A program made the position numbers and the translations under genes. Below are positions 1-64,000 of a stretch of 64,000 nt of DNA, in pieces. The stretch lies in NCBI GenBank assembly GCA_964372465.1, contig CAYJRA010000002.1, positions 16,024 through 80,023 on the forward strand, given 5' to 3'. The notes beneath the pieces were generated by a model that made no database searches, was not told the DNA's origin, and saw only the letters and a list, made by a program, of their open reading frames with translations. The stretch is from an uncultured archaeon. Its GTDB lineage: Archaea > Aenigmatarchaeota > Aenigmatarchaeia > CG10238-14. The stretch's first letter is position 1. Each line of letters opens with the position of its first letter.

Positions 1-2
1 AT

Positions 3-182
3 CCATCAACAATAGTTATTGCCAATAATATTCCTAAGGAAAGAAAGGATATGATTCAGCACAATGCAAAACTAGCAAAAATTGAGGTCAAAGATTTCCC
101 AGGAGACAACGTTAATCTAGGCGTTATTTGCGGTAAACCTTTTCGTGTCAGCATATTAGCAATAGAGGGTAATGAGAAGTGA
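3..182 (+). CDS. rpl30e: ribosomal protein eL30 (L30e), C-terminal part; 5' end lies outside the window
   Basis: Frame-3 translation ends ...FPGDNVNLGVICGKPFRVSILAIEGNEK*, the conserved eL30 C-terminus. It sits at the canonical position ahead of nusA-rps12-rps7. Its TGA stop overlaps the next gene's GTG start (GTGA). Confidence 0.8.
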   Translation, partial: PSTIVIANNIPKERKDMIQHNAKLAKIEVKDFPGDNVNLGVICGKPFRVSILAIEGNEK

Positions 183-595
183 CGATAAAATTCACAACAG
201 AAACGATCAGATTACTAACACTTTTTGAAAATTTAACAAACGTGTCTGTGAAGGATTGCTTCGAAAACGGCGATACAATTTATTATATTGTTGAAGAAGG
301 AAAGATAGGCTTGGCTATAGGCAAAGGGGGAAATTCAATAAGACAAGTAGAGAGAATGTTGGGAAAAAAAGTAAAGGTATATGAATATTCAATTAATGTT
401 TCTGATTTCATCAAAAATTTGATCCCCAACGTAAAAGATATAAAAGTAGTTGAAGAAGATGGAAAAGATATAGCGGAGATAAAAGTCAACAAACAAGACA
501 GAGGCTATGTCATAGGCAGGGGAGGGGAAAAGATAAAAATATATAAGGAGATATTAAAGAGAGTCCATAATATATCGGATTTAAAGGTGAAATGA
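179..595 (+). CDS. nusA: archaeal NusA-like protein with two KH domains
   Basis: 138 aa with two GxxG KH motifs (IGKGGNSI, IGRGGEKI). Position between rpl30e and rps12 is canonical. Confidence 0.85.
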   Translation: MTIKFTTETIRLLTLFENLTNVSVKDCFENGDTIYYIVEEGKIGLAIGKGGNSIRQVERMLGKKVKVYEYSINVSDFIKNLIPNVKDIKVVEEDGKDIAEIKVNKQDRGYVIGRGGEKIKIYKEILKRVHNISDLKVK

Positions 596-1021
596 TTGGC
601 AAGAGGAGAATTTTCAGGAAGGAAATTAAGGCAGAGCAGACAGAAATTTAAATGGAAGGATGTAGACTACATGAGAAGAAAACTGCGAATGAAAAGGAGA
701 GAGCCATTAGGCGTTGCTCCTCAGGGAAAGGGTATAGTAATAGCTAAAAGAACTGTAGAGCAAAAACAGCCTTCTTCTGGTCTGATTAAAGCAGTAAGAG
801 TCCAATTAATAAAGAATAACATTCAAGTCACGGCATTCGTGCCAGGAAATCATGCTATTGATCATATAAACGAACATGATGAAGTACTAATAGAGGGAAT
901 AGGCGGGTCGCAAGGCGGACCAGTCGGTAGCCAATGGGGTTTGAAATATAAAGTTGTCAAGGTTAATGGCGTATCTCTTTCTGAAATTTTAAAAGGGAAG
1001 AAACAAAAACCAATGAGGTAA
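596..1021 (+). CDS. rps12: 30S ribosomal protein uS12 (divergent decoding loops, see findings)
   Basis: Blocks [38 protein letters not shown] and GKKQKP are typical archaeal uS12. TTG start directly follows the nusA stop. Confidence 0.95.
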
Positions 1022-1025
1022 TTTA

Positions 1026-1625
1026 ATGGTCGATTTTAAACTTTTTAACAGGTGGAGTTTTGATGGCATAGAGATCAGAGATCTTGGTCTCAGACCATAT
1101 ATTAATTTGAAGCCGGTCTTGATCCCTAAATCTGGCGGAAAGAGCACGCAGCAGTTTCATAAATCAGATATGAATATAGTAGAGAGATTCACCAATAAGT
1201 TAATGGTTTGCGGCCACAAAGGCAAAAAGCATTTATTGACATCCGGCAGGAATACAGGAAAAACACAAACAATTTTTAATATCTTGAAAGAAGTTTTTGA
1301 AAAATTGGAAAAAAGAACAAATGAAAATCCACTGAAAGTTTTTGTTGCAGCCATTGAAAATTCCGCTCTAAGGGAGGAAGTTACATCTTACCAGATGGGT
1401 GGTGCCATGGTTAGGAAGGCCGTTGTCACATCACCACAAAGAAGAATAGACCAAGCATTAGCCATCATGGCGCAATCAGCTTATAGAAAATCTTTTGGTA
1501 AAAAAAGATCAATGGCTGACGAACTCGTTGAGGAAATATACGCAGCCTATAAGAATGATGCTTCCAAATCCGAGGCAATCAAAGAGAAGGAGAGAATTGA
1601 AAGAGAAGCAGACGGGGCTAGATAA
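1026..1625 (+). CDS. rps7: 30S ribosomal protein uS7
   Basis: 199 aa, archaeal uS7-like N-terminus (LFNRWSFDGIEIRDLGL) and C-terminal IKEKERIEREA. Operon position fits. Confidence 0.93.
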   Translation: MVDFKLFNRWSFDGIEIRDLGLRPYINLKPVLIPKSGGKSTQQFHKSDMNIVERFTNKLMVCGHKGKKHLLTSGRNTGKTQTIFNILKEVFEKLEKRTNENPLKVFVAAIENSALREEVTSYQMGGAMVRKAVVTSPQRRIDQALAIMAQSAYRKSFGKKRSMADELVEEIYAAYKNDASKSEAIKEKERIEREADGAR

Positions 1626-1703
1626 ATTTTATGTTGAAAAAACACAACTTTTAAATTAATTACTCACGTAATTACAAACTGTTAATTTTTAAGGAGATTA
1701 GAA

Positions 1704-3893
1704 ATGGCTGAAAAAGATCTAACAACAAAAGTTCAAGAATTGATGTATAAACCTGATCAGATAAGAAACATAGGGACAGTCGCACACATTGATCACGGAA
1801 AAACAACATTCTCTGACAATCTACTTTCTGGTGCAGGCATGATTTCTGATGAGTTGGCAGGCAAGCAATTATTCATGGATTTTGATCCGCAAGAACAGGA
1901 AAGAGGAATCACAATATGGGCAGCTAATGCTAGCATGATCCATACATTCAATGACAAGGATTATTTAGTTAATTTAATAGACACACCAGGACACGTTGAC
2001 TTTGGAGGCGATGTAACAAGAGCCATGCGTGCAGTTGACGGGGCTATAGTATTAGTCGACGCTGTTGAGACAATAATGCCGCAAACAGAGACTGTTCTGA
2101 GACAAGCACTAAAAGAGAGAGTCAGGCCAGTGTTATTCATCAATAAAGTTGATCGTTTAATCAGAGAGCTGAAACTGACTCCGGAACAAATGCAACAGAG
2201 ATTTTTAAAGATCATAAGCGAAGTAAATTATCTGATCCAGAAATATTCAGAAGAAGAATACAGAAATAAATGGTTAGTCAGCGTAGAAAATGGTTCTGTA
2301 GCTTTTGGGTCTGCATTGAGAAAGTGGGGCATATCGTTTCCTTACATGAAAAAAATAGGAATGACGTTCAAGGATATTATTGATTTAACAAATGAAGAAA
2401 GACAAGATGAATTGGCGAAAAAATCCCCATTACATAAAGTCATTTTAGATATGATTATTACTCATTTGCCGTCTCCAGTTGATGCTCAAAAATACAGGGT
2501 AGGTAAAATATGGCACGGCGATATGGAGAGTGATATAGCTAAAGATATGCTTTCGGTTAATACTAACGGCAAATTAGCAGCTATAGTCACTAAATTGATG
2601 CCCGATCCGCATGCAGGCTATGTAGCTACTGCCAGAATATTTTCAGGTAAGATATCAAGAGGAGACGAAGTTTATTTAATAGGGCAGCATAAAAAACAGA
2701 GAGTTCAGCAAGTAAATGTCTATAAGGGACCTCACAGAGTGCAAGTGGATGAAGTAGTTGCAGGAAATATTGTGGGGATTGTGGGTTTAGGTGAAGCGTT
2801 TTCTGGAGAAACAATATGCAGCTCAGATTTCATTATCGAGCCGTTCGAGCAGATAACTCACATATTCGAGCCAGTTGTTACTAAAGCAATAGAACCGAAA
2901 AAGCCGCAAGATCTTAACAAACTCATCACATTCTTGAAAAAATTAGAGAGGGAGGACTCTACAATTAAAGTAAAAATAAACGAAGAAACAGGCGAATATT
3001 TGGTTTCCGGCTTAGGTGAATTACATTTGGATGCTAAAGTTGAAAGAAAATTGAAAGAGCAAGAGATAGAAATTGAAACTTCACCCCCGATCGTCGTTTA
3101 CAGGGAAACTATTAGTGGTAAATCTCCTGAAATAGAGGCAAAATCACCCAACAAGCACAATAAATTTTACATAATCATCGAGCCACTGAGTGAAAAAATA
3201 ATGGACGCCATGGCTAAAGGTGAAATACCTGGCTATGTGGACTTCAAAAAGAAGCATGCAGATGTTTTGAAAAAACTCATCGATCTGGGCATGGGATCTC
3301 AGGAAGTAAAAGGCATATGGCAAATATACAACAAGAACATGATAATGGAGGATACTAAAGGTATTCAGTATTTGAATGAAGTAGAAGAGATGCTAAAGGA
3401 AGGGTTTAGAAGTGTTATGGATGAAGGGCCGTTGTGCAAAGAGCCTTGTATAGGAGTTAAGATAACACTTGTTAATGCTGAGTTGCACGAAGATCCAGTT
3501 CATAGAGGACCGGGTCAAGTCCTACCCGCAATAAGATCTGGTATTTGGAACGGTATGCTGATGGCAAATTCTAGTCTTTTAGAGCCTAAGCAGTTTATAA
3601 GAATAGACACGCCTACAGAAGAAATGGGAGGCGCAATCAAAGAAATACAAAACAGAAGAGGGCAGATTCTGCAGATGGAAGAAGAGAGAGGGGTGACGAT
3701 GATAGAATGCAAGCTTCCTGTATCTGAGATGTTTGGCTTCAACTCCGCTTTGAAATCAGGAACCGGAGGAAAAGGTTTTTATAGTTTAATTGACGTGATA
3801 TTTGAGAGATTGCCGAAAGAACTTCAAGATCAGACGGTAATCAAGATAAGAAAAAGAAAAGGTTTGAGCGAGCAATTACCAAAACCTGAATAA
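1704..3893 (+). CDS. fusA: translation elongation factor aEF-2
   Basis: GTPase motifs AHIDHGKTT, DTPGHVDF and NKVDR. Diphthamide-region motif HEDPVHRGPGQ. AAGGAG SD 8 nt upstream. Confidence 0.97.
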   Translation: MAEKDLTTKVQELMYKPDQIRNIGTVAHIDHGKTTFSDNLLSGAGMISDELAGKQLFMDFDPQEQERGITIWAANASMIHTFNDKDYLVNLIDTPGHVDFGGDVTRAMRAVDGAIVLVDAVETIMPQTETVLRQALKERVRPVLFINKVDRLIRELKLTPEQMQQRFLKIISEVNYLIQKYSEEEYRNKWLVSVENGSVAFGSALRKWGISFPYMKKIGMTFKDIIDLTNEERQDELAKKSPLHKVILDMIITHLPSPVDAQKYRVGKIWHGDMESDIAKDMLSVNTNGKLAAIVTKLMPDPHAGYVATARIFSGKISRGDEVYLIGQHKKQRVQQVNVYKGPHRVQVDEVVAGNIVGIVGLGEAFSGETICSSDFIIEPFEQITHIFEPVVTKAIEPKKPQDLNKLITFLKKLEREDSTIKVKINEETGEYLVSGLGELHLDAKVERKLKEQEIEIETSPPIVVYRETISGKSPEIEAKSPNKHNKFYIIIEPLSEKIMDAMAKGEIPGYVDFKKKHADVLKKLIDLGMGSQEVKGIWQIYNKNMIMEDTKGIQYLNEVEEMLKEGFRSVMDEGPLCKEPCIGVKITLVNAELHEDPVHRGPGQVLPAIRSGIWNGMLMANSSLLEPKQFIRIDTPTEEMGGAIKEIQNRRGQILQMEEERGVTMIECKLPVSEMFGFNSALKSGTGGKGFYSLIDVIFERLPKELQDQTVIKIRKRKGLSEQLPKPE

Positions 3894-3935
3894 TATTTAA
3901 AGTCTTAATATTATAATCATATTGGAGGTATTAAC

Positions 3936-5216
3936 ATGGCTGAATCAGCAAAAATCAACATAATGACAGCAGGTCACGTAGACGCAGGAAAGTCTACATT
4001 AATCGGTAGACTATTATTTGATTCTGGAGCTGTCAGAGAAGATCAAATGAGAAAAATGAAAGATCTCGCCAAGGAATTAAAAAAAGAAACTTTCGAGTTC
4101 GCATTCTTAATGGACAAACTAAAGGAAGAAAGAGAGAGAGGAGTCACAATAGATATAATGCACACGCCTTTCCAATCAAAGAAACATTATTATACAGTCA
4201 TTGATGCTCCCGGTCATAGGGATTTCGTCAAGAATATGATTACTGGAGCCAGCCAAGCAGATGCAGCTATTTTAGTTGTTTCTGCCAAAGAAGGTGAAGG
4301 AATTCAGGATCAAACAAAAGAGCATACATTCTTATTGAAAGTTTTGGGCATAAACCAGTTACTTGTAGCTATAAATAAAATGGACGCTGCTAAATATGAC
4401 GAGGCTAAATTTAATTCTTTGAGTGCAGATGTAAAGAAGCTGTTGCAATCTGTCGGCTACAAGGTTGAAAATATACAATTTGTTCCAGTATCTGCTTTTG
4501 CTGGGGATAATGTTTTCAACAAATCTGCTAATATGCCTTGGTACAAAGGTCCGACATTAGTTGATGCCATGGATGGAAGTATTTCTCCGCCCGAGCAACC
4601 AACAGATAAACCTTTGAGAATTCCAATACAGGATGCTTATACTATCACAGGCGTTGGTACAGTTCCTGTAGGCAGAGTTGATACAGGTATTTTGAAAGTA
4701 GGGGATAAGTTAGTATTCATGCCTAGCGGAGCTTTAGGTGAAGTCAAAACAATTGAAATGTTCCACAAACAACAGAACGAGGCAAGACCAGGCGACAACA
4801 TCGGTTTTAATATAAGAGGTATTGGCAAGGGTGATGTTAAGAGAGGAGATGTAGCTGGTCATACCTCAAATCCGCCAACAGTTGCTAAAGAATTTACGGC
4901 TCAGATTATCGTATTAAATCACCCAACTGTTGTTACTGTTGGTTATACGCCAGTATTCCACTGTGGTACAGCTTCAGTTGCCTGCAAAGTAGAGGAAATA
5001 ATTGCAAAGATTGATCCTAAGACAGGCGCTGTCGTGCAAGAGCATCCCGACTTCATCAAAACGGGAGATGCTGCAAGAATCAGAGTAGTTCCAACCAAGC
5101 CGATGGTAGTGGAGAAGCAGTCTGATATACCACAATTAGCAAGATTTGCTATCAGAGATATGGGACAAACGGTTGCAGCAGGAATTGTTTTGGATGTAGT
5201 TAAAGCAACAAAGTAA
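3936..5216 (+). CDS. tuf: translation elongation factor aEF-1alpha
   Basis: [17 protein letters not shown] and NKMD motifs, 426 aa. GGAGGT SD upstream. Confidence 0.97.
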
Positions 5217-5252
5217 TTTTAGAATTTTGTTTTTTCTTCTGTCTTTATTTTT
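5217..5252 (+). terminator. oligo-T rich stretch after tuf (putative archaeal terminator, between convergent genes)
   Basis: Successive T-runs (tttt, tttt, ttttt, ttt, ttttt) start immediately after the tuf TAA. Confidence 0.35.
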
Positions 5253-5263
5253 AGTTAATTGAA

Positions 5264-5641
5264 TTATGGAAAAGGAATTTCAGAATAGTTGTCAGTTCTA
5301 ACAGGTTCACCAATAACAGGTTCTTTATTGTCTATTGGATCATATTCCACTTTTGGTTCAAACTCTAAAACAACATGTTTTTTACCAGGAGCCCTTCCAG
5401 CATATTTTATTGTTCTTACTACTGTTCCAGAATATTTATATCCGCTACCCAAATATCCCAAAGGTAATATATTTCGTTCTAAATATTCTCCATAAAATTG
5501 GTCACCAGCATATAAAAATATTAGAACTTCATGTTTTTCTGGACTGCTGTGATCTTCAGTTGTAAATCTTAAATTAGGTTCATTTTCTATTAAATAAGCA
5601 GACAGATTTGGTGCAGATGGTATCAGAACTTTATTGGACAT
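5264..5641 (-). CDS. hypothetical protein (no family recognised)
   Basis: 125-aa ORF. Its start abuts the stop of the upstream minus-strand ORF, suggesting a two-gene unit. Confidence 0.5.
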   Translation of the reverse strand: MSNKVLIPSAPNLSAYLIENEPNLRFTTEDHSSPEKHEVLIFLYAGDQFYGEYLERNILPLGYLGSGYKYSGTVVRTIKYAGRAPGKKHVVLEFEPKVEYDPIDNKEPVIGEPVRTDNYSEIPFP

Positions 5642-6124
5642 TTATTTCTTTTCCCCAACTAATACACTTCCTCCTTCTTTAATGCTATATCCGTTTTGAC
5701 TTAACATTTTTCTAACGTCATCTTTAGCAACTTTTTTCCACTGGTCAAATCCATATATTACTACATTTGGAGAATCTTGAGTTTTTAATGCTTGATCTAA
5801 TATTCCGATTTGAGCTAAAATAGCAGCCATGAAAGCTACATTAACACCATATTTTTGTTTTGTAATATCTCCTTGGTCAGGTCCTATTCTGACATCTAAA
5901 CTTTCATATCTTGCAGCTGCTTTTCTACCAGCTTCTTCATCAAATTCAGCTGCGGTTATGCTTTGGATTTCTACTTTATAATATTCTGAAAGAGCATGAG
6001 TTATAGGAACTAATTGTTCTGCATCATTATAACCACAGCCCAAATCACCAATTCTACCGTCATATTTAATACCAAAATCAGCAGCTTCTTTTACATAATT
6101 TTTTGCTTGGGCCAATGTAGACAC
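5642..6124 (-). CDS. hypothetical protein with a weak class-I SAM-methyltransferase-like motif
   Basis: 160 aa. GDLGCGYND resembles MTase motif I (DxGCG). No other motif is firmly recognised. Confidence 0.5.
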   Translation of the reverse strand: MSTLAQAKNYVKEAADFGIKYDGRIGDLGCGYNDAEQLVPITHALSEYYKVEIQSITAAEFDEEAGRKAAARYESLDVRIGPDQGDITKQKYGVNVAFMAAILAQIGILDQALKTQDSPNVVIYGFDQWKKVAKDDVRKMLSQNGYSIKEGGSVLVGEKK

Positions 6125-6187
6125 AATAACACCTTTCTAAAGTTTGAATAATAAGCTTTAAATCCTTTTTTTGAACTTCTGTAGCAA

Positions 6188-7447
6188 CTACTTCTCCCAT
6201 CTGTTATATGACTTTCTGCTGAATATTTCCAAAAAGAAACTTATGGCCCATAGTGATAGATTGAAAATCATATATGGAAAGAAAAAGAAGAATGCGATGA
6301 AATGTTTCAAATCGGGTTTTGTCAACTTAAAAAACAAAATAAAATTATAGATTGTCGACAGGCTAAAAATTATTACAGTCATTATTAAGCTGATATTTAA
6401 CTGGTAATATCCTATTGCTATTCTACCCGTTGTTTCCAGCATGCCAAACAATGAAAACCAGGAAAAGAAATATCTTGCAACATCCAAAGAGATTATGTTG
6501 TTTTTCAGCAAAAAGTATTTTATATAATCACCAAACATCATCATAAGCATTATTGGGACATAAATTATGGCATGTATATACCAATACAAGTGAGTAGGAA
6601 AGGAAAATCTCCCCAAATTCTCGCTTTTTCTACTTATTAAAAATTTGAAATTTTTTTTCATGACCTGCAGATTTCCTCTGCCCCACCTGATCCTCTGTTT
6701 TATAAACGATATCAGTGTTTGAGGAACCTCTGTGTACATTACTGCATCACTTACACTAACTGTTCTATAACCAGCCTTTTTCATTTGCAATACTATATCA
6801 ACATCTTCCGTTAGCGTATCAGAACTATATCCGTTTATTTTTAATAAGACATTTTTTTTCAATGCTGCAAAGCCAGGCAAGAATGAGTTGGCATTAACCT
6901 TTGTGCAAACCAACCTCCAACCAGAAGATAGTATGTATTCAAAATCTTGAAACCACGTTAATATGTTACTGTTTCTCCTAGCTCTTATTATACCTGCGAC
7001 GCCACCCACATCCTTATCAGATAATGGTTGAACTATTTTAATCAAACTATTTTCATCGACAACAGAATCAGCATCTAATGTCACTATAACACCGTATTTT
7101 GAAATTTTAACAGCCTCGTTGATACCCCCTGCTTTTCCAACATGATTCAAGTTAAGGAGTTTTACATATGCATATTTTTTAGCTATTTTAGATACGATCT
7201 TACCAGTGTTGTCTTTAGAACCATCATTTACAACAATTATTTCTCTATCATTGGGATATTTTGTATCAATAATACTCATTACGGATTTTTCTATTATTTT
7301 TTCTTCATTATACGCGGGCAGTATTATGGAAATTTTCGGTGCATATCTTCTATTTGATTTTTTTTCAGGCAGCAGCAAAATAATTATCCAACCAGTGTAC
7401 ATAGCGCTAAGGATAACCATGATTACAAGCAACACATTCTGAATCAT
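6188..7447 (-). CDS. family-2 glycosyltransferase, processive (cellulose/chitin/PNAG-synthase-like), membrane integrated
   Basis: ILPAYNEE, DGSKDNT, LDADS, TEDVD and QRIRWGRG (QxxRW) motifs. N- and C-terminal TM segments. Confidence 0.85.
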   Translation of the reverse strand: MIQNVLLVIMVILSAMYTGWIIILLLPEKKSNRRYAPKISIILPAYNEEKIIEKSVMSIIDTKYPNDREIIVVNDGSKDNTGKIVSKIAKKYAYVKLLNLNHVGKAGGINEAVKISKYGVIVTLDADSVVDENSLIKIVQPLSDKDVGGVAGIIRARRNSNILTWFQDFEYILSSGWRLVCTKVNANSFLPGFAALKKNVLLKINGYSSDTLTEDVDIVLQMKKAGYRTVSVSDAVMYTEVPQTLISFIKQRIRWGRGNLQVMKKNFKFLISRKSENLGRFSFPTHLYWYIHAIIYVPIMLMMMFGDYIKYFLLKNNIISLDVARYFFSWFSLFGMLETTGRIAIGYYQLNISLIMTVIIFSLSTIYNFILFFKLTKPDLKHFIAFFFFFPYMIFNLSLWAISFFLEIFSRKSYNRWEK

Positions 7448-7448
7448 T

Positions 7449-8726
7449 TTAATTGCCTTTAGACTTAAAAATAGAGAAATTACCCAGCTTCGGTGTTCTT
7501 ATCCAACCCATCTTTTTGCCCGCCAATGCTTGTATGACAGCTAAAGAATTTGTCGTGGCTATCACAATACCTACTGTTAATGCTCCTAGAAATACAGATT
7601 TAATCATTCTTAAATTGTCTTCTCTTCTTAGGGCTAAAATAGTCGTCGCCATGAATCCACCGGTTGCAATAAATGTTCCAAAGAATCGTTTAAAATCATC
7701 CAGAGTCAAAGGATGTGGTTCTCCTGTGAGCATGCTTATGACACCCATTGCCGTCATCCCGATTATAAAGAAAGTCCCCACATTACCGAGAGTTGTGAAC
7801 GTTAGCATAATTCTCTGTAAAAATGTAAAAGTCTTACTGGACCAAATATTGGTTGCGTGATCAATGAAGGCTCTCGTATTACCATAGGCCCATCTCATTT
7901 GTTGTTTAATGAAACTATTGAGAGTGAATGGTAACTCTCCACTAGACTTCAAATCAGATAAATAAACACTTTTATAACCAGCCTTGAACGTTTTCAATGA
8001 AAGATCTGTGTCTTCTGTAATGCTTTTTTCATTCCACCCCCCAAGCTTCAATATGAGATCTTTTCTAATAGCGCCGTGAGTCCCGCAGAAGAAAGGAATA
8101 TTCAATTTATCGTTTATTGTTATGATGCATTGATGGTATATCATTAAAAACGTAGATGCAATTTTTGTGATAATGTTTTGGTTGGGATTAATATATCCCA
8201 TTCTCGACTGGACTATTCCTATTTTTGGATCTTCAATTATAGGAGTAACTATTCTTTTCAAAAATGTTTTAGGTGATGTGAAATCAGAATCAAAAAGAAC
8301 AATTATTTCACCTTTGGTATGCTTCAGAATGTTGTTTAGCGCGCCGGGCTTGAAACCATTTCTATTATCCCTATGGACAACCTTGATTTTGTTTGGATAA
8401 TTTGAAGCAAATTTAGTTATGAGATTAGTGACTTTTTTATCCGTGCTGTCATCAGCCACTATTACATCAAACTTATCGTCAGGATAGTCAAATTTCAGGC
8501 AATTCTTCAATAATCTAACTGCGATTGGATCATTGTATGTTGCAATCTGGATTGTAACAGAAGGCCATTCTTCAGTATCGTTTTTCTGCCTGTATTTGTT
8601 TGGCTTTAGAAAAATATTAGTTAATGCTAGTATATAAAATACAACAGAGAGAAATATAACTGGGACTAAGAAAATGTGATATAGAAAAAAGCTGGTTTCA
8701 TACAATATAGGAATTCCCATATACAT
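7449..8726 (-). CDS. family-2 glycosyltransferase, processive type, paralogue of the neighbouring gene
   Basis: IATYND, ADDSTD, FDSDF, TEDTD and QQMRWAYG (QxxRW) motifs. TM segments at both ends. 1-nt gap to the next GT2. Confidence 0.85.
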   Translation of the reverse strand: MYMGIPILYETSFFLYHIFLVPVIFLSVVFYILALTNIFLKPNKYRQKNDTEEWPSVTIQIATYNDPIAVRLLKNCLKFDYPDDKFDVIVADDSTDKKVTNLITKFASNYPNKIKVVHRDNRNGFKPGALNNILKHTKGEIIVLFDSDFTSPKTFLKRIVTPIIEDPKIGIVQSRMGYINPNQNIITKIASTFLMIYHQCIITINDKLNIPFFCGTHGAIRKDLILKLGGWNEKSITEDTDLSLKTFKAGYKSVYLSDLKSSGELPFTLNSFIKQQMRWAYGNTRAFIDHATNIWSSKTFTFLQRIMLTFTTLGNVGTFFIIGMTAMGVISMLTGEPHPLTLDDFKRFFGTFIATGGFMATTILALRREDNLRMIKSVFLGALTVGIVIATTNSLAVIQALAGKKMGWIRTPKLGNFSIFKSKGN

Positions 8727-8760
8727 TACATAAAAAGATTAAAATTTAAACGTAGATTTT

Positions 8761-9420
8761 ATGAGAAAAGACATAAAAAAAGCATATGTTTTAGCCGCTT
8801 TTCTTTCTTTAGTTTTATATTCTGTCGGCATTTTTACTGGTTTTATGATACAAAAGTCAGCCCTGAAATTTACTGAAAAAGAGGTAACTTCTCTCCAAAG
8901 AAGGATAGAAAACCTTCAATTGGAGTATGTTTATCTGAGCACATCCAACGACAAACTCAACTGTAAATTCTTGTCTGCCCTGTTGGATGATACTTCCAAG
9001 GAAATGTGGTTTGTGAGAGACGAATTGGTGAAATTGGAAAGTGACCCCAAGAATGTTGATTTGAACAATTATAAGGAGTTGAAGAGAGATTATTCTTTAG
9101 TTTCAACCAGAGCATGGATACTTAATTCTGTCATTAAAGAGAAGTGTGACGAGGGTGTTGCCGTGGTACTTTACTTCTATTCCATACCGTGTGATAAATG
9201 TCTGGAGCAAGGTAATATTCTTGATGATTTAAGATCTGATTTTGGTTCTAAATTAAGGGTATTTGTTCTTGATATGGGAATAGATGAGCCTATAGTTAAG
9301 ACATTAAAAAGTACATATTTAATAACGGAAACACCTTCCATGGTTATAGGGAATCAAACATTTCAGGGTTTTGTAGATAAAAACATGTTAAAAGACGCTA
9401 TCGAATATCATTTGAAATAA
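8761..9420 (+). CDS. membrane-anchored thioredoxin-fold protein (CxxC)
   Basis: N-terminal TM helix and a coiled-coil-like region. C-terminal VVLYFYSIPCDKCLEQ (CxxC) plus ETPSMVI (cis-Pro-like) suggest a Trx fold. Confidence 0.6.
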   Translation: MRKDIKKAYVLAAFLSLVLYSVGIFTGFMIQKSALKFTEKEVTSLQRRIENLQLEYVYLSTSNDKLNCKFLSALLDDTSKEMWFVRDELVKLESDPKNVDLNNYKELKRDYSLVSTRAWILNSVIKEKCDEGVAVVLYFYSIPCDKCLEQGNILDDLRSDFGSKLRVFVLDMGIDEPIVKTLKSTYLITETPSMVIGNQTFQGFVDKNMLKDAIEYHLK

Positions 9421-9567
9421 TTCCAAAACATGGTATTTTGCAGAACTAAGAGCTTTGTGCCCAACCTTTATTTCTATTGACTTTAGATGCAAATGACTTA
9501 AGGTGCAAAGCTAGAACTAAAAGAAACTATTTAAATATACATTTTTCTCATATTATGAAGTGATTGT

Positions 9568-9888
9568 ATGCAGATGGCCAGAATAAAACTATCAGGCAGA
9601 AATCCACAGGAATTGGATAATACTTGTACAGAAATAATAGGCATAGCAAAGAAATTTGGTGTAGATTGGAGAGGACCAATACCTCTGCCTACAAAAAAGT
9701 TAAAAGTAACAACAATGAAAACACCTTGTGGTGATGGAACAGGTCATGGCAACACAACATTTGATAGATGGGAAATGAGAATTCATAAAAGAGTTATTGA
9801 CATGCAGGCAGATGATAGAGCACTGAGACAAGTATTGAGAGTTCAGATACCACAGAATATTCATATTTCTATAAAACTTGAAGAATGA
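9568..9888 (+). CDS. rps10: 30S ribosomal protein uS10
   Basis: MQMARIKLSG..., 106 aa. GAAGTGAT SD 3 nt upstream. TTTAAATA box at 9530-9537. Confidence 0.95.
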   Translation: MQMARIKLSGRNPQELDNTCTEIIGIAKKFGVDWRGPIPLPTKKLKVTTMKTPCGDGTGHGNTTFDRWEMRIHKRVIDMQADDRALRQVLRVQIPQNIHISIKLEE

Positions 9889-9929
9889 TTTTTTACATTT
9901 ATTAATAATAAAACATAAACTATTCGAAT

Positions 9930-10397
9930 ATGTTCCCATTTGGTCATATAGGATTCACTGCGTTTTTTGCTAATTTGTTGTCTTTGAATATTATATTTGC
10001 AATAATAGGGTCCCAGATACCAGATTTGATAGATAAACCACTAAACATGGTTGGCATATTACCAAATGCGAGAAACATAGGCCACACACTATTTACTGCT
10101 GGTCTGATACTGTTAATTTCATATATATTAACAAAAAAGAAAACATTCTCTATTTCTCTCGCTTTTGGGTCACTGATGCATTTGTTTGAAGATATACCAT
10201 ATTTTATTCCGTGGTTTTATCCTTTTATAAAATATAATTTTCCACGAGAATCATTCGGAATCACTTACGGTCTTGTCTGGTTTATGTTTGATGTTGCTGG
10301 TTTGATCCTTTTGTATCATGTTTATAAAAATAATTTTGAGTTTAGAAGATACGTGTCTAATATTTTAAATGGATTAAAAAACAAATTAAAAATGTGA
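9930..10397 (+). CDS. membrane-bound metal-dependent hydrolase-like protein (DUF457/YdjM-like)
   Basis: MFPFGHIGFT... start, 4-5 TM helices, conserved His/Asp positions (GHTLF, HLFED) typical of DUF457. Confidence 0.55.
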   Translation: MFPFGHIGFTAFFANLLSLNIIFAIIGSQIPDLIDKPLNMVGILPNARNIGHTLFTAGLILLISYILTKKKTFSISLAFGSLMHLFEDIPYFIPWFYPFIKYNFPRESFGITYGLVWFMFDVAGLILLYHVYKNNFEFRRYVSNILNGLKNKLKM

Positions 10398-12850
10398 TAA
10401 TCAAACTTGTAGTTTTGGATATGGATTATATTGTAGATAACAATCAAGGCATTATTAGATTGTTCTGCAAGGATGAAAATGGAAAATCTGTTTTAGTTGA
10501 AGATAGCGATTTTTATTCCTATTTTTATGTTCAACCAAAATTGGAAAAAATGGATAAAGTTTTGGATAAATTAAATAAAGGGAATTTTGCTAATTCCGAA
10601 CAAATTATGAAAATAGAAAAATTAACAAAAGAATTTTATGGAGAAAAAATAGAGTTAATAAAAATATTTGTTAAAAACCCTAGGAAAATAAACGATTTGA
10701 GAAATGAGGTAAAAAGCTGGGATATTGTAGAAAACCAATACGAGTATACCATATCCTTTCCTTATAGATATATTTTTGATAAAGAGATAGAACCAACGTC
10801 ATGGATTGAGGTAGAAGGAGAGAAAATAAAGTCTGATCTGCAAGTTGATTATTGCATAAAATCTAAATCAGTGGAAAAAATAAAACATCAATTTGATCCC
10901 GATTTCAAAGTATTGGCTTTTGATATAGAAACAGTTAAAGAAAAAGATGAAGAAAAAATAATAATGATTTCTTTGGCATCAAATAACAATTTTAAAAAGG
11001 TCATCACTAGTCATAGTTTGGAAAAACCATTAGATAGTGTAATTTCTGTTAGTAACGAAAAAGAAATTATTGAAAAATTCGTTGAAATTACCAAAAATGA
11101 AGATCCAGATTTTATAATAAGCTACAATGGTGACAGTTTTGATTTTCCAAAATTGAGGGAAAGATCTGAGAAACTGAAAGTGAAACTAATTTTAGGAAAA
11201 GACAATGAACAGATGAAATTTGTCAGAAAGGGCAGGCTATCAGCGGCATCAATTAATGGCAGAGTACATGTAGATGTGTTTGGTTTTATAGACCATATAT
11301 TGTTTTCATCCATGAAAACAGAAGTTTTGACACTGGATGCCGTTTCTCAAGAACTACTGGGCGTAGGAAAGAAAAAATTGAAATGGAAAGAAATTGAAGA
11401 ATCATGGAAACTGAAAAAAAATTTAGATGTTTTGATAGAATACTCATTAAGAGATTCTGAACTAACTTTGATGTTAGGTGAACATCTATTACCCCAGATA
11501 TTTTCTCTTTCTAGACTAACGTATTCTTTACCATTCGATACTTGTAGATATTATTACTCTCAATTAGTTGAAAACTTCTTTTCTCGAGAAGCAACTCAAA
11601 ATAAAAATTTACTTCCGAATAGACCTAAATATGAAGAGATAGAACAAAGAAAGGAAATGAAACCATATACGGGCAGTATAGTTATAGAACCTATGAAAGG
11701 TATACATTCTGATATTTTTGTTTTTGATTTTAAGTCGTTGTATCCGTCGATCATCGTTACACACAATATTTCTCCAGAAACATTTAATTGTAAATGTTGT
11801 AAAAAGAACGAAGTTCCCGGTTTAAATCACAATTTTTGTACTAAAAGAAAAGGATTCATCCCGTTGTATCTGGAAAGTATAATCAAAAAAAGGCATGAAG
11901 TAAAACAAAAGATGAAACAATTTCAAAAAAATAGTTCAGAATATAAAAAATTAGACAGTTACCAATACTCACTCAAAATCATTTCTAATGCAACTTATGG
12001 GTATCTGGGTTATCCAGGAGCTAGATGGTTTTGTAGAGAATGTGCCGAGTCAGCAGCTGCCTTTGGTAGATACTATATAACAAAGGTGATAGAAGACGCT
12101 AGAAATAATGGATTCAATGTCATTTATTCTGATACAGATTCCTGTTTCATTAATCTGCCTAATAAGAAGAAAGATGAAATAACCGATTCTTTAAACAAAT
12201 GGTTGATTAAATTGAATAAATCTTTGCCTGGAATCATGGAGTTAGAGTTAAGAAATATATATGCTGGAGGAATTTTTGTGTCCAGGCAAGGAGAAGAAAA
12301 GGGCGCCAAAAAGAGATATGCTTTAATTGATTATGATGGTAATTTAGAGATACGTGGCTTTGAAACAGTTAGAAGGGATTGGTGCGAATTGGCAAAAAAC
12401 ATTCAGCACGAAGTTTTAAAAATAATTTTACACGATAAAGATCCAAACAAAGCTGTTAATCTGGTTAAGCAGACTATAGATAAAATAAAATCCGGAAAAA
12501 CAAAGAAAGATGATTTGGTTATATTCACTCAATTAACAATGCCGTTGTCCTCATATAAACAAATTGGTCCACATGTTAAGGTTGCAATGAAAATGAGAGA
12601 ATCTGGCATTCCGATAACTGAAGGGACAATAATCCAATATGTTATTACAAAAGGAAATGGTAGTATATCTGATAGAGCAAAACATGCAGAAGAAGTGAAA
12701 GAAGGAGAATACGATCCAGAATACTATATTAACAATCAAGTATTACCGGCTGCTACGCGTGTTTTACAAGCATTAGAGATAACCGAAGATCAAGTTTTAT
12801 CTGGTAATATACAACCAAAATTGGGTAAATGGTTAAAAATTAAACAATAA
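10394..12850 (+). CDS. polB: family-B DNA polymerase
   Basis: Exo I FDIET, Exo II YNGDSFDFP, Exo III YSLRDSELT. Pol A DFKSLYPSII, Pol B KIISNATYGY, Pol C YSDTDS. No intein seen. Confidence 0.95.
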   Translation: MIIKLVVLDMDYIVDNNQGIIRLFCKDENGKSVLVEDSDFYSYFYVQPKLEKMDKVLDKLNKGNFANSEQIMKIEKLTKEFYGEKIELIKIFVKNPRKINDLRNEVKSWDIVENQYEYTISFPYRYIFDKEIEPTSWIEVEGEKIKSDLQVDYCIKSKSVEKIKHQFDPDFKVLAFDIETVKEKDEEKIIMISLASNNNFKKVITSHSLEKPLDSVISVSNEKEIIEKFVEITKNEDPDFIISYNGDSFDFPKLRERSEKLKVKLILGKDNEQMKFVRKGRLSAASINGRVHVDVFGFIDHILFSSMKTEVLTLDAVSQELLGVGKKKLKWKEIEESWKLKKNLDVLIEYSLRDSELTLMLGEHLLPQIFSLSRLTYSLPFDTCRYYYSQLVENFFSREATQNKNLLPNRPKYEEIEQRKEMKPYTGSIVIEPMKGIHSDIFVFDFKSLYPSIIVTHNISPETFNCKCCKKNEVPGLNHNFCTKRKGFIPLYLESIIKKRHEVKQKMKQFQKNSSEYKKLDSYQYSLKIISNATYGYLGYPGARWFCRECAESAAAFGRYYITKVIEDARNNGFNVIYSDTDSCFINLPNKKKDEITDSLNKWLIKLNKSLPGIMELELRNIYAGGIFVSRQGEEKGAKKRYALIDYDGNLEIRGFETVRRDWCELAKNIQHEVLKIILHDKDPNKAVNLVKQTIDKIKSGKTKKDDLVIFTQLTMPLSSYKQIGPHVKVAMKMRESGIPITEGTIIQYVITKGNGSISDRAKHAEEVKEGEYDPEYYINNQVLPAATRVLQALEITEDQVLSGNIQPKLGKWLKIKQ

Positions 12851-13298
12851 TTTCATCTGTTATAATTATGGAATTAACCTCTTCTATTCCCTTCATTTTT
12901 CTTATTTGTTCTAAGAATGGATTGGTTTCTTTTAAATTCTCTAATCTTACTTTTACTATCAAATCCCATTTTTCACTTTTTACTTCCAATATTTCATGTG
13001 TCTCATTCATTTTTTTGAACTCTTCTTTTACAGAATTAAGTGACATGTAATTTTCTTTTGGGTTGTCTTCTGAAACATTAATTAGTAATATTAGGCCAAT
13101 TGGTTTCCCCACCTTTTCGTAATCTACTATAGCTCTATATCCTACTATAACACCTTCCTTCTCTAGAATCTTTACTCTTCTGTGAGTTGTTGATATAGGT
13201 AATCCAGATTTCATTGCAAGTTTTCTACTAGATAATTTTGAGTTTTTTTCCAATTCTCTTATTAGTTGTTTATCTCTATTGTCTATTATGAATGTCAT
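12840..13298 (-). CDS. Lrp/AsnC-family transcriptional regulator
   Basis: N-terminal HTH (DKQLIRELEKNSKLSSRKLAMKSGLPISTTHRRVKILEKEGVI) plus a RAM-like C-terminal domain. Confidence 0.9.
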   Translation of the reverse strand: MTFIIDNRDKQLIRELEKNSKLSSRKLAMKSGLPISTTHRRVKILEKEGVIVGYRAIVDYEKVGKPIGLILLINVSEDNPKENYMSLNSVKEEFKKMNETHEILEVKSEKWDLIVKVRLENLKETNPFLEQIRKMKGIEEVNSIIITDEIIV

Positions 13299-13440
13299 GA
13301 ATGAGATAAGTTAATTTAAATATATAAGATTTTAGAATAAGTTTTCCAGAAAGTCGGAAATTTCAATTATACATATGAGTTGTAAAATATTTCCCCTAAA
13401 GGACATGTTGAAATATTTGAATTTCTAAAGAATATGAGAA

Positions 13441-14340
13441 GTGAATTGGATGGATAAAGAAGTACTAGAAAAATATAAGAAAGCAGGAGAAATAGCTGGT
13501 AGGGCAAAAATATTAGCTAAGAAAGAAATAAAAAGTGGGGTCAAATCCCTAGATTTGGTTGAGAGAATTGAAAATTTTATAAAAAAAGAAGCCAATCTCG
13601 CATTCCCCGTAAATCTTTCGATAAATGATATTGCTGCTCATTGTACACCAGATATTAACGATCAAACAGAATTAAAAGACGGGGATATGGTTAAACTAGA
13701 TTTAGGAGCTCAGATAGATGGTTACATCGCAGATACTTCTGTGTGTGTGAAAATTGGAGAAAATTCAGATCCGTTAATCAAAGCCAGTCAAGATGCACTG
13801 GACTCATTTATTAACGAGTTGTCTCCAGGAAAAACAATTGCAGAGTTGTCTACTCTTGTGAATGAAGTTATTGTTAGTCATGGTTTTAATCCTGTCAGAA
13901 ATTTGGCTGGGCACTCCTTGGATCAATATACTCAGCACGGACGTATATCAATCCCAAATAACAAATCAACATTACAATATCAATTCAAAGAAGATGATGC
14001 AATTGCAATGGAAGTTTTCGCAACAAATGGTGAAGGTTGGGTTGTTGAATCTTCTCCTACTTTGATATTCATGTTTTCAAAACCAGATGCAGTAAGAATA
14101 AGAGAGTCCAAATTGGTTTTGCAGCATATAACTGAAAATTATAAAACACTCCCCTTTGCTAAAAGGTGGCTGAAAGATATTTGCAATCCACTTTCTCTTC
14201 ATATGGCATTAAAAGAGTTGACCACTAAGAGAATTATAATGGAATATCCTCCGTTAAGAGAAAAAGCTCATGGCATAGTTTCGCAGAGTGAAGAGACACT
14301 GATTGTAAAAGACAAACCAATTGTAACAACAAAAATTTAA
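13441..14340 (+). CDS. map: methionine aminopeptidase, type 2 (archaeal)
   Basis: AHCTP, DMVKLDLGAQIDGYIADTS, GHSL and EETLIV motifs. GTG at 13441; ATG at 13450 behind AAGTGA is an alternative start. Confidence 0.9.
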   Translation: MNWMDKEVLEKYKKAGEIAGRAKILAKKEIKSGVKSLDLVERIENFIKKEANLAFPVNLSINDIAAHCTPDINDQTELKDGDMVKLDLGAQIDGYIADTSVCVKIGENSDPLIKASQDALDSFINELSPGKTIAELSTLVNEVIVSHGFNPVRNLAGHSLDQYTQHGRISIPNNKSTLQYQFKEDDAIAMEVFATNGEGWVVESSPTLIFMFSKPDAVRIRESKLVLQHITENYKTLPFAKRWLKDICNPLSLHMALKELTTKRIIMEYPPLREKAHGIVSQSEETLIVKDKPIVTTKI

Positions 14341-14612
14341 TACATTATTTTGAAATCTTCAAAATCGTTTTTGAATTTTTCATAATTCAATTCTATATTT
14401 TCAACTTTTGATAACAAAGAACCTCTTTTAATATATTTCAACAATATTTCTATTTTTTCTTTTTCACTCTCGGCTATAATCTCAACTCTTCCATCATTCA
14501 AATTTTTGACACATCCAGTTATTTTTAAATTATCAGCAATTACTTTTGTAAATGTTCTAAAATTTACTCCTTGTACTTTGCCAGAAACAAATAAATGAAC
14601 TCTTTGCATCAT
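14337..14612 (-). CDS. acyP: acylphosphatase
   Basis: 91 aa, VSGKVQGVNFRTFT and GCVKNLNDGRVEI signature. Confidence 0.85.
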   Translation of the reverse strand: MMQRVHLFVSGKVQGVNFRTFTKVIADNLKITGCVKNLNDGRVEIIAESEKEKIEILLKYIKRGSLLSKVENIELNYEKFKNDFEDFKIMY

Positions 14613-14620
14613 TTATATTA

Positions 14621-15307
14621 TTAAAATTGAAGGAATTTAGCTTTACTTTTATCTGTTTTTATTATTACTTCATCTTTTGGTTTTAGTTCAATATATTCTT
14701 CATAATTGTCGCTAATCACATACGCGTCTTCTCTATTGATTTTAATTTTTATTATGCTTTTTTTATCAACAATAAAATTTCTTTTTTCATCGCTATGTAA
14801 ATTGTTAAATACTATTCCGATTCCATCTAAAAACTCTTTACCCCCGGCAGATTTATAATATCCCGTAGAACCAAAAGGTGTGGCTATAATTGCCCCATCT
14901 CCAATTAAGTCGTTTATTTTATTTTTCCCAAATTTGATAGAAAATCTTATTGCTTTTGTTGGTAATTTATGATGTACGTTTATTTCATTCAGAGCAGTCA
15001 ATTTTTTTTGTTTTGCGACAGCCGTCAATTTAGCCATTTCTTTTATTTTAAAATCATTTCTTTTAATTTTTTCCAACAAAGTTTCTAGGTATTTTGGCGT
15101 ATAGTCACATTTTCTACAAATGTTACTAGTTTTAATAGTCAATTTTGGGATTTCTGGATATAGTCTCTCACTACAAAGGATTGTGCCGTCTCCACCGTTA
15201 CTTATAACAATATCCGGGTTTTTATTTACAATTTTAAAGTCATGTTTTCTCACCATATTTTCTATCTGTTTATTTCTCTTAGGACTTACTATAGCAATTT
15301 TGAACAT
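14621..15307 (-). CDS. nadK: NAD kinase (short form)
   Basis: GGDGTIL, NEINV and GDGAIIATPFGSTGYYKSAGG motifs. Confidence 0.85.
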   Translation of the reverse strand: MFKIAIVSPKRNKQIENMVRKHDFKIVNKNPDIVISNGGDGTILCSERLYPEIPKLTIKTSNICRKCDYTPKYLETLLEKIKRNDFKIKEMAKLTAVAKQKKLTALNEINVHHKLPTKAIRFSIKFGKNKINDLIGDGAIIATPFGSTGYYKSAGGKEFLDGIGIVFNNLHSDEKRNFIVDKKSIIKIKINREDAYVISDNYEEYIELKPKDEVIIKTDKSKAKFLQF

Positions 15308-15311
15308 AAAA

Positions 15312-16418
15312 TCAACGCTTTTTATCCATAGCTTTTTTTACTCTGTCTTTTGCAATTTGTAATGCAGCGTCTCTGGGTTTAACATTTTTTTTGTTGGAGT
15401 TATCCAAAACTAATTTAACATTTTTGGTTATTTTGGATTCAACTAGTTTGAACATTTGTTTAGTATTTTTTCCCATATATTCGGCATATGAAGAAATGAC
15501 ACCCCCAGCATTCACAGCGAAATCCGGCACGACCAACACGTTTCTTCTATATAAAATGTCTTCCATCTCTTCTGTCATAGGTATATTTGCTGCTTCCATA
15601 ATAATTTTTGCTTTAACTTTGTTTACATTGTTTTGATTTATTACATCAGGTAAAGCGGATGGTATCAATACGTCAACGCCCAGCTCAAAAATATCTCTAT
15701 TTGATAAAACACTTCCCGGTTTGTAATTTATCACACTTCCGGTTTTGTTTTTTATTCTCATTAATTCATTGTAGTTGAGTCCTTTGTTGTTGTATATTAC
15801 TCCTTTACTGTCGCTAACCGCCACTATATTGACTCCCCATTCTGACAGATGTTTCATTGTAAAAGTTCCTACATTACCAAATCCTTCTATTGCAACAGTT
15901 GTATTTTTAGGATTCATATTAAGATGTTTTAATACAATCATTGTGGAATGTGCAACACCAAAACCGGTGGATCCTAATTCATGTGGTAACCCACCAAAAG
16001 ATTTAGGCTTGCCAGTGGACGCTTTTTTACTCTTCAGTTCTTTAGCTATGAGTGCCATTTCTTTTTCACCCGTGTTTATATCAGGTCCGGGTATATATAA
16101 TTCAGGAACTAAGTGTTTTATTGATCTTGCAAACGATTTTATCAAGATAGATTTGTCTATAGTTTTATCATAAATTATACCTGACTTTGCTCCACCAAAA
16201 GGCAAATCAGCTAAAGCGTTTTTCCACGTCATTGTTCTTGCTAATCTGAAAACCTCGCCAACACTAACAGAAGGAGTCATCCTTATTCCGCCTTTACCCG
16301 GTCCAAGACTTGTGTTATCAACACAAACAATACCTTTCATTCTTGTTTTGCAATCATAAACTTGAACTATATGTTCAGGTCCCCAATCATCAGCAAATTG
16401 TTCAATGAATTCTGGCAT
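15312..16418 (-). CDS. Glu/Leu/Phe/Val dehydrogenase family enzyme (likely glutamate dehydrogenase, short form)
   Basis: GPGKGGIRM, PFGGAKSGI and Rossmann GFGNVG motifs, 368 aa. Confidence 0.85.
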   Translation of the reverse strand: MPEFIEQFADDWGPEHIVQVYDCKTRMKGIVCVDNTSLGPGKGGIRMTPSVSVGEVFRLARTMTWKNALADLPFGGAKSGIIYDKTIDKSILIKSFARSIKHLVPELYIPGPDINTGEKEMALIAKELKSKKASTGKPKSFGGLPHELGSTGFGVAHSTMIVLKHLNMNPKNTTVAIEGFGNVGTFTMKHLSEWGVNIVAVSDSKGVIYNNKGLNYNELMRIKNKTGSVINYKPGSVLSNRDIFELGVDVLIPSALPDVINQNNVNKVKAKIIMEAANIPMTEEMEDILYRRNVLVVPDFAVNAGGVISSYAEYMGKNTKQMFKLVESKITKNVKLVLDNSNKKNVKPRDAALQIAKDRVKKAMDKKR

Positions 16419-16504
16419 GAAATCACCAAATATATTTTATTAACTAGCTAAAAATATCTCCATCATTAATATAGAAATTAAAAAATTTTTATTTTCCATG
16501 TAAT

Positions 16505-16741
16505 CTAATCCTTTATATCCAGAGCTTTTCTAAGAGCTTCTTTGTCAAAACCAACTATAATCTTTCCGTCGACTTCAATAACAGGAATACTCATTTGTCC
16601 AGATTTTGTTATCATCTCTTCTGCGGCCCTTTTATCTTCTTCTATGTTAACATCTTTATATTCTATTTTATGTTGTTTCAGGAATTCTTTGGTTTTATTA
16701 CACCAGACACACCACGGTGCAGAATAAATTATCACTTCCAT
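16505..16741 (-). CDS. glutaredoxin-like protein
   Basis: 78 aa, YSAPWCVWCNKTKEFL (CxxC) and SIPVIEVDG. Confidence 0.85.
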   Translation of the reverse strand: MEVIIYSAPWCVWCNKTKEFLKQHKIEYKDVNIEEDKRAAEEMITKSGQMSIPVIEVDGKIIVGFDKEALRKALDIKD

Positions 16742-16827
16742 TTTATCACCAATAATTCATATTTTTCTTGATTAATTATTATATCTATGAATGGAATGTT
16801 AAATTATTTATTAATGAACACAACAGA

Positions 16828-17844
16828 TTAAACAAGACAAACTTTTGGTGGATTTTTTAGTAGTGATTCTAACAGTTTTATTGCGTTTTCAATATCATTT
16901 CTATTAGCTATACCTACCGTTGTGTGGATGTTCCTTACAGCAACACCCAGGACAGCTGAAGGCACACCCCCTCTAGAAATAGATATATTCAACGCATCCG
17001 TTGTGCCAGATTCACTAACATCGTATTGCAGTGGAATTTTATTCTTTTTGGAAATGTCTTTAAGCCAATTATTTATGCACCTGTTGCCTAACATTGCAGC
17101 ATCCTTTATAGTTAAACACGGGCCTTTACCTAAAAACAATGATGGATTTTCCGAAAAATCGTTTGTATTAGTTACATCTATGACGACTGACCAATCTGGC
17201 TTAATATTATATGCTGATGTGGTGCCTCCATACAACCCAACCTCTTCCTGAGTTGTAAAAACAAAATATACCTCATTGTCATTGTGTTTTATTCTTTTTG
17301 CCAATTCGCAAATCATATAGCAGCCAACCCTATCATCCAAGGCTTTGCCTGCAATATAATCATCTGAACCCAAAAAACCAAATTCCTTTTCTATAAACGC
17401 ATAAGAACCTATTTCTACACCCAATTTTATAAGCTCGTTTTTGTTTAAACCGGTGTCTACTATCAAATCTAACAATTCGATTTTATCCTTTAATTTCTCA
17501 CCATTGCTTATTTTTTTTGTAGTTGTTATTCCTCTTATCCAACCATCATTTGTTTTTAAACTAACTCTTTCCCCAATGAAGACAGACGGCTCAAAACCAC
17601 CTATATCAGAACAATATATCAATCCGTTATCGTCTATTTTTTTTATCATCAATCCAATTTCATCCATGTGGGCAGCGATCATCACTCTTGGTGGATCACC
17701 TTTTTTATGGGCTATTAAATTCCCGAACTTATCGACTAAAATCTCATCTACATATGGTTTTATTTCCTGATGTATAATTTGCCTTACTATTTGTTCGTTT
17801 CCACTAGGTCCGAAAGCTTCACTGAGTTTTTTTAGTAATTGCAT
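16828..17844 (-). CDS. M42-family metallopeptidase (TET/FrvX-like aminopeptidase)
   Basis: AHMDEIG, ALDDRVG, TTQEEVGLYG and GGTTDA-like motifs, 338 aa. Confidence 0.85.
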   Translation of the reverse strand: MQLLKKLSEAFGPSGNEQIVRQIIHQEIKPYVDEILVDKFGNLIAHKKGDPPRVMIAAHMDEIGLMIKKIDDNGLIYCSDIGGFEPSVFIGERVSLKTNDGWIRGITTTKKISNGEKLKDKIELLDLIVDTGLNKNELIKLGVEIGSYAFIEKEFGFLGSDDYIAGKALDDRVGCYMICELAKRIKHNDNEVYFVFTTQEEVGLYGGTTSAYNIKPDWSVVIDVTNTNDFSENPSLFLGKGPCLTIKDAAMLGNRCINNWLKDISKKNKIPLQYDVSESGTTDALNISISRGGVPSAVLGVAVRNIHTTVGIANRNDIENAIKLLESLLKNPPKVCLV

Positions 17845-17929
17845 AATATTATTATATTTTACTATATAATAGAAAACTATACTTTCTGTTTGTCAAACAA
17901 TTTAAGTAAATCCACATTTAATTCTTAGT

Positions 17930-18592
17930 ATGAGTTATTCAGAAAACATACCAAAAATCATGAATATTCTAAAAAAAGAACTGAGAAAATTTGAAGCCCC
18001 TGTTGCTACGGGAATAGGAGAGGATACAAGAGACCCATTTATGGTTTTGGTTTCGTGTCTTCTTAGTCTCAGGACTAAGGATAAAATAACAGGCACCATC
18101 TCAAGAAAATTGTTTGAAGTTGCTAAAACACCCAAAGAAATTGCAAATATGCCGTTAAAGAAACTACAAAAAATAATAAAATCTGTTAATTATTACAAGA
18201 CAAAAGCAAAGAGGATAAAAGAAATATCCAAAATCTTGGTACAAAAATATGATGGAAAAGTTCCTGATAATTTCGATGAATTGTTAAAATTCAAAGGCAT
18301 TGGGAGAAAAACTGCAAGTATTGTGATGACATATGGACATTCAAAAAAAGACTATATAGCAGTAGATACACACTGCCACAGAATTCCAAACAGACTTGGC
18401 TGGGTTAAAACTAAAACCCCGAAGCAAACAGAAGAAGAAATAAAAAGAATATTACCAAAAAAATATTGGGAGGACTTTAATGATCTTTTTGTCACATTTG
18501 GCCAAAACATTTGCACACCATTATCACCCTTTTGTTCAAAATGTCCAATTAATAATTACTGCCCAAGAATTGGTGTAACAAAATTGAGATAA
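17930..18592 (+). CDS. nth: endonuclease III (HhH-GPD DNA glycosylase with 4Fe-4S)
   Basis: HhH FKGIGRKTASIV, catalytic VDTHCHR, Cys cluster CTPLSPFCSKCPINNYC. Confidence 0.9.
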   Translation: MSYSENIPKIMNILKKELRKFEAPVATGIGEDTRDPFMVLVSCLLSLRTKDKITGTISRKLFEVAKTPKEIANMPLKKLQKIIKSVNYYKTKAKRIKEISKILVQKYDGKVPDNFDELLKFKGIGRKTASIVMTYGHSKKDYIAVDTHCHRIPNRLGWVKTKTPKQTEEEIKRILPKKYWEDFNDLFVTFGQNICTPLSPFCSKCPINNYCPRIGVTKLR

Positions 18593-18594
18593 TT

Positions 18595-20127
18595 ATGAAC
18601 AAAAAAAACCTTTTAGTTTTCATAGTTTTTGTCTATTTTTTTATAGAATTGGCCACGGCCACCACTGTTTATAACATATCTTTGTCAGGAAGAGACGCTA
18701 TAATTAATACTTCGATAGTGCTGCGTAGTGAAGAAAAAGTTACAAGTTGGGATGTTTATTGGCTTTTGCCAGACAATTCTAAAGTTTTATCCATAAAAGA
18801 CGATAAAGGAGAAATAAAAGATTACTCAGTATATGGTAATAATTTGCGCTTTTTTACAAATCCAGATAGATCAAAAATTAAAAAGGTTTACATAGATATA
18901 ATCATTAAAAATGTCGTAGATAGTCAGTTTGAGCCTTTATACAGCACTACTTTATCACTTCCAGGAATAGATAATGAAATAACTATAGTCAACACAAGAA
19001 TAGACGGCATAATTTCTGGTTATGTTAGTTTTAACTTCAGTGAGAAATATGAAGATAATTACGCTGAATTTATCGGATATGGGCCCATAAATTTTAAAAT
19101 GTTTTTCAGTTCTGAAGGAAAAGTTTACGATAACTATGTCGGTTTTAGTGATTACGATTTATCGGTTGCAGACAAGCTATATCCAATTATTCAATCAATT
19201 ACAGGAATTGATTTACCATTCAAGCGTTTTCCTGTGAAAGTAATTTCAGATAATAGGTACAACGAAATGGTAAAATCTTGGAGTTCTGCCACCCATTTAC
19301 CAGGTGGTTTAATTTTAGTTAAAGAATCTACTATGAAATTAGAAAACAATGCAAGTGTTGTAATACACGAAACCATCCATGGGTATAATTTTAAAATTTT
19401 TTCTTGGCAACAAGTCAACATTTCTTGGTTTGATGAGGGAATGGGCAAATTCGCAGAACATCTAGCTGATAAACAACTTAGCAATGTGGAGCCGGAACTT
19501 TTTGGAGGGAATATTATATTTTCCGCGGATGGTAACAGATTCATTTTAAAACCAAAAGGAGATAGAGAAAAATTGTGGCAATACTACCAAAAAAACGAAA
19601 ATTTTATGGAAACTTGGAATCTAGATCAAGATGAAAATAGAGATTTTGGTTATGCGTTTAGTGAACTTGTAATTAGAGATTTTGTAATAAGGAGAGGAGT
19701 TGAGGGCCTAAGACTTACTTATCGTGATCTTTTAAATGTTGATCATTTGGTGAATAATTCTGAAGAATTCAACTATATAATGTTGGGTGTAATGAATTAT
19801 GACTTTAAACCCTGCTATCCCAATGATCGTGATGGTTTTGAAAATTGCCTGAATCAAATAAATAAATTCGAGTTTTTTATCCCGAACTTTGACCCCAAGG
19901 GTTTAGTTAAAATCAAAAAAGAATTTATAAGCGAATCGGAATATAAAGAGAACCAGATATTAAAAGAAGACAACAACACTCTTGATAATATTACTGCGGT
20001 TGAGAACAAAACAACAGATAAAAGTGTTGTAAAAACAAATAAACCATTCATAATTTTCAGAATAATTGATGGTATAGTCGATTTTTTAGTGGATATTTTT
20101 ACAAAAATAAAAAATACTTTTAGATGA
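18595..20127 (+). CDS. secreted gluzincin-type metallopeptidase-like protein (HExxH-x18-E) with hydrophobic C-terminal tail
   Basis: N-terminal signal-like segment. HETIH followed 18 residues later by the Glu of WFDEGMGKF, an M1-like HExxH-x18-E. C-terminal tail IIDGIVDFLVDIF. Confidence 0.65.
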   Translation: MNKKNLLVFIVFVYFFIELATATTVYNISLSGRDAIINTSIVLRSEEKVTSWDVYWLLPDNSKVLSIKDDKGEIKDYSVYGNNLRFFTNPDRSKIKKVYIDIIIKNVVDSQFEPLYSTTLSLPGIDNEITIVNTRIDGIISGYVSFNFSEKYEDNYAEFIGYGPINFKMFFSSEGKVYDNYVGFSDYDLSVADKLYPIIQSITGIDLPFKRFPVKVISDNRYNEMVKSWSSATHLPGGLILVKESTMKLENNASVVIHETIHGYNFKIFSWQQVNISWFDEGMGKFAEHLADKQLSNVEPELFGGNIIFSADGNRFILKPKGDREKLWQYYQKNENFMETWNLDQDENRDFGYAFSELVIRDFVIRRGVEGLRLTYRDLLNVDHLVNNSEEFNYIMLGVMNYDFKPCYPNDRDGFENCLNQINKFEFFIPNFDPKGLVKIKKEFISESEYKENQILKEDNNTLDNITAVENKTTDKSVVKTNKPFIIFRIIDGIVDFLVDIFTKIKNTFR

Positions 20128-20374
20128 TTTGCTTTTTTGTTTCCTTTTCTGTAATATGAATACAGTTTACTGGGCATGATTTAGCTGCATCTAGATTTGA
20201 TGCAAAATCCTTTTCATCTATTTCTCTTGCGAAGATGCTATCACTTTCCTTTTGACTGCCAGCTAAAATAGCCTTGTTTTCTTTATCTAATGACCAAAAG
20301 TTAGGCTCCACAGCAACACAGGATGCAGCCCCTATACAGGCATCTCTGTCATATGTAATTTTATATTTTCCCAT
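20120..20374 (-). CDS. small ferredoxin (single Fe-S cluster type)
   Basis: YDRDACIGAASC ... SCPVNCIHI. I prefer the ATG at 20374, which sits behind GGGGTGAT SD, over the track start at 20404. Confidence 0.75.
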   Translation of the reverse strand: MGKYKITYDRDACIGAASCVAVEPNFWSLDKENKAILAGSQKESDSIFAREIDEKDFASNLDAAKSCPVNCIHITEKETKKQII

Positions 20375-20502
20375 AATCATCACCCCATTATTTTTGTTTT
20401 TCATGCCTTTATTATCTTTTGAATTTTCTTGTATAAATTTATAGTATAGAACATAAATAATTCTTAGAAATTAAATTTATATCAAATAGAAAAGATGATT
20501 TC

Positions 20503-21600
20503 ATGCCAGTAAATAAAATTGCTGATTTTTCCTTGGAAACGACTCAAATATTAGATGAAAACGGGAATATTGATGAGAACATAATGCCCAAACTTTCTGA
20601 TGGTGATATAAAAGAGCTATATAGATTGATGGTTCAGACAAGAATTTTCGATGAAAAAGCATGGAAATTACAAAGACAGGGTAGAATAAGCACGTATGCT
20701 CCTATTAAAGGACAGGAAGCTAGTGATATCGGTACTTCTTTTGCTTTATCAAAAGATGATTGGATATTTCCAACTTACAGAAACATGGGTGCTTATATTA
20801 CTAGAGGTATGCCAATGGAAAAACTTTTACAATATTGGGGCGGAGATGAGAAAGGCCAGAAGATTCCTGATAATGTTAATACATTTACTTTAGCAATTCC
20901 TGTAGGCACGCAACCATTACATGCAGTTGGTTATGCATGGGCTGCAAAAAAGAGGAAGAAGAATATAGTAGTGTTAACATATATGGGAGAAGCAGCTACA
21001 AGTACCGGTGATTTTCATGAAGCAATGAATTTTGCAGGTGTGTTTAATCTGCCTGTTATATTTGTTGTTGAAAACAATCAATATGCAATTTCTGTCCCAA
21101 GAATCAAACAGACCAGATCCAAAACCATTGCGCAAAAAGCAATTGCGTATGGATTTGATGGCGTTCAGGTCGATGGTAATGATGTTTTTGCCGTGATCAA
21201 AGCGACTAAGGATGCGATTGAGAAAGCCAAACAGGATAAAGGTCCAACACTAATCGAATGCGTAACTTATAGAATTGGCCATCATACAACAGCAGATGAT
21301 TACACTAGATATAGAACAGAGGAAGAAGTTCAAAATTGGGTCCAAAAAGATCCAATTGAAAGATTGAGGAAATATATGGAAAATAAGAAATTATGGACTA
21401 AAGAATTTGGCGATAAAATATTGAAAGAAGCTGAAGAGAATGTCGAAAAGGCGGTTATTGCAATGGAATCATTACCTAAACCAAAACCAGACGAATTCTT
21501 TGATTATGTATTTGCAGAACAAACAAAAAATTTGAAAGAGCAGAGAGAATATTTGCTGAGATCGCTTGAAGAAAGAGAGAAAGAGGTAAGATTCCCTTAG
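20503..21600 (+). CDS. 2-oxoacid (pyruvate/branched-chain) dehydrogenase E1 alpha subunit
   Basis: TPP motif GEAATSTGDFHEAMNFA...VVENNQYAIS, 365 aa. Confidence 0.9.
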   Translation: MPVNKIADFSLETTQILDENGNIDENIMPKLSDGDIKELYRLMVQTRIFDEKAWKLQRQGRISTYAPIKGQEASDIGTSFALSKDDWIFPTYRNMGAYITRGMPMEKLLQYWGGDEKGQKIPDNVNTFTLAIPVGTQPLHAVGYAWAAKKRKKNIVVLTYMGEAATSTGDFHEAMNFAGVFNLPVIFVVENNQYAISVPRIKQTRSKTIAQKAIAYGFDGVQVDGNDVFAVIKATKDAIEKAKQDKGPTLIECVTYRIGHHTTADDYTRYRTEEEVQNWVQKDPIERLRKYMENKKLWTKEFGDKILKEAEENVEKAVIAMESLPKPKPDEFFDYVFAEQTKNLKEQREYLLRSLEEREKEVRFP

Positions 21601-21616
21601 TACACAAGGTGTCGAT

Positions 21617-22594
21617 ATGTCACAAGTGAATATGGTTCAAGCACTAAACCAAGCTTTGTTACAAGAGATGGAGAAAGACGAGAGCGTTTTGGTTTTAGGG
21701 GAAGATGTTGGTATTGATGGCGGAGTATTCAGAGTAACTGAAGGATTGCTGCAAAAATTTGGTGAAGAAAGAATAATAGATACACCATTAAGCGAATCTG
21801 GAATAATAGGCGCAGCAATAGGCATGGCTATTTATGGGTTAAAACCAGTTGCCGAAATTCAGTTCAGTGGGTTCATTTATTCAGCATTTGAACAACTAAT
21901 TTCTCATGCTGCAAGAATAAGAAACAGATCAAGAGGAAGATTTACCTGTCCCCTCGTTGTTAGAACTCCGTGCAGTTGGGTTAGTAGGGGATTGGAACAT
22001 CATGAAGAAAGTACTGAAGCATTATTTATCCACATACCAGGACTGAAGGTTGTGATGCCTTCCAATCCTTATGATGCTAAAGGACTTTTGATATCCTCGA
22101 TTAGAGACCCAGATCCAGTTATTTTTTTCGAACCCCTGAGATTATATCGTGCATTCAAACAAGAAGTCCCAGATGAAAGCTATACTATATCAATAGGTGA
22201 AGCTAAAATCATAAAAGAAGGTACAGATATTACTTTAATTTCTTATGGCGCTATGATGCAATCCGTTTTAGAAGCAGTAGATATATTAAAAAGCAATAAT
22301 ATTAACCCAGAAGTGATTGATCTCAGAACATTATCACCCTTAGATAGAGATACTATCTTAAAATCAATTCAAAAAACAGGAAGATGTGCTATCATCAATG
22401 AAGCACCTTTAACATGTGGGTTGAGTGCAGAAATCTCAGCAACTGTAAACGAAAGGGCACTTCTAAGTCTGGAAGCACCAGTCATTAGAATTACTGGTTT
22501 TGATACTAATGTACCTTTGGCAAAATTAGAGAACAATTATATCCCAGATGTAAGAAGAATAGTAGCCGAAGTCAGAAATTTAATGAAATTTTAA
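21617..22594 (+). CDS. 2-oxoacid dehydrogenase E1 beta subunit
   Basis: GEDVGIDGGVFRVT, IDTPLSESGIIG and PGLKVVMPSNPYDAKGLL, 325 aa. Confidence 0.9.
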   Translation: MSQVNMVQALNQALLQEMEKDESVLVLGEDVGIDGGVFRVTEGLLQKFGEERIIDTPLSESGIIGAAIGMAIYGLKPVAEIQFSGFIYSAFEQLISHAARIRNRSRGRFTCPLVVRTPCSWVSRGLEHHEESTEALFIHIPGLKVVMPSNPYDAKGLLISSIRDPDPVIFFEPLRLYRAFKQEVPDESYTISIGEAKIIKEGTDITLISYGAMMQSVLEAVDILKSNNINPEVIDLRTLSPLDRDTILKSIQKTGRCAIINEAPLTCGLSAEISATVNERALLSLEAPVIRITGFDTNVPLAKLENNYIPDVRRIVAEVRNLMKF

Positions 22595-22595
22595 A

Positions 22596-22955
22596 ATGGT
22601 TCAAATGACAGTTGAAATTTATAAACACGATACAGGTAGGTTATTTATTAGTCATTCGGATAAAAAACTAAGTACGGGTCTGTTACTTCTAAACCCCCAT
22701 ACTGAGTTTCAGAAACACAATAGGTCAGTCCAGGAGCAACTAGTGCAAGTTTTTGGAAGATGTACGATAAAAATTTTTGAAAATGGAAAAATTAAAGAAA
22801 TATCTTTGAAAGAAGGAGGAAAACTAAAAATTAGACCAAACCAGTACCACACCCATTCTAATCCATATGATAATATTTCTATTACTTTGTGGAAATTTGA
22901 GGGAGATATAACAGAGATTATAAGAAACTTAAGAAAAAATCTAAGGAGATTATAA
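22596..22955 (+). CDS. small cupin-like protein embedded in the dehydrogenase operon
   Basis: GGKLKIRPNQYHTHSN fits cupin motif 2 (G-x5-P-x3-H-x-H-x-N). Tight coupling: TAA-n-ATG upstream, TAATG overlap downstream. Confidence 0.5.
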   Translation: MVQMTVEIYKHDTGRLFISHSDKKLSTGLLLLNPHTEFQKHNRSVQEQLVQVFGRCTIKIFENGKIKEISLKEGGKLKIRPNQYHTHSNPYDNISITLWKFEGDITEIIRNLRKNLRRL

Positions 22956-24190
22956 TGTCATTTGAGTTTAAATTTCCAGATGTAGGAGAAGGAATACACG
23001 AAGGTGAATTAGTAAAGTGGTTAGTTAAAGAAGGAGACAAAATAAAAGCAGATCAGCCTATTGCAGAAATAGAGACTGATAAAGCTGTTGTTGAAATACC
23101 TTCTCCAAAAAATGGTGTTGTATTGAGGTTAAACTGGAAACCGGGAGATACTATTAAAGTTGGCGAGATTCTGCTTGTTTTAGGAGAAGAAGGTGAAAAG
23201 GCATCAGAAGTTCAGATAGAAAAACAAGAAATGAAATCTTTGGAAAAAATACAAGAAAAATTAGAAACACCATCAAATATTTTAAAACCTACTATATTTG
23301 CCACACCCGCAACTAAAAAAATAGCTAAGGAGTTGAATATTGATTTATCAAAAGTCGTGGGTACAGGTTCTAATGGGAGAATAACTGATCAAGATGTTAG
23401 AAATTATGCTAATAAAATTCAGAATATTAAACCCGAAATTTCTAAAGAAGAAATAAAGGCACCCAAAATTACTTTTGAAAAATACGGTGAAATTCTAAAA
23501 ATACCATTAAAAGGAATGAGAAAGACAATTGCAGAAAATATGGTTAGATCAAAGTTTACAGCCACTCATGTTACCCACATGGATGAAGTAGACATAACAG
23601 ATTTGGTTAAAGTAAGAGAGAAAGAAAAAAAATTAGCTGAAAATTATGGAATTCATCTCACATTCTTACCTTTTATAATAAAAGCATTATTAGCAGCATT
23701 GAAGGAGCACCCGTATTTGAATTCCAGTTTAGATGAAGAAAAGCAAGAGATTGTTATCAAAAAATATTATAATATAGGAATAGCTGTTCAAACATCAGAT
23801 GGGCTTATGGTACCTGTTGTAAAAAGAGTTGATGATAAAAGCATAATGGAATTAGCTAAGGAAATTCAAGATTTGGCTGAAAAAGCTAAAGCAAGAAGAA
23901 TAGACATAGAGGACATGAAAGGAGGAACATTTACAATAACTAATTACGGATCTATTGGAGGCATATATGGCACGCCAATAATTAATTATCCTGAAGTTGC
24001 TATTTTAGGTGTTGGTAGAATAATAGAAAAACCAGTCGTCAAAAACAAAAAGATAGTTATTAGAAAAATTTTACCATTATCCCTCACATTTGATCATAGA
24101 GTTGTTGATGGCGCTGAAGTAGCTGAATTTATGAATTCTGTTATAAGAAGATTAGAAGATCCTGATACGTTGTTAATGTATGTTGATTAG
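22955..24190 (+). CDS. 2-oxoacid dehydrogenase E2 (dihydrolipoamide acyltransferase)
   Basis: Lipoyl motif IETDKAVVEIPS, subunit-binding domain ATPATKKIAKELNIDLSKVVGTGSNGRIT, catalytic DHRVVDGA. Confidence 0.9.
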   Translation: MSFEFKFPDVGEGIHEGELVKWLVKEGDKIKADQPIAEIETDKAVVEIPSPKNGVVLRLNWKPGDTIKVGEILLVLGEEGEKASEVQIEKQEMKSLEKIQEKLETPSNILKPTIFATPATKKIAKELNIDLSKVVGTGSNGRITDQDVRNYANKIQNIKPEISKEEIKAPKITFEKYGEILKIPLKGMRKTIAENMVRSKFTATHVTHMDEVDITDLVKVREKEKKLAENYGIHLTFLPFIIKALLAALKEHPYLNSSLDEEKQEIVIKKYYNIGIAVQTSDGLMVPVVKRVDDKSIMELAKEIQDLAEKAKARRIDIEDMKGGTFTITNYGSIGGIYGTPIINYPEVAILGVGRIIEKPVVKNKKIVIRKILPLSLTFDHRVVDGAEVAEFMNSVIRRLEDPDTLLMYVD

Positions 24191-24462
24191 TTTCTTTGGC
24201 GTTTGTTTCTTCCGTATAGATACCAACCAGAAATTACTGATAAAGAGCCAAAAACCCCTACAGTATTTGGGATTATTACAGGAAAACTATTGATTTCTAT
24301 ACCATAAAATACCCAAATTATACTACCAAATATAAGAATAAAATAAGTTGTTACTGAGATGTCTTTTGCACTTTTTCTTTTAAATATTTTATAAGCTTGA
24401 AAAAAGCTAGATACGGCCATTATAACTCCAACAAATGTTGCCAATAAAGATAATGTTGTCAT
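24187..24462 (-). CDS. SemiSWEET-like (PQ-loop/MtN3) three-helix transporter
   Basis: 91 aa, three TM helices, FQAYKIFKRKSAKDIS (PQ-loop-like) after TM1. Confidence 0.65.
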   Translation of the reverse strand: MTTLSLLATFVGVIMAVSSFFQAYKIFKRKSAKDISVTTYFILIFGSIIWVFYGIEINSFPVIIPNTVGVFGSLSVISGWYLYGRNKRQRN

Positions 24463-24494
24463 TCTAATGGTTTATGCATGTATTTATATTAACT

Positions 24495-24617
24495 TTAAGG
24501 GTCAGAACAATCTCTGATGAATCCACAGTTTTTACATATTAGTTTGCAGTGTAAACTCAACATAGGCAAAGTGCAAATGTCGCAAAAAAACACGTTTTCG
24601 CTATTTACGTCAAGCAT
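24495..24617 (-). CDS. small zinc-ribbon protein (40 aa), not in ORF track
   Basis: Hand translation MLDVNSENVFFCDICTLPMLSLHCKLICKNCGFIRDCSDP*. CxxC ... CxxC pattern. The ATG lies 1 nt after the stop of the upstream HTH gene. Confidence 0.4.
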   Translation of the reverse strand: MLDVNSENVFFCDICTLPMLSLHCKLICKNCGFIRDCSDP

Positions 24618-24618
24618 T

Positions 24619-24951
24619 TTAATCGATTAAATATTTGTAATCTTCTATAAATTCAGATGAGGATTTTAATAAGGTTTCAATAATTTTTTCATTGCCAAGT
24701 TTTTTATTTGCGATCGATTCAGCAATTTCTAGTCCGGTCTTTGTTAATTTCTCATTATTTAGTATCAATTTTATTTTTTCATCAAAACTTTCTGATAAAT
24801 ATTTGCTTACAACAGGTTGAGTTACTTCTAACGAAATAGCAATATTTTCTTGATTGAAATTGAATTTTTCAAAAAGATTTTTGGCAATAGAAACTCTGAG
24901 TGCAGGTAAAATATATTTTGTAGCTGTTTCACATGGCATTACTATTTTCAT
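24619..24951 (-). CDS. putative HTH transcriptional regulator (archaeal MPCE...-type)
   Basis: 110 aa. MPCETATKYILPALRVSIAKNL plus an HTH-like ENIAISLEVTQPVVSKYL. Confidence 0.55.
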   Translation of the reverse strand: MKIVMPCETATKYILPALRVSIAKNLFEKFNFNQENIAISLEVTQPVVSKYLSESFDEKIKLILNNEKLTKTGLEIAESIANKKLGNEKIIETLLKSSSEFIEDYKYLID

Positions 24952-25053
24952 ATTATACTGTTATATTAGTGAATTTTTAAACATTACTAATTATTATTTT
25001 TTTATAAAACGATTAAATTATTTATACGTTCTACTATAATATTTAATGATCTT

Positions 25054-25248
25054 ATGTGCTTAGAGAAAATCCAAAAATATTGGAGTAAACATGTATATTT
25101 TGCTAACATTGTGCATGTGATCGGTGGTACAGGTTTAGGCCTACTTTTATACAATTTTTTAGAAAAATATAATGCCTTTTATGTGGGTCTTACATTGATA
25201 TTATTTTCCCTACTCGGCCACTTTTACGCATATTTGGCAAAAAAATAA
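25054..25248 (+). CDS. small membrane protein (2 TM)
   Basis: 64-aa ORF with two hydrophobic helices. No family recognised. Confidence 0.4.
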   Translation: MCLEKIQKYWSKHVYFANIVHVIGGTGLGLLLYNFLEKYNAFYVGLTLILFSLLGHFYAYLAKK

Positions 25249-26004
25249 TTATTTTTTATAGAGTTTGAATTGTTTTAATTTTCTCTTAGTTGAAAGAAGA
25301 TATTTTTTAGTTTTTTGTTCTCTTATTACAAACATATCGGCCTTTTCTTCTTCTTTGGCAGAATCGCGGTTGAACCCAGAGATTAAAGAAATCGGAGAAA
25401 ACAACCTTAATATGGAAAAGGAAAATTTAATAATTGAAGACTTCTCTTTTAGATGTGAAAGTTCATGCAACACAACTGATTCTATTTCCATTCTTTTTAG
25501 AATATCTAAAGCACCAACTGATAAAAACACGGCAGATTTAAAACTTTTGAACGAGAATGCTATTGGTTCTGCTTTGTCTAAAGCATATATTTTTGGTGTG
25601 TTGATTTTTAGTTTTTTGGAATATTTTTTGACAAAAAAATACAAATAACCATTTTTTATCTCCCTTTTTTTATTTGTTAATATATACAGAGATGGTATAA
25701 TAAAAAAACCTGATATGGAAGATAATATTAAAGTTGTTGGAATGGCATAAGATACCAACGAGACTATGCTATTATAGCAAGGCATACACGCTGCCCCGCA
25801 TCCTACATGAGTCCCAAACAAAACAAAAGGGAATATAAAAGTTGTTAAATGCGTATATATTAATGAGAGTCTTAATTTGGTTGAAATATTACTTTTTCTT
25901 AGAAAAAAGAAACTTATTAGTGATATTGCTAACGATATTGAAGATATAATAATTTTTTGTGGATCTAATATTAATCCAATAAAACACCCAATTTTTCCAA
26001 TCAT
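25249..26004 (-). CDS. BlaR1/M48-like membrane zinc protease (signal-transducing anti-repressor type)
   Basis: Four to five TM helices, HELSH (HExxH), downstream EEEKAD (ExxAD). Intramembrane Cys cluster GCGAACMPC. Its ATGA overlaps the upstream BlaI-like gene. Confidence 0.7.
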   Translation of the reverse strand: MIGKIGCFIGLILDPQKIIISSISLAISLISFFFLRKSNISTKLRLSLIYTHLTTFIFPFVLFGTHVGCGAACMPCYNSIVSLVSYAIPTTLILSSISGFFIIPSLYILTNKKREIKNGYLYFFVKKYSKKLKINTPKIYALDKAEPIAFSFKSFKSAVFLSVGALDILKRMEIESVVLHELSHLKEKSSIIKFSFSILRLFSPISLISGFNRDSAKEEEKADMFVIREQKTKKYLLSTKRKLKQFKLYKK

Positions 26005-26393
26005 TTATTCCCAACTCTTTTTGAAAATCTTTCATTAAAATAATTGACAGCAGACGGGCCAAAAACATCTATTAATTTGTTTATTGAATTTTCTATTATA
26101 GATTTTTCTAGTTGAGTTTTGTTTTCTGAGGGTGAATATATATAATGAGTTCCACCTCTACCATTTTCTACCTTTCTTTGAACCAACCCCTTTTTGTATA
26201 GTCTATCTAAAATGACGGCAATGCTTGTCAAAGCGACCTTTCTTTTTTTCTTTAACGTGTTGTATATATCTCTGACTTTGGCCTCGTTTTTTTCGAATAG
26301 CGTATTAATTACATCAGATTCTAACGGACTAAGAAAAAATTCTAGACCCTTCCTATCAAATCTTATTTTATTTATGTTAACCATTAATTTCAC
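26001..26393 (-). CDS. BlaI/MecI/CopY-family winged-helix repressor
   Basis: LSPLESDVINTLFEKNEAKVRDIYNTL...LTSIAVILDRLYKKGLVQRKVENGRGGTHYIYSP matches the Penicillinase_R pattern. Confidence 0.8.
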   Translation of the reverse strand: MKLMVNINKIRFDRKGLEFFLSPLESDVINTLFEKNEAKVRDIYNTLKKKRKVALTSIAVILDRLYKKGLVQRKVENGRGGTHYIYSPSENKTQLEKSIIENSINKLIDVFGPSAVNYFNERFSKRVGNK

Positions 26394-26423
26394 ATATAAT
26401 TAATAAATTTAAATATATGAATA

Positions 26424-26440
26424 TTTACAAATTATGTAAA
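26424..26440. promoter_or_regulatory. candidate BlaI-type operator dyad 1 (TTTACA-N5-TGTAAA)
   Basis: Perfect 6-nt inverted arms containing TACA/TGTA, 31 nt upstream of the blaI-like start, in the divergent intergenic region. Confidence 0.45.
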
Positions 26441-26479
26441 GTTATATTTGAATAAGATTTAAATATTTAATATCTAATA

Positions 26480-26496
26480 TTTACAATATTTGTAAG
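26480..26496. promoter_or_regulatory. candidate BlaI-type operator dyad 2 (TTTACA-N5-TGTAAG)
   Basis: Second TACA-N5-TGTA dyad 56 nt from the first, closer to the divergent Cys-rich gene (start 26541). Confidence 0.4.
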
Positions 26497-26540
26497 AGTA
26501 ATATATTAAGTATTTAAAAAAACGTTAATGAAGTGTTTTT

Positions 26541-27239
26541 ATGATAAAAAAAGGCCATAATTTGACATCGCACAAATATTTTTATCATTTTTTAGTCCTA
26601 ATTGTTGGTTTGCTATTATTTAATCAACTAATGACATTGTATGTTTTTTCTAATTTAATTCCAAAAAAAGGACAGGCTGTTGATTTAAAAAATTTAAATA
26701 TAAAAATTGATGGTAAAACAGCTGTAGGCCCGGTTTTGTTATCTGAGGGTGAGTCATCTGTTATATCTGGTTATAAAACCAGGATTAAACCCATGCCAAC
26801 TATAAGTGAAATCCAGATTAAACCATCTACAGGCGACCCGGTTCAAGATTTAATAAACAATATTATTCCTACAGGGAAACCTTTTTATGGTGATGAAGCT
26901 GGCGTAAGTTTTGATGATCCTATAGAATCTTTGCAGGTATGGGGAAGTTACGACAGATCAATTAAGTTATCAGATCAAGAACAAGAGAGATGGAACAAAA
27001 TAACCAATTCATTCACTTGTGACTATTGTTGCGGCTCTCCGTTTAATCCAACAATCATAACAAGATGTGGATGTTCTCACGCAGCGGCTTGGAGAGGAAT
27101 AGCAAAATGGTTTTTGAAGAATTATCCAAAATACACAGATGCTGAAATATTCGGCGAAATGACAAGATGGAAAACACTTTGGTACCCTGGGCCTACAGTA
27201 CAAAGGATTTCTGTTGAGTCTCAAACCCTGGGGGCTTAA
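26541..27239 (+). CDS. membrane-anchored extracytoplasmic Cys-rich protein (C-x2-CC-x11-C-x-C-x-H)
   Basis: One N-terminal TM helix. C-terminal motif CDYCCGSPFNPTIITRCGCSH. No family recognised. Confidence 0.6.
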   Translation: MIKKGHNLTSHKYFYHFLVLIVGLLLFNQLMTLYVFSNLIPKKGQAVDLKNLNIKIDGKTAVGPVLLSEGESSVISGYKTRIKPMPTISEIQIKPSTGDPVQDLINNIIPTGKPFYGDEAGVSFDDPIESLQVWGSYDRSIKLSDQEQERWNKITNSFTCDYCCGSPFNPTIITRCGCSHAAAWRGIAKWFLKNYPKYTDAEIFGEMTRWKTLWYPGPTVQRISVESQTLGA

Positions 27240-27278
27240 TATTTATGTGTTTATTAATAAATTAAAGGAGGTTAGAAA

Positions 27279-27500
27279 ATGAATACAAATTTATTGTTGA
27301 GTGTTTTGATTGGAGCAATGGTATTAGTTTCAGTGTTGCAAGCTATACAATTGTTTAGTCTTCAATCGGCTCTAAGTGGTGGAATATCACTAGGTACTTC
27401 AGGCAGTAAATCTGCAAGTGCTTCATCAAGTGGACAAAGTGGATCGGCTCAATTACCATCCAATTTGGGAAACTTACCTCAGATGGTTGGTGGTTGTTAA
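27279..27500 (+). CDS. 73-aa secreted/anchored Ser-Gly-rich peptide ending in -LPQMVGGC
   Basis: Strong SD (AAAGGAGGT, 7 nt before the ATG). N-terminal hydrophobic helix, low-complexity SGSKSASASSSGQSGS, and a single Cys as the last residue. Confidence 0.65.
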   Translation: MNTNLLLSVLIGAMVLVSVLQAIQLFSLQSALSGGISLGTSGSKSASASSSGQSGSAQLPSNLGNLPQMVGGC

Positions 27501-27522
27501 TTTTTTTATTGGATGATGTTTA

Positions 27523-28704
27523 ATGGCCGATAATAGAAGACATAAGTCTAGAAGCAAGGAACAAAGAATTTCCATAAATTTGGATACGTTATTTTTATTT
27601 TTATTTTTAGCTTTAGTCTTGGCTCAAATTTTTAACTTACTCACCGTTTTTGGTATAACAAACAGAATAAAAGGAGAAACAGATAAACAGAAAGAATTGG
27701 CTAGACCAGCCGATTTAAAACTCATGAAGATTATAGACAGTTCTTGCAAATCATGTTTTGAAATCAATGATATTATAGAAGAAATTAAACAAAAAAATGT
27801 AAAACTTTTGGATGAGAAAACGGTTGAGTTTAATTCTCAAGAAGGCAGAGGCTTTATTTCTAAATATAACATACAAAAAATTCCAGCGTTAATTATAACA
27901 GGTGAAGTTAATAAATCGGTCGATTTGGAAGAATATTTTAAAGAAAATGGAAAGATTGTTGGAAATGATACAAAAATCATTTTATTTACAAATATTAGAC
28001 CACCTTATTTTGATTTAACCAGGAATAAAGTTGCCGGCCTTGTTTCCATAATAAGTATAGTTGATACAGATTGCAAAGAGTGTTCATCTTTAAATAATGT
28101 TTTAGTTGCTTTTAAAGCGTCAAATGTAGAGGTATCAGATACAAAAACAGTAGAATACAATTCAGATGAAGGTCGCGAATTGATAAGGAAATACGAAATT
28201 CAGAGGATCCCAGCTATTGTTATATCGAATGATATAAAAGAATATGAAGATATCTATTTTGCTCTATCCAGACTAAATGTTACTGAAAAAGATGGCAATT
28301 ATGCATTGCACACAATTTCTCCGCCATATTTAGATGTAAAATCGGGAAAGACTATGGGCTTAACAACATTAATAATGTTGAGTGACTCGTCTTGTGATGA
28401 ATGCTATAATGTAACAACTCACAAGTCTATAATACCCAATTTTGGTATAATTATATCAAAAGAATCATCTTATGATATTAGTTCTTCAGAAGGCAAAAAA
28501 TTAGTTGGAAAATATAATATAACAAAGGTCCCAACTATCGTTTTATCTTCAGACGCTAAAGAATATCCACAATTTTTACAAGTTTGGAATTCTGTCGGTA
28601 CAGTTGAAAAAGATAATTGGTTTGTTTTTAGAAAAATAGAAGTCATGGGAACATATAAAGACTTAACGTCAAATGAAGTGGTTGCTCCTCCAGAAGGGCA
28701 ATAA
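27523..28704 (+). CDS. membrane-anchored protein with three tandem thioredoxin-like repeats, each with CxxC
   Basis: N-terminal TM. Repeats of about 105 aa carry SCKSC, DCKEC and SCDEC, each followed by KIPA/RIPA/KVPT (cis-Pro position). Confidence 0.7.
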   Translation: MADNRRHKSRSKEQRISINLDTLFLFLFLALVLAQIFNLLTVFGITNRIKGETDKQKELARPADLKLMKIIDSSCKSCFEINDIIEEIKQKNVKLLDEKTVEFNSQEGRGFISKYNIQKIPALIITGEVNKSVDLEEYFKENGKIVGNDTKIILFTNIRPPYFDLTRNKVAGLVSIISIVDTDCKECSSLNNVLVAFKASNVEVSDTKTVEYNSDEGRELIRKYEIQRIPAIVISNDIKEYEDIYFALSRLNVTEKDGNYALHTISPPYLDVKSGKTMGLTTLIMLSDSSCDECYNVTTHKSIIPNFGIIISKESSYDISSSEGKKLVGKYNITKVPTIVLSSDAKEYPQFLQVWNSVGTVEKDNWFVFRKIEVMGTYKDLTSNEVVAPPEGQ

Positions 28705-28742
28705 CTTAAATAGTTACCTTTTCAAATTTTGTAAAGGATAGC

Positions 28743-29753
28743 ATGAAAATATTGAATTATTTTTTGATCTTATTTTTTAGTGTACATTACATCAATTTAG
28801 TTTTAGCTTATGAGGCAGACTTTCCTCATAACGATGGAATACCCGAAAATTTGATAAAAGTTAAAATAGAAAGCTTGTCAGAGGTTCAAAAACTAACTAT
28901 ATTATCTGCATTTGTTGGCGGTATATTGTTATTTTTTGCGCCATGCAGCATAGGTTTACTTCCAGCTTATTTTGCCTCTACATTCAAAAATAAAACAAAT
29001 CTTGTATTGATGACTTTAGCCTTTTTTATCGGTTTTGCATCATTCAATGCTTTCTTAGGTCTGGGAGCTTCTATATTGGGTAATTGGATATTAATATATC
29101 AACCAAAAATTGTCTTGTTATCCGGTTTGTTAATAATTGTGTTTGGTCTAATGTTAATTTTTGGAATCTCTTTTAGTTTATTTAACATGAAAAATAAAAT
29201 TGGAAACAGTTTTTTTGAAAACATTATTTTTGGTGCATTATTTTCATTTGGTTATGCCGGGTGTGCTGGGCCAATAGTATTTAGCATACTTACTTTAGCA
29301 TCTACTTTACCCATTATTTTAGCTGCCTTTTTGATGTTTGTTTATTCTCTTGGTATGTCTATACCGTTAATTATAATCTCCTTACTTTTTGATAAAATAA
29401 AGATTTTTGATAGGTCAATATTCAGAAAATCTATTGAATTTAAGTTATTTGAAAAAACAATATACACGAGTGTTACTAACATAATTGGTGGTCTTATTTT
29501 TGTGCTTTTGGGACTTGTGTATTTAGTTTATAATAGTACAGGTGTTTTTCATCAAATACCACTGAATATATCGCAACCTATTTATGATTTCGTTTATGAC
29601 AAACAAAAATTATTTGTTAACTTGTTTAGTTCTTCTTTTTATAATATAATAGGGATAAGTCTTATTGCCATAATATTTTTCTTTATTGTTAAAAGTATGT
29701 TGAATTCTAGTACAATATCAAAAAATAAAAGAGGCATAGATAAATTTAAATAA
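28743..29753 (+). CDS. CcdA/DsbD-family transmembrane thiol-disulfide electron transporter
   Basis: Polytopic. FAPCSIGLLPAY and GYAGCAGPIVF are the two conserved intramembrane Cys motifs. Confidence 0.75.
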   Translation: MKILNYFLILFFSVHYINLVLAYEADFPHNDGIPENLIKVKIESLSEVQKLTILSAFVGGILLFFAPCSIGLLPAYFASTFKNKTNLVLMTLAFFIGFASFNAFLGLGASILGNWILIYQPKIVLLSGLLIIVFGLMLIFGISFSLFNMKNKIGNSFFENIIFGALFSFGYAGCAGPIVFSILTLASTLPIILAAFLMFVYSLGMSIPLIIISLLFDKIKIFDRSIFRKSIEFKLFEKTIYTSVTNIIGGLIFVLLGLVYLVYNSTGVFHQIPLNISQPIYDFVYDKQKLFVNLFSSSFYNIIGISLIAIIFFFIVKSMLNSSTISKNKRGIDKFK

Positions 29754-29775
29754 CAAATTAGTAAACATAATAAAA

Positions 29776-30468
29776 GTGAATGCAATGAAAAAATACGAAT
29801 GCGGAGTATGTAAGAGAAAATTTGGTTCTGAAATAGCTTTGAATCAACACATGAACTCTAAACACGAAAAAAAATCTGAGATCAAGAAAACTAAAAAAGA
29901 AATTAAATTGAAATTTCCTAAGAAGATAGGCATATATATAACATTAGTTTCGGTTTTGCTGGTAGTTGGTTTTATTGTTTATAGAGGAATCAATTCATCC
30001 TCCGGAGCAGAAATAGGACAAATAGGTTCAACTCATATTCATGCTGATATAGGTATATTTTTAAATGGAAAACAAATGACACCTATACCACCACAATATT
30101 ATGTGAGAAGTCCATATGTACATTTTGAAGGCGGTCCCGGAGCTGGAACGGTGATACATATACATGCAACTGGAGTTCCTCTTAGCTTGTTATTTAAATC
30201 TCTGAGTGTAGATTTTGATTCAAAATGTTTTACTTCATATAGTGGACAAAAATATTGTAGCGATGATCAAAAAACTTTGAAAATGTTTGTAAAACATAAA
30301 GACGGAAACTGGACACAAAATTATGAAAACGAAAAATATGTGTTTGAAGATTTAGATAAAATTTTGATAACTTATGGCAATGAAAGCATGGAAGGCATTG
30401 AAAAACAAATGGATTCTGTGACAGATTATTCTAAAGACAATTCTGGTAGAAAAATGCCATTGAAATAA
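29776..30468 (+). CDS. C2H2 zinc-finger / TM / His-rich extracytoplasmic domain protein
   Basis: YECGVCKRKFGSEIALNQHMNSKH (C-x2-C-x12-H-x4-H), one TM helix, then STHIHADIGIF and GTVIHIHATG His motifs. Confidence 0.6.
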   Translation: MNAMKKYECGVCKRKFGSEIALNQHMNSKHEKKSEIKKTKKEIKLKFPKKIGIYITLVSVLLVVGFIVYRGINSSSGAEIGQIGSTHIHADIGIFLNGKQMTPIPPQYYVRSPYVHFEGGPGAGTVIHIHATGVPLSLLFKSLSVDFDSKCFTSYSGQKYCSDDQKTLKMFVKHKDGNWTQNYENEKYVFEDLDKILITYGNESMEGIEKQMDSVTDYSKDNSGRKMPLK

Positions 30469-30518
30469 AATTTAAATGAAAAGCAAAATGAACTATTAAC
30501 TAATAATGGCAGTTTAAT

Positions 30519-30767
30519 ATGGCCGCAATAGAATCAGAAATTGGTGTAAAATTAATTTATATATTAGGATTAAGCAACATAATAGGGCTATTATTGGTTT
30601 TCTTTTCATGCAGATGTCTAGTTGGAATTAATTTTGTCAAAAAAATGTGGAAATATCGATGGTATCAGAAATTTTATAATTACCATTGTTACTATTGGTG
30701 GTTTTTCTTTATTTCTGTATTGATGCATACTTTAATTGCATTTTTAGTTTTTGGCATTCCTTTTTAA
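30519..30767 (+). CDS. small membrane protein (2 TM, aromatic-rich loop)
   Basis: 82-aa ORF with two hydrophobic helices. No family recognised. Confidence 0.4.
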   Translation: MAAIESEIGVKLIYILGLSNIIGLLLVFFSCRCLVGINFVKKMWKYRWYQKFYNYHCYYWWFFFISVLMHTLIAFLVFGIPF

Positions 30768-31558
30768 GAAGCTAACCCCCTCAATAATAATCCTACCGTG
30801 TATGCTATAATTGCAGCTAATCCACCAACTAACAGGACTTCTAATCCACTTTTCCACCATTTTTTCTTTGTAATAAAAACCTTTATGGCGCCAACTGTGA
30901 ACAATGCTATCGCTGTTAGAAATATAGAAATCATAAAGGAGTAGCTCTTAATAGATGGAATAAAATATGATAGTGTATAAGTAAATAGTGGAGTAAAGCC
31001 AACAAGTACAAATGCTATAAAAGTAGCTAAAGCGCTTTTAAATGGAGATTTTTGTTGTGGTATTATATTTAATTCTTCCATCATCATTGTATCTACCCAA
31101 ACTTTTTTATTAGAAGTAATTATTTTAATAGTATCTTCTAGTTTTTGCCCCTCGAATCCTTTCTTTTTATATATGTTTCTTATTTCTTCAATCTCTCCTT
31201 CAGGTACATTTTGGATTTCCCATTCCTCACGTTTTCTTTCTTGTTGTTGATACTCTAATTCTGATTTGGTGCTAAGATAGTTTCCAATAGCCATCGAGAA
31301 TCCATCAGCAAACAGATTTCCTAGACCTAGTATCAACACGATTGATGGAGATAAAGAAGCACCCGCAACACCAGACACTACAGCAAATGTAGTAACTACA
31401 CCATCTATAGCACCATATACAAAATCTCCAATATGTTCTCCTCCAGGAGGTGAGTGTCCTTTTTCATTTATTAGATGTTTTTCATGAGCTTTTCTTGTTT
31501 CCTCTATATTTCTATTAGAAAATGCCTTTCTAGCGGATTCGATTCTTTTGTCCATCAT
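30764..31558 (-). CDS. VIT1/CCC1-family iron/manganese transporter
   Basis: GDFVYGAIDGVVTTFAVVSGVAGA and the GNLFADGFSMAIGNYLS signature. Central cytoplasmic acidic helix region. Confidence 0.85.
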   Translation of the reverse strand: MMDKRIESARKAFSNRNIEETRKAHEKHLINEKGHSPPGGEHIGDFVYGAIDGVVTTFAVVSGVAGASLSPSIVLILGLGNLFADGFSMAIGNYLSTKSELEYQQQERKREEWEIQNVPEGEIEEIRNIYKKKGFEGQKLEDTIKIITSNKKVWVDTMMMEELNIIPQQKSPFKSALATFIAFVLVGFTPLFTYTLSYFIPSIKSYSFMISIFLTAIALFTVGAIKVFITKKKWWKSGLEVLLVGGLAAIIAYTVGLLLRGLAS

Positions 31559-31570
31559 AATATTTTGTGG

Positions 31571-32686
31571 TTAATTGTTTATTAACATTGAGAGTTTATT
31601 TAAGGCATTTAGTTTATCTTTTTTTTCTAGTTTTGCACTTTGAATGATTTCTCTCAAAGAGGCGATAACATCATCATAATGATTTTTATTAATCTCATAT
31701 GGTATTTTATCTTTACCTCCTACACAAAATGAGAATTTTGCTGGATCTTTCCAGCTAGGTTTTGAGCCATAGATTAATTCAGAAATCAAAGCCAATGATC
31801 TTACAGTTTTTTCACCAACCCCATGGAGTGAAATTAATTCTTCATAGTTTTTAGGTTGAAATTCATAAATTTTTCTTAGAGTATTCCAACTTCTTTTTGA
31901 TATATCTATAGGAAGTATTTTATGATCTCTATGCATGTCAAGAACATCTATATTATTAAAGTCAAGAAATTGACCCAGCATTGTTTGATGGGATAATCTG
32001 AAATATTTACTCAAATGTTTCGGGTTGTCTTTAACTATATCCAAACTTATATCTCTTGTTTCTTTGCTCTCTTTAGCAACCATGTTCAACCCCTCAACTT
32101 TTATATCGCAACAAATTGCCTTATGGGGTTCTTCTACAAAAGAATTTACATTATTATGGATCCAGTGGTATCTACGTGCATATTTTATCTCACTGTTTAA
32201 CCCCTGTTGAATTACAACCCATTTACCGCCTTCTGTGACAACGAAAGAATGATGGTATAAAGAAAACCCAGATTGTATTAAGGAATTGTCGACTTTGGCT
32301 ACAATTTTGCTAGTATATTTTAATTTTTCTATTTTACTAGATGACAAAGAAAACTTATTTCCAATAATTTCCAATTCTTTTAATGTTTTTTTCGATGCAG
32401 TCCCCTTACCACCAGCTATAGCTATATTAGATTCTTTTGTGTTTAACACCAGTTTAAGAGCTCCCAAAGTAACGGTGGTGCATCCACTTGAGTGATGATC
32501 GTAACCCAATATACATGATAGAGCCTGAAACCAATAAGGATCGGATAGTCTCTTTAGAAGATTTTCATTCCCATATTCTGAAATTATTATATCTGATATT
32601 GGTTTAGCTAAATTAACCATTCTTTTAAATAACCATTTTGGTGTTGAGCCTGAATGAAGAGGCAAATTTGCTATTCCCAATTTCAA
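31571..32686 (-). CDS. DUF763-family protein with HhH motif
   Basis: N-terminus GIANLPLHSGSTPKWLFKRM is typical of DUF763. LHGVGEKTVRSLALISELIYG is an HhH. Confidence 0.65.
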   Translation of the reverse strand: MKLGIANLPLHSGSTPKWLFKRMVNLAKPISDIIISEYGNENLLKRLSDPYWFQALSCILGYDHHSSGCTTVTLGALKLVLNTKESNIAIAGGKGTASKKTLKELEIIGNKFSLSSSKIEKLKYTSKIVAKVDNSLIQSGFSLYHHSFVVTEGGKWVVIQQGLNSEIKYARRYHWIHNNVNSFVEEPHKAICCDIKVEGLNMVAKESKETRDISLDIVKDNPKHLSKYFRLSHQTMLGQFLDFNNIDVLDMHRDHKILPIDISKRSWNTLRKIYEFQPKNYEELISLHGVGEKTVRSLALISELIYGSKPSWKDPAKFSFCVGGKDKIPYEINKNHYDDVIASLREIIQSAKLEKKDKLNALNKLSMLINN

Positions 32687-32692
32687 ATTATT

Positions 32693-32833
32693 CTACCATT
32701 TGTTTGAGCTCAATATTGACTCCAATAAAATATTCATATTTTCAGTGTTCCCACATCTGAGACAAAGTAAGGTTTTAGTCATTCCATGTATGAATTTATA
32801 AAATCTATGTCCACTGCATGTTTTGCATTTCAT
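32693..32833 (-). CDS. small zinc-ribbon protein (46 aa), not in ORF track
   Basis: Hand translation MKCKTCSGHRFYKFIHGMTKTLLCLRCGNTENMNILLESILSSNKW*. GAGGTGA SD 6 nt upstream. Stop lies 6 nt before the DUF763 start. Confidence 0.5.
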   Translation of the reverse strand: MKCKTCSGHRFYKFIHGMTKTLLCLRCGNTENMNILLESILSSNKW

Positions 32834-33101
32834 ATAAATCACCTCTTATCTTCTATTAAAGAAAAACAAGTTATATCGTATTCGAAGGAGTACAGTTTCT
32901 TTGAATGTGAAAAAGAGAGTATATTATGACTTATTTTGATTAAAATAAGCTATAATATAATTCAAAAAAATATCTTTTGAATTTTTGTGATTTTAATCAC
33001 GAATTTAGATTATTTTAATTTTTAGAAACCAAATTCAGGATTCTATTATTTCTTAATGTGTAAACCCAGTTCTTTTAAATTCGTCTTGTTTAATAATAGT
33101 A

Positions 33102-33234
33102 ATGAAAAAATTCATAATGATAGCAGATGTCGTGATTAACAAAGATGGTAAAATATTAATCATAAAAGAGAAACTCTAGAAAAGAATTTGCTCCAAATAA
33201 GTGGGGTTTTTCTGGCGATAAAGACAAATTTTGA
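33102..33234 (+). pseudogene. remnant of a Nudix hydrolase N-terminus (stop plus frameshift, truncated)
   Basis: MKKFIMIADVVINKDGKILIIKEKL* then, in the +1 frame, KEFAPNKWGFSGDKDKF*. This resembles the start of the intact Nudix gene at 62935..63354 (VLAIVKNDNKFLLTKR...GKWGFVGE). Confidence 0.4.
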
Positions 33235-33266
33235 TAGATTCTTTTGAGTATTTTTCATCTCTTTAA

Positions 33267-33656
33267 TTAATTTTTTTCTTTCAAGTTATATTTGTATATT
33301 TTATACATTTCTTCAATTTTTTCATCATCTATATGTTTTCCAAAAGATTTATGCGGTAACAACCCACCGCCAAACGATTTAGGTATATGCATCAACTCAT
33401 GGATTAGAGTCTTATCCTGTTCTTCTTTACTTAACTTATCAAATTTATGTGATATAACTTCAATAACATAATGTGCCCTCATACTCAACGCTTTTTGCCA
33501 AATTTTAGGAAAACTCCATATACGTGCTAAAGCTCTAGATTTTGATCCATAACTTCTTATACAAAACACTCTTTCCATATCAACATGTTTTATTTGTAGA
33601 ACATCTACTAGACGATTTAATCTCTCTTTTATATCTAAAGCCGTTTCGAATTTCAT
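33267..33656 (-). CDS. small putative zinc metallopeptidase (HExxH)
   Basis: 129 aa, LIHELMHIPKSFGGGLLPH. Resembles the archaeal predicted-metallopeptidase family. Confidence 0.6.
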   Translation of the reverse strand: MKFETALDIKERLNRLVDVLQIKHVDMERVFCIRSYGSKSRALARIWSFPKIWQKALSMRAHYVIEVISHKFDKLSKEEQDKTLIHELMHIPKSFGGGLLPHKSFGKHIDDEKIEEMYKIYKYNLKEKN

Positions 33657-33694
33657 AGAATCAGTTAGTTTAATTTATTATATAAAGATTCATT

Positions 33695-34690
33695 CTAACT
33701 TCCCATATATTTTACAAATATAGTTTTTGCCTGGTCTTCACTTTTAACCCCTGATACTATAGATCTACCATTTTTATATAGTGAAATTTGCTTATCACCA
33801 CTTTTAAAATGGAGCAAATATTTGTTATAATAAACCTCTCCCGATTTTTTTAATCTGTCAGAAATGTTTTTGAAATTGTTAATTCTCGTATCAGTATTTA
33901 TCTGAAAAGAATTTTGTCCACACATTCGTGTTATTTTTGATCCAATAGTCCCATTTAAGAAAACGAAATTCTTTTTTACGCAAGTCTCACATTTTGGATT
34001 TTTATTTATATGCAATGACTCAAAAGTATCATTTAGCATATCCACTCTAAAAATTTTTTTTGGCGCCTTTCCTATAGAAAGTATTTTTAATGCTTCCCTT
34101 ATCTGTATAGATGCTATTATAGAAGGAAGAGAATTAGATATACCAGCACTTTCACATGTTTCTAAGTCTTCAGTTCTTGGTATTTCTCTAAAAACGCATC
34201 TAAAACAAATTTTCTCAGGCAAAATATTGAAACTAGCACCAACGCTTCCAATTACCCCGCCATATACCCACGGAATTTTGTTTTTAATGCAAATATCGTT
34301 AATAAGAAATCTACTCTCGAGATTATCAGTGCCGTCAACGACTAAGTCAATATCTTTTAACAGTTTCCAGGCATTTTTAAAATTAAAATCATCAACCATT
34401 GCATTAATTTTTACTTTTGGGTGAATGTGATGAATTCTCTTTTTAGCAGCTATAGCTTTCGGTACGCCTATATCGCTTTTTGTGTATAATATCTGATTTT
34501 CCAGATTTCTTAATTCTACAAAGTCTCTGTCTATTACAGTTAATTTTTTTATACCATTTTTAGCTAATAATTCAGCAGATCTACTTCCTAAAGCGCCAAC
34601 TCCTATTACAGCTACATGCTTTTTTGACAATTTATTATGACTGAATTTGATATTTTTTGTTCTTAATTTTGTTATGTTCATACCTTTCAT
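33695..34690 (-). CDS. ThiF/MoeB/HesA-family E1-like adenylyltransferase with about 90-aa C-terminal extension
   Basis: VAVIGVGALGSRSAELLAKNGIKKLTVIDRDFVELRNLENQ. CxxC pairs CFRC and CETC. Extra C-terminal domain ...ISLYKNGRSIVSGVKSEDQAKTIF. Confidence 0.85.
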   Translation of the reverse strand: MKGMNITKLRTKNIKFSHNKLSKKHVAVIGVGALGSRSAELLAKNGIKKLTVIDRDFVELRNLENQILYTKSDIGVPKAIAAKKRIHHIHPKVKINAMVDDFNFKNAWKLLKDIDLVVDGTDNLESRFLINDICIKNKIPWVYGGVIGSVGASFNILPEKICFRCVFREIPRTEDLETCESAGISNSLPSIIASIQIREALKILSIGKAPKKIFRVDMLNDTFESLHINKNPKCETCVKKNFVFLNGTIGSKITRMCGQNSFQINTDTRINNFKNISDRLKKSGEVYYNKYLLHFKSGDKQISLYKNGRSIVSGVKSEDQAKTIFVKYMGS

Positions 34691-34723
34691 AAGGAAATTA
34701 AAATGTTAATATTAAAAATCACT

Positions 34724-36082
34724 CTAAAAACCGTTATTAAGCTCTTCTTTAAATATACTAATTACCTTGTTCTTTATCCCACCTGGCATGGTTTTAGAAT
34801 TAAATACGCCAAAGAATTTTTTATACAATTCGTCTTCCCTCTCTTTAGCTTCATCTAAATATTTTTGTTTGAATAATTGAATAACGGGTCCAGTCTCACC
34901 TCTTTTATATGCCAAATAAAATGCAAATAACAATTCATCTCTATTTAATCCACTGTCGTCATAAGGTATGCCGTGCTTTGTGGTTCCATTGAACAACGAA
35001 AACATTCTTGCATATTTTTCGTTGAACAGGTTTTCTCTAAATCCAAGATTCTTTACATCTACGCCTATTGCTTTCAAGAACACAAAAATTCTTGCACATT
35101 TTGTACACATGTGGCACCATTGGTTTTCTGGGGATGGCGGATAATTATCAGGGAAACAAGAAAATTGAAACTGTCCAAGATTTTTATATCTATTGTGTAA
35201 TATTTTTATTACAGCCAACTCGTTTATAGGCTCCACTATACTAAAAACGCCTGTTTTATTGTTAGTTATTATTTTCATTAGATTGCTTAATTCGATTGTC
35301 CAGTCGCTAGTTTGGTCAAAAACCGGATATGATCTGTAGCCCTCGGAATTTATGTAGAAATCATTACAGCTTTTTTCATTACCAAAAATAACAAATTTTA
35401 TTTTGTTTGCATCCACTATGGGTAAAGAATGCATGGCATATTGTGTTAATTCGCTTCCATAACCCCATTCTGTATCAGGTTTGTTAAAATTCGTAGCATC
35501 ACATAGATCATAAAAGTTCGTGTTGACTCTTACGATGTTTTTATTAAGTTTTTTTGAAAAAACCTTTGAGTATCTTCTTTTTATTTTAGTTTCTATTGGG
35601 AGCGATGGCGTTTCAAAATATATTAAATCATTGTCTAGTCCTATTTCATCACATATTCCAAGAGTGACTAGGCTTTCCTTTCCAAATGTAAAGTTAATCA
35701 ATGCTTTTTCATCAGGTTCAAAATCACTCTCAGGTAATTTCATATTGTAATCCTCAAAATCAAACTCTAGATTTATGAATTTCATTAAGAACTGTGAGGT
35801 GGATATCTTATCGGCATCTGTCGAATAGGGTATATATTTTATCATCATTTGATAAACCCACGGCTTCATTAATGGCTCTGCTGTGTTGAATTTAATTTTA
35901 TTTTCATCAAAAATCATAGGAAGATGGAAGGTTCCTAAGAATGGTAAATTGTCCAATAAAAAATTTTTCATTCCATTTTTGTAGTTTTTCCAAGATGTAG
36001 TATTATATCTAATGAAATATTTTCTTCCCAGCACATTCGTGTGCATTCCGCTTCTTGTTAAATGTGATTTTACTTCTAACAT
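34724..36082 (-). CDS. QueC-like / PP-loop-superfamily protein with degenerate PP-loop and N- and C-terminal extensions (putative)
   Basis: Motifs follow the order and spacing of QueC: TFGKES (for SGGxDS), FGNEKSCND...YPVFDQ, SIVEPINEL, FSCF, then CHMCTKCARIF (C-x2-C-x2-C-x-R). Confidence 0.45.
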   Translation of the reverse strand: MLEVKSHLTRSGMHTNVLGRKYFIRYNTTSWKNYKNGMKNFLLDNLPFLGTFHLPMIFDENKIKFNTAEPLMKPWVYQMMIKYIPYSTDADKISTSQFLMKFINLEFDFEDYNMKLPESDFEPDEKALINFTFGKESLVTLGICDEIGLDNDLIYFETPSLPIETKIKRRYSKVFSKKLNKNIVRVNTNFYDLCDATNFNKPDTEWGYGSELTQYAMHSLPIVDANKIKFVIFGNEKSCNDFYINSEGYRSYPVFDQTSDWTIELSNLMKIITNNKTGVFSIVEPINELAVIKILHNRYKNLGQFQFSCFPDNYPPSPENQWCHMCTKCARIFVFLKAIGVDVKNLGFRENLFNEKYARMFSLFNGTTKHGIPYDDSGLNRDELLFAFYLAYKRGETGPVIQLFKQKYLDEAKEREDELYKKFFGVFNSKTMPGGIKNKVISIFKEELNNGF

Positions 36083-36164
36083 TTTTCTGAATTAAACAAT
36101 TTTATTATTAACATAACAAAATTAGTATTTTGTATATAAAAAATTATACAGTTTTTTTCTTTAT

Positions 36165-37211
36165 TTACACATATTTATTGCTAGTTGATAATGCGCTTGC
36201 CATGATTTTTGAGAGAACTTTTTTGAATGGTACACCATAAAGTTTGGTTATATTTCCTATTGCACAGTCACAAGTATCAGGACCCAATGCCGGATTGGTA
36301 TTACAGTCGATAAAGTAAATTCTTTTTTTATTATCCATCCTTATATCAAACTTTGCATAATCTGCCATTCCTAACAGATCAAAGGCCTTCTTAGATAATC
36401 TTGTAACCCTTCCACTATTTTTGAATTTTTCATAATAATATGAATCTTCTTCTAACCAAGTTGCATCGAAACTACAGAAATTATATTTTCTTTTTTTTGT
36501 TGATTTGAAAATTTTTTCGCCAATATATACACTATCCTTTCTTCCCTCTAGTACTATGGCTGATAATTCCCTACCATCGATAAATTCTTCAACAACTACT
36601 GGTGATTTATAAGTATTTATCAGATATCTCAATCTTTTTCTTAAATGCTTCTCATTCTCACTTATAGCGTCATTCGTAATGCCGACACCACCATGATAAT
36701 TATTAAGTTTTGTTATCACGGGATATTTGGTTCTTTTTGATATTGGCTCTTTCCAATTTTTGACTAACTGATATTTGGGGGTCGGTATATCATGTGCTAT
36801 CAATAATTCTTTAATTAAAACTTTGTTGCTCGATAAAGTAAATGTATACATGCCGCTTCCTGTATAAGGAATTTGAGCTAAATCCAATACTGCTGGTATG
36901 CATGTGCTCAATAATTCCGTTCCTCTCACAGTATCGACTAAGTTCAAAACCAAATCAGGTCTATCTTCTTGAATATTATTCATCAAAGTTTCGTCTCCGG
37001 GGTATAATTTTGCCTCGAATCCCATTTGTTTTAAAATTTTTTGAAGAACTTTTGCTCTCCCAAACACTTCTTCTTCAGATATGTATGCTTCTTCTGTTGG
37101 AAAATATTCTCTCTCTGCCTTGCTGTATGCTATACCAACCAGTTTTATATTACGTTTTTGAAGAATTTTCATTCCGTTTTTTAATGGAGGAGGATCAACA
37201 CTTTCAGTCAT
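36165..37211 (-). CDS. ATP-grasp ligase, D-Ala-D-Ala-ligase-like
   Basis: IKLVGIAYS...EEEV N-domain. KYPVITKLNNYHGGVGI, VVVEEFIDGRELS and YAKFDIRMDNKKRIYFIDCNTNPALGP. Met14 (37172) is an alternative start. Confidence 0.8.
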   Translation of the reverse strand: MTESVDPPPLKNGMKILQKRNIKLVGIAYSKAEREYFPTEEAYISEEEVFGRAKVLQKILKQMGFEAKLYPGDETLMNNIQEDRPDLVLNLVDTVRGTELLSTCIPAVLDLAQIPYTGSGMYTFTLSSNKVLIKELLIAHDIPTPKYQLVKNWKEPISKRTKYPVITKLNNYHGGVGITNDAISENEKHLRKRLRYLINTYKSPVVVEEFIDGRELSAIVLEGRKDSVYIGEKIFKSTKKRKYNFCSFDATWLEEDSYYYEKFKNSGRVTRLSKKAFDLLGMADYAKFDIRMDNKKRIYFIDCNTNPALGPDTCDCAIGNITKLYGVPFKKVLSKIMASALSTSNKYV

Positions 37212-37230
37212 TTTCTTTTAACACCGTTAG

Positions 37231-37242
37231 AACTCTCACTTT
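37231..37242 (+). repeat. 12-mer boundary repeat copy 1 (AACTCTCACTTT)
   Basis: Exact copy. Overlaps the ndk stop codon and lies 20 nt upstream of the ATP-grasp start. Confidence 0.9.
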
Positions 37243-37802
37243 CCAAGAATCAGTTCTTCATCCACTCTTTTGTAAGAAACGATTTCCTCTTTTTTGAACC
37301 AAAAATTAATTTCCTTTTCAGCATCTTCTTTACTAGTTGAAGCGTGTACTAAATTTCTAGAAGCTCTCTTTTGGTCATTTGCATTCTCTAAGGAGTCAGC
37401 AGAATAATCACCCCTGATAGTTCCAGCATCTGCTATTCTTGGTTCCGTTGTACCCACTATTTTCCTAACTATCTCAATAGCATTTGATCCTTCTACAACA
37501 CTTAAAACAACAGGCCCCAATAAAAGAAAATCTACCAGCCAAGATTTTACCATTAAACCATATTCTTTGTAATCCATTTTGAATTCTCTGCCTTTGTCTC
37601 TATAGCTTCTTTCACCCTTCTTGCCAATGTTGATTAACCATTCTTTATCACTAGGATAAAAACTTTCGGCTTGCTTCTTTGTAGGATAAGCCATTTTCAA
37701 TGCAACTATCTTTAAGCCAGTTCTTTCAATTCTTTTGTATACTTCCCCAACGAGACCTCTTTTTACCCCGTCAGGCTTGACCATTAAGAATGTTCTTTCC
37801 AT
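37236..37802 (-). CDS. ndk: nucleoside diphosphate kinase with internal insertions
   Basis: MERTFLMVKPDGVKRGLVGEV, TIRGDY and NLVHAS (catalytic His). 188 aa versus the usual roughly 140-150, because of an insertion after FYPSD. Confidence 0.9.
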   Translation of the reverse strand: MERTFLMVKPDGVKRGLVGEVYKRIERTGLKIVALKMAYPTKKQAESFYPSDKEWLINIGKKGERSYRDKGREFKMDYKEYGLMVKSWLVDFLLLGPVVLSVVEGSNAIEIVRKIVGTTEPRIADAGTIRGDYSADSLENANDQKRASRNLVHASTSKEDAEKEINFWFKKEEIVSYKRVDEELILGK

Positions 37803-37848
37803 TTATTTTCACTTTTAGTTTTGATAGAAAATGTTAAATACTTTATGT

Positions 37849-37860
37849 AACTCTCACTTT
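37849..37860 (+). repeat. 12-mer boundary repeat copy 2 (AACTCTCACTTT)
   Basis: Exact copy. 47 nt upstream of the ndk start, 24 nt after the stop of the 97-aa membrane gene. Confidence 0.9.
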
Positions 37861-37884
37861 TGGAAAAAAAGATAGAAAACAGAT

Positions 37885-38178
37885 CTACCATTTTTTCTTT
37901 GATAAATAATAACTTGAAACGAGAGCCAAACCAATAAATAATATTATCAACCCCCCTATTATCCACACGCCCTGAATCACATTGAAATATTGGCCAACCA
38001 GGACAGCTAAACCAACGCCGACAAGAATCAAACCCATAGTTAGTCTATCAATTCCGTTACTTTTACCTTCTTTTTTGCCATTAGGTTTCTTGAATTTTTC
38101 TCTAATATAAGTAGTAAGTATACTTGAGACAGCAATTGCAACTACTGTTATTGTTAAAAAATCCCAACCGCTTACCAA
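37885..38178 (-). CDS. small membrane protein (3 TM)
   Basis: 97-aa ORF, TTG start behind GAGTGAT SD. Hydrophobic helices separated by a Lys-rich loop. Confidence 0.5.
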   Translation of the reverse strand: MVSGWDFLTITVVAIAVSSILTTYIREKFKKPNGKKEGKSNGIDRLTMGLILVGVGLAVLVGQYFNVIQGVWIIGGLIILFIGLALVSSYYLSKKKW

Positions 38179-38294
38179 GTTATCACTCGTTTTATTTATA
38201 GGTTAATAAATGATTTTTCTTATTTAAATTCTTTTTTGAAAAAAACAGCACGGAAATCAAAACAATGGATCATAGATATAATCGATCCACATAA

Positions 38295-38306
38295 AACTCT
38301 CACTTT
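38295..38306 (+). repeat. 12-mer boundary repeat copy 3 (AACTCTCACTTT)
   Basis: Exact copy in the divergent intergenic region, 59 nt upstream of the plus-strand gene at 38366. Confidence 0.9.
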
Positions 38307-38365
38307 TTTTACAAAATCTATACATAGTTATAAATTCATACACATCGAAATTTAGAAAAGATAAA

Positions 38366-38686
38366 ATGACTGAAGTTGTTTATGGCACTCTATTTCCTTC
38401 CGTTAGACCTAAATTGGAAGAAAGAGGATTTTCATTACAGGAAATAAATCAAGGAGATGTGATATGGGGTTTTGATGGAGTTACTAAATATTTCCCAGAA
38501 GATAATTATATCAGAGAATCTGTTAACGGATCACCGTCTTTAGCTTTAAAATTAAGGAAAACATCGACGGGGGTCACACTTATCATTAATTCTTTGCCGT
38601 TTCAATCAAAACACCATTTAGATAAGGCACCTTTAAAAGAAGATGATATTGTTCGCACGGTTGATGAATATATTAAAAAGATGTAA
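38366..38686 (+). CDS. hypothetical protein
   Basis: 106-aa ORF. No family recognised. Flanked on both sides by the 12-mer. Confidence 0.5.
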   Translation: MTEVVYGTLFPSVRPKLEERGFSLQEINQGDVIWGFDGVTKYFPEDNYIRESVNGSPSLALKLRKTSTGVTLIINSLPFQSKHHLDKAPLKEDDIVRTVDEYIKKM

Positions 38687-38697
38687 ACTCTCACTTT
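38686..38697 (+). repeat. 12-mer boundary repeat copy 4 (AACTCTCACTTT)
   Basis: Exact copy. Its first base is the last base of the TAA stop of 38366..38686. It lies 6 nt from the stop of the convergent gene. Confidence 0.9.
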
Positions 38698-38702
38698 GTT
38701 CG

Positions 38703-39092
38703 TCAATCTTTTTCATCTCTATAATAACTCTCTTCTTCTTCTAATTTGTTTGGAGCAAAAACCAATTGATCATCAGGTATTCCTAAACCACGACCGTATT
38801 CTATTATCTCACTCCAAGTAGATTTATCTGGAGTAACTCTAAACACTTTCTTTTTGAAAACAACTATCAGTTCCCCTTCTCTATAAAAATGTGCATAATA
38901 AGGTTTGTCTGATAACAGGTTTTTTTGGACATTTTTAATCACACCTTTAATTTTATTGGCTGAGACGACTATCCCATACATTATCCATGGGTTTCTGTTA
39001 CTTTTTCTTTTGGCAAAGACTTTGAATTTGTTCAAAAACTTTGGATCTTTAAACTCTACATCCAACAAATTCCCATGATATTCTTTTTTCAT
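38703..39092 (-). CDS. hypothetical protein
   Basis: 129-aa ORF with GGTGG SD-like element upstream. No family confidently recognised. Confidence 0.55.
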   Translation of the reverse strand: MKKEYHGNLLDVEFKDPKFLNKFKVFAKRKSNRNPWIMYGIVVSANKIKGVIKNVQKNLLSDKPYYAHFYREGELIVVFKKKVFRVTPDKSTWSEIIEYGRGLGIPDDQLVFAPNKLEEEESYYRDEKD

Positions 39093-39128
39093 ACAACCAC
39101 CATCCCGATTTCATCTTTAATCACACAC

Positions 39129-39140
39129 GATTCTCACTTT
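39129..39140 (+). repeat. 12-mer boundary repeat copy 5 (GATTCTCACTTT, 10/12)
   Basis: Degenerate copy. 37 nt upstream of the start at 39092, 9 nt after the stop at 39149. Confidence 0.75.
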
Positions 39141-39148
39141 TGGAGTTT

Positions 39149-39562
39149 TTAGGCAATAAACGATAATTTATCCCCAACATCCACCCAATTATACTTAGAT
39201 TCAACCAATTCAACCATATATCTATACTTTTCTTTGGGTATATAGAATCTAAAAGGCTTCATCTTTGTTTTCTCAACAACTCTCAATTTATCGTCTGCCA
39301 GTATGACAGTTATAGGAAAGCTCATGAACCAAGTATGTATTCCTTCCGGATAGTCTATCTCAAACACCATTGCATCTTTCTTGGTAAACCTTTGAGTTTT
39401 GAGCACATCATATATGTACTTATTCTCAGTCTTGTATGGTATTAATCCCGCCATCAGCTCGAAAATTGACCTTCTGAATATTATATTTTCAGCCAGAACT
39501 CTCTCTTTCGTTCTATTTATTATTTTCATTCTAATTATTTCTATCCTGAAAAATTTAACCAT
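39149..39562 (-). CDS. DUF192-like protein
   Basis: Pattern ...ELMAGLIPYK...DAMVFEIDYPEGIHTWFMSFPITVILADDKLRVV...YMVELVES...VGDKLSF resembles DUF192. Met12 (39529) is an alternative start. Confidence 0.55.
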   Translation of the reverse strand: MVKFFRIEIIRMKIINRTKERVLAENIIFRRSIFELMAGLIPYKTENKYIYDVLKTQRFTKKDAMVFEIDYPEGIHTWFMSFPITVILADDKLRVVEKTKMKPFRFYIPKEKYRYMVELVESKYNWVDVGDKLSFIA

Positions 39563-39616
39563 GTGCTTCTAAGCCAGCCAGTTTTTGGTTCAACTTCAAT
39601 GCCGTTTTTCAAAATC

Positions 39617-39628
39617 AACTCTCACTTT
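39617..39628 (+). repeat. 12-mer boundary repeat copy 6 (AACTCTCACTTT)
   Basis: Exact copy, 55 nt upstream of the start at 39562, at the edge of an AT-rich spacer. Confidence 0.9.
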
Positions 39629-39856
39629 TTGAAAGATTAAGTTATTATCTAAAATAACATATATATTACTTTTATTATTTATTTTATCTATTGTATTAAA
39701 TATATTTTAATTACAATATATTTCTACATTATTTAATTAAAGAATATATTTAATCATGTATTATATAGAATATTTATTTTGCTAAAAATGCCCATTTCTA
39801 TAGATCTTTTTTTATTCTGAGAGGCTGGTTATTTGGGAATAAAACCAATTAAAAAA

Positions 39857-40219
39857 TTATTGCTGTTTAGACCAGTTTTTCCAGTATTTTGAGAGCCTTT
39901 CCAAAGCCAATGAAAATTGATGAGATAGTGTTAATTCCGAATATTTGTCTTTCCTATCAATCAGACCGGCCTTCCTTAAAATATCAAATGCGTCATAAGC
40001 AGTACCCCTAGCTATTTTCCGTGTAGTTATTATTTCATTTAAAGTGCTAGGTTTTTCTTTTAATGATAGCAAAATCTTGTTTGCAGCTTCTCTTGTTTTT
40101 TCATGTTTAGGGAATAAGATTTCTAGGAATTCTTCCCATGTAAATTCATTAAAATCAATTTTGTTTATTACCCATGTTTTTATCTGCATTTCATTCACTT
40201 TCGGCTTATGCGTCATCAA
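39857..40219 (-). CDS. putative winged-helix DNA-binding protein
   Basis: 120 aa. STLNEIITTRKIARGTAYDAFDILRKAGLIDR looks like a wHTH recognition unit. The ATG at 40216 is the likely start. Confidence 0.5.
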   Translation of the reverse strand: MMTHKPKVNEMQIKTWVINKIDFNEFTWEEFLEILFPKHEKTREAANKILLSLKEKPSTLNEIITTRKIARGTAYDAFDILRKAGLIDRKDKYSELTLSHQFSLALERLSKYWKNWSKQQ

Positions 40220-40369
40220 CTAACGACACATTATAGAAAATAGTCATTTCGGAGAATTAAATATATCGCTACCCAGCGTCTGCTTATAAGCAGGAGCAAA
40301 TTGATCATGATAAACCGCGAAACACATAGAAATCAGCAAGAAATGGCAATTTTCGTCGTTATGTAGCGA

Positions 40370-40669
40370 CTATTTCTTTCTTTCAGCAACTTCTTTTACT
40401 CTGTTTAATTTCATCATTACTCCTTCAATGGAATGAGCTAAGTCCTGGCCGTCTTCTGTTAATTCTATTACCTTTATTCTGCCTTGTTTCTTGAAGGATA
40501 CCAATCCCAGATCTTCCAACTCTTCTAATAGTTTTACGACGTGAGAATATGTGCAGTCAACATCTTTAGAAATTTGTGTTGCATACTTCGGACCTCTTTT
40601 CAAGGAGGTAATTATATTTACCGGTTTTAGCCTCAAAAAAAGCTTTGATAGGTCATTTTCGTTTATCAT
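40370..40669 (-). CDS. ArsR-like winged-helix transcriptional regulator
   Basis: 99 aa. GPKYATQISKDVDCTYSHVVKLLEELEDLGLVSFKKQGRIKVIELTEDG is a typical wHTH. Confidence 0.7.
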   Translation of the reverse strand: MINENDLSKLFLRLKPVNIITSLKRGPKYATQISKDVDCTYSHVVKLLEELEDLGLVSFKKQGRIKVIELTEDGQDLAHSIEGVMMKLNRVKEVAERKK

Positions 40670-40969
40670 TATAACTCTATTATATATTAAGGGAAAACAT
40701 ACTTATATAGTTTAGTCGTTTAATTAAAAAATATATTTAATGATATAATAAAAATAATATAATAATTAAAAACAGTATATTTTACAATATAAATTAAAAT
40801 TAACTTAAATAAAATATATAATAGAAAATATATAATAAAGTAAAAGTATGACGACTTTCCTGCAAGTGTGAGTTGATAGATTTTTGGATAGAAATATTTA
40901 CTAATGAGTAGTATTAAAACCTGATCATGCAAAACTAAAATCTGTAAAAATACAAATATTTATTGAATC

Positions 40970-42490
40970 ATGAACCACAATCAACCGTTTTTCATAGTTT
41001 TCGTTGTTAGTGTCAGCCTGTTTAGTGTTTTATGCGAATCAAAAGTGATAGTTACAGAAATCATGTATGACCCGAGAGGCAATGATAATAATCATGAATG
41101 GGTTGAGATATACAATGACGGGGATGAAGAAATTGACATTGTGGGTGGAGATAACGAAGGAAGCTGGCGTTTCAATGACGGGAGCAACCATAAGCTGAAT
41201 GAAAGTGAGTTTCAAGGCTATATGAGCATTTCTCCAGGCGAATATCTAGTGCTTGTGGACGATCCTGCTACTTTCTTACAGGATTTTTCAGACTACGAAG
41301 GTACTATAATCGATACCGTTATGTCCCTGTCAAATAATGGAGACACAATTCAATTGAGTGATAATGAGGGGAAGAATTTCTTTGAGATAGTAACATACAC
41401 TCCAGAGATGGGCGGGAAAAATGATGGGGATTCTCTTCAGTTAGTTGACGGCAGATGGGTGGCATGCTTCCCTTCCCCAGGTTTTGAAAACGATTGTTTT
41501 TTTGAAAAAGATATAGAAACAACATCAACTACTGTAAAAGAATCAGTTGCAAGCACGTCAACAATACCCACCACAACGACAGTTTCAACACAGACTACAA
41601 CTTCCAATACGATATTCACAACCCCTGTTGATACCAACAAATGCGATATTGGGATATCTGTAGTTACTGAGAAAAATGTATTCGATTTATCGGAAAAAAT
41701 AAAATACAGAATCAAATTAGAAAGTTTGAATTGTAATAAAAAAGGCAACAAAGTTATAATAGAACATTGGATAGATAATTCAAACAGCAGCAAAGTAAAA
41801 AATAAGGACAATTCTACCATTGAGTTTGTTTGTCAATATTCCAAGACTTATCAATGGACGCCTAAGAAGACTGGTAATTTCACCATAAAATCAAAAATAA
41901 TAGATGTTTCATGCCAAGATTCCAACGGAAAAAATAATGAATACAGTAAGGAAATATCCGTTAAAAGCAACAAAGAAACCATTAAAGAACAAGATTCTAT
42001 CATAGAAATCAATGAAATTAAATCGAAAGATTCTGTAAAGTTTGGCGAATCATTTATATTGGATGTTGATATATTCAGGGGCAACACATCCGAGAATTCT
42101 ATTGATTTTTGGGTTGAGGATGAAGATGGCGAGAAGGTTAGTGATGTGTATTCTTTACGTGTTAATTCAAAAATGACAAAATATAAATTTTCAATCCCAC
42201 TTTATCTTCTACCTAATTGTGATGGGAAATACAAACATGGAAAATATAACATTGTAGGCGAGGGTTTGGGTTTGATAACTTCAAAGGAAATAGAGATAAA
42301 CGAAAACTCCGATGTTTCGTGCAAAAACATATTCAAAGAAACAGCCAAAGAACCTGTTAAACAAATACTGAAAACAGAAAACACAACTCAGAAACCAGTT
42401 GTGGAGCCAAAAATTACAGGTTATTTCACTAAAATAAAAATGGGAATAATTGATTTTTTTAAGAATATTTTTATATCAAGAAAGAATTAA
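40970..42490 (+). CDS. secreted lamin-tail-domain (LTD) protein with Thr-rich linker, beta-rich repeats and hydrophobic C-terminal tail
   Basis: Signal-like N-terminus. VTEIMYDPRGNDNNHEWVEIYNDGDEEIDI is typical LTD. TSTTVKESVASTSTIPTTTTVSTQTTTS linker. Tail MGIIDFFKNIF. Confidence 0.75.
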   Translation: MNHNQPFFIVFVVSVSLFSVLCESKVIVTEIMYDPRGNDNNHEWVEIYNDGDEEIDIVGGDNEGSWRFNDGSNHKLNESEFQGYMSISPGEYLVLVDDPATFLQDFSDYEGTIIDTVMSLSNNGDTIQLSDNEGKNFFEIVTYTPEMGGKNDGDSLQLVDGRWVACFPSPGFENDCFFEKDIETTSTTVKESVASTSTIPTTTTVSTQTTTSNTIFTTPVDTNKCDIGISVVTEKNVFDLSEKIKYRIKLESLNCNKKGNKVIIEHWIDNSNSSKVKNKDNSTIEFVCQYSKTYQWTPKKTGNFTIKSKIIDVSCQDSNGKNNEYSKEISVKSNKETIKEQDSIIEINEIKSKDSVKFGESFILDVDIFRGNTSENSIDFWVEDEDGEKVSDVYSLRVNSKMTKYKFSIPLYLLPNCDGKYKHGKYNIVGEGLGLITSKEIEINENSDVSCKNIFKETAKEPVKQILKTENTTQKPVVEPKITGYFTKIKMGIIDFFKNIFISRKN

Positions 42491-42550
42491 AACTCCAAGG
42501 GTTTGTCTGTCGAACTATGTTTTTATCTCTGTTTTTCCAATGATTTAGTT

Positions 42551-43924
42551 ATGAAAACGCTTATATCCACGAATCCAGCAAAAAATTATGAGATAGTGGG
42601 CGAAGTAAAAATATCAACTAATAAGGAAATCCGTGATAAAGTAACCAAAGCAAATTCTGCTAAATTTATATGGAAAGGACTCGGGGTGAAAAAAAGAATT
42701 GAGATGATAAAACCGATATGCGAGGAATTTGTGAAAAGGAAGAATGAAATCACAAGACTAATAATAAAGGAAACAGGCAAATCATTGAAAGACACTGAAG
42801 GAGAGATCGAGAAATATGGTAATGATTTCAAATGGTTTTTGGAAAATGGAGAAGAATGCTTGAAGGATGAAGTGACTTATGAAGATGATAAAAGTATTCA
42901 TAAAGTTGTCTATGAACCTTACGGCGTAACTGCGGTTATTACCCCATGGAATCATCCTTTCGGAATGTTTGTTTGGGGTGTTATTCCTAATTTGGTTGCT
43001 GGCAACACTGTTGTTTTCAAGACATCTGAGGAATGCCCTTTAACAGGTAAACTTATTGAGGAGATTATGATGTTAAAAGACTTGCCGGAAGGTGTTTTTT
43101 CTGAAATTTACGGTGCTGGAGACGTTGGGAAGAAATTGCTAAATGAAAAGATTGATTTCATCTGGTTTACAGGCAGTTCTAAAGTTGGAAAGGAAATTTA
43201 CAAAATCGGTGCTAAGAAATTCATCAAGGTTGTTTTGGAGATGGGGGGTTCGAATCCCGGAATAGTATTTGAGGATGCAGATGTTGATAGGTTCATTGAT
43301 AAGCTGTATATGAAGAGATTTAGAGTTTGCGGACAAACCTGCGATGCATTGAAAAGACTTATAATTCATGAATCCCTTTTCAGCCAAGTTGTAAATAAAC
43401 TGAAGGCAAAAATAGAGGAAAAAATAGTTGGAGATCCCGAAGACCCGAAAACAGATATAGGAAGCTTGGTTGCAAAGAGACAATTAGAATTATTAGAAGC
43501 TCAAGTAAACGATGCTGTCAAAAAAGGCGCTAAGGTTGTCATAGGAGGAAAACCCGCTGATATGAAAGGAGCATATTATATGCCTACTATTTTAGCTAAT
43601 ATAACAAAGGATATGAGAGTCTGGAATGAGGAGGTTTTTGGACCGGTTTTGACAGTAATCCCATTTAAGACTGACGAACACGCTACCAAACTCGCAAATC
43701 ATACTAGATATGGTTAAGGCTCATTGGTTTCTACAATGGATAAACAAAGAGCAAAAAGAGTTGCTTCGAGAATAGAATCTGGAACAGTGGAGATAAATTC
43801 TGCCATTCATTGGCTACCGTGCAATCCATTCGGTGGCTACAAAGAATCAGGTATGGGTAGAGAACACGGGAAATATGGATTTCATGAATTATGTCAAATA
43901 AAGCTTGTTTCGATGGAAAAGTGA
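42551..43924 (+). pseudogene. aldehyde dehydrogenase interrupted by one in-frame TAA (43715..43717)
   Basis: ALDH motifs VLEMGGSNP (Glu) and VCGQTCDALKRL (Cys). ...ANHTRYG*GSLVSTMD... continues in the same frame through EESGMGRE-like YKESGMGREHG. The stop sits where the family has Leu (TTA to TAA). Confidence 0.8.
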
Positions 43925-43979
43925 CAAGAAACTCTGAGTTGCTAAGCAGCATATCTGGATAAAGAATAAGTGTGTGATA

Positions 43980-44444
43980 TTAATCCCACCTGACAGGTGT
44001 ATAAGGATGGGGGTATAGTTCCTTTATTTTATGTTTTTCTATCTTAGGAAATATCCAATCTTTTTTTCGTTGAATATATTGCATGCATATAACTGTAGCG
44101 TCTGGCTTGCCCAATTCTCTTATAACATGCCTGCATGCACCACAAGGAGTAGTACTATGTTCCTGTATTTTTGGTACAGGATCTGCTACAATCACGATTT
44201 TCAACTTTGCTTTGTAGGTTTCTTGTAAGATCATATTAGCTATTGCGTGCCTTTCTGCACAGATATTACCATTCGAAAGGTTTGTTTCAAGGCAGGCACC
44301 ATCATATATTTTTCCACTATCTGACATAACAAAGGCATATAATGTATCAATCCCTCCTGTAGTCTTGCGTAGTTGATTATATTTTACTATTGCTTTTTTT
44401 GCATGATCAATTAGTTTTTTTTCATCTGAAGTAAAATCTACCAT
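43980..44444 (-). CDS. cdd: cytidine deaminase
   Basis: CAERHAI and PCGACRHVI zinc-binding motifs, 154 aa. Confidence 0.85.
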   Translation of the reverse strand: MVDFTSDEKKLIDHAKKAIVKYNQLRKTTGGIDTLYAFVMSDSGKIYDGACLETNLSNGNICAERHAIANMILQETYKAKLKIVIVADPVPKIQEHSTTPCGACRHVIRELGKPDATVICMQYIQRKKDWIFPKIEKHKIKELYPHPYTPVRWD

Positions 44445-44628
44445 AAATTAAATACAATTAAGAAAGTTTATTACTGTTTTTATTTGCGCATCCTAATTTT
44501 GGCGAAAGTGATACTGGGTAATACTATTAATAGCCGTTTTCTGAAATATGAAAAATTATGGAAACTCAAACTTTCATTAATTCAATTATGACAAGAACTA
44601 TTAAATTGATAATTCCTAAATTAAAGTT

Positions 44629-45537
44629 ATGATTTCAATAACGTTTTTGGGAACAGTATCTGGTATTCCTACCCTGAACAGGAACCATCCGGCCATTGTT
44701 ATGGAATATTATTCTTATTACAGAGATGTCTTTCTCTTTGACTGCGGTGAGGGAACACAGAAGCAGCTAATGAAGTCTGGAGTTAGCTTCATGCAGATAA
44801 AAAAGATATTCATAACACATTGGCATGCCGATCACTTCGCTGGGCTAATCCCGATGATACAAACGATGAATTTAGAGAGGAGAAAAGAGCCGCTGGAAAT
44901 ATATGCCCCGGAGGCAGAAAGATTTGTTTCCAACATTCTTGACTTGGGATATTTTGGAGTGCGATTCCCAATAAAAGCGATAAATGTGGAATTTGAAGGA
45001 AACAAGATTTCTAGAATAGTTGATAGTGAAGATTATGAAGTATTATCGGTTCCTGCTTATCATACCGTTCCAGCCGTAGCCTTTTGTTTTAAAGAGAAAG
45101 ATAAATGGAATATTGATGAAGAGAAGTTGAAAAAATATGGCATCAACAAAGGTCCTTGGTTAAAGAAGCTGAAGGGAGAAGGCAAGTTAGAATGGAAAGG
45201 AAAGACAGTGAAAATGGAGGATGTCGGATATGTTAAACCCGGACTTAAAGTCGTATATTCCGGCGATACCAAACCGCATAAAAATATAATGAACTTGTCT
45301 AAGGGCGCGGACGTGCTCATTCATGACGGCACATTTCTGGAAGAGGATATTGCTGAGAAATCGCATACTGATGTTAAGGCAGCAGCAGAGCTTGCAAAGA
45401 AAGCAAATGTCAAAAAATTGATATTGACACATATCAGCAGAAGATATACAGATACAAAAGAGTTGGAAGAAGAAGCAAAAAAATTATTTAAAGATACTCA
45501 AATAGCTTATGATTTTATGAAAGTTGACTTGAAATGA
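44629..45537 (+). CDS. rnz: ribonuclease Z (tRNA 3' endonuclease)
   Basis: ITFLGT start, HWHADHFAGL (HxHxDH) metallo-beta-lactamase motif, LILTHIS near the C-terminus. Confidence 0.9.
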   Translation: MISITFLGTVSGIPTLNRNHPAIVMEYYSYYRDVFLFDCGEGTQKQLMKSGVSFMQIKKIFITHWHADHFAGLIPMIQTMNLERRKEPLEIYAPEAERFVSNILDLGYFGVRFPIKAINVEFEGNKISRIVDSEDYEVLSVPAYHTVPAVAFCFKEKDKWNIDEEKLKKYGINKGPWLKKLKGEGKLEWKGKTVKMEDVGYVKPGLKVVYSGDTKPHKNIMNLSKGADVLIHDGTFLEEDIAEKSHTDVKAAAELAKKANVKKLILTHISRRYTDTKELEEEAKKLFKDTQIAYDFMKVDLK

Positions 45538-45606
45538 CTGAATTTTGATTTCTCTCACAGTGTGTTATGAAAGAAAAGGTTGAGCATAAACTGTACTAGA
45601 GTTCAA

Positions 45607-45996
45607 TCACTCTCCCGAAAAAAGCAGCATATAACCATCAGGATCGGCGATAATAAGCTCTACAGTTCCATAATCAGTTTCTCGTAATGAAGATATAATT
45701 TGAACTTGGTTGGTTAGTTTTGATGCCAGATTACGCACAGCATCACGCGAATTCAATCTAAAAACGAGTATTGTGGTTCCACCAATTATACGATTTGAAA
45801 TGCTCGGAATCTCCAATAACGTTTCCTTTTTCGTTTGCAACATTAATTTTATTGATCCGTTTTCTAATTCTGTCCAAACGGGATTTCCAATTTCTGGTAC
45901 TTGGGCAGTGATCTTGAAGTCAAGAAGATCTTTATAGAAATGAATTGAACGTTCCATATTCTCTACTATCAACTCTGGAACAACACTTTTAATCAT
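45607..45996 (-). CDS. glyoxalase/bleomycin-resistance (VOC) family protein
   Basis: 129 aa, beta-alpha-beta-beta-beta repeat pattern. SIHFYKDLLDF and ADPDGYMLLF. Confidence 0.7.
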   Translation of the reverse strand: MIKSVVPELIVENMERSIHFYKDLLDFKITAQVPEIGNPVWTELENGSIKLMLQTKKETLLEIPSISNRIIGGTTILVFRLNSRDAVRNLASKLTNQVQIISSLRETDYGTVELIIADPDGYMLLFSGE

Positions 45997-46118
45997 AACC
46001 CCCCCCGTAATTTTTCTTAATATATGATCGTTTAATGAAAGTACATAGGTTATACTTTATTATCAATAATACAAAAAATGAGATATATATTTATTGAAAG
46101 CTCTTATAGGGATTTAAA

Positions 46119-46202
46119 TGCCCCTGCCGGAATTCGAATCCGGATTAGAAGCTTTTCACCAACGACCGCAAGCTCCCGTCCTATCCATTAGACTACAGGG
46201 GC
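46119..46202 (-). tRNA. tRNA-Arg(GCG) with a 12-nt intron at the canonical 37/38 site
   Basis: GCCCCTG TA GTCT AATGGATA GGAC G GGAGC TTGCGG[TCGTTGGTGAAA]A GCTTC TAAT CCGGA TTCGAAT TCCGG CAGGGGC A. All four stems pair. UUGC/GUGA helix with flanking 3-nt bulges. No encoded CCA. Confidence 0.75.
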
Positions 46203-46346
46203 ATTAAATAATATTGGCTAAGAAAAAGTATATTCTTGCTTAATAACCACGGCGCAAAAATTGCATAATTATTTAGACAACTTAAAGGCTTATAAGCTTT
46301 TAATACAAAAACAACAAAATACTTGTGAGGATTTTAAGGTGATTTG

Positions 46347-46523
46347 TTGGAAAAAGAAAAGGAATGGATGAAGTGCACTACTTGCAAGACTAATCTTTTA
46401 GGCGACAAGAAATTCGTACAGTTTAAATGTCCTAGCTGCGGCAAAACAGATATTTTTAGATGTTCTAAATGCAAAAGGCTATCAAATATTTACAAATGTA
46501 TTTGTGGCTTCGAAGGTCCTTAG
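46347..46523 (+). CDS. Zn-ribbon protein of the type found upstream of aEF-1beta, not in ORF track
   Basis: ...WMKCTTCKTNLLGDKKFVQFKCPSCGKTDIFRCSKCKRLSNIYKCICGFEGP*. AGGTGA SD 4 nt before TTG 46347; ATG 46368 is an alternative start. Confidence 0.65.
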   Translation: MEKEKEWMKCTTCKTNLLGDKKFVQFKCPSCGKTDIFRCSKCKRLSNIYKCICGFEGP

Positions 46524-46531
46524 TTGGTCGT

Positions 46532-46795
46532 ATGGGCAAAGCAACAGTCATTGTTACGTACAGAGTGATGCCCGAAGGCGTGGAGACAGATTTGAATAAA
46601 ATACAAACTGAAATTACTAAAAAATTCCAGCCGCAGAAAATGGAGATAGTGCCCATAGCTTTTGGTTTGAATTTTATAAAAGTCATTAAAGTGATAGATG
46701 AAGAAGAGGGGTTGGCTGATAAAGTAGCGGATGAGATAGCAACAATAGAGGGCGTGAAGTCTGTGGAAGTAATCGGAATGAGCAGAGGATTATGA
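46532..46795 (+). CDS. ef1b: translation elongation factor aEF-1beta
   Basis: MGKATVIVTYRVMPEGVETDL...IAFGLNFIKVIKVIDEEEG...IEGVKSVEV. I start at ATG 46532 rather than the longer track ORF, which would overlap the Zn-ribbon gene. Confidence 0.85.
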   Translation: MGKATVIVTYRVMPEGVETDLNKIQTEITKKFQPQKMEIVPIAFGLNFIKVIKVIDEEEGLADKVADEIATIEGVKSVEVIGMSRGL

Positions 46796-46826
46796 TTTAT
46801 ATTTCCTTTATAATAATATTTAATTA

Positions 46827-47069
46827 ATGAATAAATCGAAAAACGGCAAATATCTCAACTCAAAGATAATATTTCTTTTATTCTTGGGTGCGTTTTCTGC
46901 CTTTCTCGCATCTGCGATAGCCGGTAATACTGAGATTAATTTCGGCACAACCAAATCTGGTTATGTAGTTGCATCGATTGTATCTTTTGCTCTATTTTTA
47001 ATATCAGGCGTGATCTGGGTTTCTGTGGCTGTGGCCATGAAGGAAGTTGATGAAAAGGGATCTCAGTAA
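46827..47069 (+). CDS. small membrane protein (2 TM)
   Basis: 80-aa ORF with two hydrophobic helices. Confidence 0.4.
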   Translation: MNKSKNGKYLNSKIIFLLFLGAFSAFLASAIAGNTEINFGTTKSGYVVASIVSFALFLISGVIWVSVAVAMKEVDEKGSQ

Positions 47070-47599
47070 GGAACAAACAGTTTGTGCCTGTCCACTTTTT
47101 TCAATTCATCTATTACCCTTCTCTTTATCATCTTTTTTGGATCTGGCAACATCTCAACTCTAGCCTTCAAATCTTCAAAGTTAGCAAATAGTTTTTCCTT
47201 TCTAGCCTTCAAAATACCCCACATATGCTTCTTCCCTATACCTTGAAGCAGTTCGAGGGTGTGCAAGCGAGTTGTGAGTGGACCGGCTTTATTGAAGAAA
47301 TCTATGAATCTTTCCTCATTCTCGTTTATTATCTTGTCAATAACGTCTTCCAATTCCTTTTTAGCAAAGCTTGTCAGGTCGTCATACTTTATTCTCCCTT
47401 TTATCAATTTGACTTTGTCCCATTTTCCTTCTCCGACATAGATTAGCTCGCCCGGTTTAGTTGTTACTTCCGGTTTTAATATGACTTCTAACAGATTCAA
47501 GAATTTGTTGCCAATGCCCAATACTACAGGATCAGCTTTTCTGCTGGAAGCCATGCCTGTTGCTAAAAAATCTAATACTATTATGTATTCATCTTTCAT
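47063..47599 (-). CDS. DUF655 protein (OB fold plus HhH, putative RNA binding)
   Basis: Conserved archaeal neighbour of rpoF/rpl21e. LELLQGIGKKHMWGILKAR is an HhH. Confidence 0.75.
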   Translation of the reverse strand: MKDEYIIVLDFLATGMASSRKADPVVLGIGNKFLNLLEVILKPEVTTKPGELIYVGEGKWDKVKLIKGRIKYDDLTSFAKKELEDVIDKIINENEERFIDFFNKAGPLTTRLHTLELLQGIGKKHMWGILKARKEKLFANFEDLKARVEMLPDPKKMIKRRVIDELKKVDRHKLFVPY

Positions 47600-47616
47600 A
47601 GAGAACGGCCCCGTGT

Positions 47617-47946
47617 TTATACAAACTTATTTACTTTTTCAAGAATAAGTGTTTTTTCTTCTTCAGTCAGATTTTTGTAATCTTTATCTAAAACAACTCT
47701 CAATTCGTCCTTGTCTTTTGGAAGCATGTTGATAATGCTTATTATCTGCCTTTCTGTCAGTTTATTGATCTCTTTTAACTTTTCTGTTAATTCTGAGGCA
47801 TTTTTTTCGCTGATTTTTGTATATTTCTTAAGGTGATCCAGGGCATTTTTTTGCTCGTAGCCCAGTTCTATCTCTTTACCCCTTTCTTTCAGTATCTCAA
47901 AAGCTTCCGTATTGGTTATGAGTTTTTCCTTCAGTATTTCTTCCAT
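47617..47946 (-). CDS. rpoF: RNA polymerase subunit Rpo4 (RpoF)
   Basis: 109 aa. Position directly after rpl21e (ATGA-type junction). Helical acidic/Lys-rich pattern typical of Rpo4. Confidence 0.7.
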   Translation of the reverse strand: MEEILKEKLITNTEAFEILKERGKEIELGYEQKNALDHLKKYTKISEKNASELTEKLKEINKLTERQIISIINMLPKDKDELRVVLDKDYKNLTEEEKTLILEKVNKFV

Positions 47947-48230
47947 TAAATCAACCTGATGTGCTCGGGTCTTGAGATAACCTGCTTCTCCTTATGGCCA
48001 TCCATTACTTTAATAATATATGATTGCCCTCTCTTATTTGCTATGACCCCTATTTTACCAGCAAATCTCTTAAAAGGCATTCCTTTGTGGCTAGTGGGTG
48101 AAGGCTGTATGAGGACTCTGTTGCCTATCTCAAACTCCTGCAAATACTTGTTTACAGTCAGCCTTTCCCTATTCCTTCTCTTTAAAAGCCTTCTAGTCTT
48201 CCTTCTGGGACCTTTGGATTTTATGGGCAT
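47946..48230 (-). CDS. rpl21e: 50S ribosomal protein eL21
   Basis: MPIKSKGPRRKTRRLL...FEIGNRVLIQPSPTSHKGMPFKRFAGKIGVI is typical eL21. Confidence 0.9.
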   Translation of the reverse strand: MPIKSKGPRRKTRRLLKRRNRERLTVNKYLQEFEIGNRVLIQPSPTSHKGMPFKRFAGKIGVIANKRGQSYIIKVMDGHKEKQVISRPEHIRLI

Positions 48231-48303
48231 TTTTGATCACTTTATTCTATAAACTTCTATATTTAAGATTTTTAACCTTTTACAACATCAAGTTAATGGT
48301 ATT

Positions 48304-48534
48304 TTAAGGAGAAGAAATGACTCTAGCGGCATATTTTGCGTTTCCAAAATTGTTATTTATTGTCATCAAAACAGTTTGTACGCCATCTGAATCTATTTGA
48401 AAATAGAAATCTGGATCTGTACCTTGTTTTAAGTCTATATTATATCCCGCATCACGTAATATAGATAAAATTTCTGCTTGGTTTTGTGAGCCATTTCTAG
48501 CAGATTTTCCCAGATAAATACCTATTATAGCCAT
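48304..48534 (-). CDS. hypothetical protein
   Basis: 76-aa ORF. No family recognised. Confidence 0.4.
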   Translation of the reverse strand: MAIIGIYLGKSARNGSQNQAEILSILRDAGYNIDLKQGTDPDFYFQIDSDGVQTVLMTINNNFGNAKYAARVISSP

Positions 48535-48575
48535 ATTTAATAGAAGAAAAATTAAAAGATTTAATCCTTTGTTAG

Positions 48576-49793
48576 TTATTTTTCATGTATCTTTATTACA
48601 TCCAGTTCAATTTTCTTGACTTTGTTGTTTAACAAATTAGCAACATTTGGTGATGTCCTACCGTCATCTCCAGTTATCAATTCTTTGATATAAAGGCCGG
48701 ATTGAGAAGTGATTTTTAATTCAATTTTCTTATCGGTCAATTTTCTGAATTTTATATCTTTTACAAGTCTTCTTCTCAGTTTATCAGATCTTCTTTTGAT
48801 TACTCTTATGGGAGTGCTTTGTGATATCACTGTATTTTTCAATTCTGACAGTTTTTTAATATTTCTCACGCTTTTCTCGAAAGTTACAGTTGCTCTGTAT
48901 GTCTTATCATGCTTCACTGTTTTGATGTTTCTGACTACGTCTTTGCTTGTGTATTTCAATCCACTAACTTTGACCTTGTTTGACTTGTTAATCTCCTTTT
49001 CCATTTTCTTCAAATCAAGATTCCTTTTTATCGGGTTCAGTAATTCTATCACAAACGGTCTCCATCCCAGACAGCGAACATCTATATCCTCTCTGCCTTC
49101 ACCATGAAAACTCGTATCATCGGCGTTAGAATACTTCAGCAAAGGCTTAGCTGCAATCTCTTGAATAGATGTTTTGTAAATTTTCTTCTTCCATTTAGTC
49201 TGAGGTATACCACGAACCGATTTTCGATATTTTCCAAAAATATACAATGATCTTATCTGCAATCGAACTGAATTCTTATTGAAATCATAAAATATTGTGA
49301 TATCCGGGTTTTTCCTGTCCATCTCTTTTTTCATCATTATGCAGATTTCTTTCCCCAACTCTCTGTTTATCTCCGTTCTAATCGATTCTACCCATTCCAC
49401 TCCAATCTTATTCCATAATTCTTGCTCCTTTTCTATCACATTTAGTGGTGGGTTAGTTCCAACTAAGAGTGTTTTGAATTCAAATTTCTGCAACTGCTTA
49501 ATAATGAGATTTACTTTTTTTTTAAGGTTCTTGAATAGATCTCCGCAGAGCGAGCATTTTTTCGGTTCCTTGCCCTTTACTTTGACATTTCTGAATCTGA
49601 TCCCAAAAAAGTTAGATTCATCCATACCCAGCTTCTCCCCGGAATCCATTAGAAAAGCTAAATATTTCCTTATCGTTTCTCCTCTCTGTTCATTAGTTAA
49701 TCCCGTGAGCAATGCGCCAAATCCCCTTCCTAAGCAATTATCACATACAAATTTGTCCTTCATTATTGTTATTGCCTTTTCTTTTACGTCCAT
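48576..49793 (-). CDS. pus10: tRNA pseudouridine(54/55) synthase Pus10
   Basis: N-terminal Zn motif CDNCLGRGFG ... CSLCGDLF, THUMP-like middle region, catalytic-domain GREDIDVRCLG. Confidence 0.85.
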   Translation of the reverse strand: MDVKEKAITIMKDKFVCDNCLGRGFGALLTGLTNEQRGETIRKYLAFLMDSGEKLGMDESNFFGIRFRNVKVKGKEPKKCSLCGDLFKNLKKKVNLIIKQLQKFEFKTLLVGTNPPLNVIEKEQELWNKIGVEWVESIRTEINRELGKEICIMMKKEMDRKNPDITIFYDFNKNSVRLQIRSLYIFGKYRKSVRGIPQTKWKKKIYKTSIQEIAAKPLLKYSNADDTSFHGEGREDIDVRCLGWRPFVIELLNPIKRNLDLKKMEKEINKSNKVKVSGLKYTSKDVVRNIKTVKHDKTYRATVTFEKSVRNIKKLSELKNTVISQSTPIRVIKRRSDKLRRRLVKDIKFRKLTDKKIELKITSQSGLYIKELITGDDGRTSPNVANLLNNKVKKIELDVIKIHEK

Positions 49794-50381
49794 TTAATTT
49801 CCTCTTCTATCTAATTCATTATTTATTACAGCTATAACAGTTGAAGATAAATATGTTTGGGGGCCTATTGATATTTTTTCGATTTTAAGTTTATCAAGAA
49901 ACACTTCCGTTTGCTCGCCAATTCCAAGATGATCTCCCAAAATGAAACAGGCATTTTTGATGAACTTGCATTTTCCTATATCCGTGCCGCTGGGATGAAG
50001 GTACATTAATTTGCATTCTCTGTTTTTTTCTTCCACCAATTCTTCAAAACCCTTTCTCATAATAGTCACTCCTGGTTCTGATTCCACAGTTTCTCTGAGT
50101 TCGTTGAATTTGTTGATTGCTATTTTTATGTGCGATGCAATATTTCTCTCGTCTGGTGAGAACCTTCTAATTCTATTAGAATTGAACTCTATCGTCAAAG
50201 GAGGATTAGGCGTACCTTCTAATACTGTATATAGTTTGACATCCTTTCTTATCCCATCTGAGATCCAGAACGCCGAATTTATGCATCTGCAAACGACATC
50301 CATCCTTCCCGCTCCAGGAAGATCGTTTAAAGAAAAATCTGCCGTAGTTGCTAATGATGCTTTCAAAATGAATTCTCTCAT
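49794..50381 (-). CDS. trmY: tRNA (pseudouridine54-N1)-methyltransferase TrmY (SPOUT)
   Basis: MREFILKASLA...DLPGAGRMDVVCRCINSAF is typical of TrmY/DUF358. Immediately upstream of pus10. Confidence 0.8.
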   Translation of the reverse strand: MREFILKASLATTADFSLNDLPGAGRMDVVCRCINSAFWISDGIRKDVKLYTVLEGTPNPPLTIEFNSNRIRRFSPDERNIASHIKIAINKFNELRETVESEPGVTIMRKGFEELVEEKNRECKLMYLHPSGTDIGKCKFIKNACFILGDHLGIGEQTEVFLDKLKIEKISIGPQTYLSSTVIAVINNELDRRGN

Positions 50382-51760
50382 TTCTTACCTCTATTCATTT
50401 TACCTCTGGAAAACGATGCAAATATACCAACAAAGCAAAACACCGCGAAAATTAAAAATATCACTTTCAAACTTTTCATGAAGAGTGGATAGTATTCGGC
50501 TGTTATTTGAATTCTGCCTATGTATGTAGCAAAAACCATCGTAACGATACCCATGCTTAGCATTTGTCCCACAAGCCTCATCGTGCTTAATGTAGCTGAA
50601 GAAACCCCGTAAAATTTCTTTCTAACCGAACTCATGACAGCATTGACATTCGGCGATGAGAACAAAGCGAATCCAAAACCGAAAAGCATCAAATTACCTA
50701 TTATAAATTCCAAAGGAGTATTTTCATTTATAAAAACGAAAAAGAATAGGCCTAATGTTATGAGAGCCATTCCGGATGAGGCTATTATTCTTGGTTCAAT
50801 CTTATCCGATAGTTTGCCTGCGAATGGCGAAAAGACAGCTTGCATAATGGGTTGGGATACTAGAACTAATCCAGTATTTTGTGGGCTAAAACCCTTTATG
50901 TATTGAAGATAAAGGCTCAGAAGAAAACCAATTGCATAAGTCGCGCTGTAATTGATCAATGCTGCTAAATTTGAATATGCAAACACTTTATTTTTCCTGA
51001 ACAAATTTATGTCTATGAGCGGATGATTTGTTTTCGTTTGCCATTTGATAAACATGAAAGCAAAAACAATACCGATTAAGATTAATAATATCCCGTTGAA
51101 TTTTGGAATGAATGAAAGGCCTAACATTATGAAAATCAATGTTGAGCCATAAACAGTTGATCCAATAAAATCAAATTTTTCTCCTTTCGCGCCAGCCCAT
51201 TCACCCTTCAGTTTTGAAAAAACAACATATAGTATTGATGATCCCAGTAATACGATTGAGATAAAAATGCTTCTCCATCCGAGGTATTGTGTCAAGAATC
51301 CTCCGAAAAAAGGTCCCAAGGATGATCCCAAATAAACAGCAGTTGAGTTGATACCTAATGCCTTTCCTCTTTCTCCACGAGGAAATACCGAAGTTATTAT
51401 TGATACGCCGGTCCCGAAAATCATCGCACTGCCCATACCCTGTAAAACTCGTAATAATATCAGCATTAATGCAGAATTTGAAATCGATAATAGAACAGCA
51501 GCGATGATATGCACGATCACGCCAAATGTGAAAATTCTCTTTCTACCATGTATGTCTGCTAATCTACCAAAAGGAATGAGAAACACGGCAGCTGCTAAAA
51601 CATATGAGGTAACAGTCCAGCTCAATAAAATGGCATCGATCCCGAATTCCTTTCCTATTGACGGGAGTGCTACATTTATTGATGATCCTACAAACGGTGT
51701 AAGGAAAGAGCTTAATGTGGCTATAATCAAAATTAATTTCTTGTTATTAGAATTCTTCAT
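50378..51760 (-). CDS. MFS transporter (DHA2/EmrB-like, 14 TM)
   Basis: GRLADIHGRKRIF (motif A), 460 aa, many TM helices. Confidence 0.9.
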   Translation of the reverse strand: MKNSNNKKLILIIATLSSFLTPFVGSSINVALPSIGKEFGIDAILLSWTVTSYVLAAAVFLIPFGRLADIHGRKRIFTFGVIVHIIAAVLLSISNSALMLILLRVLQGMGSAMIFGTGVSIITSVFPRGERGKALGINSTAVYLGSSLGPFFGGFLTQYLGWRSIFISIVLLGSSILYVVFSKLKGEWAGAKGEKFDFIGSTVYGSTLIFIMLGLSFIPKFNGILLILIGIVFAFMFIKWQTKTNHPLIDINLFRKNKVFAYSNLAALINYSATYAIGFLLSLYLQYIKGFSPQNTGLVLVSQPIMQAVFSPFAGKLSDKIEPRIIASSGMALITLGLFFFVFINENTPLEFIIGNLMLFGFGFALFSSPNVNAVMSSVRKKFYGVSSATLSTMRLVGQMLSMGIVTMVFATYIGRIQITAEYYPLFMKSLKVIFLIFAVFCFVGIFASFSRGKMNRGKK

Positions 51761-51813
51761 ATTCTTACTATTTTGGTTGTAATGTTTTTAACCTTTAAAA
51801 TTAGATTTGAGGA

Positions 51814-53133
51814 TTAAAACTTCAGTCCAAACTTCTTTGCCAATTTAGCTAGTTGCCCTCTTTTTAATCCACCAGTTCCTCCTATTTTCTTAATTAATTT
51901 TTTAGACTGTTCAAATTGCTTTATCAAATCTCTCACATCCTTTTCAGAAGTGCCAGAACCCTTAGCAATTCTTTTGATTCTGGAAGAATGGATTATTTCA
52001 GGATTATCCTTCTCCTCATTCGTCATGGAATCTATGATGTACTTGAACTTCTTCATTTTCTCTTCTTGTAACTGCATCAAATTCTCTGGAACATTGTGAC
52101 CCAAACCTGGTATCATTTCCATAACGCCAGATAAAGGTCCCATCTTTTCCATACCAACAAGTTGATCATAAAAATCTTTCAGAGTGAATTTTCCTGACAA
52201 GAATTTTTCAGCATCCTCTTCTTTGAATTCAGCATCCTTTACCTTTTCCATTAATGCTTCCAGATCACCCATTCCAAGCAATCTTGAAACAAACCTGACA
52301 GGATCATAAGGCTCTAAGTTTTCTATCTTTTCTCCAGTCCCGATGAATTTCACTTTTGCTTGAGTAACAGAGCAAGACGACAAAGCCCCACCGCCTTTTG
52401 CTGTACCGTCTGTTTTTGTGACGATTACGCCAGTCACACCAACTAATTTATGAAATTCCTCGGCTTGCTTCCCGACAGTTCTTCCCAGATCAGCAGGAAT
52501 TACAAGCAGCGTTTCATTCGGCTGGAATATTTTATGCAAATCTTTTAATTCCTTCGCTAGTTCATCATCCAGTGCATTTCTCCCCGCAGTATCTACAATT
52601 ACCACATCATATTTTTCAAACTTATGCAGACCTTCTTTTATTGCATCGTAAGGATTCTTTTCATCGTTTATATGGACTGGGATATGAAGTTTATCACCCA
52701 ATTGCTGCAATTGCTGGGGCGCGGCAGGTCTGTGATAGTCGCATGCAATCATACCAGGTTTCAATCCCTGTTTCTGGAAATATTTTGCAAGCTTAGCTGT
52801 AGTTGTTGTTTTACCGGAACCGAAAAGACCGACCATCATTATTCTTTTTTTGCCGATCAGTTCAGCTTTCTCTTTGCCTAGGAGATTAGTTATTTCTTCA
52901 TAAACTACCTTCATCACATGCTCTCTAAGTGTAAAACCAGCTGGCATCTTTTCCTGAATGCATCTTTTCCTTATGTTGTTCGATAGTTCATAAACTAGCT
53001 TTACGTCTACATCAGCTTGAAGAAGTATTCGTTGCAAACCTTTTATTATCTCTTCTACAGATTCTCTATCAATGTTTGATTTAGTCAAAACATTTCTAAT
53101 TAGATCGGTTATACTTTTACCAAAGTTCAGCAT
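51814..53133 (-). CDS. srp54: signal recognition particle protein SRP54
   Basis: GLFGSGKTTT, DTAGR and TKTDG GTPase motifs. Met-rich M domain. Confidence 0.95.
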   Translation of the reverse strand: MLNFGKSITDLIRNVLTKSNIDRESVEEIIKGLQRILLQADVDVKLVYELSNNIRKRCIQEKMPAGFTLREHVMKVVYEEITNLLGKEKAELIGKKRIMMVGLFGSGKTTTTAKLAKYFQKQGLKPGMIACDYHRPAAPQQLQQLGDKLHIPVHINDEKNPYDAIKEGLHKFEKYDVVIVDTAGRNALDDELAKELKDLHKIFQPNETLLVIPADLGRTVGKQAEEFHKLVGVTGVIVTKTDGTAKGGGALSSCSVTQAKVKFIGTGEKIENLEPYDPVRFVSRLLGMGDLEALMEKVKDAEFKEEDAEKFLSGKFTLKDFYDQLVGMEKMGPLSGVMEMIPGLGHNVPENLMQLQEEKMKKFKYIIDSMTNEEKDNPEIIHSSRIKRIAKGSGTSEKDVRDLIKQFEQSKKLIKKIGGTGGLKRGQLAKLAKKFGLKF

Positions 53134-53195
53134 GTTCTCTTTAGATAAATATTAAGTGGTTTTTTTAAGGTTATAGATTTTTTATTTCTGATATA

Positions 53196-54206
53196 TTATA
53201 ACAATTTTTCAACTATCTTTTTAGGATCGTATTTCTCAAAGTTTTTATATTCCTGCCCAACACCCAGAAATAGAATAGGTTTCTTCAATACATATGCAGC
53301 TGAGAGGATACTGCCTCCCTTCTCAACGACATCCGCTTTAGTCAATATCAATGCGTCGACACCCACTGCTTTGTCATACATTTCGCATTGGTTGATGATA
53401 TCATTGCCAGTTAGGCTATCTAACACGAGAATTTTTAAGTCAGCCTTGTTCACTCTGCACACTTTTTCCAGCTGGTCCATCAAATTTTTGTTCGTGTGAG
53501 TTCTTCCAGCAGTATCCGCCAATACTACATTAACATTCTGAGACTCTGCGTGTTTGACTGCATCAAATATAACTGCAGCCGGATCAGCGCCATATTGATG
53601 CCTTATCACCTTCACTTTCAATTTGTTTGCATGTTCTTCCAACTGTTCTATTGAAGCTGCACGGAACGAATCTCCCGCAGCAAATACAACTGAATACTTT
53701 CTATCCATAAGCCATTTTGCGAATTTTGCTAGGCTCGTCGTCTTTCCGCTACCATTGAATCCTAGAAAAATAAACAATACCGGTTTATTCTCTTTCTTTT
53801 TTTTCTCTATGATATCTTCTAGATCTATTTCAGGAGTCGTTAAAACTTCTAGTAAGCTATTTTTGAAACTGTTTTCTACCACTTCCTTTACATGCATTCT
53901 TTTAACATCTTTTCCTACCAAGTTTCTTTTTAAGTCATCTTTGAATTTGTCAATTACATCAACTGCCACATCTGCTTCCAGCAAATCCAATTCAACTTGA
54001 TTGAAAATGTTGATTACATCATCTTCTGTTATCTGCCTTTCAGTCACTGTTTTGAAAATTCTTTCTGCAACTTCTTTTACCGTGGATTTTTTATCTTTAG
54101 GTTGTTTTTCCTTCCTCTCTTTCTTTGGCTTAGGCTCTTCTTTAACAACTTTTTTGGTTACAGTAGAAATAATATTACTAATCTTCTTCTTTAAGAAGTC
54201 AAACAT
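53196..54206 (-). CDS. ftsY: SRP receptor FtsY
   Basis: GFNGSGKTTS, DTAGR and TKADV motifs. Lys/Glu-rich N-terminal A region. Confidence 0.95.
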   Translation of the reverse strand: MFDFLKKKISNIISTVTKKVVKEEPKPKKERKEKQPKDKKSTVKEVAERIFKTVTERQITEDDVINIFNQVELDLLEADVAVDVIDKFKDDLKRNLVGKDVKRMHVKEVVENSFKNSLLEVLTTPEIDLEDIIEKKKKENKPVLFIFLGFNGSGKTTSLAKFAKWLMDRKYSVVFAAGDSFRAASIEQLEEHANKLKVKVIRHQYGADPAAVIFDAVKHAESQNVNVVLADTAGRTHTNKNLMDQLEKVCRVNKADLKILVLDSLTGNDIINQCEMYDKAVGVDALILTKADVVEKGGSILSAAYVLKKPILFLGVGQEYKNFEKYDPKKIVEKLL

Positions 54207-54208
54207 AT

Positions 54209-54616
54209 CTATCTCTTCTCGATTATAGACCTTATTTCAGGTTCCATCCTAGTCAATTCTTCTTTGTATTTTAATATCTCATCCTCAAAAACTTGGATAG
54301 TAGCGGCAGTCTCATTTTTGTATTCATCAACAGTTTTTCTGGCATCATTCAATGTCGTGTCAATAGCCGCATCTTCGCCTATCGTCATGACTATTTTATT
54401 ATCGCCAGATAATCTACCGGATATATAAACACCCGATCCCAAAGGTAGCAAGATTTCCTTTTCTTTGGATGTATCTATGTTTTCCAACGCCTCTAGAGTT
54501 GACTCAATTTCAATTAGTCTATTTATCAACAGCTCTCTCCTGCTAGTCAACATCTCCATTCTGTTTTGCAGCTGCTGATATCTCAATACTCTTTGCTGTG
54601 CTTCTTTCTGATCCAT
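54209..54616 (-). CDS. pfdA: prefoldin alpha subunit
   Basis: 135 aa, coiled coil / beta hairpins (LLPLGSGVYISG) / coiled coil. Upstream of ftsY, as in many archaea. Confidence 0.8.
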   Translation of the reverse strand: MDQKEAQQRVLRYQQLQNRMEMLTSRRELLINRLIEIESTLEALENIDTSKEKEILLPLGSGVYISGRLSGDNKIVMTIGEDAAIDTTLNDARKTVDEYKNETAATIQVFEDEILKYKEELTRMEPEIRSIIEKR

Positions 54617-54663
54617 GACAATCTATACTCACTGAATATTAAAATACTTTGTTAAAGGCAAAA

Positions 54664-54769
54664 TGGGTCCAACCAGAATTGAACTGGTCTCTCGGCCTTT
54701 CTTAGTGATTCATACCAAATGTAAGGGCCGCGTCCTATTCCCGATTTTTTACCGATAGACTATGGACCC
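54664..54769 (-). tRNA. tRNA-Val(UAC) with a 21-nt canonical intron and an about 11-nt D-loop insertion
   Basis: GGGTCCA TA GTCT ATCGGTAAAAAATCGGGAATA GGAC G CGGCC CTTACA[TTTGGTATGAATCACTAAGAA]A GGCCG AGAG ACCAG TTCAATT CTGGT TGGACCC A. CUUA/UAAG central helix with 3-nt bulges fits a BHB. The D-loop is 21 nt. Confidence 0.75.
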
Positions 54770-54833
54770 GATAACAAATACTAGTCAGGTATAGGTTTAA
54801 AAGTTTAATTTCTTTTCTAATATTAGTGGTTTA

Positions 54834-55085
54834 ATGTTTAAGATGAAAAACAAGGAAGAGACCTTTAATTTTAACCCAGAAAAATTCAGAATCAGCGTTC
54901 AAGCCAAATCAGACAACATGGAAAAGTTTGAAGAAATGATGAAACAGATAGATACAGTCTCTAAATACCTTTCCCATCTTTCGAAGAAAGTTGACGATAT
55001 TCTTGTTTTGACCAAACTTCAAGATGAAAAAATAAAGGATTTGGAGAGTAGAATAGAGGCTTTGACAGCTAGAGAGTTGGAGTGA
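54834..55085 (+). CDS. hypothetical coiled-coil protein
   Basis: 83-aa ORF with heptad-like charged sequence. Confidence 0.4.
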   Translation: MFKMKNKEETFNFNPEKFRISVQAKSDNMEKFEEMMKQIDTVSKYLSHLSKKVDDILVLTKLQDEKIKDLESRIEALTARELE

Positions 55086-55086
55086 T

Positions 55087-55617
55087 TCAATATTTTTTTA
55101 ATTCAGAAATGTCGTCAGGCAGATGATCAATTCCACTGAATTCCTTTACAACAATGGATTTTATTTTCTTTTTTAATTCCGGTTTCAGACTGGGATATGT
55201 CATCTCGTGTTTACCAATAGAATCACAATCGTCTTCAATTATAATATCTGGTAAAGGTTTAATTCTTTCAACGACATCTTTATAATTTTCGCCCGACCCA
55301 CGATGATATACTGTACCTCTAGGAAATTTATTTCTATCAAGAACAGATATTTCCGCCTTTATTCCTTCTTTAAATAAAATCCTTTCGTCTTCTCTTGCAC
55401 TTTTGGATTTCGTGAGTGCACTTAGATAACATATTTTTGCTCCTTGTTTTTCCCAATTTTGTAACTTTTTAACCACATTACCCACAGGAACATGAGATGC
55501 GTAATCTTTAACAGATTCATTCTTTTCGATAACTTGTTTTATTATTTCCTCTCTAGTATGACCAATTGCATCTTTATGCATGATTGTTGTTCCTTGAAGG
55601 AAGACAAGTATTTTCAT
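55087..55617 (-). CDS. hypothetical protein
   Basis: I start at MKILVFLQGTT (ATG 55617). The 30 extra codons of the track ORF run into the tRNA-iMet gene. Confidence 0.5.
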   Translation of the reverse strand: MKILVFLQGTTIMHKDAIGHTREEIIKQVIEKNESVKDYASHVPVGNVVKKLQNWEKQGAKICYLSALTKSKSAREDERILFKEGIKAEISVLDRNKFPRGTVYHRGSGENYKDVVERIKPLPDIIIEDDCDSIGKHEMTYPSLKPELKKKIKSIVVKEFSGIDHLPDDISELKKY

Positions 55618-55653
55618 AATAATACCATTAGCCGCATATTTTGAGTTGAAAAA

Positions 55654-55748
55654 TAGCGAGAGGAAGATTTGAACTTCCGACCCCAGGGTTATGAGCCCTG
55701 TGAGCACTCCATTGCAGTTTGTTTTACAAAAGGCTGCTCCATCTCGCT
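55654..55748 (-). tRNA. initiator tRNA-Met(CAU) with a 20-nt insertion in the D-loop
   Basis: AGCGAGA TG GAGC AGCC[TTTTGTAAAACAAACTGCAA]TGGAGT GCTC A CAGGG CTCATAA CCCTG GGGTC GGAAG TTCAAAT CTTCC TCTCGCT A. A1:U72 and three G:C pairs closing the anticodon stem are initiator hallmarks. Confidence 0.8.
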
Positions 55749-55772
55749 ATGTCTTAACATATGAACAATTAA

Positions 55773-56849
55773 TCACTTAAAAACCTTTCTTTTAGCTAAT
55801 GAAATATAAACCTTTCTTCCCCGCGATCCACTTCTTCTTACCTTTTCATTTATGACACCGGTATTTTTTAAATAATTTAAATGGTGCCTAAATTGGACAT
55901 GGCTAATTTTCCCATACTGTTTTGAATATAGATCTCTCAATTCACTTGATGTAATAACATTTTGGGATTCAAGTAGTACAGCAATGTTTTTGTCAGTATC
56001 TTCCAACCTGTTTTTCATTATTTCTACTTTCATTGATTTTACTGATAATAATATTTTTTTGACATGATCAACAGTTATTCTATCAGAATTTTCGTCTTCT
56101 GCCAATCTACTGGCCTTTCTTAGGCATTCTATTCCAATCCTTACATCCCCGCCTCTGACTACAGCATGATTGGCACACAACAAAATCACACCTTCTTCAA
56201 CCACGCCACTTCTGAAAGCTTCTTTACATCTTTCAGTAAGAATTTTTTTCATCTCTTCCAAGGTGTAGGGTTTGAATTGTATTTCTTCTATATCCAAGCT
56301 GCTCATTATTCTTGGTTCCAAATTCATGAAAACATCCTTATAATTTGAGATGGCAACTATACCAACCTGATTTTCAACATATTGATTCAATCTAAGCAAA
56401 TCATACAATGCCTTTTCATCCCTTCTTATTAGTTGATCTATCTCATCCAAGCAGACAACAATACCTTTCTTTGTTTTTTTAATTCCATCAATTAATCTTT
56501 CCATTACTTCATCCTTTGAAACGCCTCTTCTTTGAACAAAGAATCCGAGTTCTGTAGTCAGTTTAGTTATTAATCCAAAAGAAGTGTTGTAATCCCACGT
56601 ATTGATATAAACTGGCTTGATTCCAGAATATTCTTCAAACTGCTTGAAGACGAATTTTACCGATGCTGTTTTGCCTATGCCAGGTGCCCCGTTTACAAAT
56701 ATATTCTGTGGCCTTCTTCCTTTGCTGGCAGGTTCTAAATTTTTAGCGATTAACTCAGTTTGCGATTCCCTGTGCGGGAGCATCTCAGGTAAATATTCTG
56801 GAGATAAAGCATTTTCATTTTTGTATATCTTTGATTCTTCGAACGCCAT
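55773..56849 (-). CDS. cdc6: Orc1/Cdc6 replication initiator
   Basis: Walker A GAPGIGKT, Walker B VVCLDEID, winged-helix C-terminus, 358 aa. Confidence 0.93.
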   Translation of the reverse strand: MAFEESKIYKNENALSPEYLPEMLPHRESQTELIAKNLEPASKGRRPQNIFVNGAPGIGKTASVKFVFKQFEEYSGIKPVYINTWDYNTSFGLITKLTTELGFFVQRRGVSKDEVMERLIDGIKKTKKGIVVCLDEIDQLIRRDEKALYDLLRLNQYVENQVGIVAISNYKDVFMNLEPRIMSSLDIEEIQFKPYTLEEMKKILTERCKEAFRSGVVEEGVILLCANHAVVRGGDVRIGIECLRKASRLAEDENSDRITVDHVKKILLSVKSMKVEIMKNRLEDTDKNIAVLLESQNVITSSELRDLYSKQYGKISHVQFRHHLNYLKNTGVINEKVRRSGSRGRKVYISLAKRKVFK

Positions 56850-56855
56850 AATTAA

Positions 56856-56898
56856 TTGATGTAAATAAATTAAGAAATAATAGTGTTTTTTACATCAA
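56856..56898. repeat. perfect 10-bp inverted repeat (TTGATGTAAA ... TTTACATCAA, 23-nt spacer) between the lysS stop and the cdc6 start
   Basis: Arms at 56856-56865 and 56889-56898, read directly from the sequence. Confidence 0.85.
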
Positions 56899-56902
56899 AA
56901 TC

Positions 56903-58444
56903 CTATTTCTTGACTACACTATCACTTTCTTTGTCTCCGAAAACATCAACCTTCTTCCCAGATCTTAATGCAGGAAATAGTATGACATCTCTGATTGAAG
57001 TGTTGTTCGTCAAAAGCATAGTCACTCTATCAATTCCAATACCAATGCCGCAGGTAGGTGGCATGCCATGCTCGATAGCTCTGATAAAATCTTCATCCAT
57101 TGGATGCGCTTCCTCATCCCCCGTTTTGCTTCTTTTCAATTCTTCTATAAAATTTTTTTTGAGTTGTATGGGGTCATTTATTTCAGAATAATTATTTCCG
57201 TATTCTTCGCCGCAAATATACATCTCAAATCTTTCTGTGAATGAGGGATCGTCTTTGCATTTTTTGGATAGCGCTGATATCTCTATCGGATAATCATAAA
57301 CTATTGTTGGCTGTATTAATTTTGATTCTACCAGTTCTTCAAAAATTGCCCCGATAACCTCGCCTTTCCTAACTCCATCTTTCACTTTTATTCCATTGTT
57401 TTTAGCGAATTTTATCAAGTCATTCAGCGAGCTATTCATCACGTCAGTGTTGGTGTGTTTTTTGATCGCATCAACCAATTTTATTCTTGTCCACGGTGGT
57501 TTCAAGTCTATCTTATTGCCATTGTATGTTATTTTCGTTGTTCCGATCGCTTTTTTTGCCGCATATGCTATCACATTTTCCACTAATTTCATCCCATCCC
57601 TATAATCGGCGTATGTTGTCATGGCTTCTACTTGTAAAAATTCTGGGTTGTGCATAGTGTCAACGCCTTCGTTTCTAAAATCAGGAGAGAATTCAAATAC
57701 CCTTTCAAATCCTCCCACAACAAGCCTTTTCAAATACATTTCGTTTGAAATTCTTAGATACATTTTCATATCCAATGTATTATGATGTGTGACAAAAGGT
57801 CGAGCAAACGCACCGCCATATATTGGTTGCAATATTGGCGTCTCCACCTCCACATATCCTTCTTTGACAAAATATTCTCTTATTGCTTGAATGATTTTGC
57901 TTCTTAATATGAAAGTTTTTTTGACTTCCGGGTTCATTATGAGATCCAAATATCTCTGCCTGTATCTCGATTCAACGTCCTTTAAGCCGAACCATTCTGA
58001 CGGAAGAGGTCTTAATGCCTTGCATAAGATATGGATTTTTTTTACCCATATACTCAGCTCGCCTTTATGCGTCTTGAAAACGAAACCGTCTACACCTATT
58101 ATATCTCCCGTATCTAGTTTCTCCAGTATTTTATATGGTTCTTCACCCAATGTATCAACGCTGAAATATGATTGCATTCTTCCAGAGAAGTCTTCAATGT
58201 CAGCAAACGAAGCCTTTCCATGCATTCTTATGCTTCTAATTCTACCCGCCGCCTTTACTTTTATTTTTTCAAGTTTTTGTCCGGCTTTTATTTTTGAATG
58301 TTTCTGTATTATTTCATTAATCATGTGGGAACGGTCATATCTGCTTCCAAAAGGATCTACGCCCATATATTTTAGATCTTCTAATTTTTTCTTCCTTTCT
58401 TCTATCATTTTTTCCAATGTTGTTTTCTGTTCCATATCATTCAT
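56903..58444 (-). CDS. lysS: lysyl-tRNA synthetase, class II
   Basis: OB anticodon-binding N-domain. Class II motif 2 FRNEGVDTMHNPEF and motif 3 GIGIGIDRVTMLL, 513 aa. Confidence 0.95.
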   Translation of the reverse strand: MNDMEQKTTLEKMIEERKKKLEDLKYMGVDPFGSRYDRSHMINEIIQKHSKIKAGQKLEKIKVKAAGRIRSIRMHGKASFADIEDFSGRMQSYFSVDTLGEEPYKILEKLDTGDIIGVDGFVFKTHKGELSIWVKKIHILCKALRPLPSEWFGLKDVESRYRQRYLDLIMNPEVKKTFILRSKIIQAIREYFVKEGYVEVETPILQPIYGGAFARPFVTHHNTLDMKMYLRISNEMYLKRLVVGGFERVFEFSPDFRNEGVDTMHNPEFLQVEAMTTYADYRDGMKLVENVIAYAAKKAIGTTKITYNGNKIDLKPPWTRIKLVDAIKKHTNTDVMNSSLNDLIKFAKNNGIKVKDGVRKGEVIGAIFEELVESKLIQPTIVYDYPIEISALSKKCKDDPSFTERFEMYICGEEYGNNYSEINDPIQLKKNFIEELKRSKTGDEEAHPMDEDFIRAIEHGMPPTCGIGIGIDRVTMLLTNNTSIRDVILFPALRSGKKVDVFGDKESDSVVKK

Positions 58445-58679
58445 TTATATCGCCTAGAATTTTAAAGTATCATCTATTGTCTCTTTTGCACTTTCAACAA
58501 TTATTAGGATTTTATTTTGTTTCAAAAATTTAATGTAGTGCGGACTAGAGAAAAATTCAGAATTATTGGATCTTTTGATATCCACCCATTTTTGATCAGT
58601 TTATAATTTTTGAAATAAAGAATTTAAACTTGATTTTTGTCGCAAAAGATTAAATTTTAGATCAACAGATTGTTATCTT

Positions 58680-59891
58680 ATGACGAAATTTTCATTTAGA
58701 ATTGGATTTGAAGATGCGAAGTCGGGGGCCAGAGTAGGCGAAATAAAAACACCCCACGGCAGAATTAATACGCCCGCTTATGTGCCAGTGGCGACCAATG
58801 CTTCTGTCAAATCTCTTACGTCTGATGACATGGAAGAATTGAATGCAGAAATTTTGTTTGCAAACACGTTTCATCTTTATCTGAGGCCAGGCAACGAAAC
58901 AATAGAAGCATTTGATGGTTTGCATAATTTTATGAAGTGGAACAAACCCATCATAACAGATAGTGGCGGTTTTCAAGCATTCAGTCTTGGGTATGGTTTG
59001 CAGCATGGCGTTGGAAAGATAAGTGGCAATGTTTTTCCAGACGAAAATCCAGTCAAACCAAAATCCAGAACCAATATTAAAAAATTCGCTTTTATAAATG
59101 ATGATGGTATTATATTCAGGTCTCCATATGACGGCAAGAAGGTTTTCCTTACGCCACAGCTTTCAATAGAAATTCAAAAAATTCTTGGAGCAGACATAAT
59201 TTTAGCTTTGGACGAATGCACTTCACCTTTGAGTGATTATGAGTATACCAAAAAAGCAATGATTAGAACTCACAGGTGGGCGCAACTTTCTTTGGATAGC
59301 AGAACTACTGACCAAGCAATATTTGGAATTATACAAGGTGGTGAGTATAAAGATTTGAGAGAAGAAAGTGCGAAATTTATTTCATCCTTACCTTTTGATG
59401 GGATAGCTATAGGAGGGTCATTGGGTAAATCTAAAAAAGATATGCATAACATTCTTGATTGGACAATTCCATTATTGCCTTACGATAAGCCGAGGCATCT
59501 TTTGGGTATAGGATACGTAGATGATCTCTTTAACTGTATAGAAAAGGGTGTTGACATGTTCGATTGTGTGATACCAACTAGATTGGGTAGAGCGGGCTTC
59601 TTTTTTGTACCTTCTGAAGAAGGTGGCAATGTTGGCAATAAATTTAGAATTGACATACAGAGATCGAAATTCAAAGACGATAAAAAATCCGTCAGTGAAA
59701 GTTGCAAGTGCTACACATGCTCTAATTTCAGCAAAGCATACTTAAGGCATCTGTATGTTGCGAAAGAACTTACCTTTTATCGTTTAGTAAGCTTGCATAA
59801 TATGAATTTCTTTTTGAGACTTATGGAAAAAATAAGAGAATCTATTAAAGAGAATTCGTTTAACAAATTGAAGAATGAGTGGCTGAAATAA
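58680..59891 (+). CDS. tgt: tRNA-guanine transglycosylase, bacterial (queuine/preQ1) type architecture
   Basis: Collinear with bacterial Tgt: TPAYVPV, NTFHLYLRPG, ITDSGGFQAFSLG, LDECTS, DMFDCVIPTR, Zn site CKCYTCSNFSKAYLRHL. 403 aa, with no archaeosine-type C-terminal domains. Confidence 0.88.
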   Translation: MTKFSFRIGFEDAKSGARVGEIKTPHGRINTPAYVPVATNASVKSLTSDDMEELNAEILFANTFHLYLRPGNETIEAFDGLHNFMKWNKPIITDSGGFQAFSLGYGLQHGVGKISGNVFPDENPVKPKSRTNIKKFAFINDDGIIFRSPYDGKKVFLTPQLSIEIQKILGADIILALDECTSPLSDYEYTKKAMIRTHRWAQLSLDSRTTDQAIFGIIQGGEYKDLREESAKFISSLPFDGIAIGGSLGKSKKDMHNILDWTIPLLPYDKPRHLLGIGYVDDLFNCIEKGVDMFDCVIPTRLGRAGFFFVPSEEGGNVGNKFRIDIQRSKFKDDKKSVSESCKCYTCSNFSKAYLRHLYVAKELTFYRLVSLHNMNFFLRLMEKIRESIKENSFNKLKNEWLK

Positions 59892-59897
59892 ACAAAA

Positions 59898-59925
59898 AAG
59901 GCAAGAAATTAATGTTTCCTGCCTT
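59898..59925. terminator. hairpin (10 of 11 bp, 6-nt loop) flanked by T-runs on both strands; candidate bidirectional terminator
   Basis: AAGGCAAGAAA ttaatg TTTCCTGCCTT, 6 nt after the tgt stop. Followed by TATTTATTATCTTTTTT on the plus strand and CTTTTTTGTTTATTT on the minus strand. Confidence 0.4.
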
Positions 59926-59934
59926 AGGTATTTA

Positions 59935-59985
59935 TTATCTTTTTTCTCCCTCATTTCTTCTCGAAGATTTTCTCCTTGCTGCCAC
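59935..59985 (-). CDS. candidate 16-codon basic mini-ORF (speculative)
   Basis: GGAGGTG SD 6 nt upstream of GTG. (M)AARRKSSRRNEGEKR, double stop TAATAA, then the hairpin. Confidence 0.2.
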   Translation of the reverse strand: MAARRKSSRRNEGEKR

Positions 59986-60053
59986 CTTTTACACCTCCTT
60001 TTGATAGTTAAAATATAATATAATTTGATAAAAGTTGTATATAAAAAATTTCG

Positions 60054-60176
60054 TCAGCCTTTATGATTCGTTCTTTTTAAAGACGAAAAATTTAACAGTG
60101 CTATAATGATAACGGCAATACCCGTTACAAGAGCGAATATTTTTGCTGACCAGGGATCCATTGAGCTACCGATCAT
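60054..60176 (-). CDS. candidate 40-aa single-TM protein (speculative)
   Basis: MIGSSMDPWSAKIFALVTGIAVIIIALLNFSSLKRTNHKG*. No clear SD. Confidence 0.25.
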   Translation of the reverse strand: MIGSSMDPWSAKIFALVTGIAVIIIALLNFSSLKRTNHKG

Positions 60177-60225
60177 TATTAATGAGAGTTTAGAAATTTG
60201 TTAGTTGTAATCGAGAAAAGGTTGT

Positions 60226-60675
60226 TTATTTCTTAAATGATTTTGCCAATATTTTATCTAACCAAACACAATTAATTCCTCTATTAAAATTATTTTTGAC
60301 ATAAAAACCAATAGCTGGTTCATCTTTTGATTCTACCAAAGCGCATACATATTCGCAATTTACTTTTTCTAACTGGTCTAACAGCGATTCTAATAATTTT
60401 TTCCCGATGTTCTGGCCTCTAAATTCTGGTTTGACAAAAATATTTTCAATTATTGCCTTACTGAAATTTGGATTGTAATTAGCTATAACAAAACCTACAA
60501 TCTCACTATTTTCTTCTGCTATAAAAATAAAATCTGTTTTACTTTTAACACACCTTTTTAATATTTTCTCCGGCCAGAACGTAACTACCTCATCGCTAAC
60601 TTCAAACTCGTTAACAGCACTCCCCAGATTAAAAATTTCATCAATATCAGAAAGTTTTGCTTTTCTCACATCCAT
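60226..60675 (-). CDS. GNAT-family N-acetyltransferase
   Basis: Acetyl-CoA motif VKPEFRGQNIGKKLLESLL, 149 aa. Confidence 0.85.
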   Translation of the reverse strand: MDVRKAKLSDIDEIFNLGSAVNEFEVSDEVVTFWPEKILKRCVKSKTDFIFIAEENSEIVGFVIANYNPNFSKAIIENIFVKPEFRGQNIGKKLLESLLDQLEKVNCEYVCALVESKDEPAIGFYVKNNFNRGINCVWLDKILAKSFKK

Positions 60676-60828
60676 ACATATTTAATAAAAATTTCATTTA
60701 TATAAATCTAAAAAATCACCCTCTTGACTTAATTCTATGGATCTGTTTCCATTCAAATAATATGAACAATAATTTGGATATTATCGGAAGATTTATACAA
60801 TATATAACTAAAAATTTAATATAGTTTC

Positions 60829-61797
60829 ATGAGAATCAAAATTGATTCTATAAACAACATGATTCGAAGGCTAGGAAGAGACGAACAAGATTCGCCAGTC
60901 AGAATTTTTTTTTCTGTTCTTTCAAATTTCTTAAATGAAAATTATTTTAGAAATATTTTGATAAAAATATTAGAAAAAAGACCAACAATTACTGACGAGC
61001 ATTTATCATATTTAATTTACATATCTCTACAATACCTAACAAAATTTGCTTATGATAAAATAACTAGAAAAGAGAAACTAAAAAAAGATCTAGTAAATTA
61101 TTCAAGTCAAATAATAAAATTGTGCCAAACAAAATATGCTTCTACCAATGTCATTGAACGTTATGCATTACTGCAAATAATTCTTGGAATGATCAATAAG
61201 AAATGCGTGGTAATTGATTTATGTGCTAGTATCGGACTTGGTTTGACGTCATTAAACACGAATAAATTTTCTAATATCAAAACAGGTTCTAAATTACAAC
61301 ATTATTTAAAGAAAAAGGTAAAAATTTCAAAGGCAATAGGAGTTGATATTCAGAAACCAGATTTAAAATGGCAACTAGCCTGTTATTTACCAGAAACTAA
61401 GAAGAATAGAATTAAGTTGAAAAAAGATTACAATAAATTAACAAAAATTGGAACTAGAGTTAATCTCATTCAAGCCAATATTTTGGATCTAGATAAAATT
61501 TCTTTACCGAAAGCAGATGTAATTTGGACTAGTAATGCGTTCTATCAAATTGAAGGAGACATTAACAAATTAACTAAAAATATTCGAAGCCTACTAAGAG
61601 AAAAGGGTGTTTGGATTAATGCTGATTATAGATATGAAAACAAAAAATTCGCAACAATTACAAATCCTTATGTTGCTATGATTCGAAAAAGGGAAAACTG
61701 GGATAAAGTATTAGAAGTTTTAGAAGCACCTTCTGATGTTGTAAGAAACATAAAATCAGGGAAAGATTTTGAAAAATTCAAGTCTTTTTGCGAATAG
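60829..61797 (+). CDS. hypothetical protein, possibly a methyltransferase-fold (DUF2332-like) protein
   Basis: 322 aa. VVIDLCASIGLGL resembles a nucleotide/SAM-binding loop. Weak call. Confidence 0.45.
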   Translation: MRIKIDSINNMIRRLGRDEQDSPVRIFFSVLSNFLNENYFRNILIKILEKRPTITDEHLSYLIYISLQYLTKFAYDKITRKEKLKKDLVNYSSQIIKLCQTKYASTNVIERYALLQIILGMINKKCVVIDLCASIGLGLTSLNTNKFSNIKTGSKLQHYLKKKVKISKAIGVDIQKPDLKWQLACYLPETKKNRIKLKKDYNKLTKIGTRVNLIQANILDLDKISLPKADVIWTSNAFYQIEGDINKLTKNIRSLLREKGVWINADYRYENKKFATITNPYVAMIRKRENWDKVLEVLEAPSDVVRNIKSGKDFEKFKSFCE

Positions 61798-62293
61798 ATT
61801 CCAACCATCTGTTTAATGCGATAAAAAACTTTCTGTTTCTTTCCATGTATTTTTCTCTTTCTTCTCCAACATCTTTAGTTATAAAAACAGAACTCTCTTG
61901 CGGAGAAAGAGTTTTTATAGGAATAACCGCAAGTTTTGTATCAGTTGAACCATCCCATTCTGCAATAGGGATTGTAGGCCATTTTATTCTGCTGTCCCAA
62001 TTTGGATCAACTATTATCCATTTACCACCTTCAGGTATCCAAACTTCTAAATATTCATGTGTTTCTGGATCATCGTGCGGCAATTTCATCAGTTCATCTG
62101 GTAAATCCAAATTTTTCCATCTGAATTCACAGATTATATGTCTACTTTTCAGTCCAATTGTCCGAAATAATCTATCTAGAATTTCTGGTTTTGTGACACA
62201 TTCATAACCTTGCTCGCCATCGAGGCCTAGATAAAAAGGTATGTCTCTAACCATTTTGAATAATCTTATCCTTTCAACAATTTGAGGGTCCAT
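61778..62293 (-). CDS. transglutaminase-like cysteine peptidase-fold protein
   Basis: Ordered Cys (GYECVTK), His (THEYLEVWIP) and Asp (IIVDPNWD) are typical of the transglutaminase-core triad. Confidence 0.65.
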   Translation of the reverse strand: MDPQIVERIRLFKMVRDIPFYLGLDGEQGYECVTKPEILDRLFRTIGLKSRHIICEFRWKNLDLPDELMKLPHDDPETHEYLEVWIPEGGKWIIVDPNWDSRIKWPTIPIAEWDGSTDTKLAVIPIKTLSPQESSVFITKDVGEEREKYMERNRKFFIALNRWLESIRKKT

Positions 62294-62330
62294 GATAGTT
62301 TCTATTATTTGATAAAAATAAATTCTTATT

Positions 62331-62930
62331 TCAGTCTTCTTCCCAGAAGAATTTTACTTTCTTTTTTTGGAATCCGAAGAATTTGACTAGAATAAAGCCC
62401 ACTATCATCCCACCTAGGTGGCCGTAATTAGATACTCCTGGTTCCAGTCCGGTTATACCAAATACAATTTGCAATAGTCCTACTATAATTATGAATACAA
62501 TAGCTGGCATAGGGATTATCATCTGAAAATAAATTGTTTGTCTCGGAAACATCAACCCATACGCTGTCATAACACCAAATATAGCTCCAGAGGCACCTAT
62601 CAATGGAGTATCGCTGATTCCTGTTAAGAGAATATGGAATATTCCAGAACTGATTCCCGTAATTATATAGAATAATATGAACTTCCTTTTCCCCATAACA
62701 TATTCGATCGTGGGTCCAAACATGAACAAACCCCACATATTTAATAGTATATGTTCAATGCTCCCGTGGACAAACATGAAAGTGAAAAATTGCCATATCC
62801 TAAGTTTGAATATCGCTTCTGTAGGCGTTAACGCAATATAATCTATTGTATCTCTAAACAGCAATGTAATTACGAATACTGCAAAATTTGCAACAATCAA
62901 TTTTCCCGTAACTGTCTTGAGAAAACTCAT
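62331..62930 (-). CDS. rhomboid-family intramembrane serine protease
   Basis: HGSIEHILLNMW, GASGAIFG (catalytic Ser) and GHLGGMIVG (catalytic His). 6 TM. Confidence 0.9.
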   Translation of the reverse strand: MSFLKTVTGKLIVANFAVFVITLLFRDTIDYIALTPTEAIFKLRIWQFFTFMFVHGSIEHILLNMWGLFMFGPTIEYVMGKRKFILFYIITGISSGIFHILLTGISDTPLIGASGAIFGVMTAYGLMFPRQTIYFQMIIPMPAIVFIIIVGLLQIVFGITGLEPGVSNYGHLGGMIVGFILVKFFGFQKKKVKFFWEED

Positions 62931-62934
62931 ACTA

Positions 62935-63354
62935 TCAAAGATAATTTTGTATTAGATCTTTAACAATTTTTTCATTCCCTTTAATCATTTCTAACTTTTC
63001 CATCTCTTTTAATTCAAACCATCCAAAATCTTCTGCTTCATCGTTTATTCTGACATTGTTATTTTTTGTTCCGCAAATATACGTAATCAAAATTACATGT
63101 TTCTTAAAATTCGGTATTTCAAATAAAATTGAATATATGTTGAATAACTGCCACGACTCCAATTCTAAATTCACTTCTTCCTTTAGTCCTCTTCTCAAAC
63201 AACCAATAGGATCTTCATTAAATTTCACAGTTTCGCCGACAAACCCCCATTTACCGCCCTCAAATCTCTTTTTAGAATGTCTTTTAGTCAACAGAAACTT
63301 GTTATCATTTTTGACAATCGCTAAGACGCCAACAACAGTTTTTTTCTCTTCCAT
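62935..63354 (-). CDS. Nudix hydrolase
   Basis: Nudix box GETVKFNEDPIGCLRRGLKEEVNL. I start at MEEKKTVVG (ATG 63354), because the longer track ORF overlaps the tRNA. Confidence 0.85.
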   Translation of the reverse strand: MEEKKTVVGVLAIVKNDNKFLLTKRHSKKRFEGGKWGFVGETVKFNEDPIGCLRRGLKEEVNLELESWQLFNIYSILFEIPNFKKHVILITYICGTKNNNVRINDEAEDFGWFELKEMEKLEMIKGNEKIVKDLIQNYL

Positions 63355-63373
63355 AGATTCACATAAAAATTTA

Positions 63374-63481
63374 TGGGCCGGGCGCGATTCGAACACGCGA
63401 CCGCTGGTTTTTACGCTCAGAGGCCTTATAAGACCAGTGCTCTTTCTGTTCCGAAAGATAGCCAGGCTGAGCTACCGGCCC
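63374..63481 (-). tRNA. tRNA-Ile(UAU) candidate with about 17-nt anticodon-loop intron and about 16-nt D-loop insertion
   Basis: GGGCCGG TA GCTC AGCCTGGCTATCTTTCGGAACAGAAA GAGC A CTGGT CTTATAAGGCCTCTGAGCGTAAAA ACCAG CGGTC GCGTG TTCGAAT CGCGC CCGGCCC A. A 7-nt loop can only be CUUAUAA (UAU) or CUUAAAA (UAA). The short variable arm argues against Leu. Confidence 0.7.
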
Positions 63482-63526
63482 ATATGATTTATTAAGTTTT
63501 CTTATGACAAATATTTAAATGATAGT

Positions 63527-64000
63527 ATGAGTGAGTTTAAAGAATTGTTGGTTGAAAGGATAGTTGACGCATTGGACTCATACGGATTTGATAGTTTCAC
63601 ATATCACAGCTGCTTTGATATTCTTGCAAAAAAGGATAAAATGATTGTAATAAAGGCATTGACCAATATAGACTCATTAAGCAAAGAAATGGCTGCCAAT
63701 ATGAAAACAATTTCCAATTTTTTTTCCGGGTATGCGTTGACAATAAGTTTGAGATGTAATAACGGAAACTTATCTCCTAATATAATATACTCCAGATTCG
63801 GCTTGCCGGCAATAAGACCGGAATTGTTTGAGACATTGCTATCTAACACATTTCTTCCATCCATTTTTGCATTAAAGGGCAAACACACGGTTTCCATAGA
63901 TACGAAATTGCTGAGACGAGATAGATTGAAGAGAAGTTTGACACTAAAGTCTTTGAGTGAGATTGCGGAGATATCGAAGAAATCACTTTATGAAATAGAG
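63527..64000 (+). CDS. putative archaeal transcriptional regulator (N-terminal domain plus start of an HTH); 3' end outside the window
   Basis: Open frame from ATG 63527 to the window end: MSEFKELLVERIVDALDSYGFDSF...SLTLKSLSEIAEISKKSLYEIE, XRE-type HTH beginning. Absent from the ORF track because there is no stop. Confidence 0.6.
   Translation, partial: MSEFKELLVERIVDALDSYGFDSFTYHSCFDILAKKDKMIVIKALTNIDSLSKEMAANMKTISNFFSGYALTISLRCNNGNLSPNIIYSRFGLPAIRPELFETLLSNTFLPSIFALKGKHTVSIDTKLLRRDRLKRSLTLKSLSEIAEISKKSLYEIE

Follow-up and report, generated by a model that had tools for sequence, protein, structure and literature searches.

A putative envelope thiol-reducing relay of DPANN archaea assembled from largely new parts

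In Gram-negative bacteria, the ScsABCD and DsbD-DsbC systems combine a DsbD-superfamily membrane conduit with extracytoplasmic thioredoxin-fold oxidoreductases, a small membrane protein of unknown role and envelope-stress control. In the Scs system, the DsbD-like protein is coupled with Cu(I)-binding thiol oxidoreductases, linking copper to thiol redox, and the ScsC proteins of Proteus and Caulobacter form trimers (PMC10907172, PMC8900818, PMC5524982). Similarly, CcdA feeds membrane-anchored or lipoprotein thioredoxin-fold proteins, following which a dedicated terminal enzyme is reduced (as outlined in PMC3914529), and the Gram-positive CcdA-ResA/StoA and CcdA-Etrx-MsrAB2 pathways conform to this plan of conduit, anchored thioredoxin-fold protein and terminal partner. 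Here, we describe an archaeal gene cluster that is best read as a functional analogue of these DsbD/CcdA-thioredoxin and ScsBCD systems, seemingly closest in logic to DsbD/ScsBCD.

The cluster occupies positions 26541–30468 of the 64-kb window, i.e., the whole stretch of DNA that was analysed, which stems from an Aenigmarchaeota-like member of the tiny DPANN archaea, and comprises five co-directional ORFs on the + strand (p1–p5) with spacers of 22–39 bp (Table 1). An earlier note on this DNA had described five same-strand, closely spaced genes lying divergently from a BlaI/BlaR1-like switch and coding for a TM-anchored protein with five cysteines and a histidine, a 73-aa peptide with one C-terminal Cys, three tandem CxxC thioredoxin folds, a CcdA/DsbD-type conduit with both intramembrane cysteines, and a C2H2 protein with one TM segment and His motifs outside; this anatomy was borne out throughout, and the Cys and His motifs of p1–p5 are kept in relatives. 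In p1, p2, p3 and p5 alike, a single TM segment lies at the N-terminus and is preceded by basic residues. Past p5 by 50 bp lies p6, for which a Pfam search gave no match and whose homologue is found only in locus L003, being missing from the closest relatives L001 and L002.

Table 1. Features of the cluster and of the divergent regulatory genes (positions in the window)
Feature	Position	Strand	Description
p1	26541..27239	+	232 aa, TM-anchored extracytoplasmic domain, new family
p2	27279..27500	+	73 aa, TM-anchored 'arm' peptide, C-terminal Cys
p3	27523..28704	+	TM-anchored, three thioredoxin/PDO-like units
p4	28743..29753	+	CcdA/DsbD_TM-type membrane thiol-disulfide conduit
p5	29776..30468	+	C2H2 finger, one TM segment, His-rich outer domain
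p6	30519..30767	+	82 aa, two TM, CRC motif; doubtful module member
BlaR-like membrane metalloprotease	25249..26004	-	251 aa
BlaI/MecI/CopY-family winged-helix repressor	26001..26393	-	130 aa
Operator-like dyad 1, TTACAAATTATGTAA	26425..26439		BlaI-proximal side of divergent intergenic region
Operator-like dyad 2, TTACAATATTTGTAA	26481..26495		46 bp 5' of p1 start codon

The DsbD-type conduit, the extracytoplasmic thioredoxin-fold protein, a small membrane protein and what appears to be envelope-stress control, together with a possible copper-thiol link (PMC10907172, PMC8900818, PMC5524982), are shared with the Scs/Dsb systems; however, p1, p2 and p5 have no homologue there, and the host is an archaeon without an outer-membrane-bounded periplasm. 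The locus also differs from the Gram-positive CcdA pairs in that no ResB/ResC, Msr or cytochrome c genes occur at the module, the thioredoxin protein is a three-unit, PDO-like one and a new Cys5-His domain, its arm encoded apart, takes the place of the terminal partner.

This partner, p1, belongs to a new protein family without Pfam, NCBIfam or PDB relatives: profile searches gave no Pfam or NCBIfam match, a PDB sequence search found no relative at E≤1 and the AF2 model (pLDDT 92.3) matched no solved fold when compared to the PDB with Foldseek (best match E=1.3, TM<0.2). The five cysteines and the histidine of its motif, C160-x2-C163-C164-x11-C176-G-C178-x-H180, are invariant in 120 homologues (~50% identity), whose alignment has 30 invariant columns and displays the signature FTCDYCCGSP-x6-TIITxCGCxH. 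The family is small, with only 273 clusters at 50% identity among 1.84 billion proteins, and patchily distributed, with 124 tblastn-confirmed stretches in a scan of 185,579 species genomes. A 'GGPCCCxCW' family from p1 neighbourhoods is a remote homologue (hhalign 92%). The PCYCGC-domain lipoproteins (PF13798) and DUF1573 resemble p1 in being extracytoplasmic proteins of unknown function with clustered CC/CxC motifs, but p1 does not match their Pfam models and kinship, if any, is remote. DUF1573 genes flank fused p1 genes in loci L081 and L082; a CGC motif is of redox relevance elsewhere, DUF1573, with its SCGCT motif, being a listed UGC selenoprotein family (PMC9312934). Alternatively, the Cys5-His knuckle-plus-helix could have no more than a structural role as a Zn or Fe-S site, in which case the arm would provide the sole reactive thiol.

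That arm, p2, consists of one TM segment with an invariant Gln21 within it, a variable Ser/Gly/Ala linker and a C-terminal end reading LPQMVGGC, the tail LPxMVGGC-COOH being invariant in 77 loci. It adjoins p1 in 77/79 loci, and in most family members and clusters the tail is joined to the C-terminus of the p1 domain itself (one protein in 139 of those collected); a search for the tail on families other than p1 never found it. Thus, p1 and p2 are one functional unit—two halves of a single protein in most relatives—rather than the separate components of the earlier account. Thioredoxin is known to recycle flexible Cys tails at the C-termini of class Ia RNR, PAPS reductase, MsrA and high-Mr TrxR. 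More generally, p2 resembles SoxY (GGCGG-COOH), DsrC/TusE, MerA, high-Mr TrxR, class Ia RNR and PAPS reductase in its flexible C-terminal tail, in which a Cys close to the end is flanked by Gly, and such tails visit both an active site and an external partner, often thioredoxin. The differences are that the Cys of p2 is the very last residue, that LPxMVGGC is unrelated in sequence, with no homology to any of these proteins having been found, and that the arm can be encoded by a gene of its own and anchored in the membrane by itself.

An alignment of 69 sequences shows conservation of the p3 CxxC motifs at 75–78, 184–187 and 291–294 and of the cis-Pro positions, and p3 exceeds the cut-offs of three Pfam models, Thioredoxin_3, Thioredoxin and Thioredoxin_2. 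The nearest solved relatives of its units are the archaeal PDOs 1J08 and 1A8L (E=1e-5), which likewise have tandem thioredoxin-fold units with a CxxC in each; however, those are cytoplasmic with two units whereas p3 is anchored outside the cell with three, and it scores only 45 bits against TIGR02187 (cut-off 185). A parallel might also be struck with the ScsC trimer, both having three catalytic thioredoxin units, in p3 as one covalent protein.

Eighty related loci were compared, with neighbourhood counts restricted to those with enough flank. Within this set, p2 is found ≤2 kb from p1 in 56/57 well-flanked loci, p3 ≤2.5 kb in 55/57 and p5 ≤5 kb in 41/45, an arrangement far beyond chance, and the p1-p2-p3 synteny is near-obligate across Woese-, Pace-, Aenigm-, Nano-, Iain- and Micrarchaeota. 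Thus, the orthologues are syntenic rather than scattered, and profile, PDB and fold searches matched no characterised pathway. Cytochrome c maturation, already discounted in the earlier note, has no signature here, and no window ORF of ≥80 aa has a CxxCH or WWD motif. While the proposal of a dedicated, conserved extracytoplasmic Cys/His module, which lacks annotation wherever it occurs, stands on synteny and motifs, its five-gene extent does not: the evolutionary unit is p1+p2+p3 (with p5), smaller than five equal genes.

The component that falls outside this core is p4. It matches DsbD_TM (PF02683) with 29.5 bits (cut-off 27.1), has 8–9 hydrophobic segments and retains both membrane cysteines (sPC...lP and tpC.gP), conserved in 18 sequences; its NCBIfam match is to the DsbD part of TsoB, a rhodanese/DsbD fusion, and in comparison to DsbD and ScsB it is a minimal CcdA without their periplasmic domains. 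Contrary to the initial view of CcdA as a constant member, a CcdA-type gene lies ≤5 kb from p1 in only 6/27 loci and is linked to the module in ~20/80. Loci that lack CcdA have instead a CPxC-bearing membrane domain of four helices, either fused to p1 or encoded beside it; its four TM segments are predicted to place CPxC at the outer face and a CxxC on the cytoplasmic side. No homology of this domain to CcdA was detectable (hhalign probability 0.3%). The two occur in a complementary fashion (CPxC only 19, CcdA only 6, both 3 and neither 1; Fisher p=0.0011 with kinship ignored), suggesting therefore that they supply p1 with the same thing.

The last gene, p5, probably starts at the ATG at 29785, and its product runs from a cytoplasmic C2H2 finger (PF12874) through a Lys-rich linker and one TM segment to an outer domain in which H87, H89, H116, H128 and H130 are invariant and C151 and C161 near-invariant. 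It lies directly 3' of CcdA in at least nine loci of different lineages. Its AF2 model (pLDDT 88) finds weak beta-grasp-like matches only (3U7Z and the transcobalamin beta domain, E ~0.2). The entry 3U7Z is described as a 'putative metal binding protein'.

The divergent regulatory pair recalls BlaI/BlaR1 (MecI/MecR1) and CopY in its PF03965 winged-helix repressor (50.3 bits, cut-off 22.6) and in the TACA/TGTA dyads of the divergent promoter, and the former in the translational coupling of the repressor to a membrane HExxH protease, the two genes overlapping by 4 nt. The best NCBIfam match of the repressor, CopY_TcrY, reaches 30.6 bits, far below the cut-off of 122; unlike CopY, it has no CxCx4CxC site, its C-terminus (...FNERFSKRVGNK) having no Cys with which to form the C-terminal metal site. 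The protease has four predicted TM segments and an LHELSH motif, scores 25.1 bits with Pfam M48 (above cut-off) and 22.7 with M56 (below the cut-off of 31), and differs from BlaR1 in having no C-terminal, penicillin-binding sensor domain; its 34 homologues retain LHEL.H and EE..aD, and in ≥60% Cys69/Cys76 are conserved as well. Both window occurrences of TTACA-N5-TGTAA (expected 0.16) are in the BlaI-p1 intergenic region, and TACA-N5/6-TGTA appears, often twice, in 13/25 such regions (background 0.05 per kb). The N5 half-site spacing is longer than the spacers of cop boxes and bla operators. BlaI, with which BlaR co-occurs, is upstream of p1 in 23/55 well-flanked loci, and an alternative regulator, F7, is a membrane-tethered MarR-type protein with a C-x4-7-C pair in a predicted outward loop, these being the only cysteines in 23/29 members. 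In place of CpxRA, control would thus be of the BlaI/BlaR-type or Cys-loop MarR-type, and both the outward Cys pair of F7 and the BlaI-type dyads in the promoter make the regulators look out at the envelope.

These observations may be drawn together as a DPANN-specific relay, under regulation and made of largely new parts, that reduces thiols of the envelope, a reading to which we assign a probability of about one half; its redox character is well supported by gene anatomy. We infer which way and in what order electrons flow, what the substrate and the metal are and which signal induces the system as follows. Reducing equivalents would cross the membrane via CcdA or, in other lineages, via the unrelated four-helix CPxC/CxxC domain fused to p1, and reach the membrane-anchored triple thioredoxin p3, which would pass them by thiol-disulfide exchange to the single terminal Cys of the flexible, tethered p2 arm. 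The arm would then swing into the Cys5-His centre of p1, although the order of p3 and p2/p1 could be reversed. As the business end, p1/p2 might be either a thioredoxin-recycled reductase or isomerase for damaged surface thiols or a trap whose reduced thiolates capture thiophilic metal ions (Cu(I) being the likeliest), with p5 binding metal via its five histidines. The BlaI-like repressor would bind both dyads, silencing both divergent operons, until the BlaR-like protease lifts repression under envelope stress.

A soft-metal (Cu(I)) link of the relay is probable in light of its neighbourhoods: the sole recurrent insertions between p1 and p2 (10/69) are Met/His-rich proteins or Met-rich ones with CDxCGM, related loci have CopA, DUF2933, MerA-like and DsbA-like genes nearby and p5 paralogues bear a four-Cys CDxCGM motif. 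Against copper, the window has no CopA or Met-rich gene, the BlaI-like repressor is devoid of the metal site of CopY, and rhodanese fusions and neighbours of p1 point to sulfane sulfur rather than metal. Thus, of the redox or metal (Cu/Zn) handling first proposed, the redox half is upheld, and the metal half, like the substrate, may be surmised from these genomic associations. It is possible, if unlikely, that metal is instead the main business, with the cysteines binding Cu(I), Hg(II) or another thiophilic ion for Mer- or copper-chaperone-like trafficking by ligand exchange: the arm would capture the ion and hand it to the Cys5-His centre and then to the membrane Cys pairs of the CPxC domain, to be imported or sequestered, while Trx and CcdA would do no more than keep the ligands reduced. 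The CPxC domain is indeed MerT-like in layout, in loci L006 and L059 a similar CHxIC domain of four TM segments is joined to CDxCGM and the p5 domain, L013, L044 and L070 have MerA-like genes whose products bear a C-terminal CC, CopA occurs in 6 loci, and the Met-rich insertions and invariant p5 histidines would fit. Yet the MerT match is not significant (E=0.031), CcdA, the substitute for the CPxC domain, conducts electrons and does not carry metal, the invariant partner is a triple thioredoxin, which Mer systems do not need, and the window has no metal exporter or reductase.

As in the GGCGG arm of SoxY or the DsrC tail, the arm Cys might also hold sulfane sulfur as a persulfide or thiosulfonate, with a rhodanese loading it, p1 processing the cargo and p3 reducing or unloading it. 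This is distinctly unlikely: a GGC-COOH end on a flexible linker is what covalent carriers such as SoxYZ use (PMC5336275), but the motif is not GGCGG, and there is neither a SoxY fold nor a SoxZ partner. A triple fusion, Rhodanese-p1-arm (P0253), whose operon also encodes CcdA and a three-unit thioredoxin, exported rhodaneses and an HCPLCT-membrane-rhodanese fusion beside paralogous p1-p2 pairs, and the TsoB match of p4 speak for it; however, a rhodanese is found in only ~7/27 well-flanked loci and not in the window, and no Sox, Dsr, Psr or sulfur-assimilation genes are nearby.

Oxidative folding, with p3 as an extracytoplasmic PDI putting disulfides into secreted proteins, p1/p2 (perhaps with metal-bound p5) as a new DsbB/VKOR/Erv-like re-oxidant in quinone-less organisms and CcdA serving an isomerase branch only, is improbable. 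It could account for the PDO/PDI-like p3 with its three predicted active units, for the CxxCC and CGC motifs and shuttle arm, which recall the CGC tail of Erv2, for an FKBP-p1-arm fusion in a Desulfobacterales MAG and for DsbA-like genes in 10 loci. Nevertheless, p1 has no recognisable flavin, quinone or oxidant site, so patchy a family is unlike a housekeeping folding catalyst, the repressor/protease switch is typical of stress responses and the CcdA/CPxC complementarity argues for outward electron flow to p1. That p2 is a RiPP precursor or secreted thiol peptide matured by p1, as a small peptide gene with an invariant C-terminal octapeptide right after a Cys-rich protein might suggest, is very improbable because its 'core' is invariant and the remainder variable (the opposite of most RiPPs), in most cases the peptide is covalently part of p1 as its C-terminus, p2 carries a TM anchor of its own and no YcaO, rSAM, LanM, protease or exporter genes were found.

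Thus, for the DPANN archaea that possess it, the thiol-reducing relay would most likely serve to move reducing power outward, protecting surface thiols from metal or oxidant damage.

All the components named in the earlier note can be recovered from the window: p1, a membrane-anchored Cys-rich protein; p2, a 73-residue peptide ending in its only Cys; p3, a triple thioredoxin; p4, a CcdA/DsbD_TM-type protein with both membrane Cys; and p5, which joins a C2H2 finger and a transmembrane (TM) segment to a His-rich outer domain, with the motifs and TM anchors in place. The five genes are closely spaced and are divergent from a BlaI-like gene and a protease gene that overlap each other by 4 nt (see the table). 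The window has a G+C content of ~32%, and its closest named relatives are MAGs labelled Aenigmarchaeota or Aenigmatarchaeota. One genome per GTDB species was scanned with a pattern, which yielded 124 stretches confirmed by tblastn, the best 80 of which were kept as loci; their MAG labels cover Woese-, Pace-, Aenigmat-, Nano-, Iain- and Micrarchaeota along with several generic or other names. ORFs were called in these loci and searched with the window proteins, with counts restricted to loci with enough flanking DNA. On this basis 56/57 loci have p2 no more than 2 kb from p1, 55/57 have p3 no more than 2.5 kb away and 41/45 have p5 no more than 5 kb away; upstream of p1, 35/55 have either a BlaI-like gene or another type of regulator, and just 6/27 have a CcdA-type gene inside 5 kb. 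Homologues of p2, p3, p4, p5 and the protease keep the respective motifs throughout. Thus, synteny holds in related loci and the Cys/His motifs are conserved, as the earlier note's idea of a dedicated module leads one to expect, though its five-gene unit has to be redrawn: p1-p2-p3, together with p5, stands as the conserved core, whereas CcdA is variable. The module is real, non-random and conserved, and in several DPANN phyla few gene sets without a known function are as strongly syntenic.

Features of the module, of the rest of the window and of related loci (L, related locus; window positions unless a locus or protein is named)
Feature	Position	Strand	Remarks
Five module ORFs	26541-30468	+	spacers 39, 22, 38, 22 bp
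p1	26541-27239	+	TM-anchored, Cys-rich
p2	27279-27500	+	73 aa
p3	27523-28704	+	triple thioredoxin
p4	28743-29753	+	CcdA/DsbD_TM-type
p5	29776-30468	+	finger-linker-TM carrier, His-rich domain
p6	30519-30767	+	82 aa, two TM, CRC in TM1; 50 bp after p5
BlaI-like gene	26001-26393	-	opposite strand to p1-p5
Protease gene	25249-26004	-	same strand as BlaI-like gene
Dyad 1, TTACAAATTATGTAA	26425-26439		147-bp divergent intergenic region
Dyad 2, TTACAATATTTGTAA	26481-26495		147-bp divergent intergenic region
PDH-type E1alpha, E1beta, E2 genes	20503-24190	+	
119-aa ORF	22596-22955		
SemiSWEET/PQ-loop gene	24187-24462	-	91 aa, PF03083
PhageMetallopep, ThiF/E1-like, 452-aa protein genes	33267-36082	-	consecutive
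Rfam tRNA call	55654-55718	-	29.1 bits, gathering score 29
CPxC four-helix domain	L003-L079, long p1 homologues, e.g. P0032 residues 1-165		CPvCQ invariant
Finger-linker-TM carriers other than p5	neighbourhood family F15; L011 10558-11199		include a VKOR-type Trx-like domain
MerA-like disulfide oxidoreductases	L013 13373-14782; L044 6660-8090; L070 5306-6754		GGTCVNVGC + ...CC(V/T)E
L081 operon (Logan ERR15087788)	L081 1409-11040	+	~17 genes

At the centre of the module is p1, whose motif C160-x2-CC-x11-C-G-C-x-H180 lies behind a single TM segment. A word-indexed search gave 212 matches, every one of them unannotated and from DPANN MAGs, and an exhaustive profile search of 1.84 billion representatives only 273 clusters. 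An alignment of 120 sequences at ~50% identity has 30 invariant columns, including the five Cys, His180 and GSP..PT.I..CGC.H. Pfam and NCBIfam scans returned zero matches for p1, p2 and the outer domain of p5, and the p1 profile found nothing in PDB sequences at E<=1. The AF2 model built from the 120-sequence alignment (pLDDT 92.3, pTM 0.78) has no relative in the PDB by Foldseek (best E=1.3, TM<0.2), and p1 is on this prediction a new fold. In the model short strands hold the first Cys motif and CGC-x-H sits at the start of a helix, a layout which resembles a knuckle-plus-helix metal site. The family has a more divergent tier carrying CEYCCG...ACGCAHS, and a neighbourhood family marked by GGPCCCxCW is a remote homologue (hhalign 92%, E=5e-7).

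The peptide p2 ends in ...LPQMVGGC, and the same ...LPxMVGGC tail stands at the C-terminus of p1 itself in 4 of the first 22 p1 homologues, while in the divergent tier its fusion to p1 is the rule. We term this element, separate or fused, the arm. It starts from a membrane anchor or from the p1 body, continues through a variable linker (Ser/Gly/Ala, ~30 residues) and closes with an octapeptide that is invariant and whose last residue is the arm's sole Cys. Of the collected proteins above 120 aa, 139 have (M/Q)VGGC as their C-terminus; across the 80 loci only stand-alone p2 peptides and proteins with a p1 domain bear the tail, p3, p5 and others never, and a search for other families bearing it gave just stand-alone p2 peptides among the top 120 matches listed. 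The arm also appears in the larger fusions Rhodanese-p1-arm (the p1-family protein P0253) and FKBP-p1-arm (from a Desulfobacterales MAG). These patterns show p1 and p2 to be the two halves of a single protein. Polar residues are conserved in the TM segments of p1 (FNQ), p2 (Q..QL, with Q21 invariant) and p3 (Q/S..N), which hints at helix-helix association in the membrane. Type IV pilin-like and archaeosortase-type sorting signals in p2 were set aside by eye, as a (K/R)(G/A) site for prepilin cleavage is missing and the conserved motif is not followed by a TM helix.

On its profile match and Cys motifs p4 is predicted to be a CcdA/DsbD_TM-type conduit: it passes PF02683 marginally (29.5 bits, cut-off 27.1), matches the DsbD part of the NCBIfam model TsoB (E=4.8e-12), has 8-9 hydrophobic segments, and carries FAPCSIGLLP and AGCAGPIV, kept as sPCg...lP and tpC.gP in 18 homologues. 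Around half of the p1 homologues reach ~400 aa owing to an N-terminal four-helix membrane domain, here called the CPxC domain, which in some loci is a separate upstream gene. Its CPvCQ is predicted to lie at the outer end of a helix and its ktC..c motif in a Lys-rich, cytoplasmic segment preceding p1's own anchor. It has no Pfam match above cut-off: MerT is approached at E=0.031 (14.7 bits, cut-off 32.9), and MerT/MerP-type transport was set aside on that score and on the lack of this domain in the window's p1. Homology with CcdA (hhalign probability 0.3%) was likewise rejected, as was homology with the HCPLCT membrane family, where the match is weak (12%). Where a locus extends 4 kb or more on each side, the CPxC domain occurs alone in 19, CcdA alone in 6, the two together in 3 and neither in 1; with the loci taken as independent and their kinship ignored, the complementarity gives a Fisher p of 0.0011, or 6.5e-5 over all loci. 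Each type spans several phylum labels, and in CcdA-type loci, which show two gene orders, CcdA is almost always followed by a member of the p5 family. CcdA thus appears replaceable by an unrelated CPxC membrane domain, itself a candidate for a new transmembrane thiol conduit. Their complementarity is the strongest single argument for the view that the membrane supplies p1 with reducing equivalents, as handed over by CcdA.

The thioredoxin folds of p3 are secure, with PF13192, PF00085 and PF13098 all above cut-off and three CxxC and three Pro positions kept in 69 sequences. The nearest solved relatives of its units are the archaeal protein disulfide oxidoreductases (PDOs) 1J08 and 1A8L; membership of the PDO equivalog TIGR02187 was rejected (45.1 bits, cut-off 185), and whereas PDOs are cytoplasmic and two-unit, p3 has three units and an N-terminal TM anchor. 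In p5 the C2H2 finger and a Lys-rich linker precede one TM segment and the HIHAD and IHIHAT motifs. The outer domain appears to be a nearly new fold (AF2 pLDDT 88 for the whole protein): Foldseek found only weak beta-grasp-like matches in the PDB (E ~0.1-0.2), among them 3U7Z, deposited as a 'putative metal binding protein', and the transcobalamin beta domain, and of the p5 profile the zinc finger alone matched PDB sequences. Loci may hold multiple p5 paralogues, many with an extra four-Cys motif, DGxCDxCGM...C...C. The build of a single N-terminal cytoplasmic finger, Lys-rich linker and TM segment recurs in these archaea on several unrelated extracytoplasmic domains, the His-rich one of p5 and a VKOR-type Trx-like one among them.

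A sixth gene after p5 was rejected as a module member since p6 is not conserved in related loci: its one homologue is in L003, it is missing from the closest relatives L001 and L002, and it has no Pfam match. Possibly it was added only locally and encodes a small membrane protein with a Cys pair. Elsewhere in the window, a PhageMetallopep (PF18894) protein, a ThiF/E1-like protein and a 452-aa protein without a Pfam match may form a ubiquitin-like or sulfur-transfer cassette. The semiSWEET gene adjoins the pyruvate dehydrogenase genes, which are broken up by a 119-aa ORF that has no Pfam match and overlaps or abuts both neighbours. The Rfam tRNA call, with no counterpart from ARAGORN anywhere in the 64 kb, could be spurious or could mark a DPANN tRNA of atypical form.

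Upstream of p1, the BlaI-like protein scores 50.3 bits against PF03965 (cut-off 22.6). The dyad TTACA-N5-TGTAA has two matches in 64 kb, both in the divergent region, with 0.16 expected; in related loci 13 of the 25 intergenic regions between BlaI and p1 carry TACA-N5/6-TGTA dyads, in many cases as a pair, where the rate over all locus sequence is ~0.05 per kb. The TACA/TGTA half-sites are those of BlaI/MecI/CopY operators, though the spacing in the window is longer. Profile and operator-like dyads in its own promoter together place the protein, by prediction, in the BlaI/MecI/CopY family. It is not a CopY/TcrY (TIGR02698, 30.6 bits, cut-off 121.95): the C-terminal CxCx4CxC cysteines are absent, and direct copper sensing by the repressor in the CopY manner is rejected with them. 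Nor is the protease a BlaR1/MecR1 sensor-transducer (PF05569, 22.7 bits, cut-off 31; blaR1_generic of NCBIfam, 19.3 against 400); it has a conserved HExxH, is just 251 aa long and ends after the protease domain without a BlaR1 sensor domain. In loci without BlaI/BlaR, a membrane-tethered MarR/DUF7343 regulator stands upstream of p1, and in 23/29 members its sole cysteines form a C-x4-7-C in the loop between two TM helices. Given this Cys pair, and the BlaI/BlaR features in the other type, both regulators look suited to read an outside thiol or metal state.

When all neighbourhood ORFs of the related loci were clustered into families, an NTF2-like exported protein was found directly 3' of p3 in 54 loci, and DsbA-like, glutaredoxin and TrxR genes were among the rest. 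Met/His-rich and Met-rich proteins are the only recurrent insertions between p1 and p2 (10/69 pairs), CopA and DUF2933 occur in 6 loci each, and MerA-like genes with a C-terminal CC lie a few kb from the module in 3 loci; these encode pyridine-nucleotide disulfide oxidoreductases that combine a GGTCVNVGC active site with a terminal ...CC(V/T)E, the MerA core signature. The window itself is without neighbourhood metal genes and has only a glutaredoxin 10 kb off. In the L081 operon, CcdA and a three-unit Trx are joined by two p2 peptides and by three paralogues of p1, of which two are fused to the arm and the third is a Rhodanese-p1-arm protein. The operon also encodes three DUF1573 proteins with SCGCT, and one protein each of the CDxCGM, VKOR-type Trx-like, Cys-rich membrane and SfLAP/DsbD-like kinds. 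An N-terminal CPCCGSP...CCGG in the first of these DUF1573 proteins is reminiscent of p1. An Lgt-like gene, called by eye from HGGLSFHGG...GRLGNF.NGELYG, lies directly upstream of p1 in some loci (L019, L025, L026, L057; several Woesearchaeota loci); bacterial-type Lgt is unusual for archaea, and to connect it with the Cys that ends p2 would be no more than speculation. Since DUF1573 is among the listed UGC selenoprotein families (PMC9312934), redox activity of CGC motifs is plausible by analogy.

Cytochrome c maturation, already discounted in the earlier note, was rejected, System II included: no window ORF of at least 80 aa has CxxCH or the CcsA/CcmF-type WWD motif (W[GA]x[FYW..]WxWD), and ResB/ResC-like families are missing from the 30 largest neighbourhood families of the 80 loci. 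C-terminal Cys tails that shuttle between an active site and thioredoxin recur in RNR, PAPS reductase, MsrA, TrxR and MerA. In SoxY and DsrC such tails serve as covalent carriers (PMC5336275). The closest system-level analogue would be Scs, which combines a conduit of the DsbD type with thiol oxidoreductases that bind Cu(I) and are in some cases trimeric, includes a small membrane protein of unexplained role and is controlled by envelope stress (PMC10907172, PMC8900818, PMC5524982). The resemblance of p4 and p3 to Scs parts is at superfamily level only, and p1, p2 and p5 have no detectable relatives in the searched libraries (Pfam, NCBIfam, PDB sequences). The logic of the system, from conduit to Trx fold to effector, is known; p1, p2 and p5, the arm in its split form and the CPxC domain as an alternative conduit are new. 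We found no paper or database entry that describes any of these; literature searches gave nothing relevant for the motifs MVGGC and CDYCCG, and nothing on this system for DPANN with thioredoxin and CcdA.

As the parts, the topology, the arm and the CcdA/CPxC complementarity fit together, we favour, at roughly even odds (about 0.5), an outward reducing relay in the envelope, from conduit to p3 to p2/p1 or with these last steps reversed, that ends in or passes through p1/p2. Copper is the best-supported specific stressor at the level of the neighbourhoods, in light of the Met-rich insertions, the CopA/DUF2933 neighbours, the CDxCGM motifs, the five-His domain and the CopY-like repressor family; a relay specific for copper is put well below even odds. 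A bolder reading, less probable but with a substantial chance of its own, makes p1 and its detachable LPxMVGGC arm a new class of extracytoplasmic 'carrier-arm' enzyme defining a DPANN-specific pathway: a new fold with a Cys5-His centre, possibly binding a metal or Fe-S, would be fed by CcdA or by the non-homologous CPxC/CxxC transmembrane thiol conduit and would carry its substrate, or an intermediate, on the terminal Cys, by a covalent bond or by coordination. Such a pathway might serve, e.g., sulfane sulfur or soft-metal acquisition or detoxification in sulfidic groundwater, and would not be mere Dsb-like repair.

Among the rivals of the relay, pure metal trafficking, on which the metal genes of some neighbourhoods and their lack in the window both bear, is unlikely. 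A carrier of sulfane sulfur would suit the rhodanese links, which besides the fusion include exported rhodaneses that adjoin paralogous p1-p2 pairs along with an HCPLCT membrane protein; p2 is nevertheless no SoxY, being a 73-aa TM peptide with a low-complexity linker and a ...MVGGC-COOH rather than a GGCGG tail, Sox families are missing from the neighbourhoods of related loci, and this role is improbable. A part in oxidative protein folding, to which the FKBP fusion and the PDO-like p3 point, is rated slightly lower still. That p2 is a RiPP is extremely improbable, for its octapeptide is invariant and the preceding part variable, it is mostly fused to p1, and neither the Pfam scan nor the neighbourhood families contain RiPP maturases.

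The module joins three families for which Pfam-A, NCBIfam and PDB sequences offer no relative: a new Cys-rich domain with a confident predicted fold, a tethered single-Cys arm that may be separate or fused, and a five-His domain. It is amenable to testing, with small ectodomains and a defined operator and repressor. The genomes of DPANN archaea are minimal, most of these organisms have yet to be cultivated, and the chemistry of the cell surface with which they touch their hosts is poorly known. If the relay is real, it would be the first candidate pathway bringing reducing power to the envelope of these archaea, the CPxC domain would be a second, non-homologous answer to the problem solved by CcdA/DsbD, and p1 with its arm would be a split form of the 'swinging cysteine tail' which, to our knowledge, is otherwise found only as part of an enzyme.

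Follow-up and report, generated by a model that had tools for sequence, protein, structure and literature searches.

The region studied here lies in a window of 64,000 nucleotides (the whole stretch of DNA that was analysed) and contains a conserved two-gene unit, formed by an ATP-grasp ligase and a 452-aa protein that we call X. The ThiF-type and peptidase genes that follow are ordinary neighbours of this pair. We favour, with fair but not strong confidence, the view that the region is made up of two or three independent units, in which ligase and X form a conserved module that would first ligate and then adenylate the new carboxylate.

The four minus-strand genes were all found as open reading frames where the first-pass annotation had placed them. 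They encode a Ddl-family ATP-grasp ligase (36165..37211, 348 aa), X (34724..36082, MurL-like with a QueC-type PP-loop fold, recognised by its fold and by the model NF041275), a MoeB/ThiF-type E1-like adenylyltransferase, hereafter ThiF (33695..34690, 331 aa; PF00899, 1e-61), and a small HExxH zincin with the motif HELMH (33267..33656, 129 aa). Gaps of 82, 33 and 38 nt separate them in this order. The gene of a nucleoside-diphosphate kinase (NDK; 37236..37802, minus strand; PF00334, 4.2e-40), omitted from that annotation, lies on the same strand, 24 nt upstream of the ATP-grasp gene, and the cluster is part of a run of about 13 genes that all point the same way. Thus, co-orientation alone is weak evidence of a system. 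Moreover, TATA-like AT-rich sequence is present in every gap between the cluster genes, so they may be separately transcribed. The 12-mer AACTCTCACTTT, reported earlier as a repeat heading the cluster, is a real repeat: five exact copies and three with one mismatch were counted, where chance would give 0.46. One of them, AAAGTGAGAGTT on the coding strand (37231..37242, minus strand), reaches into the stop codon of NDK, 20 nt upstream of the start codon (ATG) of the ATP-grasp gene. Two relatives (L007 and L008) keep the motif in five copies each, in the same orientation.

The partners of X were surveyed in 81 loci, namely the window and 80 species-representative genomes, the best 80 of 261 genomic matches. 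A ligase adjoins X in 59 of these 81 loci, as an ATP-grasp in 56 and as an aminomutase-ligase fusion in 3; such a fusion immediately precedes X in L014, L024, L025 and L035. All 17 Asgard loci of this best-80 set have a ligase beside X, and the adjacency spans Asgard, Bathyarchaeia, DPANN and CPR, according to taxonomic labels of metagenome-assembled genomes that are automatic and in some cases clearly wrong. About a quarter of the 81 loci have no adjacent ligase, and in some of them X paralogues, tandem or convergent, are present in its place. In other lineages the pair is accompanied by a lysine-2,3-aminomutase-like radical-SAM enzyme (LAM), sometimes fused to the ligase, by a PLP decarboxylase-like enzyme, or by a GNAT and a fold-type-II PLP enzyme (PALP). 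Since these tailoring enzymes differ between lineages on the same pair, the product is expected to be a small amino-acid-derived molecule. Within the same set (the window and the best 80 of 261 matches), ThiF is near X in only 6/81 loci and the peptidase in only 4/81, all of them in one Aenigmatarchaeota subclade. Besides, ThiF and the peptidase are inverted relative to ATP-grasp and X in L009, ThiF is missing from an otherwise conserved syntenic slot in L011, and ThiF is absent in L022, also from Aenigmatarchaeota. As the four genes are not found together elsewhere in this set, the single four-gene system proposed by the first-pass annotation is not upheld.

Judged by its sequence and its predicted structure, X is an uncharacterised ATP pyrophosphatase of the PP-loop type with a QueC fold, distantly related to MurL. 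A Pfam search with X gave no match, and the QueC likeness noticed earlier was borne out by the fold. When the AF2 model (pLDDT 93.4, pTM 0.92) was compared with the PDB by Foldseek, the best match was QatC (1.2e-5 over 436 columns), with QueC (1.4e-4, target TM 0.56-0.67), Cap9 (target TM 0.69) and YcfA also among the best, and TtuA, ThiI and MnmA as further matches. Both terminal extensions described before are present, an N-terminal alpha/beta extension (residues 1 to about 120) and a C-terminal helical one (about 343-452), flanking the QueC-like core (about 124-340). The QueC order of motifs was recovered by hhalign against E. coli QueC, but this alignment is not significant by sequence. 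The PP-loop had been called degenerate. It is instead a strictly conserved variant, [TS]-F-G-K-[DE]-S (T132-F-G-K-E-S137 in the window protein), whose G, K and S occur in all 71 sequences, and it retains counterparts of the phosphate-binding positions S156, D160 and S161 of QatC (PMC13279940). Four Cys (C309, C323, C326 and C329) are invariant in the same 71 sequences. Homologues of X number 112, and cluster representatives 1687. The most consistent curated sequence match of the family is MurL: NF041275 is matched by 59 of the 71 members (best 1.1e-12), and by the window protein at 6.7e-7. The match is co-linear over the core and the lengths are similar (447 vs 452 aa). With Pfam QueC, just 10 of the 71 give any match (best E 0.005), and the Tyr by which QueC stacks on its substrate is not conserved. 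Whether X carries out the same type of reaction as MurL is uncertain, given that the window protein reaches 28 bits against a model cut-off of 700.

The ligase was correctly described as Ddl-like (PF07478, Dala_Dala_lig_C, 4.8e-14). Its PDB sequence matches are all D-Ala-D-Ala ligases (best 2.3e-14), and it reaches 107 bits with the NCBIfam Ddl models, below the cut-off of 243 bits. Most X-adjacent ligases retain KPxxxGSS, the omega-loop Lys and E-x-N. The subgroup of the window has GG where the majority has the Ddl-like GSS, T instead of the omega-loop Lys, a W beside it, and D-C-N instead of E-x-N. These motif losses could reflect a lineage-specific functional change coinciding with the arrival of ThiF.

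The presence of the genes, the fold of X, its kinship with MurL and the adjacency counts are results of the analysis, whereas for the ligase-X module we infer substrates, adenylation and epimerisation. The ATP-grasp enzyme would form an acyl-phosphate at the cost of ATP (released as ADP) and couple an amino acid to a carboxylate, yielding a small peptide or amide. X, holding ATP with its [TS]FGK[DE]S loop, would then adenylate the terminal carboxylate so formed, turning ATP into AMP and PPi, and would most likely change the last residue from the L to the D form, similarly to MurL, whose epimerisation of a C-terminal Glu depends on ATP and Mg and yields AMP (PMC5808125, PMC8788868). The outcome would be a D-amino-acid-terminated product obtained without a free racemase. 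The second unit would be a widespread MoeB/ThiF-type E1, with the zincin separate, and both would stand beside the module through subclade-specific synteny.

It is possible, if rather unlikely, that X is not an epimerase and that the adenylated carboxylate is captured by a nucleophile (such as ammonia or an amine) or cyclised, so that the product would end in an amide, gain a further amide bond or become cyclic. X would then work like QueC, which takes a carboxylate through an amide to a nitrile, like PP-loop amidotransferases, or like Cap9, a conjugating enzyme of the QueC family that makes an amide-linked 7-amido-7-deazaguanine conjugate. QueC, QatC and Cap9 are the nearest folds, X has the same four-Cys site and three-part build as QatC, and the tandem X paralogues with several ligases in DPANN/CPR loci fit a stepwise elaboration of a peptide. 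However, the consistent MurL match, the sparse Pfam QueC matches and the non-conserved stacking Tyr argue against it, and a glutaminase or amine-donor gene is not consistently beside X.

Epimerisation by an independent ligase-X module being our preferred reading, we regard as more doubtful still that ThiF, with or without the zincin, was recruited into one pathway with ATP-grasp and X in the Aenigmatarchaeota subclade. ThiF could activate a sulfur carrier for the PP-loop enzyme, as in TtuA/TtuB/TtuC, converting the adenylated carboxylate into a thiocarboxylate, or it could serve Ubl-like tagging with processing by the peptidase, as the earlier annotation proposed. The order ATP-grasp, X, ThiF, with gaps of 23-36 nt, is shared by the window, L001, L007, L008 and L012, the last four having X proteins 47-77% identical to that of the window; its maintenance where X is only 47-49% identical (L001, L012) is compatible with functional coupling in the clade. 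After the inversion in L009, ThiF and the peptidase are still together and beside the ligase-X pair. TtuA-type sulfurtransferases are among the fold matches of X, the same ThiF type occurs beside PP-loop enzymes in L088, and the ligase of the subclade is unusually divergent. Against this, 75 of the 81 X loci (the window and the best 80 of 261 matches) have no ThiF, and ThiF is lacking from the slot in L011 and absent in L022. The lineage-specific block, in the same order in L001, L007, L008 and L012, also runs from NDK through ATP-grasp, X and ThiF down to a DUF763 gene at its downstream end (31571..32686, minus strand; PF05559, 4.5e-127), and the retention of the functionally unrelated NDK and DUF763 points to general synteny. 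The genes may also be transcribed separately, and no Ubl or sulfur-carrier ORF, E2, JAMM or desulfurase was found near the cluster.

ThiF itself has all the features first attributed to it: a MoeB/ThiF-type E1, two CxxC pairs and an extra C-terminal domain, which is beta-rich (about 250-331) and kept throughout a widespread type of about 338 aa. It matches PRK12475 over its full length with 266 bits (cut-off, 510), E. coli MoeB at 2.8e-30 and E. coli ThiF at 8e-26; its fold matches have a target TM of about 0.85 and an rmsd of 1.8-2.4 A, and include MccB. Its 571 homologues are spread across bacteria and archaea, and in two distant loci they lie beside Suf/NifU/cysteine desulfurase or MnmA/ThiI/FdhD genes. 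As the first reading had it, no GG-ending Ubl-like ORF was found near the cluster. ThiF is probably the activator of a sulfur carrier or Ubl encoded elsewhere, unrelated to the ligase-X module. The zincin, confirmed as a small HExxH peptidase by PF18894 (7e-23), is a conserved housekeeping-type protein of DPANN/CPR. Its 653 homologues (45-87% identity among the matches listed) occur in Aenigm- and Micrarchaeota and Patescibacteria. It adjoins ThiF only in the closest relatives; elsewhere its neighbours are unrelated, varying among L089, L090 and L091 and never being ThiF, X or ATP-grasp.

A ribosomal or other peptide natural product, made by an ATP-grasp macrocyclase or by ThiF/MccB-like chemistry with a leader peptidase, seems very improbable: ATP-grasp and ThiF pairs are known in such pathways and MccB is a fold match of ThiF, but the ATP-grasp is of Ddl and not graspetide type, ThiF is nearest to MoeB and ThiF, neither a precursor-like small ORF nor an exporter was found, and the four genes co-occur in one clade only (best 80 of 261 matches). 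Slightest of all is the chance of an anti-virus conjugation system akin to QatABCD, type IV CBASS (Cap9) or a Cap2/Bil-type E1, although the annotation had pointed to immune conjugation systems. QatC is indeed the best structural match of X, with the same architecture, and ThiF shares the E1 adenylation domain of Cap2 E1-E2 models, but X, ligase and peptidase have no PADLOC match at E <= 1, ThiF shows generic homology to the E1 half only (about 70 bits vs 266 bits for the MoeB/ThiF model), QatA, QatB, QatD, CD-NTase and E2 were not found near the cluster, and X has stable surroundings of a housekeeping kind and a metabolic ligase as its conserved partner in several phyla, unlike patchy defence islands.

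Compared with known systems, Pfam, NCBIfam and PDB all place the window ligase in the Ddl family, but it falls below every Ddl cut-off, and the Ser pair and omega-loop Lys have been lost in its subgroup. The position that we take to be the Ddl specificity Tyr is Thr or Trp, and the segment presumed to be the second-substrate Ser-Leu site differs. ThiF resembles MoeB/ThiF (and TtuC/UbaA) in its adenylation fold, the DN..R motif, both CxxC pairs, the crossover-loop Cys and the sulfur-trafficking neighbours of its homologues in two distant loci; it differs in the extra C-terminal domain, and there is no MoaD, ThiS or SAMP gene in the window. X shares with QatC the N-terminal extension, the QueC core with its four-Cys site and the helical C-terminal extension, while QatC has the canonical SGGxDS loop. 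X differs from QatC and Cap9 in matching no PADLOC model by sequence and in its locus, where a metabolic ligase in stable synteny takes the place of Qat or CD-NTase genes. QueC (7-cyano-7-deazaguanine synthase, PF06508) has the same Rossmann-like PP-loop core and motif order, a zinc site where X has Cys-x(n)-Cys-x2-Cys-x2-Cys, and a chemistry that begins with carboxylate adenylation, like the reaction predicted for X. However, its loop is SGGxDS instead of [TS]FGK[DE]S, its stacking Tyr is not kept, and X has extensions of 120 aa (N-terminal) and 110 aa (C-terminal) and no queuosine-pathway neighbours.

The remaining comparison is with MurD2/MurL, an alternative peptidoglycan pathway of Xanthomonas (Feng et al. 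2017, reviewed in PMC5808125 and PMC8788868). A known cell-wall pathway, an outcome that the first-pass annotation had itself considered, fits in part: ligase and X are homologous to Ddl and MurL, but both fall below the family thresholds and no Mur ligase or other Mur gene occurs in the window. X is far from the MurL cut-off, its epimerase activity is a prediction, its partner is a Ddl-type ATP-grasp and not a Mur ligase, and its hosts are archaea and CPR bacteria. The likeness lies in the distant but statistically supported homology of X to MurL, with which it is co-linear and about equal in length, and in a logic, predicted for ligase and X, by which a ligase adds an L-amino acid and an enzyme that depends on ATP and Mg and forms AMP then works on the C-terminal carboxylate just added.

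The conserved unit at this locus is a two-gene module, made up of a Ddl-like ATP-grasp ligase and a MurL-like enzyme of predicted QueC fold, and it is widespread in Asgard archaea, Bathyarchaeia, DPANN and CPR. In the window, the module sits within four minus-strand ORFs, all found precisely at the coordinates where the first-pass annotation had placed them. They encode a 348-aa Ddl-type ATP-grasp (36165-37211; PF07478, E 4.8e-14), a 452-aa protein that we call X (34724-36082; no Pfam match), a 331-aa MoeB/ThiF-type E1 (33695-34690, hereafter ThiF; PF00899, E 1e-61) and a 129-aa HExxH zincin (33267-33656, hereafter Pep; PF18894, E 7e-23), so that the earlier assignments of an ATP-grasp, an E1 and a small peptidase hold. 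The genes are separated by 82, 33 and 38 nt, and the same strand also carries a nucleoside-diphosphate kinase gene (NDK, 37236-37802) 24 nt upstream. Since the cluster belongs to a run of some 13 co-directional genes between 40669 and 30764 in a compact genome of 31% GC, co-orientation is weak evidence for a system. The window is archaeal, as aEF-1beta, Rpo4 and Pus10 genes show, and its nearest relatives are Aenigmatarchaeota MAGs, from which its assignment to that phylum derives. Rfam gave no match at E <= 0.1 between 30 and 41 kb, there are no tRNA genes in the window, and a promoter and terminator scan with a sigma-70 model, which does not apply to archaea, stayed at background level.

We compared the window with 80 loci from species-representative genomes, the best 80 of 261 genomic matches, giving 81 loci in all; ORFs were called in six frames at each locus and then searched with profiles built from the window proteins. 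In 56 of the 81 loci, X has a Ddl-like ATP-grasp gene within 400 nt. According to MAG taxon labels, which are unreliable, the two are neighbours in 17/17 Asgard loci, 12/14 loci of Bathyarchaeia and relatives, 7/8 of Aenigmatarchaeota, 11/23 of other DPANN, 4/7 of CPR and 5/12 with other bacterial labels. Three further loci carry, directly upstream of X, a fusion of 685-714 aa between a lysine-2,3-aminomutase-like radical-SAM enzyme and a Ddl-like ligase (L014, 45-2138; L025, 7947-10004; L035, 4673-6817), which brings ligase-X adjacency to 59/81; a truncated copy of 541 aa is found at a fourth locus (L024, 1242-2867). Such a fusion is a Rosetta-stone link, suggesting that the ligase in those DPANN lineages uses a beta-amino acid.

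ThiF and Pep behave otherwise. ThiF occurs within 3 kb of X in 6/81 loci and Pep in 4/81, all of them in one Aenigmatarchaeota subclade, and the four-gene system that had been proposed thus shows no general co-occurrence. In L009, a locus of the same subclade, Pep and ThiF are transcribed divergently from the ATP-grasp and X. At two loci (L001, L012) Pep is replaced by an unrelated 300-aa ORF; at another (L011) the 300-aa gene and the DUF763 gene come after X at a distance of 143 nt, and there is no ThiF. The Aenigmatarchaeota locus L022 has an aminomutase, the ligase and X, again with no ThiF. NDK and the DUF763 gene (31571-32686 in the window, minus strand) lack an evident functional link and are nevertheless kept in the same block as ATP-grasp, X and ThiF; the shared block around X is therefore clade-level synteny. 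Three co-oriented carboxylate-activating enzymes in a compact DPANN genome are, in this case, no sign of one system. In sum, the analysis left the four ORFs and largely the domain-level calls of the first-pass annotation standing, and gave no support to its four-gene system or to its defence and natural-product analogies.

The description of X as QueC-like stood by fold and is marginal by sequence alone. Searching X against PDB sequences returned nothing even at E <= 10, and Pfam, PF06508 included, gave no match to the window protein at E <= 0.1. Among 71 members of the X family only 10 touch PF06508 (best E 0.005) and 14 weakly touch another Pfam family, DUF6395. The family is conserved over its full length: a profile search recovers 1687 cluster representatives at E <= 1e-3, and none of 112 word-indexed homologues is functionally named by any source. 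An AlphaFold2 model built from the 71-sequence alignment reached pLDDT 93.4 and pTM 0.92. When this model was compared with the PDB by Foldseek, QueC-family proteins ranked first, with QatC at E 1.2e-5 over 436 aligned columns and QueC itself at 1.4e-4 (2pg3) and 8.4e-4 (3bl5), with target TM 0.56-0.67 (0.67 for 3bl5) and probability 1.00. YcfA and Cap9 (target TM 0.69) were also matched, as were the PP-loop enzymes TtuA, ThiI and MnmA. The core of X is thus predicted to adopt the Rossmann-like PP-loop (adenine nucleotide alpha-hydrolase) fold.

The motif order proposed for X is reproduced when the X-family profile is aligned by hhalign to the single E. coli QueC sequence, which yields the expected register in a non-significant match (probability 1%). 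The PP-loop, which had been termed degenerate, is a variant under strict conservation: [TS]-F-G-K-[DE]-S, in which G, K and the final S stand in 71/71 sequences and the remaining positions are T42/S29, F66 and D49/E22. Compared with SGGxDS, it retains positions 1, 3, 5 and 6 and has Phe for the Gly at position 2, and so departs from the canonical motif. Four cysteines, C309, C323, C326 and C329, are invariant in 71/71 and follow the Cys-x(n)-Cys-x2-Cys-x2-Cys pattern of the QueC zinc site, which predicts a zinc site of that type in X. The positions of the QueC G-Y-P-D motif are variable (n=71), with Y35/N17/H10/F5 at the Tyr and D51/E20 at the acidic residue. In QueC, the Tyr and Asp of this motif recognize 7-carboxy-7-deazaguanine (PMC13279940). 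Since the stacking Tyr is not conserved in the X alignment, deazaguanine is probably not the substrate of X.

The most consistent curated sequence match of the X family is MurL, the epimerase that is paired with the ligase MurD2 in the alternative peptidoglycan pathway of Xanthomonas. The MurL model (NCBIfam NF041275) matches 59/71 family members, with a best E of 1.1e-12. On window X it scores 28.1 bits (E 6.7e-7), and residues 124-337 align co-linearly to positions 137-339 of the 447 in the model, a match that spans the QueC-like core, with X and the model close in length. As the scores lie far under the equivalog cut-off of 700 bits, X is, judged by sequence, a distant homologue of MurL and not an equivalog. 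The reaction of MurL depends on ATP and Mg and yields AMP, and its outcome is inversion of the C-terminal L-Glu that MurD2 adds. The enzyme was called an ATP-dependent peptide epimerase without precedent, one that "lacks known conserved domains", and its authors propose adenylation of the alpha-carboxylate (PMC5808125, PMC8788868). MurL goes unmentioned in a 2026 survey of the QueC family, and our literature search found no paper on MurL-like families or DUF6395.

The ligase belongs to the Ddl-type family PF07478, and the best NCBIfam Ddl model gives it 107 bits against a cut-off of 243. We take the Ddl substrate residues to be Ser150, Lys215/Tyr216 and Ser281/Leu282 (E. coli numbering), and the sites that presumably correspond to them in the window ATP-grasp hold GG, T-W and C-D, respectively. 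Most X-adjacent ligases retain Ddl-like catalytic motifs, with Thr or Trp at what we assume to be the specificity Tyr of Ddl; the window subgroup also lacks the Ser pair and the omega-loop Lys. In this Aenigmatarchaeota subgroup KPNEEGSS has become KLNNYHGG, the omega-loop Lys is replaced by Thr and E-x-N by D-C-N, and the lost motifs are kept by 41-49 of the 56 X-adjacent ligases. The window ATP-grasp is no D-Ala-D-Ala ligase and may have another specificity than most X-adjacent ligases; the motif losses in the subgroup suggest altered specificity or catalysis. A second Ddl-like ATP-grasp, about 27% identical to that of the window, is present in two Aenigmatarchaeota relatives (L001, 12724-13746, and L012, 14373-15278; opposite strand), some 5 kb downstream of X and beside glycogen-metabolism genes; the window has no counterpart.

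When every ORF up to 6 kb from X was clustered without preselection, the accessory genes of the module proved to be lineage-specific. In Asgard archaea and Bathyarchaeia, X, ATP-grasp and a GNAT gene share one strand and a fold-type-II PLP enzyme (PF00291) is convergent to them; this four-gene set is present in some 28-30 species-representative genomes (among L033-L082, Asgard and Bathyarchaeia loci, e.g. L050 13044-14096 and L081 12460-12996). Woese- and Nanoarchaeota and some CPR have one or two genes each for ATP-grasps and X paralogues, accompanied by a PLP decarboxylase-like protein (PF02784) and a lysine-2,3-aminomutase-like enzyme. An X subtype of 486-491 aa, found in Gottesmanbacteria, Jorgensenbacteria, other CPR and bacterial-labelled MAGs, forms convergent paralogue pairs whose 3' ends mostly overlap (L004, 8001-9470 and 9456-10937; also L075, L077, L080, L084 and L085), often with no adjacent ATP-grasp. 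Tandem X paralogues are seen at several DPANN loci. Because the accessory genes all encode amino-acid-tailoring enzymes, the most likely product of the module is a small compound derived from amino acids. Within about 13 kb of the window cluster there is no E2, JAMM, NcsA/TtuA, PLP, GNAT or aminomutase gene.

We consider a clade-specific coupling of the module to ThiF unlikely. The ~338-aa ThiF type, C-terminal domain included, has 571 homologues at E <= 1e-20 in many bacterial and archaeal phyla. In two distant loci it lies among sulfur-trafficking genes, with SufBD, cysteine desulfurase and NifU as neighbours on a Woesearchaeota contig, and MnmA, ThiI, FdhD, a cysteine desulfurase and a PP-loop protein on a bacterial one. 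MoeB and ThiF are its best matches by sequence and fold, and its adenylation domain superposes on both E. coli proteins with target TM of about 0.85 and rmsd 1.8-2.4 A. The E1 features are all present, with D122, N123, R127 and both CxxC pairs (C162/C165, C234/C237) invariant and the crossover-loop Cys conserved; PRK12475 matches over the full length at 266 bits, under its 510-bit cut-off. The C-terminal beta-rich domain, residues ~250-331 (two strands, a helix, four strands, a helix), is kept across the ~338-aa type, as had been noted for the window protein, and the top PDB fold matches of the ThiF model cover the adenylation domain only. The most likely role of ThiF is to activate a sulfur-carrier or Ubl protein whose gene lies elsewhere. 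Outside the Aenigmatarchaeota-like cluster, the nearest relatives of ThiF bear bacterial labels (e.g. Aminicenantes, 43% identity), a hint that it was acquired horizontally.

Ubl conjugation, in which ThiF would act as E1 with a Ubl and Pep as its peptidase, is not supported. The E1-peptidase pair occurs in 4/81 loci, and ThiF matches the Cap2 models in PADLOC over their generic E1 half only, so it lacks an E2 domain. As the first-pass annotation had observed, no Ubl/ThiS-like gene lies nearby: a search of the whole window for ORFs of 30-160 aa ending in GG(x0-6) found none near the cluster and none that is credible, the only candidates in 64 kb being a 73-aa ORF (27279-27500; hydrophobic N-terminus, ending ...MVGGC), a 33-aa ORF and an antisense ORF. 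Pep itself is a strongly conserved zincin of ~125-130 aa in DPANN and CPR, with 653 homologues, 45-87% identical among those listed; in three distant genomes its neighbours differ each time and are never ThiF, X or ATP-grasp. A PDB sequence search with Pep returned only non-significant matches to T4 endonuclease V. The analogy with bacterial immune conjugation fares no better, since PADLOC matched neither X (none at E <= 1), nor the ligase, nor Pep. QatABCD and type IV CBASS were rejected likewise: no QatA, QatB, QatD or CD-NTase partner is found among the neighbours of window X, and the likeness to QatC is one of fold and architecture only. The reading as a peptide natural-product pathway was not supported and was rejected.

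The cluster is preceded by the 12-mer AAAGTGAGAGTT, with exact copies on the minus (coding) strand at 37231-37242, 37849-37860, 38295-38306, 38686-38697 and 39617-39628 and one-mismatch copies at 39278, 39497 and 41042, a total of 8 against 0.46 expected. The copies lie between genes or at the ends of genes within the co-directional array that runs from NDK to DUF192, and there is no conservation past the 12 bases. Two related loci (L007, L008) have five copies each in unchanged orientation, one of them ~20 nt upstream of the ATP-grasp start. The repeat probably serves as a signal for transcription or translation that is specific to the lineage. On the other side of the cluster, a 49-aa zinc-ribbon ORF (CxxC...CxxC; 32693-32842, minus strand) just upstream of DUF763 is also kept in L007 and L008, and the 424-nt gap between it and Pep (32843-33266) has no Rfam match. 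Further out lie a 2-oxoacid dehydrogenase E1alpha/E1beta/E2 set (20503-24190), a BlaI-like repressor with an M48/M56 BlaR1-like peptidase (25249-26393), and a thioredoxin-repeat protein with a DsbD-like membrane protein (27279-29753).

It is tempting to propose that the ATP-grasp would form an acyl-phosphate and ligate an amino acid, after which X would bind ATP at its variant PP-loop and adenylate the newly formed terminal carboxylate, the first step common to QueC and proposed for MurL. X could then invert the alpha-carbon, as MurL does, or hand the acyl group to a nucleophile, as do QueC and Cap9. We lean towards epimerization for X, since MurL is its most consistent curated match. We tentatively suggest, as possible rather than probable, that the ligase-X pair represents an unrecognized, ancient and widespread pathway in Asgard, Bathyarchaeia, DPANN and CPR, in which ligation followed by adenylation or epimerization of the C-terminus gives small peptides that end in a D-amino acid or carry some other C-terminal modification, with no racemase involved, in mostly murein-less cells, and which one Aenigmatarchaeota clade has maybe coupled to a ThiF-type E1. 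If true, the MurL class of ATP-dependent peptide epimerases, mechanistically unexplained, would consist of QueC-fold PP-loop enzymes with a four-Cys site. A QueC fold for distant MurL relatives would offer a mechanistic frame (PP-loop, carboxylate adenylation, four-Cys site) and residues to mutate, and would extend the recently recognized diversification of the QueC scaffold past queuosine synthesis and phage defence. The tight pairing with a ligase in the evolutionarily interesting Asgard, DPANN and CPR lineages of so large a family, Pfam-less and functionally unnamed, points to an undescribed small-molecule or envelope component there; the literature searched, including that on Ddl-type ligases of Asgard or DPANN archaea, holds no description of the X family or of its pairing with a ligase.

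Among known systems, QatC resembles X in layout. The published QatC structure (PMC13279940) begins with an alpha/beta extension, continues with the QueC core, which holds a four-Cys zinc site, and closes with a C-terminal extension of three helices; X matches this order of N-extension, four-Cys QueC core and C-extension. The ATP/Mg-dependent, AMP-forming L-to-D epimerization of a C-terminal residue is documented for MurL only. The MurD2/MurL pathway has a Mur ligase partner and a peptidoglycan context, whereas the recurrent partner of X is a Ddl-type ATP-grasp, and Pfam scans of ORFs from 20.5 to 49.8 kb in the window found no Mur-ligase domain. By analogy, the ligase-X module would thus follow the logic of MurD2/MurL, to ligate and then act on the new C-terminus, in a new form.

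Follow-up and report, generated by a model that had tools for sequence, protein, structure and literature searches.

A 12-nt oriented sequence at the gene boundaries of a reshuffled gene array in Aenigmatarchaeota: a possible recombination junction

What places the same 12 nucleotides, in the same orientation, at every gene boundary of a 2.4-kb stretch of archaeal DNA? In the 64-kb window (the whole stretch of DNA analysed here) exact copies of AACTCTCACTTT start on the + strand at 37231, 37849, 38295, 38686 and 39617, and a sixth copy with two mismatches, GATTCTCACTTT, is at 39129. A motif search of the window recovered these five positions and the 10/12 copy as a preliminary description had listed them, and no further exact copy was found on either strand – the other 61.6 kb of the window are empty, again as that description had stated. 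Base composition predicts ca. 0.015 exact copies in the window. Matches with at most two mismatches number 25, versus 10.4 ± 3.3 in shuffled sequences, and none of 100 shuffles reached 25. Chance or low complexity as the source of the copies, which the preliminary description had already dismissed, is thus ruled out by both measures. Two copies with one mismatch that were absent from the earlier list, at 39278 and 39497, lie within the DUF192 ORF.

Read on the window minus strand, the gene-sense strand, the 12-mer is AAAGTGAGAGTT, and all six copies are on this strand. One gene lies between each pair of consecutive copies, as described before. The array opens with an exact head copy (39617–39628), 228 nt downstream of the stop codon of F1, a winged-helix gene. 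It is followed by module 1, a DUF192 gene (39149–39562, minus strand), which takes the first or second slot in most lineages; judging from the N-terminus of the family, its start is likely Met12, with the ATG at 39527–39529. The degenerate copy (AAAGTGAGAATC, two mismatches; 39129–39140) is 8 nt past the DUF192 stop and 36 nt ahead of the start of module 2, a 129-aa gene (38703–39092, minus strand) that, among the arrays compared, is found only in the array of this window; the copy is the left border of this window-specific module. The next copy (38686–38697, exact) is at a convergent junction, 5 nt past the 129-aa stop and overlapping the stop codon of module 3, a 106-aa gene (38366–38686, plus strand) encoded on the opposite strand with copies on both sides. 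At the divergent junction that follows, an exact copy (38295–38306) is separated by 59 nt from the start of the 106-aa gene and by 116 nt from that of module 4, a 97-aa membrane protein with a weak, DUF6249-like match (37885–38178, minus strand). Another exact copy (37849–37860) follows a run of seven T, 24 nt past the 97-aa stop, and is 46 nt ahead of module 5, the nucleoside diphosphate kinase gene ndk (37236–37802, minus strand). In most array-bearing lineages ndk has a copy ahead of it, with differing left-hand neighbours, and in nearly every lineage the gene lies within the array or closes it. The internal TGA of the last exact copy (37231–37242) is the ndk stop, and an ATP-grasp gene starts 19 nt further on; this arrangement recurs in L002, L003, L082 and other related loci. 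Contact of the first and fourth copies, counted from the left, with stop codons (ndk and the 106-aa ORF) is as had been reported, and the distances from motif to minus-strand gene starts, given earlier as 20–117 nt, were computed as 19, 46, 116, 36 and 54 nt.

All arrays open in the same way: two small winged-helix genes, then AT-rich DNA containing a conserved TATA box, then the first copy. Both genes, which had been noted beyond the sixth copy, are present in the window. F7 (40370–40669, minus strand) encodes a 99-aa ArsR/TrmB-like winged-helix protein, 64–92% identical between lineages, and is upstream of F1 wherever the contig reaches. F1 (39857–40219, minus strand), always directly upstream of the array, encodes a 120-aa protein like PF27297 ('AF_0843'). 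Of the 86 clusters in the F1 family, nearly all share at least 57% identity, an unusually high conservation, and the protein is a generic MarR/ArsR-like winged-helix protein. Its recognition helix, RGTAYDAF, and its wing, RKDKYS, are invariant in 21 aligned sequences, which agrees with an invariant DNA target; F1 is the candidate recogniser of the 12-mer.

The spacer between F1 and the head copy (39629–39856, minus strand) is 84% A+T and of conserved length – the first copy is 201–231 nt after the F1 stop in every F1-bearing lineage with sufficient contig. The TATA box (39646–39653, minus strand) is TTTAGATA in the window and TTTATATA in relatives, and the head copy is 14–17 nt downstream of it; in the alignment of array heads, T/A columns 8–14 are invariant and the motif begins at column 33. 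With the usual archaeal geometry, in which the TATA box is centred near −26/−27, the predicted transcription start falls within the head 12-mer. The leader from the head copy to the first gene (39530–39616, minus strand) is ca. 80–87 nt in most lineages, whichever gene occupies the first slot. A riboswitch, small RNA or other structured RNA in this 80-nt leader was rejected, as RNAalifold predicts 0 pairs of conserved fold and Rfam has no match to it. Some lineages, such as L180, keep the head copy alone, and L182 and L170 have a variant head copy, with the linkage to F1 and F7 still present.

Conservation of the array spans one clade within the Aenigmatarchaeota (DPANN archaea); JAGVVZ01, CAYMPD01, JABAOH01 and MFRS01 are among the assemblies that carry it. 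Across 16 non-redundant loci from relatives (252 kb), 47 exact copies are in sense orientation and none is antisense, with 0.04 expected per strand. No exact copy was found in 156 unrelated loci (1.94 Mb), which together with the empty 61.6 kb of the window disfavours a motif spread genome-wide, and the 12-mer is kept at the equivalent junctions of relatives. All 12 positions are exactly conserved across lineages whose ndk proteins share just 53% identity, and information content drops to background right outside 12–13 nt; within the motif, AGTGAG (positions 3–8) varies least. In the sister Aenigmatarchaeota locus L004 (AQYM01), whose ndk is 59% identical, the 20 kb covered have neither the motif nor F1. 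An ndk-anchored metagenome scan returned only short contigs for this clade. In the literature searched, no paper has the motif in a relevant context and none describes PF27297/AF_0843.

A module in these relatives consists of a single gene, or at times of two or three, encoded on either strand, and one copy lies between neighbouring modules. Copies are found at tandem, divergent and convergent junctions, the last with seven different gene pairs, and several junctions have just 12–25 nt between coding regions. The TGA within the motif is the stop codon of many plus-oriented genes, those that read with the motif (ndk, DUF192, adenylate kinase, an SdpI-like gene and a 141-aa gene), while the terminal TAA of minus-oriented genes overlaps the 3' TT. 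At the other extreme of gene position, the start of the gene here called Nudix-A is 0–1 nt from its copy, and internal copies in general are 0–116 nt from the next start codon. Some lineage variants are common to several copies of one genome: GAAGTGAGRGTT in L182, and AAAGTGAGAGAT in L173, at the head and before ndk.

The contents of the array differ between relatives, and the switches in homology coincide exactly with the 12-mer; modules have been inserted, replaced and reordered. The 106-aa module is a motif-to-motif block of homology in the window, L002 and L003, bounded in the window by the copies at 38686 and 38295. L005 and L006 share the F23-F24 module as a block that runs from one copy of the motif to the next, with the cyclophilin module on its other side. 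L002 and L003 are ca. 90% identical in DNA, yet exactly one motif-to-motif segment has been replaced between them. The left and right flanks of copies re-assort independently, and gene families change slot yet always face the same way with respect to the motif – Nudix-A opens the array in L166, follows pyrophosphatase in L005 and L006, and follows ndk in L173. An apparent flip of a Nudix gene in L003 was rejected: this minus-strand gene is a paralogue, 27–36% identical to the plus-strand Nudix-A. Outside the array the flanks are collinear for more than 4 kb, making the array a rearrangement hot spot relative to them. Near-identical contigs from different samples showed no module differences, and polymorphism at the level of strains was not found.

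Of the three explanations offered in the preliminary description, a cassette junction is the best supported by these results, since blocks of homology start and end at the 12-mer and modules are rearranged there. Our leading reading, proposed tentatively and at slightly less than even confidence, is that the 12-mer forms the core of the junction at which modules of a sedentary array recombine, and that the winged-helix protein encoded beside the array probably recognises it. Modules would be integrated, excised and re-integrated at the 12-mer, and the exchange would take place at the motif itself, not merely beside it. F1, possibly with F7, would recognise the site, and F1 bound at the head copy may also gate the array promoter. 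A head site beside a promoter, with one further site per module, would follow the logic of an integron, and the shuffling suggests an integron-like gene-capture site without known integron machinery. Several observations weigh against recombination at the 12-mer. No recombinase or transposase gene is within ca. 10 kb of the array in any lineage, save IS66/DDE fragments in the L166 lineage. The 12-mer lacks dyad symmetry and its surroundings show no potential to form a hairpin; in this it is unlike attC and the core sites of known tyrosine or serine recombinases. A few exact copies are inside intact genes (an epimerase gene in L166, a DUF429 gene in L162). The lack of module differences between near-identical strains, the reduction to a head copy in lineages such as L180, and the mostly housekeeping modules that diverge in step with F1 and F7 also count against it. 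Finally, with intergenic spacers as short as those of the array, a breakpoint anywhere between genes would lie close to the motif.

The closest known systems are sedentary integrons of chromosomes and CALINs, which are attC clusters that lack an integrase; archaeal integrons (Ghaly et al. 2022, PMC9668308) belong here too. Like these, the array consists mostly of modules with one gene, a single copy of a direct repeat marks the boundary of each, and a head site stands beside a promoter and conserved genes; relatives differ in the content and order of their modules, the breakpoints coincide with the repeat, ORFs end within it, and the cargo includes toxin-antitoxin modules and a gene with bacterial relatives. 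The differences are as clear. Integrons have the tyrosine recombinase IntI, while a Pfam search with ORFs of the window showed neither Phage_integrase nor any other recombinase family, and the Pfam lists of genes up to 10 kb on either side of the array in L162–L182 contain none. An attC is an imperfect palindrome of 55–140 nt; here the site is 12 nt and asymmetric, and a whole junction often measures under 25 nt. When 112-nt segments centred on 28 copies were folded as DNA, the mean z was −0.23, versus −0.38 at random positions, and inverted copies of the motif do not exist, so a hairpin site of the attC type was rejected. The R' core GTTRRRY is also absent – in the window the motif ends in GTT and is followed by GATT, TACA, TTAT, ACAT or CTAA, none of which is RRRY, and the positions after the 12-mer carry no information. 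Unlike integron cassettes, the genes here are on both strands, many with their own promoters, and are mostly housekeeping and vertically inherited. With no integrase nearby and no attC-like hairpin, the array is not an integron.

Should recombination at the 12-mer prove real, the problem that integrons solve – how to capture, store and reorder genes at a single chromosomal address – would have a second answer with a different mechanism and a site far simpler than attC. Its hosts would be DPANN archaea, a group in which little is understood of how genomes change. The most specific form of this proposal is an archaea-specific system for capture and reshuffling of gene modules, in which F1 (with F7) recognises the asymmetric 12-nt site, the recombination enzyme is unrecognised or encoded in trans, and housekeeping genes can be re-ordered behind one controllable promoter, with neither a tyrosine-recombinase integron integrase nor a folded attC. 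We regard it as possible and rather doubtful. F1/F7 and AAAGTGAGAGTT are in any case a concrete protein–DNA pair open to testing, and the 12-mer can serve as a marker for the discovery of such arrays in metagenomes.

The main rival, which we consider less probable than the leading reading, is that the 12-mer is purely a binding site for F1 and/or F7: an operator over the transcription start at the head, and a roadblock or insulator between packed transcription units at the internal copies, with the shuffling due to ordinary or microhomology-mediated rearrangement. Archaeal winged-helix repressors, for example MDR1, Phr and those of the TrmB type, bind just downstream of the TATA box, and the head of the array resembles their targets, with a small winged-helix gene beside the presumed promoter and the site over the predicted start. 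The order F1/F7, ca. 210 nt, first copy holds in every lineage examined, including L180, with its head copy only, and L182 and L170, with their variant heads. The generic character of F1, the lack of a recombinase nearby, and the vertical evolution of housekeeping modules, several of them in nucleotide or energy metabolism, would also fit. The internal copies fit poorly. A regulator gene conserved beside a promoter site was found for the head copy alone in all lineages examined, and a promoter element at fixed distance was rejected, as a TATA box at constant spacing is upstream of the head copy only. There is no promoter to regulate at the seven convergent gene pairs, or where a copy touches a start codon as at Nudix-A. 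A binding site that works on either strand would need no fixed orientation, yet 47 of 47 copies have one; archaeal repressor sites differ from the 12-mer, which is non-palindromic and has one orientation at every downstream boundary, including junctions without a promoter. With copies at convergent junctions, at 0–116 nt from starts and in fixed orientation on either gene strand, a role as promoter, upstream activating site or operator does not fit the internal copies. The exact conservation of 12 positions is stricter than is usual for operator sites, the rest of the window is equally compact yet lacks the motif, and rearrangement is concentrated in the array relative to its flanks. The operator offered as one option in the preliminary description is thus supported in part: at the head, by the F1/F7 linkage and the predicted transcription start, and not at the internal copies. 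Were protein binding its sole role, the 12-mer would nonetheless stand out among archaeal cis-elements for its strictness and its placement, and an oriented copy at each boundary, convergent ones included, would suggest protein roadblocks that insulate the genes of ultra-compact genomes. Non-segmented negative-strand RNA viruses offer an analogy, and no more than that: each gene boundary in their compact genomes has a short conserved signal of fixed orientation. Those signals act in RNA synthesis on one strand, and here the genes are on both DNA strands of a cellular chromosome.

A third possibility, which we consider improbable, is that the repeats are target-site duplications: an integrase or transposase making staggered cuts 12 bp apart at a single specific target would insert a module into an existing copy and duplicate that copy. 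CRISPR repeat duplication and casposon integration proceed by such staggered-cut insertion with duplication of the target. The architecture fits – an AT-rich leader with a promoter, identical direct repeats, unique segments between them, exactly one copy at each junction – and the variants common to several copies of one genome (L182 and L173) favour duplication. CRISPR arrays have repeats of 23–50 nt, spacers of 25–70 nt and cas genes; here the repeat is 12 nt without palindromic character, the units are genes of 391–3,000 nt, and no cas family, cas1 included, nor any casposase or transposase was found near any array. The modules have no terminal inverted repeats, their flanks carry no information, and target-site duplication alone leaves the reordering of existing modules unexplained.

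That the motif works in RNA, as AAAGUGAGAGUU, we hold to be highly improbable. Its role could lie in the processing of a long array transcript, in translation (as a coupling or Shine-Dalgarno-like element) or in termination; an array transcript starting at the predicted site would open with the motif, its GTGA forms an overlapping start and stop in L182 and has Shine-Dalgarno-like spacing ahead of the Nudix-A ATG, and T-runs are often ahead of the motif. The processing or termination signal suggested in the preliminary description is not supported: genes of both strands flank the motif, the opposite-strand ones embedded in the array and ending at the other edge of the motif, copies are at divergent junctions, and no conserved structure, Rfam match or fold signal was found. 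The range of distances to the next start codon does not fit either, and strong T-run terminators ahead of some copies argue against a single long transcript.

The remaining candidates were rejected. Integration linked to a tRNA fails as no tRNA is at the locus (the sole Rfam match in the window at gathering threshold is a borderline tRNA at 55654–55718, and ARAGORN finds none); a replication origin with ORB elements is disfavoured, since the Orc1/Cdc6 gene is 16 kb away (55773–56849) and there is no AT-rich core with copies in inverted orientation on its two sides; and a centromere or partition site fails because no ParA is conserved nearby and the matches to the AspA fold are generic winged-helix ones.

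The genes carried by the modules are mostly housekeeping ones: ndk, adenylate kinase, pyrophosphatase, PGK, cyclophilin and Nudix. Common modules diverge at the same rate as F1 and F7, which rules out recent horizontal transfer of these modules; the array thus looks like one passed down vertically with slow reshuffling, and not like a platform for fast gene exchange. Toxin-antitoxin modules are also among the array contents. The 129-aa gene of the window has a homologue, 66% identical, on contigs with RecA, RecX, RNase Y and HU genes and no motif (one long contig examined); this indicates a gene shared with bacteria, and possibly one captured from them.

The 12-mer AACTCTCACTTT is found exactly on the plus strand of the window at 37231, 37849, 38295, 38686 and 39617, and a version with two mismatches, AAAGTGAGAATC, is found at 39129. 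A search of both strands found no further exact copy in the 64 kb. The preliminary description had given the same copies and the same absence of others, and its layout of the surrounding genes agrees with the ORF and family annotation. Base composition predicts ca. 0.015 exact copies in the window, and the motif ranks first among its repeated non-trivial 12-mers. Matches with up to two mismatches number 25, relative to 10.4 ± 3.3 in shuffled sequences. Because most genes of the region are on the minus strand, the motif is read here as AAAGTGAGAGTT, which makes 39617 the first (head) copy and 37231 the last. The modules between copies are, from the head, DUF192 (39149–39562), a 129-aa gene (38703–39092), a 106-aa gene (38366–38686), a 97-aa membrane protein (37885–38178) and ndk (37236–37802). 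The DUF192 coding region also holds near-copies in the same orientation, AAATTGAGAGTT and AAAGAGAGAGTT at 39278–39289 and 39497–39508; in several relatives the near-copy is AAAGTGAGAGGT, encoding K-V-R-G (L005 5126, L006 5304, L166 11126, L173 1624, L175 3206). These near-copies may be coincidental.

The window ndk, between the last two copies (37231 and 37849), is 73% identical to that of two Candidatus Aenigmatarchaeota MAGs (L002, L003) and 53–55% identical to that of two other archaeal MAGs (L005, L006), which places the window on the chromosome of a DPANN archaeon. The window also encodes ribosomal proteins, EF-2, PolB, SRP54 and Orc1/Cdc6. The 188-aa ndk product matches the Pfam NDK model in two stretches and has an insertion compared with it. 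Its best relatives outside Aenigmatarchaeota are mostly Patescibacteria (CPR; 45–52% identity, loci L007–L081), and these similarities suggest an ndk type common to DPANN and CPR.

Each of the four archaeal relatives has 5–6 exact 12-mers, all in the ndk sense and clustered within a few kb of ndk, and the 76 further ndk loci that were retrieved, mainly from Patescibacteria, have none. Further lineages were retrieved with the protein of F1, a winged-helix gene beyond the head copy, as anchor (L162–165, L166–169, L170–171, L172–173, L174, L175, L177–179, L180–181, L182). The 16 non-redundant loci (252 kb) contain 47 exact sense copies – many orthologous between lineages, so not 47 independent events – and no antisense copies, with 0.04 expected per strand. 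The independent evidence consists of about a dozen distinct junction types and rearrangements. No exact copy occurs in 156 unrelated loci (1.94 Mb). Since ca. 10–20 kb were covered per array, the restriction of the motif to the array applies to ca. 250 kb, not to whole genomes. In another MAG, 'Nanobdellati archaeon KA27' (L050), a family of AT-rich 12-mers (ATAATTATCTAT and shifted forms of it) recurs 12–14 times within 20 kb and is probably a repeat of tandem or dispersed type. The contig ends of L172 match L173 inverted (66 and 192 nt, 100% identity), probably an assembly artefact.

As exact copies were aligned, the 12 positions necessarily have maximal information content; directly outside them it falls to background, except that A is preferred at −1 and positions −10 to −4 are rich in T. 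Degenerate boundary copies vary chiefly at positions 1–2 and 9–12, leaving AGTGAG as the most invariant core, and one lineage (L182) has its own variant, GAAGTGAGRGTT, at the head and several junctions. Exact copies occasionally lie within intact genes (an epimerase in L166, DUF429 in L162), and the sequence of the motif is therefore not enough to make a junction.

In blastn comparisons between arrays, the ends of matching blocks coincide with motif copies. The 106-aa module, from motif to motif (38295–38697), matches L002 2577–2977 and L003 8060–8460, with both neighbours different. The F23-F24 module matches from motif to motif between L005 (6409–7238) and L006 (5507–6336), and the cyclophilin module precedes it in L005 and follows it in L006. 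To the right, the long collinear blocks begin exactly at a copy (L005 7800 = L006 9924). L002 and L003 have ca. 90% DNA identity, yet exactly one motif-to-motif segment has been replaced – cyclophilin in L003, an unrelated 469-nt segment in L002. One breakpoint between these two has a single end at a copy, the other lying within a Nudix gene.

At the junctions, the left flank tracks the left module and the right flank the right module, and the flanks re-assort independently. The 3' end of cyclophilin has four different left neighbours (L003, L005, L006, L173), Nudix-A is preceded by pyrophosphatase in L005 and L006 and by ndk in L173, and the region upstream of ndk has five different preceding neighbours. 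Relative to the motif, each gene family always points the same way; the minus-strand Nudix gene of L003 seemed to be an exception but is a paralogue. Beyond the limits of the array, blastn shows flanks that stay collinear over more than 4 kb. Reshuffling of the array is slow, whatever its agent, because common modules diverge at the same rate as F1 and F7 (the second winged-helix gene beyond the head) and near-identical strains that were compared had no module differences.

Within arrays, nearly every module boundary has a copy, and modules are single genes or, in some cases, groups of two or three. Copies are present at tandem, divergent (106-aa/97-aa genes in the window) and convergent junctions, the last involving seven different gene pairs, such as the 129-aa/106-aa genes in the window, adenylate kinase/PGK in L162 and DUF192/F23 in L006. 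Genes on the motif strand often use the TGA inside the motif as their stop codon: ndk in the window, L002, L003, L006, L170 and L173, and also DUF192, adenylate kinase, an SdpI-like gene and a 141-aa gene. In genes on the opposite strand, the terminal TAA overlaps the last TT of the motif. The next start codon is only 0–1 nt from the motif for Nudix-A in L005, L006 and L173, and up to 116 nt from it elsewhere. A promoter-proximal element was rejected, given this variable distance and the copies between convergent genes.

The start of the array has the same order in every lineage: F7 (97–128 aa; 40370–40669, minus strand, in the window), F1 (110–138 aa; 39857–40219, minus strand), an AT-rich spacer and the first copy. 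The spacer is 201–231 nt long with 77–86% A+T, and alignment of the head regions shows a TATA box, TTTATATA, conserved 14–17 nt upstream of the motif (TTTAGATA at 39646–39653 in the window). Archaeal TATA boxes are usually centred near −26/−27, and from this geometry and the TATA position we infer a transcription start inside the motif, at about T5/G6. The leader after the head copy is ca. 80–87 nt in most lineages, whichever gene is first (DUF192, the 141-aa gene or Nudix), longer in L170, L180 and L162 (138–202 nt) and apparently much shorter in L177; a search for conserved secondary structure in it found none. In L180 the head copy is the only one kept. A second very AT-rich intergenic region (40670–40969, 300 nt), between F7 and a divergent gene for a secreted LTD-domain protein (40970–42490), is alignable by blastn between distant relatives.

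All of the evidence is comparative. On this evidence, the 12-mer is most economically read as the core of a recombination site for an array of modules, because this would explain together the single orientation whatever the gene strand, the one copy per junction at every junction type, the coding regions abutting both motif edges, the head copy behind a promoter and beside conserved DNA-binding genes, and the local concentration of insertions, replacements and reorderings that switch at the motif. Modules would recombine at the 12-mer in a manner integron-like in logic. A cassette junction was among the options in the preliminary description and, given the homology switches, is the best supported of them, though the rare copies inside genes count against it.

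F1, perhaps with F7, is a likely candidate for the protein that recognises the 12-mer, because it is strictly linked to the array and unusually conserved. The F1 family is narrow (86 clusters, nearly all with identities of 57% or more), its recognition helix RGTAYDAF and wing RKDKYS are invariant in 21 aligned sequences, and the AlphaFold model of F1 (pLDDT 76) shows a generic winged helix similar to MarR/ArsR proteins. If F1 binds the head copy, it would also control the promoter of the array.

The principal alternative takes the motif to be purely an operator or insulator for F1, with rearrangements clustering there because the copies are the sole conserved repeat in very short spacers. An operator, also suggested at the outset, accounts well for the head copy but poorly for the fixed direction of all copies, for copies that have no promoter and for the confinement of the motif to the array locus. 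A target-site-duplication mechanism is less likely, as is a role at the RNA level, including the processing or termination signal proposed earlier.

The array resembles integrons in logic, but DNA folding found no hairpin potential around the copies, and neither an inverted copy nor a GTTRRRY core was found at them, so the array lacks the features that define integrons and attC sites. In the tested window ORFs and in the annotations within ±10 kb of any array, the only signs of a recombinase or transposase family were IS66/DDE fragments in the L166 lineage, and an integron or attC site was rejected. In that lineage alone, an IS66-family transposase fragment lies directly upstream of F7 and a DDE_Tnp_1 gene farther off (L166 8390–8995 and 437–1498; L168 1761–2366). 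No description of the motif or arrangement was found in the searchable literature.

The 129-aa gene was not found in the arrays of the other lineages compared. Its module is bordered in the window by the degenerate copy on the left and an exact copy on the right. A homologue, 66% identical, adjoins RecA, RecX, RNase Y and HU in the one long-contig case examined, without the motif. This context is bacterial and indicates a module shared with bacteria.

No Rfam family or tRNA was found at the array locus. Elsewhere in the window, a borderline Rfam tRNA (55654–55718, minus strand; 29.1 bits, gathering score 29) without an ARAGORN match overlaps the 5' end of a mechanical ORF (55087–55707); this may be a tRNA that is atypical or has an intron, or else a spurious match. 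The Orc1/Cdc6 gene (55773–56849, minus strand; Cdc6_lid and AAA domains) adjoins the lysyl-tRNA synthetase gene, and a replication origin may lie nearby (region 56850–56900), ca. 16 kb from the array.

Directly past the last copy is a conserved collinear cluster (33267–37211, minus strand) encoding an ATP-grasp ligase similar to D-Ala-D-Ala ligase, a 452-aa protein that weakly resembles MurL, an enzyme of the ThiF family and a 129-aa 'phage metallopeptidase'-like protein; the cluster may be a peptide-ligation or modification module. A DUF763 gene with a helix-hairpin-helix motif (31571–32686, minus strand) is intact in the window and L002; in the close relative L003 (14247–15076) it is split into three ORFs and appears to be a pseudogene. 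The Pus10 pseudouridine synthase of L177 (104–2869; also L178 and L179) contains an intein (921 aa, Intein_splicing domain), while Pus10 in other lineages is ca. 405 aa.
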